Shown here piece by piece: positions 1-64,000 of a stretch of 64,000 nucleotides of DNA. The position numbers and the translations under genes were made by a program. The notes beneath the pieces are model-generated. The model saw only the letters and a list, made by a program, of their open reading frames with translations, was not told the origin of the DNA and ran no database searches. The stretch comes from Ostrea edulis (lineage: Eukaryota): the NCBI RefSeq assembly GCF_947568905.1, contig NC_079167.1, positions 5,828,001 to 5,892,000 on the forward strand, read 5' to 3'. Each line of letters starts with the position of its first letter. Within the stretch, counting starts at the first letter, position 1.

Positions 1-1719
1 GCCTCTTGTCGCCGAAAACTGCAACAAAAAATGGCTTTTCCGTTTTATACCACGAAGTGCTATGTACTGATACCGCACAGAATGAAAATTGTATATTCGT
101 TGTGTTGAAAAATAAAGTCTCATTGTTTTATTATCATAATAAATTGATACGATGTTTATTACCAAAAAATCTTGAACATATTGCTTTCTTAACAAAATAA
201 AAAATTTGAATTGAAGGCGCTGTATGCTATTTTTAGTTACTCAAAAAAACCAAAGCTGTTCGTACGTTTCGGGATTTTACATGTCATCAGAAGATAGAAG
301 CTAAGACTTCCCGAGTGGAGATTTAAAAATATTTTCGTGTCGGAATCATTTCTGATGAAGATAATAATGAAATTATGACTTACTGTAAATACAACTTCGT
401 TAACTAGTATGAGAAATATTTCTGCCAATTGCATGTTTCAAGCAGATCTATGGAAAGTCAGAGAAAATACAGATAAAAGATTATTTGGAAGTATGCAAAA
501 TAGAGCAAGGAAAGTTTTTTAGTGATGTGTTATTGACTTTGTGGTATAGTATGTATTGATGTGACAAGTACCTGTTGTTACATTGAAGTTTTATGAAACC
601 CACCATAAGTACCAAGAACGCTGCAGGCACATATCAATGTTTTTCGGAGGCGACTGGCCAACCCTTAACATTAACTGTTATTTTCATGCATGCAAATGAA
701 GATATATTGCGAGAATGGCCCCTCCACTATTTTTGATAGTACGATGTAGTAGTGAATGAGAAGATATTAATGCATGTAAGCTTGAAAGTTATGAATTGAA
801 GCCCTGGAGCAAAGAATGACCCCCCCCCCCTCCCAGCCTGAGGGGAAAAAATTGAGACAGCAATGACGAACACACACACCCCCCCCCCCCCCCCCCCCCA
901 TGCACACACTGATTAAGGTTCTGAAGGTCAATATCATGACTATCATATTTTTATCATTATCTGTCAGGAAATGTAAACAAGCCATGTGGAACTTACAACT
1001 TCTCCGGCGAACCCCCTCCCCCGCATCCCTAATATTACGGATCTGTGCCGATATGGAAAAATTCACAGGCATCTGAAGTATGGACACCCCCCCCCCCCTT
1101 CTGATTTTTGGGGGCGGCGATTATTTCTCCGAAATGTGTGGATTCCCCGTCTATTCCATCCTAATTTCGAATTATGTAATCGTAAACATGCTTTTTTGTA
1201 AGCCTTAAATACCTTATACTGTTTATAATAAGTATATTCTATATTATACCAGTCCAGTAGAAGGCCAATCTCTAAAGCTTGTGAAACAACTACATCAATC
1301 GAAATTGGGTTGAGAGAGACAAGGAATCCACACATTTTGGAGGAATTATCACCGCAAAAAAAAATCAGAAGGGGGATTATAGTTATCAGGTGTCTGTGGA
1401 AAAAAATATGGGGGATGGAGTCCCCTTTATTTTTTGTAGCATTCCCCCCCCCCCCCTAATGTTAGTAACTAAATTATATAAAATAAGATCAATTGTGGTT
1501 AATGGTCACCATTAAAATCATCCTTTTGCCTGTTATTTTTAATTCATCTCTGATGCTCTATCTTTCTATAAATAATTCTAAAGAATTCCAAACGTAATTT
1601 TAGAAGAGCGTGCTAGCCAGTCAAAATCGACCACGTATTCTGTGCGGTATCAGTACATAGCACTTCGTGGTATAAAACGGAAAAGCCATTTTTTGTTGCA
1701 GTTTTCGGCGACAAGAGGC
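1..1719. mobile_element. Non-autonomous DNA transposon with >=83-bp perfect terminal inverted repeats (left end cut by the window edge)
   Basis: 1-83 is the exact reverse complement of 1637-1719. A nested imperfect inverted pair lies at about 1093-1150 / 1320-1378. No coding capacity seen. Confidence 0.75.
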
Positions 1720-3512
1720 AATGAATGCAGTCATGTCATACATGGTTTTTAAGATGAATGATTGTACAATACAACGGTAGTAAATACATTAGCATCGCAT
1801 ATTCCTTGGAGGCTCAAAAGGCCGATATTCTCAGGGGGTGCCATTCTGTGTCATTTGAAGCTAGGTACCTTGTGTTGTTATTAGTATACAGAGGTCATAA
1901 GTCATTTACAGAAACAAGTGCCTGTGGGTACTAGGTGGTACTTTTGCATGGAAAAAAAATTACGCAGAAAAGTTTATTTAAGTCTCTCGTTTACGAAATT
2001 CCCTGCAATTCAAAATGATTCCCATGGGTTTTTTTCCAATATATAAATAAAATTTATTAAGGCAATGTATACATTTCTTGTTGAATAAGTGCATAGGTCG
2101 TGATCCTCATGTACAAAATTTATGAATTCATAAGGATAAGAAAATACAAATATAACCATAACAGAGAAAAAATTTAAAAATAGAAGGGGTGGATTAAAGG
2201 TTTGGAAATGAGATATTTCTACTATTTTTTTTTTATCAAGAAAGGGGACACACATTTGATTTTGGGGTGGGCATTTTTTCAATTAAAAAAATAATAATAA
2301 CCTAATTGAGCAATTTATTTTCTAGGAAATAAAATTAGATGGGGAGGGGGATATCATAGTAAATATCTACAAAGTGCTTTTCACCTTTTTCATTTTTGCA
2401 TTACTCTATATATGTATTTTTCAGCTAATATAAAGACAAAATTTTAAATTATCCTTCTTTAGTATTGTTCATGTAATTGTACATTTTTTTCAAGGTTAAA
2501 AGGTCAAGGACAGGTGTGCGCACTGTTTGCTAGTGAAGCAAGACTGGTCACAGTATTCTTGTATATTATGACATGTCCCAATATATAAGCGGGGGTAAGA
2601 GTCAGAGGAATCTCGGATAAATGGGTCTCTTTTTTTGTATGGATTTTCAAGTAAAGAAAATGCATCGTTTGTGTAGGAATAAACATTAAAATAAACACTT
2701 CATGGTGTACACACACACACACACACACACACGTGTGTGTGTGTCTCCAACGTCCAATTATGATTGATTTCAAATTCACCATATCATTGCTAGTAAAAAA
2801 TAAATTACATACCGGTACAAATCGAACCAACAGAAGTAGAAACCAGTACATCCTGCCGATGACTTGCACCATACTTCACATACTATTAGAATGACAAGAA
2901 TATATGTGATGTAAGAAGCAAATCTTTCTATGTTTGGAGAGAGAAAATTTCTTAATATCGTCATCGTAATTACTCGTTCCGATATGGTGATGGTCGAGTA
3001 AAGAGAGTAATACCTATTTAATTAAAGATCATGTTCAAAGCATTCAAAATATAAACAATATATTGTTTTATCAAAATAACTTCATATACTTCTCAGAGTA
3101 ATCCTTTCTTGTTTATAACGAATATTACTTAACAGCGTTATCGTTGTCGCAAAATGTTTAAGCCATGCACGTACCTGTATACAAGGAAGATAACCCAGCA
3201 ACCATGACATGACCTATATCTACTGTATAATTGTTTAGTACCGTATCGATATGCATAATATTTTTGTGGGATTGGGGAAATCTCACCGAGGGGTTGAATA
3301 TTTCAATCAGAGATTGTGCAATTACGCTGTAAATTCTTGATGAATCAATTTACTCTTTATTCTATACAATTGCTGATGCATAATTCTACAAAACAATTAG
3401 TTCTTCACTCTGTTTTTACGTAAGAATAGGAACAAGACATAAGAACATCATTATACATGTACAAATACTTATAGATACATAGATACGATATGAACCGTAT
3501 GAGAAAATGAAC

Positions 3513-5227
3513 TTAAAATCCATCTGGTACTGATGTCAACTCGCATTTCAAAACTCTCTTGTCAAAAACAAGTCTATATTCCTTTTCCTCTTTTCTTGTG
3601 ACAGTGTCCATATATTTTGAATTTATTTCTATCCCAAAGTCATTTGTAATAATTACTTTCTTTTCTTGATTACTTACAACGATATTTTGAAAGTATCTAA
3701 ATTGTTTATCACATTCTTGTAATTGAGAGTAACCCCTTTCACTTTACAAAGTGTACTCATTTCTTCTTTGTCAATTTTGGTAACGTATGCATATTTTTTC
3801 TCACCTCCTGTTATGAATGAAACAATTTCTCGACCAGTTATTTCCTCTGCCATGTCACCGAGGTAATCCCCAAGAGAAGGTTCCCATTCACCTTGTTTAA
3901 CAGTAAAAATAACAGAATCGGTATTGGCACAGAGGATTCTTTCGCCTAGGTTTTCGAGGTAGGAATACAATTTAAGGTGTGCTTGAGCGGTTCACAACAT
4001 TTGTTTTGTTCGACGTCTCGATAAAATCATCATTCAAGACCCATTGCATACTAACCATTTCTTCAGAAACGTAGCTGACATCTTTGACCTGCTGATGATC
4101 ACTCGTCAGAATATCAAAGTATTCTGGATCGGAAATGTATGTGGCTTTCGGCATGTTTTCCCGTTGACCAAATTTACCCTAAAAGCTATTCAACATAAGT
4201 TTTGCTAACGCTCTTAGTCCTGTATTTGTTTTCATATTATCATAATTAAGTCTAATTCCTTCTCTCTTGTACAAATCCTCAATGTAACTTTGTTTACCCT
4301 CCTTATTTTCACGCCACTTAGGCCATCCACTGGCTTCTTGCTTCATTTTAAAAAATGTATTGACATATTCTGTAAATGCACCTTTCATCGTGGAAGAGTC
4401 TTACTGAGACACACATTTGAAGTGCCTGACTTCGTAGATCTGATCTAGGATGTAACTTTTCTCTAATGCTTTCATCACCCCCATCTCTCACCCACGTACC
4501 CGTAAGCATACTTTGACGATTTCCATGGTTGAAATCGTTGCCTTGTTCTTCCATGCAAGTGCGGCATAATCTGAACAGGAGTTTCCCATTAATTTTGGCA
4601 GGTAAAACTGCAACATGCAACTATCTGGGAGGTTGATGCTCCTTTCGTAGATTTCAATGTTTTCAAAGTTCTCGGTAATATACGTGGATGACCTATCGGG
4701 ATATTCCCAGTTTTATTGATGTAGGGATAGAGAAATGTGGTGTTGTAGTATTTCATCTTTGTATCATCAGTTGCCTAGGCGTAGAGTTTGAACGCTTCCG
4801 TCCTTCAACCAAAGAATGCACCACGTGGTTGATGGGGGTGGTAACAAATCAAGGTTCTCCCTGTGACTTTCTTTGGCATATAACCTTGGTCACAAGAATT
4901 TGTGTGTTATTTTTTCCTGTGGCAGTTGGCACAATTCCATTGAATGCTTCCTTTGAAATAACATGAATATGGTGTTCAGGTAGAACAGTTAAAAAAATTT
5001 ATGCCTTCCAAATTGCTTTGACGTAAAGTAACATTCCCCGTTTTGTGAAGTTCTTCTTCGAGCTCTTTTTGTAATCTATGATCCTTGCGAATGTAGTCCC
5101 ACTGAGGATGTTTTTCAAGTTTTGCTACAACCGTGATTATTGCTTTTGCACTGCATAGGTCATCATCATTTTTTATCTTCATGAAACTTTTTTTCTTCTT
5201 TATCGTTCCTTCTAAATCAACATACAC
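3513..5227 (-). pseudogene. Polinton/Maverick protein-primed DNA polymerase B, frameshifted and internally deleted
   Basis: Fragments: IKNDDDLCSAKAI, PRGAFFG.RTEAFKLY, KYYNTTFLYPYINK..PIGHP, GKLLFRLCRTC, YVNTFFKMKQEASGWP, GLRALAKLMLNSF, NTDSVIF..LGDYLGDM, GGEKKYAY, KVKGVTLN, YRLVFDKRV..PDGF*. Confidence 0.9.
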
Positions 5228-5259
5228 GGGTCATTTATGCCCAGCCCCGCTAGGTAAAC

Positions 5260-5580
5260 GAACATGAACCAATTCAATCCAATACTCATTGTGAACATGA
5301 ACCAATTCAATCCAATACTCATTGTGAACATGAACCAATTCAATCCAATACTCATTGTGAACATGAACCAATTCAATCCAATACTCATTGTGAACATGAA
5401 CCAATTCAATCCAATACTCATTGTGAACATGAACCAATTCAATCCAATACTCATTGTGAACATGAACCAATTCAATCCAATACTCATTGTGAACATGAAC
5501 CAATTCAATCCAATACTCATTGTGAACATGAACCAATTCAATCCAATACTCATTGTGAACAATCCAATACTCTTTGTGAA
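5260..5580. repeat. 33-bp minisatellite, about 9 perfect copies
   Basis: Unit gaacatgaaccaattcaatccaatactcattgt. Confidence 0.95.
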
Positions 5581-5644
5581 CCTCTATTTGATATATCACA
5601 CGGTAGTGATGATAACTTTCGGGAAACTATTTTGCACTCAATGA

Positions 5645-6245
5645 CACGTAACCACCTCCATACTGTTCTCATCGAGACCTCATACTTGATATGTCACACG
5701 ATACCTTTAGGACAAGTGTTATATTTTGCACTTATTGACCCCGAACTACCCCCGGGCTGAATTGTTCTCCTCGAGACCTACCATTTGATATGTCACACGA
5801 TACCTTTCGGACAAGTGTTATATGTTGCACTTATTGACCCCGAACTACCCCCGGGCTGAATTGTTCTCCTCGAGACCTCCAATTTGATATGTCACACGAT
5901 ACCTTTCGGACAAGTGTTATATTTTGCACTTATTGACCCCGAACTACCCCCGGGCTGAATTGTTCTCGTCGAGACCTCCAATTTGATATGTCACACGATA
6001 TCTTTTAACAACTGTCTTTTTGCACCTAATGACCCCGAACTACCCCCGGGCTGAATTGTTCTCGTCGAGACCTCCAATTTTATATGTCACACGATACCTT
6101 TCGGACAAGTGTTATATTTTGCACTTATTGACCCCGAACTACCCCCGGGCTGAACTGTTCTTGTCGAAATATCCAATTCAATATGTTACATGATACCTTT
6201 CAGACAACTTTTATTTGCACATAATGACCCTCAACCACCCCTGTG
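5645..6245. repeat. 99-bp tandem repeat, about 5.5 copies
   Basis: The gagacc anchor recurs at 5674, 5773, 5872, 5971 and 6067. Confidence 0.9.
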
Positions 6246-6672
6246 CGGTATTCTATTCATTGACACAAAGGGTGTCACAAAAGTACACTTTCGTGACAAT
6301 TCTATACTAGTGGGGAAAAGATCCGCAAGTTTTTGTAATACATTGTGTATCGTTGAGACACGTGTACGAAATTTAATTAAATCTGACACTGTGCTACCTC
6401 CGTGCATTGTGAAAATGTTCTTCAGTAATTAAGATTCAGCTAACCGTAACCCCACTCGACACCGCATGCGTTCAGAAGATTTTTCAAGAAAGCGTGCACC
6501 CGGGGTACTCCTGCACCATATCCATTGGAACAGTACAGATCAGTTACACAGCATTTCTTTACGAAGCGATTGTAGTCGATTGGGGTGGGGTCATTGCTCT
6601 GATAATGCAGGGGTATTCATGTAGCCTAGTTAGAATAATCTAACTGTGTCTCGGGACAGGCCGTTAAATCGG

Positions 6673-6715
<43 letters not shown>

Positions 6716-6762
6716 TATTTATATATGTGTGATAGAGAACAGAACGGATAAGAAGCCCCTGT

Positions 6763-6960
6763 GGATAGAGACATACATCTTTAGCACCTCTGTAACCTAT
6801 TTCAGACGGCGACAGAGACAGCACGCCAAGTTGTCGGCACTCATGGTCGGACAGTGTGTCCAAGAACGGTTAGAAATCGGTTGCGGGAGTTTCATTTAAG
6901 GCCACGATGTCCCTATGTTGGTCCGCCACTTCCGCAGAAGCGACGCCAATGTCGAATCCA
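6763..6960 (+). mobile_element. Tc1 transposase N-terminal fragment
   Basis: FQTATETARQVVGTHGRTVCPRTVRNRLREFHLRPRCPYVGPPLPQKRRQCR; inverted relative of about 8090-8290. Confidence 0.8.
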
Positions 6961-7497
6961 GTCCATTAGAATACTATTCCCTTTCATTCTTTTTTTTTTT
7001 TAGATTGATACAAAAAATATGCACGGACTTACCTGTTCAAGTGATGTTCCTTTCTTGACATTTGTTAGCAGAATGAGGAATGAAGACCCGATACTCCATG
7101 ACGCCATGGAAAAGTTTATAGAAATCATTGGGTAAATTTCCATTAGCAAATGGAATTTCCCTTTTTCTAAAAAAAAAAAGTGCGTTATAAATAGAATGGG
7201 TTTCCCAGTTCTTTAAATAGAAAATGAAAAATAGGGTAGGGTAGGGCAAACTTCCGCCAGAGGTCGTTTGCTCACAAACGTAGATGACGTAATGAGGCCT
7301 CGACGGGGAGTTTGACGGAAGTTCATATTCAATAGATATTATTTTACATGATTCATTGATGATTAGCTCATTGTTTGAGTTCCTCAATTATTTCATCATT
7401 ACTGAATACATTATGTTGATTTTTGTTGTCCTATCACCGACGGTGTTTGCATGGATAGCGTTCAAACAAGGTATCGTACGCCGTTTTCCGATCCAAA

Positions 7498-8290
7498 TTA
7501 GTAGCGTGTGTGCCCACCCCTGGCTTCAGTCGCTGCTCTTACTATCCTTAACATTGACTCCATTAAGGTGTTTATTGTCCTTTAATGGATATTATTCCAC
7601 TCCTAAATAAGAGCCTATGTGAGTTGAGTAACGTTATATGGGACATTGACACGCTTCTTCACCCTTGTGTTCAGCTCGTCCCACAAATCTTCGAATGGGG
7701 ACAAATCTGGACTGTATAGTAGCCAATCAAGAACTTGAATGTTGTTTTGAGCCAGAAAGTCACGATAAACCCTAGCAACATGGGACCTTGCATTGTCCTG
7801 CTGCAACGTAATGCTACGTTGATTGATAAGAGGAAGGGCGTGTGGTCTCAAGACCTGATCCCGATGTGCTACTGCTGTAAGATTGTCATGGATAACCACG
7901 AGAGGTTTTTTCACGCCTTGAGATATCCCTGTCCATACCATAACAGACCTTCCCCCGAATCTGTCGCTTTCCGTCAGCAAACGTTAGAATATGGCTCACC
8001 ACAACGTCGATAGACATTTTGTGGTCCATCTGACCTGTAAAGCATGAAGCGAAACTCGTCAGTGAAAAAAAAACGCATCTCCAATGCGCCATTCGACATT
8101 GGCGTCGCTTCTGCGTAAGTGGCGGACCAACATAGGGACGCAGTGGCCTTAAATGAAACTTCCACAACCGATTTCTACCATTCTTGAACACACTGGCCGA
8201 CTATGAGTGCCGAGAACTTGGAGTGCCGTCGCCGTCTGAAATCAGTTACGGAGGTGCGAGAGACGTATGCCTCTATCTTGACAAAGGGTG
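7498..8290 (-). pseudogene. Tc1-family (DD34E) transposase pseudogene
   Basis: FTDEFRF, FGGRSVMVWTGIS, LQQDNARSH, WLLYSPDLSPFEDLW, and a C-terminal ARGGHTRY*; several frameshifts. Confidence 0.92.
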
Positions 8291-8297
8291 ATAAGTG

Positions 8298-11250
8298 ATT
8301 TCTAGGATTCGCCAACTACCATTGCAGTTTTATTCCCGTTTTCTCGTATTGCTGCTCCTTTGTATGTGGTTACCGTAAAAGGTTGATTTTGGTGGAAAAC
8401 CGAGCAACAGGATGCCTTTGACGAACTCGTTTGTTCAATGACAAACCCTCCATTATTAGGAATACCGAACAGTCAAGGTCGCTTCATTCTGGACACGGAC
8501 GCCTCCGATCATGACGTGAATGCGGAATTGAATCAAGTTCAGAATGGAAGGGAAAAAGCAATCGGCTATGGTAGCACAGTGCTATCAGTAGAACAACAGC
8601 GGTACTGCACTACCCGCAAAGAGTTGCTGGCGGTAATAAAGTTTACTCGTCAATACCACCATTATCTGCTGGGCAGGGAATTCACACTCAGGACCGATCA
8701 TCACATTCTTGTCTGGCTGATGAATTTCAAACATCCGCAGAACCATATACATGTAGCTGGCTGGCTAGCTAAGCGGATTGTTCACCGCCCAGGGAAAAGC
8801 ATTTGAACTCTGATGTGCTGTCCGCGACTTAACCGACACATGCCAGAATTATTATTCTATTAACGTTTGGATAGAGGATTTGCCTTACAGCGGACGCAGG
8901 TATTGCCGCCGAACGCAAGAATGCTGGTTTGAGTTCACCATTGAGATAGACGACGTGATTCCCCTATCTCACTTGTTTCAAGAATTACCCATTACCTCCG
9001 CGGTAAGTCACTCCAGTAGGGAGGGTAACTTGGAGTTGTTAGATCCTGCTCTCCGCCATGCTATTGTGGATCACGTGCCTTTGACAGCAGGTGCTCCCGG
9101 GGTGACGAGTTTTGAGATTGCTGTCAGTGGAGTAGCATGTTTTAAACCCGAAATAGAGGACCAAGGGATTCTTATCTGTAAGTTGTCTCAAGGGAACAGT
9201 GTTAACGCAGGGACTTCTTTATCGTCCTATAGCTCTGCAGACGTACTGACAGTATCTAGGGTCTGTGGTTTTACCAACTGAGTGACTTAACGATCTCTAG
9301 TCCAGAAGAGAAATGCTACGTTCTGGAGAGAGATTGTTTCCCACTAGACAAGACTGGAGTTATTTGGAGAAAATCTGAGGACTGGGACATGTCTCGTCGG
9401 CTGTTAGTTCCGAGTGGTCTGAAGTCCAAGGTTATGCACCTGTGACATGACATTTCCGTCGTTTGGTCACCAGGAAAATCAGTGAATGTTTAAAATAACA
9501 ATTCTACTGGTGGCGGATCGTCAATGATATTAACTTATATGTCAGGACTTGTGAAATCTATGCCAGAAACAAAAGGGGTTCTTTGCCGAATAGATCAGAA
9601 TTTAAGAGTTATCAAGCCAGGAGCCCGATGGAGAGTGTACACTGATACTTTCTCGGGCCACTGCCCCATACTGAGGGTGGAAATGGGTACATTATCATAA
9701 TGGTCGATAACTTTACTAAATGGGTAGAGTGTATTCTGTTACCTTTCCAAACAGCGGAAGTTACGGCAAGGACTTTTTCTCCAGATTTGGCTATTCCTAC
9801 GAGATCTTTACAAATCAAGGCCGTAACTTCGAAAGCGAGCTTATCCGTATGATCTGTACCATGCTATGGATTGATAAAGCCAGGACAACGCCATACAGAC
9901 CATCTGGCAACGGTATAACCGCGCTTAGATGGACGCGGTCCGTTGCTATACTGACGGCAAGCCCAAAACTTGGGATAAATACTTAGGCCCATTGGCTGGA
10001 GCATTGCGGTCGGCAGTCAATCGCGACACCAGTTATACGCCAAATCGACTTATGCTGGGCAGAGAAGTCAACATACCATCAACCTTAATGTTTACCCCAC
10101 CTCATTCGGAGTCTTTTCAAAATAGGGAGGAGGGTGAGGTAGATAGATATGTGCGAGATCTTGTGCAGAATATGCAGAATACACATGACATTGCTCGACA
10201 AAAGTTAAGATCAGCACTTGTAAATTCAAAGTAGGGATTTGGTTTACTGGTGTCACAATGCAGGAAAAAAGGTGGAATCGGTCTGGAAAGGTCCAGGTAT
10301 CATAATAAAGGTCAAATTCGACACAGTGTTTGTAGTGAAGTCTCGGAGAGGCCAAGGTGATGCACCATAGTAAACTCAAAAGGACAACAGCTCCCGAGAT
10401 TGTTGCTGTTACATACGCAGAAGTTGTCTGGGAAAGACGCAAATCAAGACAGCTGTGGTTCTCCTGTGCCAGAGATAGCTATTCCGGGGAGACCGCTAGA
10501 GAGCATGGGTCGAAGGTTACGTGCTGAGAACCCGAGGAGTATGTCTAAGACTGCAATAAACCTGAAACCATCAGAACAATCAGATCCTTATATGCGTATC
10601 AGGAAACGTGCATGGGAAAGGATGAATAAGCCTGATTTGTCCAGTACCCCCAAGAGACAAAAAGGAACTAGGGGCACTACATCGAAACAATATTGTATTT
10701 GTCTAAAGACAAATCCCAAAGGGTTAATGGTTCAATGTAATAGTTGTCGGTATTGGGTTCACCCAGGGTGTGTAGGTATTAATGAGGCTTATGCGAAGTC
10801 GGTACCCCAGTATATATGTTCTGAGAACAGCCCAGGCAATGCGAGCGGTAACTAGAAATAAGGAGGTAGTTGTCGCAATGATGCCGAGCATGTGCAGTTG
10901 TTGGCTAGAGGATTTTTTCATCCTAGTTCTCAAAGCTAGGAAAGCATGCCTTTTATCCTCCCTTGATCAAGGGATAACCGTGGTATCCAGATCCTGAATT
11001 GTGTTTTTCGTGTTTTGCCTAATCTGTTCGTGATGGCCGCACTAAGGTATTCTCAGGAAGAGAATAAGCAGAGCTAACCTGTTCCAGGAGCGTTCGTGAC
11101 GAAGTCATGGACATGATGTCAACGTTATACATCATGTCTATCCTGGGGTGCTATGTCTGTGTCCGGAGTCGTGAATGGAGGATTTTATCGTGAGACCACT
11201 TGATGAGACGAAGAGTCGGAGACAACGATGGACCTCGTATGGGACCCAAG
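8298..11250 (+). mobile_element. Ty3/Gypsy LTR-retrotransposon pol remnant (RT end, RNase H, integrase, GPY/F, PHD finger), degenerate
   Basis: FLGFANY, FILDTDASD, RYCTTRKELLAV, FTLRTDH, PMERVH.DFLGPLP, MVDNFTKWVE, FSRFG..EIFTNQGRNFES, TTPYRPSGNG, TPNRLMLGREV, WKGPG; many stops and frameshifts. Confidence 0.93.
10691..10828 (+). other. PHD finger (C4HC3-type, last Cys lost) at the Gypsy pol C-terminus
   Basis: YCIC-x9-MVQCNSC-RYWVHPGCVG-x11-YIC in ORF 10400-10855. Confidence 0.8.
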
Positions 11251-11742
11251 AGGACTCGGACGTGGGATGCCTAGGACGTGAGACTCTGATGTGATGCATC
11301 ATATTGTAATATTAACCGTTATAATACTGTGAAGGACTCGGACGTGGGATGCCTAGGACGTGAGACTCTGATGTGATGCATCATATTGTAATATTAACCG
11401 TTATAATACTGTGAAGGACTCGGACGTGGGATGCCTAGGACGTGAGACTCTGATGTGATGCATCATATTGTAATATTAACCGTTATAATACTGTGAAGGA
11501 CTCGGACGTGGGATGCCTAGGACGTGAGACTCTGATGTGATGCATCATATTGTAATATTAACCGTTATAATACTGTGAAGGACTCGGACGTGGGATGCCT
11601 AGGACGCGAGACTCTGATGTGATGCATCATATTGTAATATTAACCGTTATAATACTGTGAAGGACTCGGACGTGGGATGCCTAGGACGTGAGACTCTGAT
11701 GTGATGCATCATATTGTAATATTAACCGTTATAATACTGTGA
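11251..11742. repeat. 82-bp tandem array, 6 near-identical copies
   Basis: gaaggactcgg anchor at 11331, 11413, 11495, 11577 and 11659; one SNP variant. Confidence 0.95.
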
Positions 11743-12551
11743 ACATTTGTACCTTTTTTGTAATATTACCTGTAATACGTTTTTATATAGTAGGCCCTGC
11801 TAGTTTAAAATTTTACATGTACATTATAGTCTGTCCTATTGTAACGGGCTGGGATGCCCTCTTTCAAAATAGGGAGAACAATGGTCCTGGAGGTGCTAGG
11901 CACGAATTGCTCCGCCACCTTTGGATAAGTGATACACTGCAAGCTAACTCCCCGTCGAGGCCTCATTATGTCATCTACGTATAGTTTGTGTGCAAACCAC
12001 CTCTGGCGGAAGTTTGACACTGCAAGATGACGTACATGCTGTGACGTGTACCGCTCCTCGCTCTTAAAGTAAATTAATAATCCAATTTCTGAACTGATTT
12101 TCAATTATCAAATTATTATCATAGCTGTAAATCTGAAGTTTAAAAAGTTTATATATTTTCAAATATATCTGTAAACAGCGTTGGTATAATCAATATAAGT
12201 GCTATAAGAAATTGAAAGTACAATTACGGAATGAAGAATTGTTGAAACGTCTCGCATTTGGGTTAATTACTGTTTGGCAATGTTGACCACATCAGAGGAA
12301 AGAGCTCAACTTCTCTAGGCATCGAATGAGGTGCAATTATATTGTCTGAGGCGGGAATGGGCAACAAAGCTTTGTTTTCACTTTGCACTCGGGCGGCCGA
12401 GCACAGGAACTGGCAATTTTGTATGTAGTAATAATAGTAGGGGTCTATACATTACCATCCCCTCATAAGGCATACTGATAATATTAGGGGGTGGTAGAGT
12501 ATAGATCCGTACTATCATTACAGACAAAATTACCTGATCCTCTGGGCCAAG

Positions 12552-13002
12552 ATGCAGACAAACTGCATATGGAGTTTACATCTCTCAACTGATTCGATAC
12601 GCAAGAGTTTGTTCTGCGTAGGGTCAGTTTTTAAATCGAAGCAGGCTACTGACTTGTAAACAAGTTGATGGTGCAGGGGTTCCAACAGTCTCGTTTAAAA
12701 TCAGCATTTCGCACATTCTATGGTCATTATAATGATAGTTTGCCAGTACAACCCATCATTGGGTCTAATGCAATCCGGCGTGAGTCATGCCGATTGTTAC
12801 GCCATTCTTGGCACACTGATTTTGACTACAGATAACTCTGTTAGGGCTCACGACGGGTATGACCGGTCGACAGGGGATGCTTACTCCTTAGGCACCTGGT
12901 CCCACCCCTGGTATATCCAGGGGTCCGTGTTTGCCCAACTCTCTACTTTGTATTGCTTATAGGAGTTATGAGATTGATCACTGTTAGTCATCTTCGCCTT
13001 TC
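12552..13002 (+). mobile_element. 3' fragment of a Penelope-like retroelement (probably Naiad-type)
   Basis: AYGVYISQLIRYARVCSA..FLNRSRLL..KLMVQGFQQSRLKSAFRTFYG, followed by the structured oyster-type 3' tail gaccggtcgacaggggatgcttactcc...; clade assignment from memory. Confidence 0.6.
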
Positions 13003-13586
13003 ACTGTTCATACGCATAACAGACATATAAGATGTGGTTTTTCCATGCTTATGAACTTTAAATACTGTCCTTTGATTGGTCCAAAGTTTGATGTCGTCAG
13101 AATGCGCCAAATTCAAAGTGTCCTATAGTGCTGGGGTAGACTAATTACAGTTGTAAATCGAAATAATAAACGCAACTTATTCCCATATTCAATTTAAATG
13201 TATCTTACTACAGTTAGTTCAAATGTATCATGGATCAAACAATTAACAATACTATACTTTTGGTACACACATATCCTGATACACAAAAGGAACGCACGGT
13301 GAACTTCCGATTTTCGGTAATATTCTTATTATTTCATTGAAATATATTGATTTTTTTTTTGATTTTTTTTTACAATTATCAGATGATATACAACTACATA
13401 TATTCTATTAGATAACACAGTGAATTTAGGGTTAGCAAAGGCTGAAGAGGTGGTAGTCATTGAAATTTTCCTACTTCAAATAAAGATTGTTGTTGCTTGA
13501 ATTCTGCAATGCATATACATATAGTTCGCTACATGGTTGATCTATGCCGTATGGATGTTCTGCCACTCGGTGTCGCATAATCTACC

Positions 13587-13912
13587 TTCCGGGTAGTTTA
13601 GTGTTCATGTCTATAATTTACGTTCCGGGTAGTTTAGTGTTCATGTCTATAATTTACGTTCCGGGTAGTTTAGTGTTCATGTCTATAATTTACGTTCCGG
13701 GTAGTTTAGTGTTCATGTCTATAATTTACGTTCCGGGTAGTTTAGTGTTCATGTCTATAATTTACGTTCCGGGTAGTTTAGTGTTCATGTCTATAATTTA
13801 CGTTCCGGGTAGATTAGTGTTCATGTCTATAATTTACGTTCCGGGTAGTTTAGTGTTCATGTCTATAATTTACGTTCCGGGTAGTTTAGTGTTCATGTCT
13901 ATAATTTTCGTT
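13587..13912. repeat. 36-bp minisatellite, about 9 copies
   Basis: Unit ttccgggtagtttagtgttcatgtctataatttacg. Confidence 0.95.
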
Positions 13913-14657
13913 TCAGGCTATAATTTACGCATCCGCGCGTGCAAGTTTGGTTTCCAGGCACACTTATCCTTTAGAACTTTGGAAATATCAAATATTTACG
14001 AACATTTCTTACTGATTTTGTTCTTTCATCAGGTAATACAATAATTAAAGACTAAATGAATATCATTGGAGCCGGATTTATAGTCTATTTTTTGTGTCTT
14101 CAAGAAGTAATATGACTATATGCTAACAGCCTCCAATATATTTAAAAAAAATTCATGTTAAAATTTACGATTTTTTTGAGTGAAATATTTTCGAGTGGGA
14201 CATTAAACAATATACAATCAATCATTAATATTTTTACTTTTATGATTTAAATGTTACACGGCACACACATTCGCTAAAAACGGTATAAAACTCCTGAAAT
14301 TTTCATAGGCATTTGGCCGCACCCATACTTAATACTTGATGTTCATAAGGTCATAGGTGCTGTATGAAGTGGGGCTTATAAATGCTTAAACAGTAGAATA
14401 ATATCGCCGGTGGATTTTGATGCTCGACATATGGCAAATAAATAATTCAAGGTGTTTTCTTTTCCTTACCATTAACACATTTTGTACCAGTGTAATCCAA
14501 ATGATAAAATTTGCCAAGTCCCCTCTTGGCTTAAAATTATGATCTTTAATGAAAACTTTATCTACAGATATATGTAAAATTCTGAAGTCCTGAAGGTTAT
14601 TCTGAAAATCAAAAAGTGTTTTGTGCATTCAACACTGTTATAATACACCGAGTAAAA

Positions 14658-14663
14658 TTTATT
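14658..14663 (-). promoter_or_regulatory. Candidate ODC polyadenylation signal AATAAA
   Basis: AATAAA on the minus strand about 295 nt past the stop codon; not unique evidence. Confidence 0.35.
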
Positions 14664-14956
14664 AATTAATCCATCCATTCTCTATCATCACAGGTGACTC
14701 ATGTGGCCTGAAATACTGATACTTGTAAAAATTCAAAGAAACAAAAGTCAACAATTTTCTGATGATTTACTTTGACTAGAGGAAACCGATATCATTCTGT
14801 GTCTTTCTCACTTCACAAATGAAACAGATACAATTGACTCAGCCTCCAATTTCCGACCAGTTTTTTGATTAAGTGCAGGTGTTTCCATTGAGAGAATAAC
14901 TCTTGATAATCAATCTTAAAGACATATCAGTTTGAAAATGTCAAGTTCTTCCATCT

Positions 14957-15119
14957 TTAAAAGCCAAATGGTGATCCAACCAAAGCCTCAGCTGCTGGAG
15001 AAGTCCCAAAGATATCTTCGGAGAAATCAAGGGCTTCATCCAGCATATGACCAGTCATCATGGGGGGAATCTTCTTGATGTAGGTGCTCTTCTTGACTCT
15101 TTCAGGATACACCACATTC
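14957..15119 (-). CDS. ODC1: ODC terminal coding exon 10 ([19 protein letters not shown]...VGSPFGF*)
   Basis: ttgacag|G acceptor completes the split Trp codon (TG|G) and the frame is open for 53 codons to TAA. The sequence is poorly conserved, so the call rests on phase and splice signal. Confidence 0.75.
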
Positions 15120-18100
15120 CTGTCAACACAAATTAAAATGTTTCGGAATACTTGATATTACTAAGCATACACAGGACAGTGGCACCAGAGTTCTTGAAAA
15201 GTGTCGGTAATGTCGGATTATCCGATAAAAGTAGTAAATGTCCGACACGAGTTACTTAATTGTCGGTCCTGATGGCCGATATAAGATCGGGATCGAAGTC
15301 CGTTTTTTACCGGGGAAAATGGTGGCCATGTGGCCCAAAAATTTTCAAACCGATGCTAAATCCGGCAACACATTGAAACGTGAACATAAGGAATCAGTTG
15401 TGAGGAACTACGAGGAGAAGAGAACCCGATTGTATCTCCGCCTGGCAATCTGGGAGACAATGGCTTTTGTTTGTAGCGTTTTTACCTACTGTTTGATGAC
15501 ACAATCTGCTCTAAGTCGAAACTGACGAAAGACCAACTACACTCGGGCTTAAGTGAGAGAAAAAGTAGCTACGATTGCAAAGGAAGATGAGAAAGAAGTT
15601 GAGAGGAATATACAGGATAGAGAGAAAAATGGAGGATGAGAGAGAAGTGGAGGGTGAGAGAGAAATAGAGCAAGAAAGTCACTCAGATAGTGAAAGTGAG
15701 GAAGATTCATTCAGAGTATAAGGAAGATGAGAAAGGGTATGAAAAGATGATTTATAAACTTATAGCTGCGATGGAGATTGAATACAATTACACATGTAGT
15801 AAATAAAATATATGAAAACCTCAAAAGCGATGCATTTTTATCTGGACTGACAAAATTTTGTTTGGGCTGACACTATTTCTAACAGTGTCAGACCAAATGT
15901 CTGACATTTCAAAAGAAATTTCAAGAACTCTGCTGAGTGGTATGAAAACAATATTTGTGAATGATTTTTTTCTCATACTTGGTGAAATAATAGGGAGCCT
16001 TGATTAAACAAGAGGCCCACAGGCCTTATTGGTCACCTGAGCACAGTAGCATGAAGATGAGTTATGTTTAACAGATAAGCTAATCCATAAAATTCAGCAG
16101 CAATATAAAACGAAATGTGTAAAAAAAACCATAAATGCTCCCTAAAAATGGCAATACTGAAGAAAGATTTTACAGAATATATTAATGCTCCCAAAAAATG
16201 ACAATACTGATAAAAGATTTTACAGAATTTTATATCTTTTAACATCGTTAGTGATGGGCAATCGGACCAAAAACCATAATCGATTATCGACAATAATCGG
16301 ACACAAGTAATCGATTATAATCGGAATTGGCATTTAAGTGTTTTCCCCTCAAATTCTTTTTTGTTTCATTTGTTCACAGGTAAGTAAATCAGGATTCCAA
16401 TATATCAAGTGATGGAATTTATCTATAATCTCAATGTATCAAAGATATCAGAGATAGGCTCCTTTATTTGACTGTTGAATGTCATTGTTGTTACCGTCCT
16501 TCATATCTCCCGCCATTTTGTTTGCTTATTTTTGATCGGGTTTGACAAATAGAAAATAAAATTTGAACAAAGTTGAAGTGATTTCCGGATTTTGTTTGGT
16601 CAACGATGTCGGCGACTTTTATTTGGTAATCGATTAGTAGCATCGTAGGTCTCTGAACGACCGACAATCGATCATCGGCGACAATCGTTTCATCACTAAA
16701 CATCCAAAGTCAGAACCCTGGGGTTGTGAAATTCACAATTTTGGTAAATCCCTTTCTGCTTTTTCTTTATATGCATTTAGTTTTCATACACTATCAGCAA
16801 AACTTAAACGAAGAAGTCCTCCAAATAATAAAGACAATAATCACTATGATAATTTTGTCCCACCCTAGAACCTAAACCCCTATCCCTGGGGTCATGAAAT
16901 TTACAATTTTAGTATGAGGCAACCTGTTCTTCTAAATATCCATTAAGCTTCCATTCAGTATCAGTAGCATTAAAGAATACGTTATTCAAATGTTTTACAC
17001 CCCACCTTGGAGTCAGAATCTCTGTCTTGGGAATCATAAAATTTACAATTTTGGTTGAGGCCTTCCTGTTCTACATGACTAGGCATTCAGTTTTTCTTTA
17101 GAAGTGCAGTTTTCTAAAAATTTACCCTAGCACTAAGACCCCTAGGGGTGCAGGATTCCTGAAATCTATATTTTATGCCCTTTGTCTTAAAGATGGTTCT
17201 TCCCAAATTTGAAAAGAATTGAAAGCGTAGTTTTCAAGAAGTTAAAAAGTGTTCAATTGTTTATGCTCGACAGTGGATGCCGACCAATATTGATAGGTCA
17301 CCTGAGTGACTCGGGTGAACTAAACAAATATCCAGATCATGTGACATTTCAGGTCATAGAAGGAAGTTTATGGGCATGGAAGAGTTACTTTCCCTGGAAA
17401 TCAGACAGATAAATTGGCTAATTCTATCTGAAATTCACACAGACTATAATCAGAAATGGATGTCCTTTCAATATAAGTAGTTTTTCAGATTTTGTTGTTC
17501 TGACAATGATATAGCCAATTACACATGACAATAAACCCTGCTTTCCTTCCTTATCTAATCAAATAAAAAACAAACAAAAAAATAATAGAAAAGAAAAAAA
17601 AAATGAAAGAAAAAAACCATGACAATGAATTTTTGCTCCAAAGCATATTAGATGAAACATTATCTTAAGGACACTAATGAAACTATCAGTCATAACAGTG
17701 GCTGCCATCCCATTCATAGCTATGACATCATGTCCTATCAAACTGTGTAAGCTGTGACAGAGCTGTTGGGTACATTGTGATGTCATAGTGATAAGACTCT
17801 TAAAGTCGAGTGAATTAGAGATTCACTAAGCCATGAATTTTGGGAATTTTTCTGTTTATCTCATATTTCTCTGCCAAATCTCCTTATGGTTGAAATGTTC
17901 AGAGTAAATTTGAGTTTTATAGTTCTTTGAAATTTTCACATATTTATATGCATTGAAGATATTGACTGTTAAGCTATATTTAAGGAATGAAAGCAAAGTG
18001 GTTTATAAAAAAAAAAACAACCCTAAACTCTCCCAACTTACTTTATATCTTAAATTTTGAAGACTGAATTTAGTTAAACGCATTCAATATAACTCAATCA

Positions 18101-21100
18101 ATAAGAAAACATGGGATTTTATATGATGTGGTGCAATAATGTCGTAGTAACAAATGAAAACAGAAGAGCCAAGCACATTGCGACATCATTCCTTGGAAAT
18201 GAACCAATCAAATTGCATTTTACAAGTGAAATTAAATGATAAGAAAAATATCCCACGCCCCACAATGAATGACAATGCTACACATTAATGAATGGCAATA
18301 CTATGCCAAAAAATATAACAAATTCCTATGCCTCTGTGCTATCCTGTACTTTTTTCACACATGTAACTAGATGACACTACTCGAGTACTATTGTTTACAA
18401 ATATAAATTGTGTAAAATGTTAAAACAGAAATATCTTAATTACATACACATGTATGGCATGAAAACTGGTTTCACACAAATTGCACTAAATAGTATATTT
18501 TGGCCAAATATCTATGTTCAAAAGGGGCACAACTTTCAGGAAAAAAATAAATCAAATCAGAATTTCTTGTGAATATGCACATGTACACAATATGTCCATA
18601 TACAAAGTTTTAATGAGTATTTATGAAATGACACAATCATTTATTGATCAATTTAACACAGTCACCTTTAAAATAACAGATTTCCATATCTTAACGGCTG
18701 CACAGTGCCACAGGTAAAATGTGTAGTGTTTATCTGCACCGTGCCACAGGTAAAATGTGTAGTGGTTATTTAAAAATAATAACAGACAAAATAGCTTAAG
18801 ATCACTCTTTTAGAAACATTAAGTCAAGTATATATAAAATGACTTCTGCCTCAACAACAGCAGTGATTCCGAAGGTCCGTCGGACATTGTCCAGTAATTT
18901 TTGTTTTGGTCCGATCAATATCAGTTGTTGGCCGGACCAAGTGTCCGATGATTTTTTTCCCCAATGAAATACATGATCAGATAAATTTTCAATTTTTAGC
19001 AGCATGTCCCAAATTTACTCTGTTTTTTAGTCAATGCAAACAGAAAACCTGTTTAAGTTTAACTCAAATATTTATCAAACTTGTAATCATCTTCAATTCC
19101 CCCCGAGAGGGTGATAATACAATTGAGCAATATCCCGTGAAATTACTGACGTCTTTGAAGCGTTTGAATTAGGTAATAAATAACAAGTAAATAAAGCGTT
19201 TAAACTGACAAGAAGTACTTAAACAACACGGACATGTTTGATTTGAGTTACGCGAATTGCTCGAGTTTTAAAAAAACATATATTTCATAACACTGGTGTT
19301 GAACATGGGTTGGAAAAGTTTACTCCAATGACGAATCTGAAGTGAAATGCTTGGGCTAATAAAGTACGTCGCCGATGCCATTCTGGTCAAATTTACATGA
19401 AAGCTTCCTAACATTTTGTTAAAATCATGGCCCCCAGGGGTAAGGTAGGGCGACAATAGGGGATCAAAGGTTAACATGGGAATATATAGGGGACATCTTT
19501 AAAAATCTTCTCAAGAACCACTGGGCAAGAAAGTTCAAATTTGCATGCTTCCTGATATAGAGTAAATTCAAGTTTGTCAAAACCATGGCCCCAAGGGTAA
19601 GGTGGGGCCACAATAGGGGATTAATTTGCAGATAAAATTTTGGTCTGGTAAAATGTGATTTGGTCCAGTAATAACTCGACCATTACTGGACCAAATGTCC
19701 AGTGAGTACCAGAAGACCTTGGGAAGCACTGCAACAGAGGCTATGCTTGCAAAGTCTGTATCAATAGTATAGTGTTAGTTTTCCCAATCATCAATCCTTG
19801 GATTATTCAGCTACTAGCCACGCGATGATTTTCAAGTGCTATTTTTTCATCTAAAATAAATCATGGAAGCTCCCCGATTGGTTAATGTATAAACATGAAT
19901 ATTCATATAAAGGGCTCTTTTAATCATACAAACAAAGCTGTGTTGTAGTGTGAACGGAAACAACAGGCGTGGTTTATGATGAGGACTAACTTAAAGCAAG
20001 CATGAAGTTTCTCAAATAAAGTGCTATTTTCCATCTATACTCGTGGTTTCCTTCAATGCAATACTTGAGAGACATCTCAATCTGACTCTTCTTTGCACTT
20101 ACCACATAGTTTGTTCACAAAAGTAGTACTTTTGGGGTGGAGGCATGCCATTGAAGGTTGAAGCTGCTGACATGGTGTAGGCCCCCATGTCCCTGAAGAA
20201 CAGCCAGTGCCCTACACGGAGTTCTGGGAGGGGGCAATCCTCTAGGATACAGTCTAGACCGTCACATGTTGGTCCCCAAACACTGCTGCTGTAACACTGC
20301 TCGGATTCATTTACCTATTAACAATAAATTCATATTTCAATGGAACAATTGATCTAAATTCTGATCTGCTTACTATGTAATGCTATCATGTTACAGTATC
20401 TGCAATGTTATTCTGGACAATTCAACAATAAACTTGAAGAATTAAACAGATTACCAACACATCATGAGAATGCATGAGTAAATTTATTTAGTTGTCTAAT
20501 GGTTGGTTTCAGCCTTGGGGCAATCTTCATCAGAATAATGAACCACAAAATATGTCTATTGAAATAAACAGTAAAAAAGATGTGGAAGGTTTGTACATAT
20601 TGCAGATTAGCTTAATAATGTTAATTTATACAACATGTGATTAACTTGTATCGTTTCTCAAGTTATCAACGTAAATGAGATTTATATTATGTGATGCATC
20701 AAATAGTCCATAAATTCCATGAATTATAAGTGTCGACAAATTCCATAAACTGTAAGTGTTCTATAACATAGACATATTACAATTATGGACTGTTTAGCAG
20801 GGAGACAACACAAATAATCAGGTCTTAGGGTTATCACCCCAGGGCGCCTATGCTGATAATTTGTGATATCTCCCTGCTAAACAGTCCATTATAGTTTTAT
20901 TATCCTAAAGAATCTGAACATCAAAATAAATAGCAAACATTTATTGACTTGTACCATATTAATTTTTTTTTAAATTCAAAACGTCGACAAACACCTACCA
21001 ACTTTTTCTGCTGAAAATTTTCAATGGTTTTCGAGGGGTGAAATCAATGTTACCCTGAATTGTACACATGCAGTATTTTGTTTTACACTCATTTATTATC

Positions 21101-24100
21101 AAAGAAAACAAAAAACTAATTTTTGAGAAAGTTAAATGAGTGAAAGCTTTTGATTGTGACGTCACAATAGAATGACGCAAAAACACGTCAAGTGTAAACA
21201 TTTCGTAACGTATTTCAAAACAATGAGGGAGATATCACAAATTGTCTCCCTTCACATGACCAGCCCTCAACCAATGAAATTGACTCTATTATTCTGAAGG
21301 ATATTAATACAAATTAATCACATCTTATAATAATTATTAAGTTGTTAATTAAATCTGCAATATGTACAAACCTTCAGCATTTTTTATTGTGAATGGCAAC
21401 ATCAGCTGCATTGTTTATTTTTATAGACATATTTCAAATATCATTGTTCTGATGACAACCGGTCCATGGTCGAAAATGGTCAACCAAATAAATTTACTCA
21501 TGCATTCTCATGATGTGTTAGTGATCTGTTTATTTCTTGAAAGTTTATAACTTTAGATCCAGACCCTATTGAATTCCACAATTTTAACCTAAGGTGTTGA
21601 TGTCCAGTTTTTATTTTGTTTGAATTAGACAATATCTGAATTCAACAATAAGTATATTGTAGTATCATGGATGTGTCCTATCACATGTATCATACCAGGC
21701 TTCCTGTTTATCATAACATTGCATTTATATTGAAATATATTATTTGATTCAGACAGTAATACAGTATACATGGTTGATACCCTTGAAGAACAGACGTATA
21801 TTTTGTGACAACAAATGATCTCCATATATTCTCTCGTATTTGAATGCTAATGACTGAGGCAATTTGCTTTTGATTATTCAGTGCTTGTTTATGTTCTGTA
21901 TACAGGGAAATATTCACCCCCATTTTATTTTTGTTTCTTTCACTCTCGTTGTCACTGAGCGAATTTAAGAGTGGGCGAAACTGTTTTCTCTTAAATCTCT
22001 CTTTTAACACAACTATGTCTGGGTGAATTTAAAATGGGGCAAAACTGTCTGCAGGTGTAGAAAGGTGAAAATAACACAGGGTGATAATAACCCTGTATAC
22101 AGTATTCTGCATAATATTAGATATCAAAATGATCCGATAGCATATCTATCAACCTATTACATGTAAATTCAATATAAAAACACATGCACTAAGTAGTAAA
22201 TACATGTATATGTATGCAAAACATTTTAAGTTCTTTTTTTAACTTTCAAAACACATGTACATGCAAAATCGAATTTCTGACCAAGTGTTTGTACATGTAT
22301 TTTACACATATAATACATACAATTACAACCCCATTCCACTTCCGTATACTTACTAGACCCTTATAAATATTTCTGTAAAATTTCACAATAATCCGATATA
22401 AAACCCTGTACATCATAATAACAATGTCCACGGTACAGTATGGGAAATAACAAAAATTGATTTCATCCTAAAACATGTGGTATCTTGCACATTTATACAC
22501 TTGATTCTCAACATTTCTGTCAAGGTTTCATTCTAATCCAATTCAAGCTGTATTCAAAAAGCACCCCCATGTATAAAATGTTTAAGTTCACAAACCAGGC
22601 CTTTAAAAATGTATTATCTTTTAAAAATTCTAACAATAGTACACAAGTCTTTTTACACAAACTTTGATAGTGAAAATGGACATACATAAATGTTGTAATG
22701 TCCAACTAATATGTTTGTTTAGGATAGATAGGTTGGATCCCACAATTTTTGCTCTGTAACTTTAATCCCTTAATTGTACAATATGTAATCATGAGAACAT
22801 AGACTCCTATAAATGTCAATGTCCTTGCTTTTATTTAATTACTAGTAAAACATTTTATGTAGTGTAAATGATTAATATATGATTGAATTCATTTTTGGGA
22901 GATAAAATACATCGTATTTCTAAATGCTCATACCTACTTGTAGATTATTTTGTATTACATAATTCTGTAAAGATAAAAAAAACACGCATGCCTGTATAAA
23001 TGCACCCTATCTATATTTGCTTGCATCGTGAAGATTGCTTATCAGGTTTTGTGTGTATCATTAAAACAGCTTTATATCGGGTTTTGTGAGTATCATTAAA
23101 ACAGCTTTATATCAGGTTGTGTGTGTATCATTAAAACAGCTTTATATCAGGTTTTGTGTGTATCATTAAAACAGCTTTATATCGGGTTTGTGTGTATCAT
23201 TAAAACAGTTTTATATCGGGTTTTGTGTGTATCATTAAAACAGCTTTATATCGGGTTTGTGTGTATCATTAAAACAGCTTTATATCGGGTTTGTGTGTGT
23301 ATCATTAAACATTAAAACAGCTTTATATCAGGTTTTGTGAGTATCATTAAAACAGCTTTATATCAGGTTTGTGTGTATCATTAAAACAGCTTTATATCAG
23401 GTTTTGTGTGTATCATTAAAACAGCTTTATATCAGGTTTGTGTGTATCATTAAAACAGCTTTATATCGGGTTTGTGTGTGTATCATTAAACATTAAAACA
23501 GCTATATGTCAGGTTTTGTGAGTATCATTAAAACAGCTTTATATCAGGTTTGTGTGTATCATTAAAACAGCTTTATATCAGGTTTTGTGAGTATCATTAA
23601 AACAGCTTTATATCAGGTTTTGTGAGTATCATTAAAACAGCTTTATATCAGGTTTTGTGTGTATCATTAAAACAGCTTTATATCAGGTTTTGTGAGTATC
23701 ATTAAAACAGCTTTATATCAGGTTTGTGTGTATCATTAAAACAGCTTTATATCAGGTTTGTGTGTATCATTAAAACAGCTTTATATCAGGTTGTGTGTGT
23801 ATCATTAAAACAGCTTTATATCAGGTTTTGTGTTAAAACAGCTTTATATCAGGTTTTGTGAGTATCATTAAAACAGCTTTATATCAGGTTTTGTGTGTAT
23901 CATTAAAACAGCTTTATATCAGGTTTTGTGTGTATCATTAAAACAGCTTTATATCAGGTTTTGTGTGTATCATTAAAACAGCTTTATATCGGGTTTTGTG
24001 TATCATTAAAACAGCTTTATATCGGGTTTTGTGTGTATCATTAAAACAGCTTTATATCAGGTTTGTGTGTATCATTAAAACAGCTTTATATCAGGTTGTG

Positions 24101-27100
24101 TGTGTATCATTAAAACAGCTTTATATCAGGTTTTGTGTGTATCATTAAAACAGCTTTATATCGGGTTTGTGTGTATCATTAAAACAGTTTTATATCGGGT
24201 TTTGTGTGTATCATTAAAACAGCTTTATATCGGGTTTGTGTGTATCATTAAAACAGCTTTATATCGGGTTTGTGTGTGTATCATTAAACATTAAAACAGC
24301 TTTATATCAGGTTTTGTGAGTATCATTAAAACAGCTTTATATCAGGTTTGTGTGTATCATTAAAACAGCTTTATATCAGGTTTTGTGTGTATCATTAAAA
24401 CAGCTTTATATCAGGTTTGTGTGTATCATTAAAACAGCTTTATATCGGGTTTGTGTGTGTATCATTAAACATTAAAACAGCTATATGTCAGGTTTTGTGA
24501 GTATCATTAAAACAGCTTTATATCAGGTTTGTGTGTATCATTAAAACAGCTTTATATCAGGTTTTGTGAGTATCATTAAAACAGCTTTATATCAGGTTTT
24601 GTGAGTATCATTAAAACAGCTTTATATCAGGTTTTGTGTGTATCATTAAAACAGCTTTATATCAGGTTTTGTGAGTATCATTAAAACAGCTTTATATCAG
24701 GTTTGTGTGTATCATTAAAACAGCTTTATATCAGGTTTGTGTGTATCATTAAAACAGCTTTATATCAGGTTGTGTGTGTATCATTAAAACAGCTTTATAT
24801 CAGGTTTTGTGTTAAAACAGCTTTATATCAGGTTTTGTGAGTATCATTAAAACAGCTTTATATCAGGTTTTGTGTGTATCATTAAAACAGCTTTATATCA
24901 GGTTTTGTGTGTATCATTAAAACAGCTTTATATCAGGTTTTGTGTGTATCATTAAAACAGCTTTATATCGGGTTTTGTGTATCATTAAAACAGCTTTATA
25001 TCGGGTTTTGTGTGTATCATTAAAACAGCTTTATATCAGGTTTGTGTGTATCATTAAAACAGCTTTATATCGGGTTTCGTGTGTATCATTAAAACAGCTT
25101 TATATCAGGTTTGTGTGTATCATTAAAACAGCTTTATATCGGGTTTGTGTATGTATCATTAAACATTAAAACAGCTTTATATCAGGTTTTGTGAGTATCA
25201 TTAAAACAGCTTTATATCAGGTTTGTGTGTATCATTAAAACAGCTTTATATCAGGTTTTGTGAGTATCATTAAAACAGCTTTATATCAGGTTTTGTGTGT
25301 ATCATTAAAACAGCTTTATATCAGGTTTGTGTGTATCATTAAAACAGCTTTATATCGGGTTTGTGTGTATCATTAAAACAGCTTTATATCAGGTTTGTGT
25401 GTATCATTAAAACAGCTTTATATCAGGTTTGTGTGTATCATTAAAACAGCTTTATATCAGGTTTTGTGTGTATCATTAAAACAGCTTTATATCAGGTTTG
25501 TGTGTATCATTAAAACAGCTTTATATCAGGTTTGTGTGTATCATTAAAACAGCTTTATATCAGGTTTTGTGTGTATCATTAAAACAGCTTTATATCAGGT
25601 TTCGTGTGTATCATTAAAACAGCTTTATATCAGGTTTCGTGTGTATTGTATTTTGCATTAATCTCATTATATTGTGGATCATGTCAAGAGTATTAGGATA
25701 ACATAAGATTACTGGTAAACAGCCAATTACAACTTTCATTTCTAAAGGTTTTGTTCAGCATATTCTACACATTTGTCCTTAATAGTAGTAATATCCTTTA
25801 TGAAATGTACTATATGAAGTAGGAAGTGTACATAGATGCAAGTAAATGTACGGGTATTATCACTGACAGTGAATTGTAGAGAAAGATCATCCTTTCTATC
25901 AGCTGTTGTTACTACCTGAAGAGTGCTGACTTCCACCTTAGCATGGTCAAACAATAGGCAATTGAAAGAGCCATAGACTCCATCGTTTACATAGTACATC
26001 ATGACGGGTCCTTGGGTGTCCTGGGGGGCATCATCTACAAAGGTCATCTGAATGTCACTATTCCAGATTATCAGTTCATATTCATAATCAGTTGTCTACC
26101 TAGTGAATGGGTCTGTGTCTCACGAGAAAGACATGAACTCCTGCTTTGATGTCTAGATTTACATTTTATCACCAAAGAATATGGTATTCACAAGACCTCT
26201 CTGCTTTTTGTGCTTAATTTTCAGGTCAATATTGTTTCTTAACTCATTACTTGCCCCTTGCTAATTTTTAAAATCTCACCAATGGTCTTTTCATTGGTCA
26301 CCACTCTCTTGGCAATAATGTTGACAGTGAGAGTGAAGGCAGAAGCTACAAAGTATCTCCCAGGTTCAGCAATGATCTCCACTCCGGAAGAAGCTGGGAA
26401 GTGCTGATCTAAGGCCTCATTGATAACACTTGCAATCTGTAAATCAACAACTAATAATTGTAATCAAAGTCTCCCAAATGAACACCAAATAATTCCCTAC
26501 TCCATAGGGAAAATTGCTTTGAAGTCCACTTTCTGCAAAATAAACAAACTGCATACTGTTTACTGTATATACTTGCCTAGAGGTTGGATTTTTGGGAGTT
26601 AAATTTTGGTACAAAACTCTATGTCCGACTTAAAGGAGTGTCCTAAGAAGATAAGTATTTTTCTGGACGGCGTAATGTATAGCCTAGTATTCTTTAAACA
26701 ACAAAAACATGGACAAAATAAACAAAATAGTAACTGTTTAATTTGTTGAGTATGAAAAGTTAAATATCGATGTCATATCCAAAAATATTATTGGAACACA
26801 GGTAAATACAAAATAGTATTGGTATGAAATTGATTTGTTGTGGAAAAAAAGTCAAATATCGACACATTTCTTGAAATATTATTTGAAAAACAGGTAAAAA
26901 CATTAGAGCATCGATTTGAAATTGTCAACCGATTCTTGAAAAAAGTTAGATAAAATTATAAACAGGTAAATGGCAATTCCCTCCAAAATAACCTAAAAAC
27001 TATACAACCGACTTATAATCTAACAGACTTAAAGGCGAGTATATATGGTACACTCCTCTTGCAAAGCCCTGATAGTTTTAAATTCCCCTGAGATCCCTTA

Positions 27101-30100
27101 TAATGAAAGGAAACCCTTTCAGCACAAGTGTAGAATGTGTAACAAAGAAGAAACAAGCTTTAAGTTAAGGGAGACATCAAATTTTACATATCAAACCAAC
27201 TGGAAATTACAAGTTTTAAACACCTATTATAAAATATCAAAGCACTTTCAGAAATTGCTAAAAAAAATTTGGGCAGGGGTTCTCCTATACATTAAAGTTT
27301 TATTCAGAGTTCTGACACATTTTTGGACAGTCATTTTGAAAATGTTGACCATTTTCAAAATTTCGAGTTCACCATTTTATTCACCATCCTCAACTACCAT
27401 TGTTGAGATTGGACAACATTGAAAAATTAACAACTTTTCAGCGGCTATTTCAAGAGCCATCCTCATCTACATGTAAAACTCAATAATACATACTGCACTG
27501 AATGGAATTGGTGAAGACTGTTGGCCTGGAAATCCTCCTCCAATGTCAAGCAAGGTCATGTTGAATCCCATGGCAAGGGCAAGGTCAAAGACAGTACGTG
27601 CCTGTTGTATGGCAACAGCAAAAGCTTCAGCCTCCTCACATCCACTGCCCACATGGAAACTGAAACACCATATTTTGATGTATGAATCTCTGTCAATAGT
27701 ACCAAGTGCAGCAAGCAGCCCAAAGGGATGCTCGCAAAGATAGCTCTAATGGTAACATTTGTATAAGAGATAATTGGTTCAAAATACAAAGTTTGGGCTA
27801 CATCGTTTACCCTCATTTTCTTTAGTTCGAGTCACTTATGGAAGACGTCACCGTAACACATCAGCATAACTCGTACCAAAATTTTTCCATTGACTACCAT
27901 TGAAGAATTTTGCATTTAGACTTTCTTAACACACAGATAACATTATGGAATTACAACTGTTAAATAAATCTAAATATCCAAGTGTATTCAAGCTGCTACA
28001 GACTGTGATGTTAAAACGTGAAATATTCCAGTTATCAACTTTTCATTTCCAGCGTAAAAGCATAAGCACTGTCTACATCAACTATGTAATATTTTCTGTG
28101 TTCAATAAATGGCGCATCAAATGTCTAGTGTTGTGTTGCAAGATGTTTTGACAGCTGTTTGTACACATCCAGATAACTTTGGAATTATCTGATTCTACAT
28201 GCCTATTAAGCATAAACCTATACATGAAAGTATACAATGGCTGTGCTCACACCAATGCACTGTACACATATTAACAAATCCAATTAAAAAATCAATAAAA
28301 ATATAAACAAGCTGGTTGCATACTTTTCCTCAGTGTGTTATTTTACATGCATTATACAACATTGTCTTATGAATGAGACAAAACTGCACTCACCTGACTC
28401 CCATGACATTAAGCTCTAGGTTGCGAGCCACCTCCAGCAAAGACCACGCTTTGTCTGGATGACATCCATATTTGTTCCCTAGCTCGCACTGAACCTTGAA
28501 GTTGGAGGGAGGGAGAATTCGCAGAACCAGCCTAAAGGGTACAAAGAGGAAAGTCTTGATAGAAATCAGATTTTAACCTCTAACCATAGAAAACCTTATA
28601 TTGTGAACCCATGCACAAGTCACACATGGCTGCAGTAAATATCAAATGCATTACCAGCTGTTCTCGAATATTTTACAAACTTATAATTGTACTCTTAATT
28701 ATGGTGTCACTAAAAAAAACAGGTTTAGCTTAATAGTTTGTCTTTAAACTTGCCTAGCCTCTGGGAACCAGGCCTTGACTTTATGGAGCTCATCCTCATT
28801 GTCAAAAGTCATCATGTCCACATGTTTCTTGGCAGCATACTTGATATAAGAATTCTGCTTGCATGGATTGGCATAGATGATTCTGGACGGATCAACTCCC
28901 AAATCCAGAACTTTCATAATTTCCACCTGTACAGATTTCAAGAAATATTCCATTGATGTATATAAAATGTTTAATTTAAAATTATATGCATATGTACAGG
29001 ACATTCATTGTTCGGTATTACGTGTAGTCCAGAGATGAAAATTCGCCAAGTAAGCCCCCAAGTCTAAAATCTTGGATGCCCACATTGAAAACAATTAGTC
29101 ACATCCAAATTGACATTTTAATTCAATTTCACATTTTACATCAATAAAAGAAATATGTTCTGTAAATTAATATAATATCCCCTAGATACCACCAACTTAT
29201 GCTTTGAACTAACCAGTGTACAATAATTATAATGACATTCTGAGCCGTAGACACTTCTCATGCTTCCTATAAATTTAATTTCATGGTTCCGTATATCTAT
29301 CATGTTTAAAAGAAATTTTAAAGTTCAGAAATGTTGTTGAAAGCCAATCTTAAAAGTTTATCTGTTTGTCATAAAATGTACATGTATTTGCAATGAAGAA
29401 ATTCAACAACCAAAAGATAAATAACCCTAATGAAAAACTATTGTCAAAATTTGCACCTTGTTGGATACAGAAGGCGAAGGTTATAATTATCACATGCATA
29501 ATAGTCTAGTCCTAAAGTTCAAAATAGTAAACAGCAGTACCTGATTTACTTCAACTAAATTACCTAGGAACTAAGATGAGGGAAATTTTACGAATGCCAA
29601 GTGGGCGATCAGAATAATTTTTTTTAGGGACACACAGAAATTTTCTCGTCATTTTGGAGAGTGCTTATCTGCATCCCTATAGTCATACTTCAAGTCAAGA
29701 CTAAACCTTAAAGTTATCTTTCTTATCTGTATACAATGAATACCATAACTAAATATAATAAAACAAAAATAATAACAAATTATCAATTACTGACCTTGCT
29801 TGCACAGTCAAAATTAGTGCCCATATCTGCCAACAGCTTCAGTACAGCATAGTCATCATTGCACTTCACAGCTAAAATTACACATTAAATCTAATAATTC
29901 AATACAAAACATCAATTGTTTCACTTTCATGAACAAACATAAAAATTTATACAAGAGGCCCATGAGGCACACTGCTCACATGAATCCCCTTGGCCCTACT
30001 GTAATTCAACTGTTTTCACTTTTTTAAAACAAAATTTTTTAATCTCAATTCCCATGAAAAATTGTCCCCATATAGTGGCCCCAACCTAGCCTCTAAGGGT

Positions 30101-32111
30101 CATGACATAAGTATACTGAACTTAATTCACATAACATAGGGATGCCTCAATACCAATATGAATAACATGACCTTATTTGTTCTAAAGGTCAAGGTCAAAG
30201 AGCATGGTATGAAATGAAAGGTCTTGCCATAAGAAATCTATATGAATCTATGTGAAAGCCCTACCTCAAGTAGTTCAGGAGATATTGAATAGGTAGGTTT
30301 TCTTAAAAAGGTAGATCAAACTTTAAGGTCAAGGTCACAAGGTTAAAAGTTTCCATGTCAATTAATGCACATGTATGAAATATGAGACCCTATTCAAAAA
30401 TTATATGCAAGGTTCAAGTTTCAGTTTTTAAAGATGTTTCTCTATGTATTCCTGTATAAAACTTTGATCCTCTGTTGTTGTCCCATCCTACCCCCCGTGG
30501 GTTATAATTTTAACAAACTTATATCTGCACTGCCTGGGAATGCTTGCATATCAATGAGTATTCACAGTCCTGCTGTTAACTGAGAAGATTTTTAAAGATT
30601 TTACCTATATATTCCCATATAAAATTTTAATCCCCTAATGTGGCCCCACCCTGGGAAAAGAATATGAACATATTTGAACCTGCACTATCTGGGGATGCTT
30701 GCATATTAATATGAGTATTCATGGCCATGTTGTTTTTATGGAGGTATACTACATGACTCCACCCTATTTTTGCCTTTTCTTGATTATCTTCCCTTTGGAT
30801 GGAGTATGGCCATTCATTTGAACACACTTTAATCACCTTTACCAAAGGATGATTTGTGTCAAATTTGATTGAAACTGGTTCTGCGGTTCTTGAGAAGATT
30901 TCAAAAGATACCACAAAATTTTCACTACATCGCTTCAAAAATGGCATGGCACTTCGTTTGAACAAACTTGAATCCACTTTACCCAAGCAAGTTTGGCTGA
31001 AATTAGCCCTGTGGTTCTGGAGAAAAAGTCTAACATGTTTTAATCTCAAAGGTGGACAGACAGACAGACAGACAGAATGTGATCAGGAAAGCTCACTTGA
31101 GCTCTCAGAAAGCTGCAAAAACTTATATTAAATGCATTAAGAATTCCAATACAGGTGAAATTCCAGGCTGATGGTATGAGATATTTCTTACCATAAAAGG
31201 GCATGACCCTTGGCAGTGTCTGTTTCCAAACTTGGTACTTAGTGACAATATCCCCGAGGTCACCAATAAAGAATGCATCCTCCTTTTGCTGAAAATAAAC
31301 AAAGGACTAAATACAAATGTAGACGTGTTATCTCTAGTAATAATATGGCTTTAAAACTAAGAATGAGATAGAAACATATACTTTATATATAACATACTAA
31401 TACTATCAATTCATTAATTCACAATATTACCTAACCTACAATATAAGTTGTAATTAACCATTTCCAACAGTTTCCCTAGTTAACAGTCAACCTGCTTACC
31501 AGTCATAGCAATATCTTGTCCACCAGTAGGCATAAATTTCATTTATTTTTTTTTTAGAAAAATATGAAAATTTTACTTTCTGGTACTTTTTTTTTCATCG
31601 GTAAAATGTATTTCCATTTTACAACAAAATGAAATATGTGCAAAATGATGTTGATAACTTGATATTGCTACAAAATTAGATAAAGAGAAATACTGATTAT
31701 TTGCAAGTTTCTGTTACTATTAATGAATTAAAGAATTTACAATGTAGGTTAGGTAATAAAACATTTATTACATGGATTCTTGGGCAACAGTTTTCCAAAG
31801 TCTTTTCCCCTCCCTAGGGACAACAGTTGAAAGTAGCCATGCAAAAATATATATTCCTTCTATAAGAACATGTAAGAGTTCTAATACTGTGTTCATGCCC
31901 TTACACAAGCCATGGTTAGATGTTAAAAATCTATCCCATCATGAACCTCTCGCTAACTGAAGTATCATGTTAATCTACAGTGTTTAAAAGAAAACAAAGT
32001 TAGGGTTACCTCTTGGTCATGGAGGTCAGCTTTCTCCTCTACAAGGCTCTTGATGGTTCGTTCATAGTTGATAATTTGAACAGTAGAGTTGTTTCCAATA
32101 TATTTCTTCAT
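14957..32111 (-). CDS. ODC1: Ornithine decarboxylase (PLP-dependent, fold type III), 10 coding exons, 1404 nt, 467 aa
   Basis: Hand-spliced exons (minus): 32111-32010, 31288-31192, 29871-29795, 28926-28754, 28531-28394, 27659-27494, 26436-26280, 26034-25916, 20314-20103, 15119-14957. Phases are compatible, and all introns are GT-AG except one GC-AG. Motifs: PFYAVKCN (PLP lysine), [67 protein letters not shown] (catalytic Cys), MGAYT, STFNG. Confidence 0.97.
15186..15932. mobile_element. hAT-like non-autonomous element in the last ODC intron
   Basis: Perfect 14-bp TIR cagagttcttgaaa / tttcaagaactctg; no clean TSD. Confidence 0.6.
16007..17324 (+). mobile_element. Helentron-associated (pearl/HINE-type) element
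   Basis: Starts aacaagaggcccacaggcc..tcacctgag, has satellite-like core repeats, and ends ggtcacctgagtgactcgggtgaactaaa. Confidence 0.75.
16249..16698. mobile_element. hAT-type MITE nested in the HINE
   Basis: TIR tagtgatg/catcacta; flanks aacatcgt / aacatcca (6 of 8 TSD match). Confidence 0.7.
18861..19731. mobile_element. hAT-like element carrying an inverted Cg170-like fragment (about 19370-19625)
   Basis: TIR cagtgattccgaaggtc / gaccttgggaagcactg; caacag direct repeat on both flanks. Confidence 0.6.
20103..20314 (-). CDS. ODC1: ODC coding exon 9 ([13 protein letters not shown]...[14 protein letters not shown]...)
   Basis: Catalytic GPTCDGLD; taatag| and TG|gtaagt. Confidence 0.97.
20783..20891. 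mobile_element. Near-palindromic fold-back mini-element (about 110 bp)
   Basis: Arms atggactgtttagcagggaga..cacaaataatcag / ctgataatttgtga..tctccctgctaaacagtccat. Confidence 0.7.
23037..25646. repeat. 34/35-bp minisatellite, about 75 copies, with a 979-bp higher-order duplication
   Basis: Unit gtgtatcattaaaacagctttatatcaggttt(t)gt; rare variants recur at a 979-bp offset. Confidence 0.95.
25916..26034 (-). CDS. ODC1: ODC coding exon 8 ([31 protein letters not shown]...)
   Basis: [13 protein letters not shown]; ttgtag| and CAG|gtagta. Confidence 0.96.
26280..26436 (-). CDS. ODC1: ODC coding exon 7 ([14 protein letters not shown]...[15 protein letters not shown]...)
   Basis: AEPGRY motif; ttacag| and G|gtgaga. 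Confidence 0.97.
27494..27659 (-). CDS. ODC1: ODC coding exon 6 (FHVGSGC...[10 protein letters not shown]...PFSA)
   Basis: FHVGSG and DIGGGFPG; tttcag| and GCA|gtatgt. Confidence 0.97.
28394..28531 (-). CDS. ODC1: ODC coding exon 5 ([23 protein letters not shown]...VMGV)
   Basis: LVLRI, KYG and GVS motifs; ctttag| and AG|gtgagt. Confidence 0.93.
28754..28926 (-). CDS. ODC1: ODC coding exon 4 ([23 protein letters not shown]...FPEA)
   Basis: IIYANPCKQ and MMTFD motifs; donor is AG|gcaagt (GC-AG intron). Confidence 0.95.
29795..29871 (-). CDS. ODC1: ODC coding exon 3 ([26 protein letters not shown])
   Basis: PLP-binding AVKCN and FDCASK; ttttag| and AAG|gtcagt splice sites. Confidence 0.97.
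29951..31108 (+). mobile_element. HINE/pearl element with Cg170-like cores and an (ACAG)n tract, between ODC coding exons 2 and 3
   Basis: acaagaggcccatgagg..., gacagacagacagacag, gatcaggaaagctcacttgagct end. Confidence 0.8.
31192..31288 (-). CDS. ODC1: ODC coding exon 2 ([15 protein letters not shown]...LPRVMPFY)
   Basis: ttttcag| acceptor, G|gtaaga donor, matches the DAFYVADLGD..LPRVTPFY region of ODC. Confidence 0.95.
32010..32111 (-). CDS. ODC1: ODC coding exon 1 ([34 protein letters not shown])
   Basis: ATG in aaaATGa context, 34 codons, donor GAG|gtaacc. Acceptor ttttag| puts the exon start at 32139, giving 28 nt of 5' UTR. Confidence 0.85.
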
Positions 32112-33092
32112 TTTGATTATCAAAAGTTATACAAACAATCTAAAATGGAAAGAATTTTACTTCTGTCAACTTCTTACAGCCTCTCTTTAACATCATAAAT
32201 GCCAATTCTAAATCCATATCTGATATTCCAAAAATTAGATTAAACTCTGTCAAAGACTGTTGCCTGTTAATGGTGTTGTAGTGGATATTATACAAATAAT
32301 CAGAAAGACAAAGAGATCTATGTAACAAGTGGTGATTGGTGTATTAAATAATGCTGGTACGTAAATTGTATTATTAGTGGCTAATACCTATAAAACTGTC
32401 AATCTGTTAAGTTTAACACAATAAAACAACAAACACATGTGGGAACTCATTCAATGAAGTGAGCAGCACATACTTCTTTTGGCTCTGTTAGGCCAAAAAT
32501 AAAGGGTACAGATTGAAAATAAATGGTGACAATAGATGCTCTTGAAAAAGTAGATTTCCTTGGCATTGAAAGGCAAGTAAGAATAAAATTACTTCATAAA
32601 ATTCTGGGCATCACCATGTGATATTTGTTCAGGCTAGTAGAATTAGTGTATATACCTGCAGTGATTTTTTTTTTTTTGGTTGTTGTTGTTCAAACTACCA
32701 CCCCTCCTTTTGAATTGCGAAAAATTAGCGACATTTTCCTCAAATTGGGAAAAATCATTCATAGTATATTAAAATGGTAAAGATGCATAAAATAGGGCTG
32801 TGCGGTGCACCAAAACTGTCGGTGCACCACAATTCATACCATTCGATTCACTGATTACAAATTCTGGATTTCAGTTCAGTTTAGGTTTTACATACACCAA
32901 AACAACAAATATGGCGTCCGAGTGATGTGCAGAACATGCGAGTTTTTATGCATCAGAGATTTAAATCACTACTGTGTTGAAATTTAGCATTTTCACCACT
33001 CAGATACCAACAGAATATGGTCCATAAGATCATTACAGTTTATCTTTACATGTCATGTTGCATTTCTATTAGTGCTGGAGTGAAATCAACAG

Positions 33093-33354
33093 CGTAGATG
33101 ATGACAAGCTAATATATACGTAGATGATGACAAGCTAATATATACGTAGATGATGACAAGCTAATATATACGTAGATGATGACAAGCTAATATATACGTA
33201 GATGATGACAAGCTAATATATACGTAGATGATGACAAGCTAATATATACGTAGATGATGACAAGCTAATATATACGTAGATGATGACAAGCTAATATATA
33301 CGTAGATGATGACAAGCTAATATATACGTAGATGATGACAAGCTAATATATACG
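33093..33354. repeat. 26-bp minisatellite, 10 perfect copies
   Basis: Unit cgtagatgatgacaagctaatatata. Confidence 0.95.
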
Positions 33355-33489
33355 AGAAGTAACTCAATAAAGGAGAGATTTTCAAAGACTCTCAATTCAT
33401 AGAATTTTGACATGTAAATGAGAACAATATCATATACATTTTAGATTGACAATATATTTGTTTAATAATCCAAAAAATTATGCTGCACA

Positions 33490-33527
33490 TTAATATATCA
33501 AAGCTCTATCACTTATTGTTCAAAAGC

Positions 33528-33582
<55 letters not shown>

Positions 33583-33618
33583 GGGGTCAAAAATGTTGGT
33601 ACCCACGGAAAGGTCTTG

Positions 33619-33650
<32 letters not shown>

Positions 33651-33660
33651 CCTATCACTT

Positions 33661-33697
<37 letters not shown>

Positions 33698-33755
33698 CAG
33701 AATTACAGAATGACAGACAGGACAAAAACAATCTTCGATCTTGGGGGCATAAAAA
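33490..33755 (+). mobile_element. Short HINE-type element
   Basis: caaggtcaaggtcacggggtcaaaaatgttggtacc core, gacagacag tract, gggggcataaaaa end. Confidence 0.65.
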
Positions 33756-35166
33756 TGTATTTACTCTTTGTCAGCAATATATGGTAACTTTTTGTTTAAA
33801 ATGGCCTAATTTTTCTAGATTTGAAATTGGGAAAAACATACATATAATTGGCAACAAATAGCTAATTTTTGTGAGGGGAAACAGCCAAATATCAGTGGCA
33901 TCTTGGTCCCCCAAAAAATCACAGACCTGCCTGAAGGGCATGCAGTGAAAAAATAAATCTGGCTAAGACTGTATTGATCACCTAGTGATTGAGTAATGAT
34001 TTGTTTTTGAATAGATGTTACTATTGGCACACTTCATCGAGCAGATGATACATAATTGGCATGTGTATCATTACAGTATCTAAGCAAGTTGGTATTGCAG
34101 ATAAAAGACATTGTTTATACTTGGTATATGCATGATATGCATAATTAAGAGATCTTAAACAACAAATATTAATCCACACGAAATAATATTCACTACGAAA
34201 ACAACAAATTTTTTCCCAACGAAATTAAATATGTCTACAGTTTTCATTTTCTTTATCATTCTCTGAAGAAAAACCCTAAGAAATTCTATTAAAAGACTTT
34301 TGTCAATCTCATGACCACGTTCAGTAAGCAACTTCCGAGATATCAGCTCTTCTGTGATGGAGGTACGTTCAGTATTCTGTTGAACACTTGGGTGAGTACA
34401 AGATGTATACATATATTATAGACTAGCTATGTAAATAAGGATAAAAGTTGTGAAAGCGTAAATTTTATTTATATCAGCCGTTGGTATACATTAGACTGAC
34501 CATATCAAGAATAATATTTGTTTGAATAAGGCCATTAAATTAAATATGAAATAATTTTTGATTTCCTTTTCTGCATGAGTGATACTTTAATCAAAGAAAG
34601 ATGGTGATTATCGATTTTTGTTTGAGCTATTCCATTATCAGATACTCATAAACTTACTAAAATTATGTGTCCTAGTAGTTTGGGTGGTTGCTTGATGTCT
34701 GATAATCATCCTTTAGGAAATATATGAAGGCAGCGATAAGCATTTGTACCCACTGCATGTGGACGAAAGTATGTTTTGCATCTCACTATGCGTAAGAGTT
34801 CCACAAAGAGAAAGAACTATTGGGCAACTCGGAAATTGCATATTCAGACCCAGTCTCTTATCAAATTATCCACCTGTTCACTAGTCAGGGAACATGGATT
34901 CTTTACTTGAAGATCCCTCTTTAGTTTTGAAATATAAAAATAAAGACTTCTTGTTTTTACCATGTTTACTATCATCTAATCTAACTTTAAGATGATAGTA
35001 TTTTTAGTTCACCTTATATGCTACATTTTTTGTCACATTGACAGATTTAAAGAATACTGATCCCGAGCTTAAATGCAATAAAATTGTTAACAAAAATCAA
35101 ACAGTGACTTAGAATAGTTTTGTTTTTTATCATCCTTTAAGAATTTTTAAATATTATTTTCAGCAT

Positions 35167-35815
35167 TGCAGGGTTTGACATTTACTTTTTTGAGCACTAG
35201 ACCAGTCGGGTTACTTCAAATGATTTTTACTAGACACACATTTTCTGTTTCTTCAAATTCTACCCGGCACGAAAATTATTTAGTCCATTTAGAATAAAAT
35301 AACCTCAACCGGTTTTTTAAATTTCTATTTCATAAGCCCTGCTTTGTTTCTTCTCGACCTTTTCCCTTTTATTTCTCTTGGGACATCTTTCCTTGAGGAC
35401 GAAAAGTCGTATTAGAATATAAATGGAGACATTCCTGCACACATGTCAACACCAAAAAACACTTTCTAATACACGTATTTAATTCAAATAAACTGTTTTT
35501 TTAAAAATGAAAATGATTTCAATTTATATCTATTTATCGGAAACATAACTTTACACACATCATCGAGTAGATGTCCTAAAACATCACTTCCGAATGCGAC
35601 TTATTCATTAGAACTAAAAATAGAGAGTATGTCATCACGCGATTCAAATTTGCTCGAAAACTCTTTACAGTTATTTTTCAGTTAAGAGTAAAATATCTTG
35701 TGATTTAAAGTAAAGTTTCTTGTTTATTTTTTCAACACGACCAATCGGACTACCAAATCAACATTTTACCCGACTGGACCCACCATTTAGTAGACTCGGT
35801 CGGTCAAACCCTGCA
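35167..35815. mobile_element. MITE with a perfect 13-bp TIR
   Basis: tgcagggtttgac / gtcaaaccctgca. Confidence 0.65.
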
Positions 35816-36079
35816 TTCGGAATGGGGCCCTAAATTCAACGTTTAAAAACCCCTGATCTGTCCATTATAGCAGATGAAATGTTTATGACAATGAAAATGT
35901 TCAGTTCCGAAATTCAGTAATATCTGGATTTAAAATCTGCTGGACATTTATTTGGACCGATAAAATCTAAATTCTATCGGTCATGTTAAGAATTTGTTGG
36001 GGATGCACTATGGACAAACACATTCCGAGAACTCTGTTAATTATACCTGGCCAGAGGAAACACCTGCACTCAACCGATA

Positions 36080-36181
36080 CTAGCTGGGATCCCACGGTGG
36101 TTCTGCGTTGAAGTCAAACTTCTGCGTAAGTCTGCAGAAGCCCTCGGGGAACTCGATGTAGATCCTCAAGGATAAACAACC
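36080..36181 (-). CDS. uCC upstream ORF of ODC, exon 2 part (GCLSLRIYIEFPEGFCRLTQKFDFNAEPPWDPS*)
   Basis: Acceptor tattcag|GGT; ends FDFNAEPPWDPS-TAG, nearly identical to the conserved uCC C-terminus (FDFNAEPPWEPS, recalled). The exon continues as UTR to a candidate donor CAG|gtataa at 36047. Confidence 0.92.
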   Translation of the reverse strand, partial: GCLSLRIYIEFPEGFCRLTQKFDFNAEPPWDPS

Positions 36182-36409
36182 CTGAATATACCAGAAAACA
36201 AATACCTTAAATACAAGAAGTAGTATATATTGGGTTATCTATCAAATATTAATTGCTGATGCAGTTATGAATCAGATGTTTAATTATTGACTAACTGTGT
36301 GACTGTCTTCAAAGGTGTATTAAAATCTCCCCACCAAGTTTTTCCATTTGCATTATCATTGACGAAATCTTTAGATAAACTAATAAAAGTGGGCACACAT
36401 TGTTTTGGG

Positions 36410-38292
36410 CAGGGTTGGCAAAAAAGTGGTCAATATGAGTATTGACCGGGCCGGTGGTCAATACTGGTTAAAACCGGCCAATACTGGTTGATTGAAAATT
36501 GTTTGGTCATTATAGTCTGTGTTGGTTATTTTAAATGTTTCAGTGGCCAATATGGTAAATACCGTAATTCATAACATGCACTATCAGTTTATAATATACT
36601 TGCAAGTCATAATATTAAATAAATAATGTAAATGACTCAATTAAATAGGGGAAGATGTAAAATTTTATTGTAAAAATTAAAAACTGTTTCGTAGCCGTAT
36701 TACTTTGGCACTGACAACAGCATTGCAGTCTTTACATCTTGCTGTGGTCTTGTTGTTGTCCTCAACAATATCATAGAAATTCCAAAATGTTTTGTTGAAG
36801 CCATAGATAGTATGATGGGGGAAGTGTTTTCTATTTCTGTTCAAATTCTTTAGTTTATCAAGAACTACCTATTGTTTCAAATCTTCATTTAACTGTTAAA
36901 TAAACATTTTAGGGGGTGTGTTGGTGATGTTTTCATAACAATAACATGTACACTGGTCCTCTCTGGTCCCAGAGTATGCTAATTAACACCTGTCAACTGT
37001 TTCCTGTGCTCAGGTACATCTCCTGCTCTGTACATTCCAACACATTGTTTATCTACAGCATCTGTCACCCAATTCATATTAAATCACTGTGTTTATTTAA
37101 TGTCCAGCTACTTGTTATTCTTAATCTGTCCAGGTACATGTATAAGCAGATCCTATTGTCCAGTTATGCTATATGTAACCCTCTTTTATAGTTCTGAAGA
37201 TATTATGGTCACAGTTTCAGCAAACCAAATATATTAAACTTATGAAATTACATCTAATTATTTGATGAAAATTATTGATAACCAATTGATCCATATATCA
37301 TAATGAAAAGGCTTAATTTATCCACAGGAGTTTGAAATTTTATCAATAAAGTCAATAAAATTCACTTGATTGACCAAGCCATGAGCTATGCGTTAGCATA
37401 GCGAACAGGAATGAAACGCCGTTTTGGACAAATCTCGAGTTTCGCTTTGAACCGCCGCGCAATGAATATAACTCGTAAGTATTTATCACTAACAACATTT
37501 GCCTACTTAAATTTGCCTCCTAGCCCCTCTCTAATGCTGTCAGTATCCACTTTATTCGATTCTGTGTAAACATTGACTTTACCGAGGACCCATTGTAATA
37601 CGTCACATTCACTCCGGGCCTGACATTTTAGTATTCCTTATAATTTAAAGTTAAAAAAAATAAAATAAAATGCTATTAATCCTTCCACATATTTTTTAAT
37701 CAAATGAAATAAATTACAACATATAAAATCATCAGTCATATCAATTATCATATTTTGAGGCCAGAAACTATGTTCAGAGTTTAAAAACAAAGGGCGATAA
37801 TTGTGTAGAAAGTTGCATGTGCGGGAAATCATTGGATTACAAAAATGTCAGGCCCGGAGTGAATGTGACATATTACAATGGGTCCTCGGTAAAGTCAATC
37901 TTTACACGGAATCGAATAAAGTGGATACTGACAGCATTAGAGAGGGGCTAGGAGGCAAATTTAAGTAGGCAAATGTTGTTAGTGATAAATACTTACGAGT
38001 TATATTCATTGCGCGGCGGTTCAAAGCGAAACTCGAGATTTGTCCAAAACGGCGTTTCATTCCTGTTCGCTATGCTAACGCATAGCTCATGGCTTGGTCA
38101 ATCAAGTGAATTTTATTGACTTTATTGATAAAATTTCAAACTCCTGTGATTTATCTTTGCAAAAAATATACAAAAATAGGAAAATGGACAGTTTAAATCT
38201 CATTTGACCAGCATTGACCACTTAGGGAGTATTGACCGGGACGGTTAAAACCGCGGGTTAAAACCGGGGGCGGTTTTAACCGCCCAACCCTG
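36410..38292 (-). mobile_element. hAT deletion derivative with a perfect 8-bp TSD and a BED-finger remnant
   Basis: TIR cagggttggc / gcccaaccctg; TSD gttttggg at 36402-36409 and 38293-38300; minus strand about 36686-36815 reads FWNFYDIVEDNNKTTARCKDCNAVVSAKVIRLRN. Confidence 0.85.
37323..38148. mobile_element. Long-TIR MITE (about 310-bp near-perfect arms) nested in the hAT element
   Basis: Arms 37323-37634 and 37838-38148; CAC..GTG termini; atttatc direct repeat on both sides (7 bp, compatible with a P-superfamily TSD). Confidence 0.85.
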
Positions 38293-39097
38293 GTTTTGGG
38301 TATTTAAAACCATTGAATATACTTGTTTGTAACAGTAATTTGTTAAGATTAACTTTCTCTAACTCCAATTTAAGGTCGTGCTTATGTTGCAACATTTATA
38401 TCTATTGCAAATAAAATTATCAGTGAGCAAATTCCACATTGATACACCTATACATAGGGATGACGACATTTTTAAATCACAAAGTTCAAGGTTGTCACCA
38501 CGTGAAAATCACATGGTTTTTTTAAACAAAAGATATTTGTATGATTAGCTGCTTTTAAAAAAATTCAAAAGTGGTCCTTTTTCAAAGAAACGTTAAAGTG
38601 ATAATGTAACTTTCAAACTCCTGTGATTTATCTTTGCAAAAAATATACAAAAATAGGAAAATGGACAGTTTAAATCTCATTTGACCAGCATTGACCAGTA
38701 TTGACCACTTAGGGAGTATTGACCGGGACGGTTAAAACCGCGGGTTAAAACCGGGGGCGGTTTTAACCGCCCAACCCTGGTTTTGGGTATTTAAAACCAT
38801 TGAATATACTTGTTTGTAACAGTAATTTGTTAAGATTAACTTTCTCTAACTCCAATTTAAGGTCGTGCTTATGTTGCAACATTTATATCTATTGCAAATA
38901 AAATTATCAGTGAGCAAATTCCACATTGATACACCTATACATAGGGATGACGACATTTTTAAATCACAAAGTTCAAGGTTGTCACCACGTGAAAATCACA
39001 TGGTTTTTTTAAACAAAAGATATTTGTATGATTAGCTGCTTTTAAAAAAATTCAAAAGTGGTCCTTTTTCAAAGAAACGTTAATGTGATAATGTAAC
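38134..39097. repeat. Recent tandem duplication, 477 + 487 bp
   Basis: 38134-38610 and 38611-39097 differ by one 10-bp indel and about one substitution. Confidence 0.92.
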
Positions 39098-39191
39098 TCA
39101 AGATCTTGTTACTATATGCCATGAAATAGGAACTTCCAAGCGAGTCCCAAACAAGGCATGGTGACGGACAAAATATTCCATTTCAACTCAC

Positions 39192-39242
39192 CAATACAGA
39201 AACCTCGGGAACGCTAGTATCCTTCTTCTCTTTGGTCGGAAT
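39192..39242 (-). CDS. uCC upstream ORF of ODC, exon 1 part (AUU start; IPTKEKKDTSVPEVSVL)
   Basis: acaaaATTCCGACCAAA context resembles the AAAAUUCCG start of the AZIN1 uCC (recalled). 17 codons end at a strong donor TTG|gtgagt, in phase 0 with the 36181 exon. Confidence 0.85.
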
Positions 39243-39543
39243 TTTGTCCGATTTATATGGACAAGTATGATAATAAAATACCCCCTAAATAACAAATATA
39301 TCCCCCTGAAATAAAATATCACTGTTCAATGCTCATCCACACAGCGGAAGTTTAGTAAAAGAAAGAAACAAGGAGCGAGGACTTGTAAACCCGGATAAAT
39401 AATGTCGGTAGCAGGTCGTTCCGTCCCCCAGTCGGTCCGTCCCTAGTCTATCCGTCCCATGGTCGATTCGGCCCAATTTGCTTAGTCGATCCGGCCCCTC
39501 CATTTTTTTTAAATCAAAGATATAATAAATGATTATTACTTAA

Positions 39544-40540
39544 AGAGACACTACAGCTCATTTTGCGCAAAAATCATGAAATGACAATTTTCCCAGTGCT
39601 TTCTCAATTTTTGTTGCATTGTTGAAAGTATGAACTTTACGAAAATAACACTTATCTAAAGTTAAAAATTATCGTTTTAACGTAAAAATTAATACTTTTT
39701 GATGGCCTATACAAAAAATATCGAGTCTCCTCCTTTTAGTCTTCAGACGCATGCGCATAGACAGTAAACAGTGCAGCATGTCGTCCAGTGAGAGAAAGTG
39801 TAGTTGATAGATCTAGCATTTTGACAGATTCTGTGAGAAAAGAGGTAAAAATAGAATGAGATAAAACTCATGCGTGAAATAAAATTTACCTAGGGATCAG
39901 TATGACCGTTGGAAAACAGAGAGCTCGGAGAAACGCATGTAACTCAGTGGCGGATCTAGGATTTCCGAAGAGGGGTGTGAAAGTCAAAGATTAGCCAAAG
40001 TAATTGGCCATTCGGGTGCAAAATTTTGATTTTCATTCACAATCTGTGGCTTAAAAAGGGAGGGGGATACTGGCCCCCTAAATCTGCATTTGAGACTAGC
40101 TGCGAAGACACTACGTTTAAAAGTAAGTAGTGCTATTTTTATCTGAACACGACACGTGTTAGTTGTAAAAACATCGGTCAATGGGAACATGGAAGGGTTT
40201 CTGTTGAAATAATTATTTATAATTAGTTATTATAAGGAGCAGGGAATAATCTTATGTACTTGAGAGGTGAGTGTGGACCCCTTGAAGGGGAATTTAGATA
40301 ATTTCCTACACAACACCTTTGCTGTCATTCAAAACCACGTGATGTAAATAAGCATTCAAAAGTCCGAGTCAGCATGAAGAAACCTTTGAATTCCGGACGA
40401 TCTTCAACGCGCAGTTGAGAGTAAATTGATGCATGCCAAATGTTCAAAATTGTCAGTATCGATGTGAATTTTATCATTTTATCAATATATGGTTTAAAAA
40501 ACACTTCATTAAAATGTGGAAAATGAGCTGTAGTGTCTCT
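39544..40540. mobile_element. Kolobok-type non-autonomous element
   Basis: Perfect 21-bp TIR agagacactacagctcatttt, TTAA on both flanks, AG..CT termini; contains a small cagtggcggatctag MITE at about 39946-40092. Confidence 0.85.
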
Positions 40541-40899
40541 TTAAGAAAAAGGGAAGTTTTTGCATATATATTGCAGTTATAGTTATCAAAATTAGATAAC
40601 TGCCGAAGTTAGACGTGTGAATAAAATTGTTTATACAACCCTTAACTAGGATTTAAAACTTTTGTTTAAAGTGTGATGGTTATAAAAATGTGTGCCCATT
40701 AATTATTGTAAAAACATCGTTATTCAACTATGTATAGCAATCAATGTAAATGTGTGTCCCATGTCCACTGATCATTGTGAAAACACCTTAGTGAAAACAG
40801 TTTTTATAACTGCATTGCTGTGCAACCTTTGATCATTAATTACGAGCTTACAGTAACCTAACTATTAGAAGTTTTTGGTTGTTGTTGTTTGTTTTTTTA

Positions 40900-41230
40900 A
40901 CTCCAGAAGTTCAAAGAATTGCTCGTGATTTGGAAATAGAATGTGACAGGTATAGAAATATTTCAAGAAATGACAGAGTATGTAAATTTTGTTTAAAAAC
41001 AAAAGGTATTCTTTGTATTGAAAATGAAGCCCACTTTATCGAATATTGTGATGTGTATAATGATTTTAGAAAAAGCTGTCAAATATCAAAACATCTCTTC
41101 TTTTTGGGAAATGCTGAAAGCTTATTTTAATATGGAAGAACAAATACATTAAATGCTTTGGCAAAGTATGTTTTTCTTGTTTTTAAAAGAAGAGACATTT
41201 GTTATGATAAACAGTCTCAAGAAGATTAAT
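40900..41230 (+). mobile_element. 3' end of a non-LTR retrotransposon ORF2 (C-terminal Cys/His motif, RTE-X-like)
   Basis: LEIECDRYRNISRNDRVCKFC..IENEAHFIEYCDVYNDFR. Confidence 0.7.
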
Positions 41231-41862
41231 ATACATTACGTGTGATCAAGGTTAATTAGTCTGCAATCAAGCCATAAATACCATAGAACATATTAAAGGA
41301 TGACTACCTGATGACAGAAGATATCAGCGGCACACACACCATGAAGATGAAATACGCAGATGAATTAACTCAATTCAGTACTGTAAATAGCACTTGAAAA
41401 ATAGTATTTTTTCTGGGCCGGATCGACTAGGGGACGTATTAACTATGGGACGGATAGTCTAGGGACGGATTGGTAATGGGACGAATCGACTAAGGAACGG
41501 ATTGATTATGGGACGGAACGTCTAGAAACTCGGATTAACTCGACCGAAACTGTCGCAAGCAAGAATGAAATGTCTCGGTGATTTTGAGTACAGGTGTTGA
41601 TTCTCGCGCAGCATAGTATTTCCTCTTCAAAATGGGCCCAGTCAAAGGGGAAGGGGGGGGGGGGGGTATACTTTCTCTCCACACACAACCCCCTCTTTCA
41701 TCGAGATTGTGCTACTAGAATTATTTTTTTTTTTTTTTTTTTGCTAGCCCCTATGTCTTTTCTGTCATATTTTTATTTTACAATAAAACTCTGCATTATG
41801 ACTACTTTCAGGTTATGCTGAAAAAAGTAGTAACAAGTGATAAATAAAGGGCATGATTGATA

Positions 41863-41972
41863 AAAGCACAGAAAATTTCACTTGATTTGGATACCCACTT
41901 CCGCCCCTACCGTTGAACTCACGACCTGCGGAACCAAATCTCCTAGAAGCATGTAACCAGCGCACTAGACCA
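41863..41972 (-). mobile_element. tRNA-derived SINE-like head, inverted copy of 44011-44146
   Basis: The reverse complement matches 44033-44146 (gcgctggttacatgct..gagttcaac..gtgaaattttctgtgcttt). Confidence 0.75.
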
Positions 41973-43161
41973 TATTGTATAATTAACTAAGAGTTTCAGG
42001 AATTTCTACGTTGTGTGGTCTAAGTAAGCTGTAAAAAGATGTCGCTATTTTTGGTAATCAATGTTATCAGATGTGTGAAGGTAAATTCATTGTTGTATCC
42101 GATAGATAAACCTTTTTGTAAATTGACTTCATTGTCAGGTAAACTATTTTGCTTAGTTAAAAAAGCAGAATTTGACATTTCTGACAAAGGTGTGATTACT
42201 CCATTTGCGGGTTTCTTTTATGGTTGACATCTTGTGTACATAAGTATTCATAAAAATGTCTTTTGGCTAATTTTTCGGGAAAGTTTTTAGCCCTGTTTAT
42301 CAGGTAATTTACACCCCAAACGTGTTCTGCGCATTTACTCTTGCGCAGATTTAATCCTTCTCAACACTTTTGGACAATTGATCTTAGAGATTAAAATTCT
42401 GATTGGCTAATGTCTGCAACCATGGTTTCGGGTTGTGCATGAGGAATGTAGACTGACTCTTGGTCATTCCATGTAGAGACGCCAACCATTTAAGAAGTAA
42501 CCTTAATTTTGTCTTTATAATTCGGGTTCTGGGCAGATACTAACTTTATTGTACAGATCAATGTTAGTCGAGAAAATGATTAAGATATTGTTAGCCTTTG
42601 GGGATCAAATAGATTTTTTCGGCTAATCAAATCCTCTTCTTTTTACAAGGTGCATAAGCTGACGTTCGATTCATAGGTCCGACCGACAATATTACTAAAC
42701 TTTCCTCGTGTTTTTTCTTCTTTAATCAAGTTTTGTTAATATTTTGAATTTTAGAATTAATCCATCATCAATCAGATTATGATCTTGCGAACATCAATTT
42801 AGCAGATTTTTTTTCTTTTCAGTCGCATTCCTCTACCAAACATAAGAAATTCAGTCTTATAAATAGTTCATGTGTTTGGTACTAGGATATTTGCTTGCAA
42901 CATAAAATACATTCAAATCAAATAAAAAAATCTTGATTGTTAAATCAGGCAGATATTTTTGTTTTAAAAATGTATTTACAAGAGTCGCCATGTGAAGTAT
43001 AATATTTTCGTAATATCTTTTTCTGAAGAGTTCCAAAATTTCTTAGTTCCGATATTCCGTAATCTGAGGCGAAACACGCACGTGTAAATTTGAAAAAGTG
43101 GACGAAATTTGATGATCTTTGATTTGTTTACTTTTATCCATACGTTGTAAAATGAATTTTA

Positions 43162-43309
43162 NNNNNNNNNNNNNNNNNNNNNNNNNNNNNNNNNNNNNNN
43201 NNNNNNNNNNNNNNNNNNNNNNNNNNNNNNNNNNNNNNNNNNNNNNNNNNNNNNNNNNNNNNNNNNNNNNNNNNNNNNNNNNNNNNNNNNNNNNNNNNNN
43301 NNNNNNNNN
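43162..43309. other. Assembly gap (148 N)
   Basis: Run of N. Confidence 1.
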
Positions 43310-43853
43310 AAATTCTGCCGCATCAAATGTGTATCATCATTCAATTTCCTGAGCTGCCTATTCTTTGTTTTTGTTTGGAGTTGGTCCATTTTGTTAACTT
43401 ATTCAAACTTGTTGTTTACATTATCTTTCTCTCAAACTTTGTTAATCTCTTACTTTGTTTACATAGCTTTTTTTCATTTATTTATTTATTTTTTTGTATT
43501 TGTTACTTATCATTATTATCTTTTATAAATTATGCATGGTTAAAATAGAATTTCTCTGGGTACGAGTTAGCTTTACTATTTGTCAACGTAATTGGATTAA
43601 CTCGTTCCACTTGAGATTAATTAAGTTTATTGTTTTTCTTTTCGGACATTTTGGATCAGCTCTTTGGACGAATAAGGCATGTCCTAATTCGCTCCACTTT
43701 TAACATTGACTGGCAAGCCTAAAGACCAAAAACATGTAGTCTGCGTTGTAAATACGTTTGTAGATTAGTGTAGTTGTAGTGCTAGATGTATTTATATGTA
43801 GTTTTTGTTATTATGCTCTGTTGATATTGACCACATTATGTAATTGTTTTCGT

Positions 43854-43894
43854 TTGTCCTGAAGAAGGGACGGGTCGTCCCGAAAATTTGACAA
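43854..43894 (+). ncRNA. Minimal type-I hammerhead ribozyme (Penelope-associated type)
   Basis: UUGUC-CUGAAGA-A-GGGACG(GGU)CGUCCC-GAA-AAUU-U-GACAA: 5-bp stem I, complete core, 6-bp stem II, palindromic AAUU stem III. Confidence 0.8.
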
Positions 43895-44010
43895 TCTCGT
43901 TGTTCGTGTCGTTGGTCATTTTAGTGCTTTGTATATATATATATATTCTCAATGACCTTTAGCGTGTGACAGCGTGGCGAGAATTCCATCGTCATCGAAA
44001 GCAAGTTTTA

Positions 44011-44146
44011 TGACTTGCCTAGATGGTCGAGCGGTCTAGCGCGCTGGTTACATGCTGCTAGGAGATTTGGTTCCGCAGGTCGTGAGTTCAACCCCGGGTA
44101 GGGGCGGAAGTGGGTATCCACATAAAGTGAAATTTTCTGTGCTTTA
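44011..44146 (+). mobile_element. tRNA-derived SINE-like head flanked by (TA)n
   Basis: A-box-like tggtcgagcgg (44024-44034), B-box-like gagttcaaccc (44084-44094), followed by (TA)n. Confidence 0.75.
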
Positions 44147-44179
44147 TATATATATATATAATTATATATAAATAATTCA

Positions 44180-45053
44180 GGAAATATTAAATAAGTAAGA
44201 TTTTTGTCAAAAGTAGGTCAAACCTCTAGGTCAAGGTCACGGTTTCAAACTTCACGAAATAATAAGGCCTTGCCATAAAGAATATATATAGAAAATATGT
44301 GGGGCACCTAAAATAGTTCCGAGTATATTTTTAAAATAGGTAAATTTTCATAAAAGTAGGCCAAACTTCGAGTTCAAGGTCAAACATCATATGAAATGAA
44401 AGGTCTTGTCGTAAGAAATATATACACAAGATATGAAAGACCGACCTTAAATAGTTTAGGGCATAATGTATAGGTAAGATTTTTCAAACTTCCAGGTCAA
44501 GGTCACAAGATCACACACCATTACTTCACATGAAGTTTTTTCCGTAAAAAATGTATAAGCAAAATATGAAAGTCCTAGCTTAAATTTTTAAAGATTTTCC
44601 CCATATATCAGCATATAACACTTTGATCCCCCATTGTTGTCACAACTTACCAAAGGGGACCATGAATTGCACAAACTTGGATCTACTCTATGCCAGGAAG
44701 CTTTCATTTAAATTTAAACTTTTCTGGCCCAGTGGTTCTTCTAAAGAAGATTTTAAAAGATTTTCCCATTATATTCGCATGTTAAACTTTAATCCCCTAT
44801 TGTGGCCCCACCCTAGCCTGGGGCTATGATTTGAACATACTTGAATTTACATTATGTCAGGAAGCTTTCATGTAAATTTGAACTTTTCTGACCCAGTGGT
44901 TCTTAATTAAGAAGATTTTTAAATGACATCACTTTATTTTTGCATTTTCGTGATTATCTCCCCCTTTGAATGGGGCATGACCCTTTATTTGAACAAACCT
45001 AAATCCCCTTCCTCAATGGAGGATGTGTACCAAGTTTAATTGCAATTGTTCTT

Positions 45054-45101
<48 letters not shown>

Positions 45102-45159
45102 ACGGGCAACGGGTGATCAGAATAGCTCACTTGAGCGTTCAGCTCAGGTGAGCTAAAAA
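44180..45159 (+). mobile_element. HINE/pearl element with Cg170 cores
   Basis: aagctttcat..ctggcccagtggttct core, acagacagacgacgg tract, agctcaggtgagctaaaa end. Confidence 0.85.
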
Positions 45160-45253
45160 CCTATTAGTCCGGATCTGGAAACTCAGCCATGGCCGGTCCC
45201 AAACCCAGATGAGAAAAGATGGAAGTTGGGCGTGGTGCTAGCAACCCCAACCT

Positions 45254-45255
<2 letters not shown>

Positions 45256-45288
<33 letters not shown>

Positions 45289-45895
45289 GGCTCATATTCA
45301 AAGATTTTTCCTATACATTTGCATGTAAAACTTTGATCCCTATTTTGGCCCCAACCTACTCCCCAGGGCCATGGTTTTTTCAAAATTGAATCTGGACTAT
45401 GTCAGGAAGCTTTCATATGAATGTAAACTTTTCTGGCCCAGTGATTTTTCAGAAGAAGATTTTTAATGATTTTCCCTATATATTTGTATGTAAAACTTTG
45501 ACCCCCTATTGTCGCCTCATCTTAGCCCCGGGGCCCATGATTTTGATAAACTTGAATCTGCACTATGTCAGGAAGCTTTCATGTAAATTTCAACTTTCCT
45601 GGCCCAGTAGTGTTTGAGAAGAACATTTTAAAAGATTTTCCCTTTATATTTGTATGTAAAACTTTGATCCCCTATTGTGGCCTCATCCTATCCTCGGGGG
45701 TCATGATTTGAACAAACTTAAATCTGCACTATGTCAGGAAGCTTTCATGTAAATTCCAGCTTTTCTGGCCCAGTGGTTCTTGAGAAGAAGATTTTTAAAT
45801 GACCCCGCCCTATTTTTGTGATTATCTCCCCTTTGAAAGGGACATGGCCCTTCATTTGAACAAACTTGAAAACCCTTCACCCAAGGATGCTTTAG

Positions 45896-45938
<43 letters not shown>

Positions 45939-45983
45939 TCGAAAATGTAAAAAGTTTACAGACGGACAGACAGACGACGGACA

Positions 45984-46034
<51 letters not shown>
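45256..46034 (+). mobile_element. Full-length HINE/pearl element with about 3 Cg170/HindIII (about 166-bp) satellite units
   Basis: aacaagaggcccatgggccacatcgctcacctg start, tandem cores, gacggacagacagacg tract, terminal palindrome agctcacttgagctttcagctcaggtgagct. Confidence 0.9.
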
Positions 46035-46035
<1 letters not shown>

Positions 46036-48012
46036 CTGCTTGCTACGGAAACGACAGCAAGGGAAACAACTTCACCCGACAGAGGAAGTGAAGGAGACCA
46101 GAAAAATACGAACTTATGACGGTGTGTGTGTGTGTATTTACGCTTTCTCTCACCAGGGGGCGCGTTATGCAAGCTTCATTTACGCGTACGGAAATCTGGG
46201 TAGAGAATGGTATGGGCGGTGGAAAGGACAAAAAATATCATATAAGAGAATTTTTTTATATATATATCTACATGTAATTTCAATGACCATAAAAAGTTAA
46301 TAAATGATATCAACGGACCTCTTAGCAAAACAAATATACATAAAAGCAAAATGAACGAACAGACTTAATACACAGCAAATTATTTTATATGCACAACAAA
46401 CAGTATTATTTTGCAAATAAATGACAATAAATAATCGAGATAAACGGTTTCTCGTCATATATACGTGATGAACAGACATAAAAAAGAATCCTTCCCAACT
46501 ACGTACATCACAAAAAATCTATGACGTAAAAATTCCTGAGATGCCACCCGACGACTACTTACGCCTCCGTTCATTGAGTTTTTATACATGTGTTCGTTAG
46601 GTTCTTGTGTCTCTTGCAAAATAACACTGTTAGTTGTGCATCTAAAATAAATTGCAAAAAAGATCCGTTGATTAAATTCATGAGATATCTTATTAAAATA
46701 TAAGATATCTTATGTTTTATACGATATCTAATACAAAATATATGATATCTCATATCTTTTATAAGATATTTTATAAAGGATGTAAGATATCTCTAGAAAG
46801 GAATGAATGTAAAAATGGTGTGCCATACATGTCATTTTTGTCTATCACGTGACCGCAGTGTATAAACCAATCAGTCGTTGGCGCCCCCCCCCCCCCCCCT
46901 CTCCTAAATTTTTCAAATTTAAGGTAAATCGTGGTATCTTGTTTTGAAAAATGTAAACGGTAAAAGAAGCAATAATTTCTTCCACTCTCAAAGAAATAAA
47001 TGACAAAATCTTTTGGTTTATTGAATTATTTTTATTGGGAGAACTTAACATTTTTTTCAAGAACCCTTAAAATTTGTGTCATTTTGTTAGTAGTAAAAAT
47101 GACTACATAGGAAACATATTTCAAGCCCTATAAAAAAAAAAATCTGTAAAATCCAGGAGCTTCCGAGGGCTTCGCCCCCTGGACCCACTGTGGGCCTCAA
47201 GGCGGTCCCCAGACCCCCTGTCTTATAAAATTACCCCCCCCCCCCTAACCGCAATTCCTGGATCCGCCCCTGAATACATACCTTCATCTTGAACAGAGTC
47301 ACAGTCCCGTGTTCTGACCCGGCGCGGATCCATACATGCATGATACCAATACATATTGCAAGTAAGAATGTTTCATTTATATTTATTCAATTTGAGTTGG
47401 TGAGGTTGGTTTTATGTGGCTATAAAATATGTCTGTCTGCTTGCCACTTTCACTTACGATGTTTTCTATCTATTACAGCCACTCTCCGTCCAGAATCATC
47501 CCAGTAGAATAATACACTACACGGAGAAGTTATAACATTGGCGATGTACATTTTTCTTCTTTTGAAATGCCATATAGTTGTTTGATTTATCGGCTGGGCG
47601 TTGACCTCGTAAAATTTTACGAGAAAATATCTCGTAATTACGAGAAAATTATCTCGAAATAACGATAAAAATATGTAAATATTGGTCACATGATATCTTT
47701 CTTTATATGAGCTCTCCTCTCCTTATTCCATCAGTGTGTTTTGGATGCTGTTTTAAATATAAGAAATCACTTTCCATTGAAAGCATGTCAAGTAGACCAT
47801 TAGAAATTTTAGAAAGTTAACTTACCAAGCGAAAGTTTATTCATGCATTTAAAGTACAAAGGAAAGAAAACGACGACTTATTATTGCAGGTTTCTGCACT
47901 ATCAATTAATTAAATCAATTAAATTCTACAAGTTTTACAATAATATAAGCTAATCTATCATAATGCTTAGTGTATGAATTTGAAAGTTCAAGATTCTTGT
48001 AATTCTACCGTT

Positions 48013-48574
48013 AAGTGCACACTTGATGGTACATATTGTCGTTTGGCACATATCATCCTCGGCGACGATATGCACGTACCCTCACGGTACATATTGTCCG
48101 TTGGAACATATACTACATATTGTCGCCGACGATAATATGCGCCGAGACAAGGCATATTTTTTTCATCATGGTACATAGTGTCGTCGGAGACAAAAGACCG
48201 TTGGAATACATTGTCGCCGTCCGTGATAGATGGGAAGGGGGTGGGGGTGGGTTAAGGTAACGATGGCTATCTCTGTAGAGAATATTTAGCTGTGGTTAGA
48301 TGCTGAATTCTTTAATGCGAATAAATATTAGGAATTCTTGTACATTTCCAATACCATTTTCAATGGAGGCCGTGATCGCCTTTTTGTTCATCTCATTAAA
48401 TGATTACATGTTTGACTTCTTTCATTTTATATATTGATAAATTTTAATTTAAAATATCTATGATATGAAAATATCATTATTTTAACAAACCAATATCTAG
48501 CGCTTTAAGTGTATGCATCTTCTGTTTTGACTTTCTTAGTAACATGCATGTACAGGACTAGTGCCATAGATCTA

Positions 48575-48606
<32 letters not shown>

Positions 48607-49121
48607 AATAAATAAATAAAAATCCAAACTTAGTTCAAGAAGTCTCATTCCTACATGCAGATCAGTACCTGATGCTACATGTACATCTAATAATGGTGAG
48701 GGTTTGTGTCGGTACATATTGTTGTAGGAGTCATGTAACAACTCTATCTACATGTATACAGGTTTCACACCTTCAGTTTGCAATCCTTTGAATTGGAGAT
48801 CAAACCTCCATAATAAAACAAGAATAAGGACTGTTGATCTGACAAATTTTGAAAACACAAAAATAGACGTATAGATATTCCGGTTCTAATGATATCAGTC
48901 TTTTATTATTTTTTATCATTATATAACCCGATGAACGAAATAAAACCCACAAGAAATGTGCGTAAGCATATGTATTTCATATTTCTAAAAGTGTGATTAT
49001 GACCGGAACTAAACTTACGCGAACCGGAACGTAAATTATAACCCGAAACGAAAATTACAGGTATTCAGCATTTCTAAATCATGCGACACCGGACGACAAT
49101 ATGTACCGTCACACACACTTT
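48013..49121. mobile_element. DNA transposon derivative with acatattgtcg subterminal repeats
   Basis: aagtg..gatggtacatattgtcgt is mirrored by acgacaatatgtaccgtcacacacactt. Confidence 0.5.
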
Positions 49122-49732
49122 GAATAAGATCATTTCAATTTGCTGACCGATCAACGAAGAGGGAAATGGTATCAAACGTTTCCAAGATTATCCATACATG
49201 TAAGTTGTGCAACTCGGCTTTATATCAATATTTTCTCGTAATTACGACGTCTTTTCTCGTAATTTCCAGATAATGGAATGTGAATTTATGGGGGGTTTGG
49301 GGGGTTAATACTAATAGGCTTTCGTAATTATGCCATAATTTACACATTCAATGCTGTTTTGATTTATCTTAATATTTTTTCTATGTAAAAGTAGAATTGT
49401 TAGTATACCCCCCCCCCCCCCCCCCCATATCACAATGTATTGGGTCCTCTAGCCGGTAGAGAGGTATCATCGAAATTTTACATTTTTGTACGATTCAGAA
49501 TTTACAATTAGGTCTAGACTGTAAATAATTCTTTTGTGAAGTGGGATCTCCATAACAAAATGGAAGATTTTTGTTATCACATGTCCCGGTTATTCATTTG
49601 CGATCTGTATTGTTGGAGATTTTGATTCCTGGCATTTTATTAACAAAGTACGTAAAAATGACATTAGTTTATAATGATTACAATTTATGCAATGGGTGAT
49701 ATCCACTGGATAAAGGAGTAGACATGTGATGA

Positions 49733-49786
<54 letters not shown>

Positions 49787-49817
49787 GCGCTGAAAATAGG
49801 ATACCCTCCCGCTCCCT

Positions 49818-50474
49818 GGTGTAGCATGGAATTTTCACCTGGCGTTGAAAAATGATCCGGGGTCAATTTTTAACGATGAAAAATGACCCCAGGTCATTTA
49901 GTTTACCTGAACTATAAGCTAAGTGAATTTTTTTCTGAACATTTGTTGTCCGACGTCCATCTGTCTGCCCGTAAACTTCACACATTTTCGACCTCTTCTC
50001 AAGAATCAGAGCCAACCAAACTTGTCATAAAGCATCATTTCGTAAAAGAGATTCAAAAATATTCAAATGAATGGTCACGCCGATTTCAAAGGGGAGACAA
50101 GTTTTTTCTCCGGGAGAACTCGTACCCAGGTTTTCATAATGCAACTGACAAAGTTTTTTCTCTAGGAGAACTTGTATCCACATTTCTATTTGTTAAAATG
50201 ACAGTTTTTCTTCAGGAAAATTCGTACCCAGATATTAATGAGTATGACTTCTCTTGGAGAACTCGTGCCCGGGTACGACTTCTCCAGAACTCATACCCAA
50301 ATTTCTGGGTACGAGTTCTCCAAAAGTCTGAAAAAAATCACCCGGATTATCAATCAGAATTTCACAGGCCCGGGTCAAATTTTGAAATAAAAGGGTCAAA
50401 ATTCCACGACTCTGGGGTCATTTGAAATGACCACGGGTTATTTCTCTGCGGGGGTCAAAATCGTATGATACAGC
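49818..50474. mobile_element. DNA transposon derivative with aaatgacccc subterminal repeats
   Basis: Imperfect TIR ggtgtagcatggaattttcacc / ggggtcaaaatcgtatgatacagc; nested HINE and gagaactcgtaccca repeat fragments. Confidence 0.45.
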
Positions 50475-51804
50475 AACTCTTGACGCCTACACGTTGCCTT
50501 AAATTTCACACGCTAGTTCCTCTGACAAATGATCGTTCTTAAAATGTTTTTAAAACAACAGCATCTGCATTAAAGTACATGGAATACGTTACTGATTTTT
50601 GCTTACATAGAGATTATTTGTAAAACCTACGAACTTAACAACTACACCCAGAATCTGGGACATCCTGCCTTGTCCTGTTGAGACATATTATAATGTGTAC
50701 ATTATGAGTAGTTTGACTTTATTTAACGGTAATGGTTCCTCTTTTTACTGTTATGATTGAATATGTTTTCTGTTTTCCATTCCATTTTATTTTCCGCACT
50801 GTTTTACGTCCTACAGTTTTAACAACACCCGTCTATACGTTCAAAGATAAAAATTAATATATAATTAACACAATTGCCACCTAAATATATTATCTTTGTT
50901 TTCATTTTGGTTTTCCTGTTCCATGTTTGTTTGTTTATTTGTTGTTGTTTTGGGGGGGGGGGGGGGGGTTTAGCAATAGCTTACTGTACCTAGGAATCGA
51001 ACGGGTTGTGGGCCAATGATCAGTGCAATACATCATGGAGATTTCACATGATCAGACTTTTGAATTCAGACTATGGATCATTCTGACAAAGTTGTCAGCA
51101 CCTTTTTTTCAAAATCACAAGCGTAACAATTAAGTGTTATTGTGGGAAACCTGTATATGCGAACAGACCTGATGACGCAGAACCAGGGGTTATCACTTAG
51201 GAGCTACACAGACGGACAATGCTCCGACTCAAGTATTGAAGGCAAGATTGAATGGAGTCGTTAACACACAAAGCTTAAGACTAGGTGTTCATTATCATGG
51301 ATGATTTGAGTGTTTTGGTGCTAAAGGTTTACGATAAAATAGAAACGGGTAAATTAAAAAAGTTTGAACTTGTTCACCACTTGCTAAGCGATTCATCAAG
51401 CTAGAGCAAGAAATATGGTTGTGGTCTTGTGCTGATTTATAATACCACTCATAACTTACGCTGGAAACTCTCATGGAGGTGAACCACGGTGAGAGGTTTT
51501 ACCTCTAACGATTCCTAAGCACGCCTGGTAAATATAACGCATTCCTGTCCTCTTGAAATTGAAGATGAATTTACACACTCCTGTGATTAATGGCTATCAT
51601 CTTCTGTGGATTAAATTGCGAGTCAATGAACAGCTATCATCTTCTGTGGATGAAATTGAGAGTCAATGAACACTACAAGTGATCTGTACATTTTCAATAT
51701 TGATTTAACCAAACCATTTGCACTCTTACATTTATCTTCAACTGGATTTTACTTGACAAGCACGTATCGGTAAAACTTGATTGCTAGGGCAGGTACCCGT
51801 GTCC

Positions 51805-52482
51805 ATGCCGAAGTATGATTTTGTCGGGGTGTCAGCCACCCAGCTCCCCTACATTCACGATAGCTTTCCCCCTGGATCTCGGATCAGCGCCGTAAAATAC
51901 AGTACAATGAGGAGTGTCCAACGGCCAAAAAACACGGTGTACAGGGCGCAACTAGAACCCAGCAGGGAAAACCTGGACCTCCGACTTCCACAGTTACAGA
52001 CACACAGACTGGGTGGAAGGAGGAAGATTGAACAATCAGTTCACGGCACAACAAATGTGGAAAGACAGAAAGCTTATTTTCGACTGAAGGGGATTCCACT
52101 TCACCAGGTGTACTCTTTGTACCGCGCTAAAACTGACCGCTTTGATAATAACCAGAAGACCCCAAAAGGACTAAAAAACCCAAGCATGTCTCTGACGAGT
52201 GTTTGGAAGGACTCGACGGATGTACAAAATGATCTGACAAATCTGGATATGACGGAGACGGTTTCCTCTCGAACTAGTGACTACAGTGAACATGGTACGC
52301 TTTCGCGCAGAAGTCGGTTGCAAGAAATGGACAGAGAATCCCCTGTCCCAGGTTTGCTGCCGGGGAGGAAATCACGGGCCAGAAGAAGCCGCAAGTTAGG
52401 AAACATTGTATCCTCCAAACGTCTGCAGCAACTGCTGGACAGTGAAGATCCATTAGACCCGGACGCCTTCTATCATCGATAG
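51805..52482 (+). CDS. Uncharacterised basic/Ser-rich protein, 225 aa (single or terminal exon)
   Basis: Longest non-repetitive ORF, locally GC-richer, ccATGc start, AATAAA at 52581-52586, no TE motif recognised. Confidence 0.55.
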   Translation: MPKYDFVGVSATQLPYIHDSFPPGSRISAVKYSTMRSVQRPKNTVYRAQLEPSRENLDLRLPQLQTHRLGGRRKIEQSVHGTTNVERQKAYFRLKGIPLHQVYSLYRAKTDRFDNNQKTPKGLKNPSMSLTSVWKDSTDVQNDLTNLDMTETVSSRTSDYSEHGTLSRRSRLQEMDRESPVPGLLPGRKSRARRSRKLGNIVSSKRLQQLLDSEDPLDPDAFYHR

Positions 52483-53459
52483 AGCGGTGTTTTTTTTGTT
52501 TTTTGTTTTATATAATCACACTTTATTAAGCTGAACATAGATTATGTTATTTAACAGTTTACGCGTCAGCACTCATCTTCAATAAATATCACTCAACGAA
52601 TAACGTGAAATCATTTTTAAATTTATGAATATTTTTTATGGATTTCGAGGATATTTTTTTTCCACCAGTACAAGAGGTAATACTTTATTGCTGAATTTAT
52701 TTACATATCTTTCATCAGAACGTTAACAAAGCCCACAATTTGTTCTATTTTCAATAGACTGTCAACGGCCTGGTGCATTGAGAGATCGTCTAATAATGAA
52801 AAACGATAATCGTTTAGCAAACATCATTTATTCATTTTAAATGCGTGTCGAAGTTGTGCAATGCCCGGTAGTTTTGTTACTGCACTTAGTGCAAGGACAT
52901 TTATTGTGAAAACTTTGAGGCTATTCCAACTTAAGACACCTACACAATGAACAGGCTATATCAGCTTTAGAGAAGTTTGATCCAGGTAAAATCAGACTCG
53001 AAATTTGACTTTTAAAAGCTTTGTTGAAGACTACCTGGGTTTACGATACCAATGCTTATGAAAATGATAGAAATTCAATCCTGATATGTATAATATTTAA
53101 TCAATAATGCAATTCAATCAAAATATTTTATCATTATACAAAATGCAAGAAATAATCCAACCATATTGGAAATTCATTGAAATCATTTAAACTTATATCT
53201 AAAGAATACAGTAAAATTTGTATGTGAGGATAAGGCATGTGCTTAAATGCCGTACAGAAAGTGGAGAGTTGAGTTGAGTGGGGTCTAATGTTAAATAATT
53301 GAAATCTACGCCGATTTATATTACAGGAAGAGGGATGCCAAACATTGTTCTAATGTTATTGATTTCTTATCATCTGCTAGGCTAAGGGTTCAGAATATAT
53401 TCATCCGTACCAAAATTTCGTAAAAACTGGAACATGCATGCAAGTAAACTGTGTCGTTA

Positions 53460-54565
53460 TTTTGGGTTTGGTGTAAAAGCCTGCAAAAATGGAGAGAGGG
53501 TGGAGCCTCTTGTCATTAGAGGCTGTCAAGGGTGGAACTTCTAAAGTGAATTTCAACACAAAGCTTATTCTATCTGTCATTTCAATTTCCGGCATCAAAT
53601 TAGACTAGCAACAAATTACAAATGTATGTACATACATTTGTAGTTAATTTCATTTATATGAATCAAAATTTACCTTTGACTGCATATGCATAGGGCTTCT
53701 ATAAGAAAGTCTTCGATGATATGATAGTAATATAAAACATGTTGTCCTTGCTAAACAGGACTCATATATTGTGATCAACAGAAATATTTTTTGCAAAGTG
53801 GAATTGTAAATTAAAGGTAAGGGGAGTTATACCGGGAAAGAGAAATGGTAAAATACAAATTAATGACCCATATGTGTCATCAGAGGGATATTATTTGAGA
53901 TAACACAGTGTTGAGTTAAACAGTATCTGAGTACGTCAGATAACGTGCGACATGTGAAGTCCTATTTATAATCATTTATAATCATATACATTGTACCAAA
54001 AATTCAGTGGAAAATGTAAGAGGTCAGAAAAGGTATTTTTCTCCCCCTTTTATAGAGAGGGGTTTGGATGAGGGAATCTATTTCAATATTACGGTATACA
54101 TAATAATTTCAATATATGTCAATTTAATAAGAATTACAAAATGTTGCAAAGGAACCATTTTCTTGGTGCTAATTATTTGTTATTTTCATTTCCTTTAGAA
54201 ACTATATATTGAGATGAAAATACATGCCCTACACAACCCATTATAATTAAGTTTACAATTTCAGCAACAATGCTTGTCAGATAGTGAAAGGTCATAAATC
54301 TATTGTAGATCAGTCTGTTATCTGAAAACAAATTCTGCTTTTAGTTTATAGCGAGCTTCAAGGGACTTCACTATGTTTTGTATGGATAACTTTATACTTT
54401 AGCCACAAACATTCCAGACAGCAAAGAAGTTATAAACTAAAAAGTCAGAATAAGCAATATGCTGAAATTCACTCCAAAAGCTGCACCTCTGACAACCTCT
54501 TATGACAAGAGGATGCATCCTCTCCCCATTTTGGAGGCTCCAGAGTCAGCATTTTACACCAAACC
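53460..54565. mobile_element. Old fold-back element with about 120-bp diverged inverted arms
   Basis: 53460-53580 is an inverted, clearly diverged copy of 54440-54565. Confidence 0.45.
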
Positions 54566-55436
54566 GGTTCTTTAGTTCATTCACTCTGGATGGCTGTTGT
54601 ATTTTGCATCCTCTCTATCAGCTGAGGTGAAATGTCAAATGGCGCAATGATTGATGCTGATATACTCCACTGTCAAGTTCAGACCTTGTTTGGTTTATGT
54701 GGGGGATCAAAATGGCTAGAAAGACACGTGCTAACTTTGTATCAATTATAGTTCTGTCCCTATGCTTCTTAAATTGTCAAGAGTTTATATACTTATATCT
54801 TCATTGAGTAATTGGTACATTATTTTATTACGGTAATCTTTAAACGGAATTACTGTGTGTTTATGTTTACTCCACTCTTTGGCCAGTAAGCCAGAGTAAG
54901 CTATACCATACTTAACGACACTTGCTACAAGCAACTTTTTAAAAAAAAAATATAATGAAATTGCAAATGATTTCGAACAATTTGCAGTTTTGCCTTAACA
55001 GCCAGAGTTTGATAAGGATCCACATATAATTTTATAACATAATGAATATGACTGGTGCAACTCACTACCCAATTAAATTAGCACCATTATTATAAATCGT
55101 CAAACACCTGTGTTAATGTGGTTTGGATAAAAATAGAAATAATAAGACATTTGTATCTTTATAAAGACTTGTTATTAGCATAATGAATTAATATTGATAA
55201 AAATTAGTAATTGAGTCTCTAAATCGTTATAGATCCTTTAATCCTTTTGGGGTAATTAGTTACACCGGTGAAAATGGCTGTGATAAGTGAAAGTGCAGAC
55301 GGTTTTACAATTTTTAATCACTTGGAGCTATTACGAACTTCAGATTATGAATTGGGGTAAGAAATTCAACTTAGACATGATATCTAACGCGGCACATTCT
55401 ACGTCATAACGCGGCACATTCTACGTCATAGCTGTT

Positions 55437-55658
55437 TACTGAGGAATCACCATTGTTCGCGGGGGACTGATGTTCGTGGATTTCGTGGGTCACTCTTACC
55501 CTCTAATTCATGTGTTCTCAAACATTTTTTTAACCAAGTAGAGTTATCTCTCCTAGTGACATCGTGTCACTTACCCACGAAATGACGTCCCCACGAACCA
55601 GCAAAATTTTGTTTACTAACGAACATTGGCCCCCACGAATTAAGATGATTCCACGGTA
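55437..55658. mobile_element. Tc1/mariner-type MITE
   Basis: tactgaggaatca / tgattccacggta termini with TA ends. Confidence 0.6.
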
Positions 55659-56467
55659 ATCGTATAGTGCCAGGGCCCAGCTAAAAGTCGACCAAAATAT
55701 ACTAGGCATTTTTCCGAATTCATTTCTGCATATATTGGGAAGTATATGGAATTTCGGGTTGAACTTTGGTAGTAATGTAGATTGATTATGTATGAATGCA
55801 TTAGAATACAGAGTAGAATTTTATACCATTTGGTTTATTTTTTTTTACATTGGCAAATTTGGGTATCGTATATTTACAATTCTATACCTTTACTCTTACA
55901 TAGTAAATTCGAACCCAAGCGATATAATTGTCTGTGGGACAAACTGAAAACTATTGAATATATATGCATTATAGAGATCGAATAACGTTGGTTCTTTGTC
56001 CGTTCAAAAAAATGAAAACACTTCAAAAATTCTCTGATTATATATTTTAAATGAGGTTTTGTAATGAATATAAAAACAACTTTGACATTCAATTAAGTTA
56101 CCATGTCTATATCTCCAATATGAAGTAAGAGACATGGTGACAAGTAGCTATGAGGCCTTTATCTGCCTTTATTGCACAACATGGAATGATAAAGTCTTGT
56201 ATTGTCTGTGGAATCCTGGTATGAAATTGGTGGTTTTTGGCACATCGGATGATTCGGAATATCAAACGATTTGGAACCTCCTGGTGTATTTATCGTACAT
56301 TTAGAACTTTCTGGTATCAACGTATTCTTCACATGGAATGCAAAATTTTCTGCATCATAACAAAATCCTATGAGGAAAAAGAAAAAATCGTTTGGAGACT
56401 TAGTCTTCTCTGCATGTACGACATTTCAAATATTACACAGATTAAAAACACTCTTCTCTATAGTTAT

Positions 56468-56692
56468 CAGGGGCGCGTTTTACAAAAGAACTTACGACTT
56501 ACGACAAACTTTACATAATGGAATTTTCAACGTTTTGAAAATATTTCACTCCGAATGCAAACTATTTTTTAAAGAAAATATTAAGAATTTAGCGTCAGAA
56601 AAGTTTCAATTCATTCATTTAAAGTAATAACTGTATAATAAAATTTAAGACTTACGACTTTGTCGTAAGTTGTTTTGTAAAACGGGCCCCTG
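56468..56692. mobile_element. PIF/Harbinger-like MITE
   Basis: About 31-bp TIR caggggcgcgttttacaaaagaacttacgac / gtcgtaagttgttttgtaaaacgggcccctg. Confidence 0.7.
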
Positions 56693-56719
56693 ATCTACAA
56701 CTGCAGATATGTTGTTTTT

Positions 56720-57200
56720 TATGTCTCATTCGAGAATTTTTCATTCATGGCGAGACATCACCAACCTTGGGTGAAGTGCCACAAATTTTGACCTATGTAT
56801 GGCGCTTACGACCGTAGCAGTCAACGCCTAACGTGACACGGGACCTCCTAACGTGACACAGGACCCCCTAACGTGACACAGGAACTCCTAACGTGACACA
56901 GGACCTCCTAACGTGACACAGGAACTCCTAACGTGACACGGGAGCTCCTAACGTGACACGGGAACTCCTAACGTGACACGGGAACTCCTAACGTGACACA
57001 GGAACTCCTAACGTGACACAGGAACTCCTAACGTGACACAGGAACTCCTAACGTGACACAGGAACTCCTAACGTGACACGGGAGCTCCTAACGTGACACA
57101 GGACCTCCTAACGTGACACGGGAACTCCTAACGTGACACGGGACCTCCTAACGTGACACGGGACCTCCATTTCAAGGTCATATCCGAAAAACCCGTGACT
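56720..57200 (-). mobile_element. Oyster SINE-like element with an internal 20-bp array (17 copies, 56827-57168)
   Basis: tcgagaattttt..catcacc..ggtgaag..gacctatg..ggcgcttacg and gtgacacgggacctc segments resemble the common oyster SINE (recalled); array unit taacgtgacac(a/g)gga(a/c)ctcc. Confidence 0.6.
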
Positions 57201-57780
57201 TCCACAGGACCCAGTTGCACAAAGGTTAATTAACTTTATCAGACGGTTAACTTGAACATTTATATAGCGTTAACTTGAAGTTAACTGTCAGTTAAATTTA
57301 ACTAACATTTGGGCAACTAGCCCAAGGTCTAATAGACCGGTTGCATGGTGAAGGAACAGTCACTATCTATGTTAAACGTAAATGATACCGGATTATAGAA
57401 GCTGAATTGGCCTAGTCACATAATAGGTTGAAGTGCTCAGGAAATATGACCGATTGAGGTTTCCTGTTTATAAACTATATGTATATGATACCATCGAAGG
57501 AGAATTTTAAAATTGAAAGAGCTTACGGACATACGCAATGTTTATCAATAATATAAATTTTTGGTGACATTTCATGTACAATTCACTTGCATCCATCTCA
57601 TTTCTACTAAAAAAATCTTCGGGTATATTACCATGTCTGTTTTATAATTAGCATACTTTTCTCGTTCCTGGTTGCTGCAAGTCATTTTTATGTATTACAG
57701 CGAGTTGTATAAATACTGTAGCAAAAAAGGTATGTATTACAGCGAATTGTATTAATACTGTAGCAAAGAATGAGGGGGAA

Positions 57781-57856
57781 TCTTTGGATCAACGGGATAT
57801 TGAACTCGGGATCCTTGCAATACTCGTTATGTGATCTAACCACTAATCTACCCAGG

Positions 57857-57918
<62 letters not shown>
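57781..57918 (-). mobile_element. Degenerate tRNA-like head adjacent to a (TA)n microsatellite (57859-57918)
   Basis: The minus strand reads cctgggtagattagtggttag..gatcccgagttcaatatccc. Confidence 0.55.
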
Positions 57919-57923
<5 letters not shown>

Positions 57924-58189
57924 GTACACGAAAAGTACGGTATTATTACTACAATATGAAATTTCAATCCATGGAAACCATACAAAGATTCTTCATAGGA
58001 GGAGATAATTGGCAATCACTTGAATTTAGACGCAACCTTTCTACAGTAACCATGCTTTATAAAATGTGCATATCTTAATCTCGCATGAGATTCGGCTCGG
58101 CTGAATATTTGGACTGGCTCCTTCACAGCGAAGGTGCCAATCCAAATATCCAAATGAGCGGAATCTCAGTCAAAATTAGCGCATATCTC

Positions 58190-61100
58190 ACCATCGCATT
58201 CACTCCTACACCCCCCCCGCAGCATAAACACTCACCATCACACCCGCAACACAAACACTCACCATCACACGGTCACCTACACACACACCCGTAACACAAA
58301 CACTCACCATCACGGCTACACACACACACACCCGCAATACAAACACTCACCATCACACGGTCACCTACACACATACACCCGTAACACAAACACTCACCAT
58401 CACGCCTACACACACACACACCCGCAATACAAACACTCACCATCACCCCTACACATACACACCCGCAATACAAACACTCACCATCACCCCTACACACACA
58501 CCCGCAATACAAACACTCACCATCACCCCTACACACACACACAGCACAGACACTCACCATCACCCCTACACATACACACCCGCAACACAAACACTCACCG
58601 TCACCCTTACACACACACACCCGCAACACAATCACTCACCATCACCCCTACACACACACACCCGCAACACAAACACTCACCATCACCCCTACACACACAC
58701 ACACCCGCAATACAAACATTCACCATCAATCCCACACACAACCGCAACACAAACACTCACCGTCACCCCTACACACACACACCCGCAACACAATCACTCA
58801 CCATCACCCCTACACACACACACCCGCAACACAAACATTCACCATCACCCCTACACACACACACCCGCAACACAAACATTCACCATCACCCCTACACACA
58901 CACAGCACAAACACTCACCATCACCCCTACACATACACACCCGCAACACAAACACTCACCATCACCCCTACACATACACACCCGCAACACAAACACTCAC
59001 CGTCACCCCTACACACACACACCCGCAACACAAACATTCACCATCACCCCTACACACACACAGCACAAACACTCACCGTCACCCCTACACACACACCCGC
59101 AACACAAACACTCACCATCACTCCTACAAACACCCGCAACACAAACACTCACCGTCACCCCTACACATACACACCCGCAACACAAACACTCACCGTCACC
59201 CTTACACACACACACCCGCAACACAATCACTCACCATCACCCCTACACACACACACCCGCAACACAAACACTCACCATCACCCCTACACACACACACACC
59301 CGCAATACAAACATTCACCATCAATCCCACACACAACCGCAACACAAACACTCACCGTCACCCCTACACACACACACCCGCAACACAATCACTCACCATC
59401 ACCCCTACACACACACACCCGCAACACAAACATTCACCATCACCCCTACACACACACACCCGCAACACAAACATTCACCATCACCCCTACACACACACAG
59501 CACAAACACTCACCATCACCCCTACACATACACACCCGCAACACAAACACTCACCATCACCCCTACACATACACACCCGCAACACAAACACTCACCGTCA
59601 CCCCTACACACACACACCCGCAACACAAACATTCACCATCACCCCTACACACACACAGCACAAACACTCACCGTCACCCCTACACACACACCCGCAACAC
59701 AAACACTCACCATCACTCCTACAAACACCCGCAACACAAACACTCACCGTCACCCCTACACATACACACCCGCAACACAAACACTCACTGTCACCCCTAC
59801 ACACACACACCCGCAACACAAACACTCACCATCACTCCTATAAACACACCCGCAACACAAACGCTCACCGTCACCCCTACACACACACACCCGCAACACA
59901 AACACTCACCGTCACCCCTACACACACACACACACACGCAACACAAACACTCACTGTCACCCCTACACATACACACCCGCAACACAAACACTCACCATCA
60001 CTCCTACACACACCCATAGCATAAACACTCACCGTCACCCCTACACACACACACCCGCAACACAAACACTCACCATCACGCCTACACACACACACACCCG
60101 CAATACAAACACTCACCATCACACGGTCACCTACACACACACACCCGCAACACAAACACTCACCGTCACCCCTACACACACACACACACGCAACACAAAC
60201 ACTCACCGTCACCCCTACACATACACACCCGCAACACAAACACTCACCATCACCCCTACACACACACACCCGCAACACAAACATTCACCATCACCCCTAC
60301 ACACACACACCCGCAACACAAACACTCACCATAACCCCTACACACACACACCCGCAACACAAACACTCACCATAACCCCTACACAAACACACCCGCAACA
60401 CAAACACTCACCGTCAAACCTACACACACACACCCGCAACACAAACATTCAACGTCACCCCTACACACACACACCCGCAACACAAACATTCACCATCACC
60501 CCTACACACACACCACAAACACTCACCATCACTCCTACACACACACACCCACAACACAAACACTCACTGTCACCCCTACACACACACACCCGCAACACAA
60601 ACATTCACCATCACCCCTACACACACACACACCTGCAACACAAACACTCACCATCACCCCTACACACACACACCCGCAACACAAACATTCACCATCACCC
60701 CTACACACACACACCCGCAACACAAACACTCATCATCACCCCTACACACACAACCGCAACACACTCACCATCACCCCTACACACACACACACACACAACC
60801 GCAACACAAACACTCATCATCAATCCTACACACACACACACACAACCGCAACACAAACACTCATCATCAATCCTACACACACCCGCAACACAAACACTCA
60901 CCATCACCCCTACACACACACACACACAACCGCAACACAAACACTCATCATCAATCCTACACACACCCGCAACACAAACACTCACCATCACCCCTACACA
61001 CACACACCCGCAACACAAACACTCACCGTCACCCCTACACACACACACCCGCAACACAAACACTCACCGTCACCCCTACACACACACACCCGCAACACAA

Positions 61101-61945
61101 ACACTCACCGTCACCCCTACACACACACACATGCAACACAAACACTCACCATCACCCCTACACACACACACCCGCAACACAAACACTCACCATCACTCCT
61201 ACACACACACCCGCAACACAAACACTCACCATCACTCCTACACACCCACACCCGCAACACAAACACTCACCATCACTCCTACACACACACACCCGCAACA
61301 CAAACACTCACCGTCAAACCTACACATACACACCCGCAGCACAAACACTCACCGTCACCCCTACACATACACACCCGCAACACAAACATTCTACATTACT
61401 CCTACACACACACACAGCACAAACACTCACCGTCACCCCTACACACACACACCCGCAACACAAACACTCACCATCACCCCTACACACACACACACTTGCA
61501 ACACAAACACTCACCGTCACCCCTACACACACACACCCGCAACACAAAGACTCACCATCACCCCTACACACACACCCGCAACACAAACACTCACCATCAC
61601 CCCTACACACACACACACACCCGCAACACAAACACTCACCGTCACCCCTACACACACACGCAACACAAACATTCACCATCACCCCTACACACACACACCC
61701 GCAACACAAACACTCACCATCACCCCTACACACACACACCCGCAACACAAACACTCACCGTCACCCCTACACACACACACAGCACAAACACTCACCGTCA
61801 CCCCTACACACACACCCTCAACACAAACATTCTACATTACTCCTACACACACACCCACAGCACAAACACTCGCCGTCACCCACCCACCCACTAACCCCCC
61901 CCCCCCCCCCACACACACACACACACACACGCAGCACAAACACTC
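58190..61945. repeat. CA-rich minisatellite of about 40 bp, 3.7 kb, with a 595-bp higher-order duplication
   Basis: Unit cacccgcaacacaaacactcacc(a/g)tcacccctacacacaca; variants recur at a 595-bp offset (58621 / 59216). Confidence 0.95.
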
Positions 61946-62130
61946 ACTAGTACCAAACTTTCACAACTAGAACAGACTAATATGAATAAAGCTTCTTCCC
62001 TTTTTTTTTTTTATTTTTAATTTTATTACTTGTATTTTGTTTTTAAGAATTCTGTCGTTAATGCAAACTCTCTGGAACAGTTCAAAACTCTTATCCAGAA
62101 CTCTTTTTTATCGCAGATTAGACGGATGTA

Positions 62131-63423
62131 CAGGGCTGTTCGATATGTAATATGTATTGTACTACAGCGCGATAACGCTTTGCACGATTTCGTGGATGAT
62201 GATACTCTTGAATAGCTCTATTCAATACCTTTCCAACGGTATAAACACGAGCCTTCAGCTCCATATAGTTTTAAACTTATAGTCATTTCAATAGAGCCAG
62301 TCGTTGACCACTGTTGTAAAAATGGTTGGGAAACGGGTTGAGAATATTGAAGAAAATAGAGCTTATATAAAAGTTCGCACAAAACTCGGTCATTCGGTAA
62401 TGCAGATTTTTACTAAATTGGGGGAAGTTTATGGATCTGATAAGGTATCTTATGAGACAGTTTGTAGGTGGAAAAAGAAATTTCTGACTGGCACAGAGTC
62501 CGTCAAAGATGCAGCATGTCTCAAAAGTCAGGAAAATAGTTGAAAGTGATGGCAGATACACGATTCGTGATATTGCCAAAGCTGTTGGCATATCGCTATC
62601 GCGGATGCATTTCATTTTGAAGCGTATTTTGAACGAAAGATTTCTGCCAGATGGACACAGCATATATTGACAGGTACGAGTACAAACCGCTAAGCAATTG
62701 CTCAGAATGTTTCCCAAATCCAATCAAAGACAATTTGCAAACATTGTTACCGGTGACGAAACATGGGTTCACTATTTCGAACCAGTAAGAAAAATTGTAG
62801 AATATGGAAACAAAATATGGCTAACTAAACACGGTAGAAGGCCTGTAGTTGCCAAAAGAACCATAAACACAAAGAAGGCTCTTTATTGCATATTCTTCTC
62901 ATTGATGGTATAGCCGTACAAATTCCGGTGCCGAAGGACAAAGTATTACAGGTCAGTATTACCGAGATGGTATACTAAAAAAGCTCAAAAAATATTATCA
63001 TAAACGACGACGCCCTGAGTCAGGATTTAGGCATGTTCGTCTACTTCATCATAATGCTCCATCGCATACATCTGAGCTTGTGAAGCAATTTTTGAAGTCG
63101 GAGAAATTTACCGTCTTGCCACACCCACCATACTCTCCATATCTAGCCCCGTGCAACTTTTTCCTTTTTTCCAAAACTTAAAAAGTTCTTATCTGGTCGT
63201 TGTTACAAGTCCCGACAAGCCCTTGGCTCAGCCATCAGTCAGTGCCTCAGAGGTCTATCTAAATCAGCATACCGTGACGCATTTCAGAAATGGATTCAGA
63301 GATTGAAATTATGTGTTTCAAACCGCGGAGAATACTCTAAAGGGATGTAATGTTCATTTTACTATTTGAGTCGAATGCTTTTGAGATATGGTACAATACA
63401 CATTACATATCGAACAGCCCTCG
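62131..63423 (+). mobile_element. Mariner (DD34D) element with a dead transposase (62322-63350)
   Basis: About 32-bp TIR c(g)agggctgttcgatatgtaat(a/g)tgtattgtac, TA on both flanks; IVTGDETWVHYFEP, LHHNAPSH, HPPYSPYLAPCNF; frameshifts and an internal deletion. Confidence 0.93.
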
Positions 63424-64000
63424 TATTTAGTTATTTTATCCTATTAGTTGAGCATTTTATACTTTTTCTCGTTTTTGTACCCTGATCTGTAAATAATGAA
63501 CAATCTGTTCATGTCGTTGAGTAGTCATCAATATGGTTGATGGCTCTACCACAAATCAGCATAAGTTTTCGGAGTGAAAGTAGTTCCCTACCTGTGGCAC
63601 AGCGAAGAGCAGTGATTGGGCAATATAAAACTGTCGTTCTACTTTGTCATGTTTCCAGAGGTGAACTACATTGCCTGACAAAAATGCAAGAACCATTAAC
63701 GTTTCATGTAGTGTATTTTGGTGGCGAACTGATCAAATTCTATTCTACTCTGTGCGTCAACTCGTTGTGTACCTGAAGTAGTTTTTTCGTAATTTCCATG
63801 AACGTCTCCAACAAAGAAATCTCCCTGTGAAGTGGTGATCTGGTCATATTTATGAATATTCAAAAACAAATCGCATGTGACGGGACAGAAAATGGCGGTA
63901 CCACTGTCTTTCCAATCCGTTGTAGAGTAAACCCTGCTGTTCCGACTTATCGGAATTAAATGTTTCCCTAAACAATTTTCGTTTTAAAAAAAAAAAAGGC

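What the first reader, a model, noticed from the sequence alone, without database searches (positions are those of the whole stretch)
36080..39242. Hidden spliced, AUU-initiated polyamine-sensor uORF (uCC, PPW stall motif) in the ODC 5' leader
Seen: on the minus strand, acaaa-ATT-CCG at 39242 opens 17 codons to a GTGAGT donor (39192). It splices in phase 0 to cag|GGT at 36181 and gives a 50-aa peptide, IPTKEKKDTSVPEVSVLGCLSLRIYIEFPEGFCRLTQKFDFNAEPPWDPS*. The predicted leader has no AUG from about 39305 through to the ODC ATG. The uORF stops 61 nt before that ATG if 36047 splices to 32139. The ORF track misses it because of the non-AUG start and the 3-kb TE-filled intron. Known: the AZIN1/ODC-family uCC starts at AUU in an AAAAUUCCG context and ends ..PEG..FDFNAEPPWEPS (recalled). 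High polyamines inhibit eIF5A, ribosomes stall at PPW, queue, raise AUU initiation and repress the main ORF. Inference: this is an intact translational feedback sensor for polyamine synthesis in a bivalve, likely missed by automated annotation. The mechanism is known in other taxa, so it is not new in principle.
Basis: partly seen in the sequence, partly recalled or inferred. Interest (0 to 1): 0.9.

Follow-up and report, generated by a model that had tools for sequence, protein, structure and literature searches.

The report
Oyster ODC polyamine-sensing upstream ORF
The leader of this oyster's ornithine decarboxylase gene carries a spliced 50-codon upstream reading frame that starts at AUU. 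It is a clear orthologue of the known polyamine-sensing "uCC" of vertebrate antizyme inhibitor, so it is real and well preserved but an expected member of a described class.

Summary
**Observation: confirmed to the base.**
- On the minus strand, ATT at 39242 opens 17 codons up to a GT donor.
- It joins in phase 0 at 36181 and runs 33 more codons, ending ...FDFNAEPPWDPS-TAG at 36080.
- The frame stops 61 nt before the ATG (32111) of an intact 467-aa ODC.

**Splicing.** RNA contigs of two closely related oysters, plus a full mRNA contig of a third source (L001), show both junctions: 39192^36181 and 36047^32139.

**Membership in the uCC family.**
- Searches found 60+ peptides ending [FL][DN]FNAEPPW[DE]PS-stop. 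Every one I traced that has a downstream gene in reach lies upstream of an ODC or AZIN1 ORF, in molluscs, another invertebrate and fish.
- The start context AAAAUU[C/A]CG is conserved, and so is the length of 47-50 codons.
- No near-cognate codon lies between the upstream in-frame stop and the AUU.
- The 305-nt leader has no AUG, against about 5 expected (P~0.001).
- The ten C-terminal residues (FNAEPPW[DE]PS) never change apart from D/E, while their codons vary synonymously.

**Function.** Polyamine-dependent stalling at PPW, ribosome queuing and raised AUU use are inferred from vertebrate AZIN1 work, not tested here.

**Verdict.** This is a new member of a known kind (Ivanov 2008 reported uCCs in ODC homologues of six animal phyla), so interest is low.

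**One oddity.** Between oysters, the synonymous sites of the uCC and the 33 nt after its stop are far more conserved than those of the ODC coding sequence.

The parts
39192..39310 (-). Leader exon 1 of the ODC mRNA. The 5' end is not mapped; RNA contigs reach at least 39310. A 5-codon AUG mini-ORF at 39336-39319 would be included only if transcription starts further upstream.
   Evidence: Run X2 has depth about 1000-2300 over 39250-39449, and a contig covers 39310.
39240..39242 (-). Putative AUU start codon of the uCC, in the context gacAAAAUUCCG (A at -3).
   Evidence: It is the first near-cognate codon after the in-frame stop TAG at 39287. The same AAAAUU[C/A]CG context occurs in an oyster mRNA, another invertebrate, Elysia and a fish AZIN1 mRNA.
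39192..39242 (-). uCC codons 1-17 (IPTKEKKDTSVPEVSVL), followed by a GT donor at 39191.
   Evidence: The joint to 36181 is seen in an RNA contig of run X2, and the homologous join is present in L001.
36182..39191 (-). Intron 1, 3010 nt, GT..AG, filled with repeats (315-nt inverted repeat, 487-nt tandem duplication).
   Evidence: One search reports a joint that skips 3010 nt, with CT..AC on the + strand. One search reports the repeats.
36083..36181 (-). uCC codons 18-50 (GCLSLRIYIEFPEGFCRLTQKFDFNAEPPWDPS). The last 12 codons are the conserved core.
36092..36100 (-). Pro-Pro-Trp codons (CCA CCG TGG). In AZIN1 this is the polyamine-dependent pause site.
   Evidence: for the sequence. The role is taken from the literature (PMC9082881; PMC8705083).
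36080..36082 (-). uCC stop codon TAG.
   Evidence: A stop (TAG or TGA) stands at the same place in all 8 loci.
36047..36079 (-). 33-nt post-stop part of leader exon 2. It is identical in the related oyster, and GCAGGTGTT and GGCCAG|GT are shared with distant invertebrates.
32140..36046 (-). Intron 2, GT..AG.
   Evidence: Loose ends at 36047 in RNA runs X2 and X7 read on into the start of exon 3. L001 joins these exons.
32010..32139 (-). Exon 3: 28 nt of leader, then the ODC start codon (32111-32109) and the first 34 codons.
14957..32111 (-). ODC coding region of 467 aa in 10 coding exons: 32111-32010, 31288-31192, 29871-29795, 28926-28754, 28531-28394, 27659-27494, 26436-26280, 26034-25916, 20314-20103, 15119-14957. 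One intron has a GC donor.
   Evidence: The protein is 88% identical to Saccostrea echinata ODC-like (P0071).

Best explanation
This is the oyster orthologue of the animal "upstream conserved coding region" (uCC) found in mRNAs of ODC-family genes.

Shown here:
- The ODC mRNA has two short leader exons that together encode a 50-codon frame.
- The frame has no AUG and begins at an AUU in an A-rich context.
- It ends ...FDFNAEPPWDPS-stop, 61 nt before the ODC AUG.

Inferred from work on mouse and human AZIN1:
1. Most scanning ribosomes pass the weak AUU and translate ODC.
2. The few that start at AUU pause at Pro-Pro-Trp when polyamines are high, because polyamines interfere with eIF5A, which is needed to get through that motif.
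3. Following ribosomes queue behind the paused one.
4. A scanning ribosome is thereby held near the AUU, more ribosomes initiate there, and fewer reach the ODC AUG.

The net effect would be negative feedback of polyamines on the translation of their own rate-limiting biosynthetic enzyme.
For: **Anatomy.** Exact coordinates, phase-0 splice and the 61-nt spacer all hold.

**Splicing.**
- RNA run X2 has a contig joining 36181 to 39192 across a GT..AG intron. It also has a loose end at 36047 that reads into exon 3.
- RNA run X7 has loose ends at 36182 (the end of exon 1) and at 36047 (exon 3 through the ATG).
- mRNA contig L001 of a related oyster maps colinearly to exon 1, exon 2, exon 3 and all ODC coding exons.

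**Host gene.** It is an intact ODC with its catalytic motifs.

**Family membership.**
- phmmer and a profile search found 60+ peptides ending [FL][DN]FNAEPPW[DE]PS.
- Five of the seven traced loci lie upstream of ODC or AZIN1: L001, L002, L004, L006 and L007. L003 (a short fish contig) and L005 show no such gene in the stretch fetched.
- BLASTP against the fish AZIN1 uCC gives E = 3e-10.

**Start codon.**
- The AAAAUU[C/A]CG context is conserved from oyster to fish.
- No near-cognate codon lies between the upstream in-frame stop and the AUU.
- The leader has 0 ATG in 305 nt, P ~0.001.

**Peptide-level constraint.** In the ten residues FNAEPPW[DE]PS the amino acids are fixed apart from D/E, while 8 of the 10 codons and the stop vary synonymously across 8 loci.

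**Length.** The uCC is 47-50 codons in every spliced example despite divergent N-terminal halves.

**Mechanism.** It is taken from PMC2811004, PMC4458265, PMC9082881 and PMC8705083.
Against: - No translation or polyamine-response data exist for this animal. Initiation at AUU is inferred.
- The RNA runs with junction evidence are labelled organisms A and C. The DNA runs that match the window perfectly are labelled organism D. Splicing is therefore shown in very close relatives, not strictly in the sequenced individual's species.
- The 5' end of the mRNA is unmapped. A 5-codon AUG mini-ORF at 39336 could belong to the leader.
- Between this oyster and L001, the uCC has 10 non-synonymous and 2 synonymous differences (pN 0.084, pS 0.065). 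At short range there is no signature of peptide selection, only strong nucleotide conservation.
- Run X2 carries E to K in the PEG motif (36145).
Confidence: 0.85

Rival explanations
1. The leader is conserved mainly as RNA rather than as a peptide sensor. It could hold splicing enhancers for two tiny exons set in long repeat-rich introns, a structure, or a protein-binding site. On this view the open frame in oysters is only a passenger of that constraint.
For: - Between the window and L001, synonymous sites of the uCC differ at 2 of 31, against 133 of 281 in the ODC coding sequence (Fisher p = 4e-6). Non-synonymous sites are no slower than in ODC.
- The 33 nt after the stop are identical, and partly conserved in distant invertebrates.
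- The window's spliced leader folds with z = -3.3.
Against: - Across molluscs, another invertebrate and fish, the C-terminal amino acids never change while their third codon positions do, and the stop codon position is fixed. RNA-only constraint does not predict this.
- The predicted fold is not shared with L001 (z = -1.5, a different structure).
- RNA-level constraint can co-exist with the peptide sensor rather than replace it.
Confidence: 0.06
2. The uCC is translated, but not from the AUU at 39242. Initiation would occur at another near-cognate codon inside the frame, for example UUG at codon 17 or 22, or ACG at codon 36. The 17 exon-1 codons would then not be part of the peptide.
For: - Several in-frame near-cognate codons exist inside the frame.
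- The N-terminal half is poorly conserved in sequence.
Against: - The AAAAUU[C/A]CG context is conserved in frame from oyster to fish, whereas the internal near-cognates are not.
- Total length from AUU to stop is held at 47-50 codons.
- In mouse AZIN1 the AUU was verified as the start, and changing AUU to UUU abolished control (PMC2811004, PMC4458265).
Confidence: 0.05
3. The frame is a conserved relic that is no longer used for polyamine control in oysters. ODC would then be regulated only by antizyme and transcription.
For: No functional data exist for any mollusc. At short range pN is not below pS.
Against: All defining features are intact: start context, length, PPW-[DE]PS-stop, an AUG-free leader and splice structure. 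They are also intact in several other molluscs. A relic would decay.
Confidence: 0.04

Closest known systems
uCC of vertebrate antizyme inhibitor 1 (AZIN1) mRNA (Ivanov, Loughran and Atkins 2008; Ivanov et al. 2018)
   Same: - About 50 codons with no in-frame AUG.
- AUU start in an AAAAUUCCG context.
- C-terminus FDFNAEPPW[DE]PS-stop.
- Split by a phase-0 intron before a Gly codon, with an exon junction about 33 nt after the stop.
- Located in the leader of an ODC-family gene.

These points were compared directly with the fish AZIN1 mRNA L007 and the fish genomic locus L003.
   Different: - The host gene is the catalytic ODC itself, not its inactive paralogue.
- The middle of the peptide differs: IEFPEGFCRLTQK here, against VYNNYPEDLGAALYRE in L007 (other fish have PEGLG).
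- The spacer to the main AUG is 61 nt here and 140 nt in L007.
- Function has been tested only in mammals.
uCCs of invertebrate ODC homologues (reported for animals of six phyla in Ivanov 2008, as summarised in PMC2811004)
   Same: Same element in the same gene. Gastropod examples retrieved here (Biomphalaria P0060, Elysia P0061 / L006) share AAAAUUACG, a length of 47-49 codons and the ending FNAEPPWDPS.
   Different: This is a different species, an ostreid oyster. I could not read the 2008 paper, so I cannot say whether bivalves or this species were in its data set.
Fungal ODC uCCs and the plant AdoMetDC short uORF
   Same: They are polyamine-pathway leaders with non-AUG or short uORFs. Their peptides end with Pro-rich C-termini: adjacent prolines in the fungal uCCs and a terminal Pro-Ser in plants.
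   Different: PMC2811004 judges the fungal uCCs to be of independent origin, and no sequence similarity to either group was found in my searches. Lengths are 22-100 codons.
Antizyme +1 frameshift site
   Same: It is the other translational polyamine sensor of the same feedback circuit.
   Different: It is a different gene and mechanism: frameshifting at a stop codon rather than start-site selection by queuing. It is not in this window.

Membership tests
Animal ODC/AZIN1 uCC | Lies in the 5' leader of an ODC-family mRNA, upstream of and separate from the main ORF. | tested here: met
   Both junctions have RNA support. The stop is 61 nt before the ODC ATG. The downstream gene is ODC.
Animal ODC/AZIN1 uCC | Frame of about 50 codons with no in-frame AUG. 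| tested here: met
   The frame has 50 codons and the whole 305-nt leader has no ATG. Relatives have 47-50 codons.
Animal ODC/AZIN1 uCC | Conserved in-frame AUU near the 5' end, in a favourable context (A at -3). | tested here: met
   The context is gacAAAAUUCCG, and AAAAUU[C/A]CG recurs in L001, L004, L006 and L007. It is the first near-cognate codon after the in-frame stop.
Animal ODC/AZIN1 uCC | Conserved C-terminus with adjacent prolines, ending Pro-Ser-stop (..FNAEPPW[DE]PS*). | tested here: met
   The window has FDFNAEPPWDPS-TAG. NAEPPW is kept, and almost all end [DE]PS, in the 66 uCC-type sequences retrieved.
Animal ODC/AZIN1 uCC | Constraint acts on the encoded peptide: synonymous variation with fixed amino acids. 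| tested here: met
   Across 8 loci, 8 of the 10 codons of FNAEPPW[DE]PS and the stop vary only synonymously or D/E. Caveat: the oyster-oyster comparison alone gives pN/pS of about 1.3 with very low pS.
Animal ODC/AZIN1 uCC | Translation starts at the AUU. | not testable with these tools
   This needs initiation-site profiling or reporters. It has been verified only for mammalian AZIN1.
Animal ODC/AZIN1 uCC | Polyamine-dependent, eIF5A-sensitive pause at PPW that represses the main ORF. | not testable with these tools
   Literature only.
Eukaryotic ornithine decarboxylase (catalytic, not antizyme inhibitor) | Orn_Arg_deC_N and Orn_DAP_Arg_deC domains in an intact ORF. | tested here: met
   Pfam hits on the exons. 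The 467-aa model has no internal stop.
Eukaryotic ornithine decarboxylase (catalytic, not antizyme inhibitor) | PLP-lysine motif (AVKCN), catalytic Cys-Asp (GPTCDGLD), GGGFPG, EPGR, and a better match to ODC than to AZIN1. | tested here: met
   The motifs are present. The exon carrying GPTCDGLD aligns to mouse and human ODC. The close homologue P0071 scores 475 bits to ODC against 338 to AZIN1. The residue roles come from my knowledge of ODC structures.

The most novel reading that the evidence does not exclude
The sensor may have a second layer that works at the nucleotide level.

Observations:
- Between two oysters, synonymous sites of the uCC evolve about 7 times more slowly than those of the ODC coding sequence.
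- The 33 nt after the stop are identical between these oysters and partly conserved across distant invertebrates.
- The exon junction sits about 33 nt after the uCC stop in every genomic locus examined, from molluscs to fish.

Interpretation: an exon-junction complex is deposited about 20-24 nt upstream of a junction (my knowledge). It would therefore lie just ahead of a ribosome paused at PPW or at the stop. The fixed junction or the conserved post-stop sequence might take part in stalling, in ribosome release, or in coupling the uCC to mRNA decay.
Probability: 0.2. Interest if true: 0.5.

Novelty: new member of a known kind. Interest (0 to 1): 0.25.

Why it matters
- It documents, with splice evidence, that a bivalve ODC gene keeps the complete AUU-started PPW uORF. 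Translational sensing of polyamines by this uORF therefore probably predates the split of protostomes and deuterostomes, and acts on ODC itself in animals that lack an AZIN1 paralogue.
- It gives annotators a recipe: a two-exon, non-AUG uORF with a phase-0 intron and a junction about 33 nt after the stop.
- It also exposes database errors. The 89-aa Biomphalaria "ODC-like" protein and many vertebrate "hypothetical proteins" are really uCC translations with spurious N-termini.
- It does not change what is understood about the mechanism.

Tried and rejected
- **The look-up of sequencing runs** was busy twice and answered on the third try.
- **Primary papers not held.** Ivanov 2008 PNAS (PMC2481320) and Ivanov 2018 Mol Cell (PMC5916843) could not be read. 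What they showed is cited second-hand from reviews.
- **Whether Mollusca is among the "six phyla"** could not be checked. Paper searches for uCC plus mollusc, oyster or invertebrate found nothing specific.
- **Unrelated hits.** P0002 and P0003 from the representative search are repetitive proteins matched through multiple low-complexity stretches, and were dropped.
- **Pairwise dN/dS (window against L001)** was meant as the test of coding constraint, but gave no peptide signal (pN/pS about 1.3, only 12 differences). The deep codon comparison was used instead.
- **RNA structure.** The window's leader is more stable than shuffles (z -3.3), but L001's is not (z -1.5) and the folds differ. No structure is claimed.
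- **Missing AUU exons.** For L002 the AUU exon was not within the 5 kb fetched. For L005 neither an AUU exon nor ODC exons lay within 10 kb.
- **Exon models.** My first automatic ODC exon model failed and the second inserted 9 spurious residues. Reading the sequence showed a GC-AG intron, which fixed the model.
Full report
**1. The observation**

I read the three stretches on the minus strand and rebuilt the spliced frame by script.
- ATT at 39242-39240 follows gacaaa.
- Seventeen codons end at 39192, directly before GTGAGT.
- The acceptor ttcag|GGT opens exon 2 at 36181.
- Thirty-three codons later comes TAG at 36082-36080. The exon continues for 33 nt to 36047, where GTATAA follows.
- The acceptor ttttag|ATT at 32139 opens the exon that holds ATG at 32111.

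The spliced leader has no ATG from 39335 down to the ODC start. The next ATG upstream (39336) would open a 5-codon mini-ORF if it is transcribed at all. A 305-nt leader of this composition should hold about five ATGs; zero occurred in 0.14% of dinucleotide shuffles.

**2. The host gene**

- Exon translations hit Pfam Orn_Arg_deC_N and Orn_DAP_Arg_deC.
- Guided by a related mRNA and protein, I assembled a 10-exon, 467-aa ORF without internal stops, spanning 32111 to 14957. One intron has a GC donor.
- The protein keeps [40 protein letters not shown] and MGAYT.
- It is 88% identical to the ODC-like protein of Saccostrea echinata. That homologue scores 475 bits to human ODC and 338 to antizyme inhibitor.
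- The window therefore comes from an oyster-family bivalve, and the gene is the catalytic ODC.

**3. Splicing**

I gave read laying 6,000 letters (33450-39449), as the operators' note requires. The tool did not turn any of the stretch away as human-like.
- **Runs X22 and X19 (organism D)** are DNA. Their contigs cross exon-intron borders without a single difference, so they are the window's own species.
- **Run X2 (organism A, RNA)** has a contig of depth 1550 that skips 3010 nt between 36181 and 39192, with CT..AC on the plus strand, which is GT..AG on the gene's strand. Only 24 nt lie on its shorter side. It also has a loose end at 36047 whose letters are the first 12 bases of exon 3.
- **Run X7 (organism C, RNA)** has a loose end at 36182 that reads the last 20 bases of exon 1 with one synonymous change. 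A loose end at 36047 reads 30 bases of exon 3, including the ATG.
- **L001, an independent source.** The peptide search led to a 2.6-kb Logan contig of run SRR18748343. It maps colinearly onto exon 1, exon 2, exon 3 and all ODC coding exons of the window at 82-94% identity. It contains AAAATTCCG, a 50-codon frame, TAG, 58 nt and then the ODC ATG.

Both junctions are therefore real in closely related oysters. Strictly, RNA of organism D itself was not examined.

**4. What the frame is**

- **First search.** phmmer of the exon-2 peptide against 1.84 billion representatives returned three uCC-like peptides (P0001, P0004, P0005; best E = 1.7e-9) and two unrelated repetitive proteins.
- **Profile search.** A profile of these peptides returned 66 uCC-type proteins. 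All keep NAEPPW and almost all end [FL][DN]FNAEPPW[DE]PS.
- **Named hits.** They include an 89-aa "ornithine decarboxylase-like" entry of Biomphalaria glabrata, a hypothetical protein of Elysia marginata, and hypothetical proteins of many fishes, rodents, a bird and reptiles.
- **Genomic context.** I traced seven to DNA.
  - L001: oyster mRNA, with ODC 58 nt downstream.
  - L002 and L004: an unidentified invertebrate about 60% identical in ODC, with ODC exons downstream.
  - L006: Elysia, with an ODC gene next door.
  - L007: a fish mRNA whose main ORF is AZIN1 (553 bits against 400 for ODC).
  - L003: a short fish genomic contig with no ODC-family gene in the stretch fetched.
  - L005: no ODC within 10 kb.
  
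- **Direct comparison.** BLASTP of the window's exon-2 peptide against the fish AZIN1 uCC gives E = 3e-10.

**5. Start codon**

- In the frame of the uCC, the nearest upstream stop is TAG at 39287. None of the 14 codons between it and the ATT is a near-cognate start.
- The same context recurs in frame: ggcAAAATTCCG (L001), ggcAAAATTACG (L004), gcaAAAATTACG (Elysia) and ttaAAAATTCCG (fish AZIN1).
- From AUU to stop, all spliced examples have 47-50 codons, although their first halves are hardly alignable.
- According to the literature, the AUU of mammalian AZIN1 was verified as the start, and changing it to UUU abolished polyamine control.

**6. Coding constraint**

- Across eight loci, the ten residues FNAEPPW[DE]PS never change apart from D/E. 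Eight of their ten codons, and the stop, do vary: GCA/GCC/GCG/GCT, GAA/GAG, CCA/CCG, CCC/CCG/CCT, AGC/AGT, TAG/TGA. This is the signature of selection on the peptide.
- The close comparison (window against L001) looks different. It has 10 non-synonymous and 2 synonymous changes (pN 0.084, pS 0.065), whereas the ODC coding sequence has pS 0.47 and pN 0.051.
- Synonymous sites of the uCC are thus about 7 times more conserved than those of ODC (Fisher p = 4e-6). The 33 nt after the stop are identical.
- Part of that post-stop stretch (GCAGGTGTT ... GGCCAG|GT) recurs in L002, L004, L005 and Elysia. The exon junction lies about 33 nt after the stop even in fish.
- I cannot explain this second constraint. 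Splicing enhancers for small exons in large introns are the dull option. A role of the junction or the post-stop sequence in stalling or decay is the interesting one. Predicted RNA folds are not shared between the two oysters.

**7. Mechanism**

Steps shown here:
- the spliced AUG-free leader;
- the AUU-to-PPW-PS-stop frame;
- its orthology to the AZIN1 uCC.

Steps inferred from mammalian work, as summarised in PMC2811004, PMC4458265, PMC9082881 and PMC8705083:
- leaky scanning past the AUU;
- a polyamine-dependent pause at PPW, because polyamines compete with eIF5A;
- ribosome queuing that raises AUU initiation;
- resulting repression of the main ORF.

**8. Novelty**

The review of Ivanov, Atkins and Michael states that uCCs occur in ODC homologues of animals, that in six animal phyla they end Pro-Ser, and that most appear to start at AUU. 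This locus is therefore another member of that class, in a species for which it has probably not been written down.

Noticed in passing
window 36047-36181 and 39192-39242, compared with L001:1040-1225: Between two oysters, synonymous sites of the uCC differ at 2 of 31, against 133 of 281 in the ODC coding sequence (p = 4e-6). The 33 nt after the uCC stop are identical. This is nucleotide-level constraint of unknown cause.
   Followed up: partly
window 36047-36079; L002:5298-5330; L004:10268-10300; L005:10259-10291; L006:12786-12819; L003:424-456: The exon junction lies about 33 nt after the uCC stop in every genomic locus examined, from molluscs to fish. Invertebrates also share GCAGGTGTT and GGCCAG|GT in that stretch.
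   Followed up: partly
window 28752-28753 (minus strand): The ODC intron after exon 28926-28754 has a GC donor (AG|GCAAGT). A GT-only gene model inserts 9 spurious residues here.
   Followed up: yes
window 39319-39336 (minus strand): There is a five-codon AUG mini-ORF (ATG AGC ATT GAA CAG TGA) 94 nt upstream of the AUU. Whether it is part of the mRNA depends on the unmapped transcription start.
   Followed up: no
window 36145: RNA run X2 (organism A) reads T for C on the plus strand. This changes Glu30 of the uCC (the E of PEG) to Lys.
   Followed up: no
window 37323-38148 and 38131-38990: Intron 1 holds a 315-nt inverted repeat (98% complementary, 196-nt spacer) and a 487-nt tandem duplication. 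DNA-run word depth shows that most of the intron is high-copy repeat.
   Followed up: partly
window about 23100-25620 (plus-strand ORFs): The large ODC intron between exons 25916 and 20314 contains a long tandem array. Near-identical ORFs ([20 protein letters not shown]...) recur about every 979 nt, with shorter internal periods.
   Followed up: no
P0060, P0061, P0016, P0038 and other named hits: Public databases list uCC translations as proteins. Examples are the Biomphalaria glabrata "ornithine decarboxylase-like" entry of 89 aa, an Elysia marginata hypothetical protein, and many vertebrate hypothetical proteins. They carry spurious AUG-started N-termini read from leader or intron sequence.
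   Followed up: partly
L002:5247-5249: In this unidentified invertebrate the uCC has an in-frame ATG 15 codons before its stop (..LQHMKQKFNFNAEPPWDPS). This is an exception to the no-AUG rule. Upstream of its exon 2 lie several tandem copies of the acceptor region.
   Followed up: no
L001:1-1030: The oyster mRNA contig carries about 1 kb of AT-rich sequence with many ATGs upstream of the AUU. This sequence does not match the window. It is probably unspliced or genomic carry-over rather than true leader.
   Followed up: no
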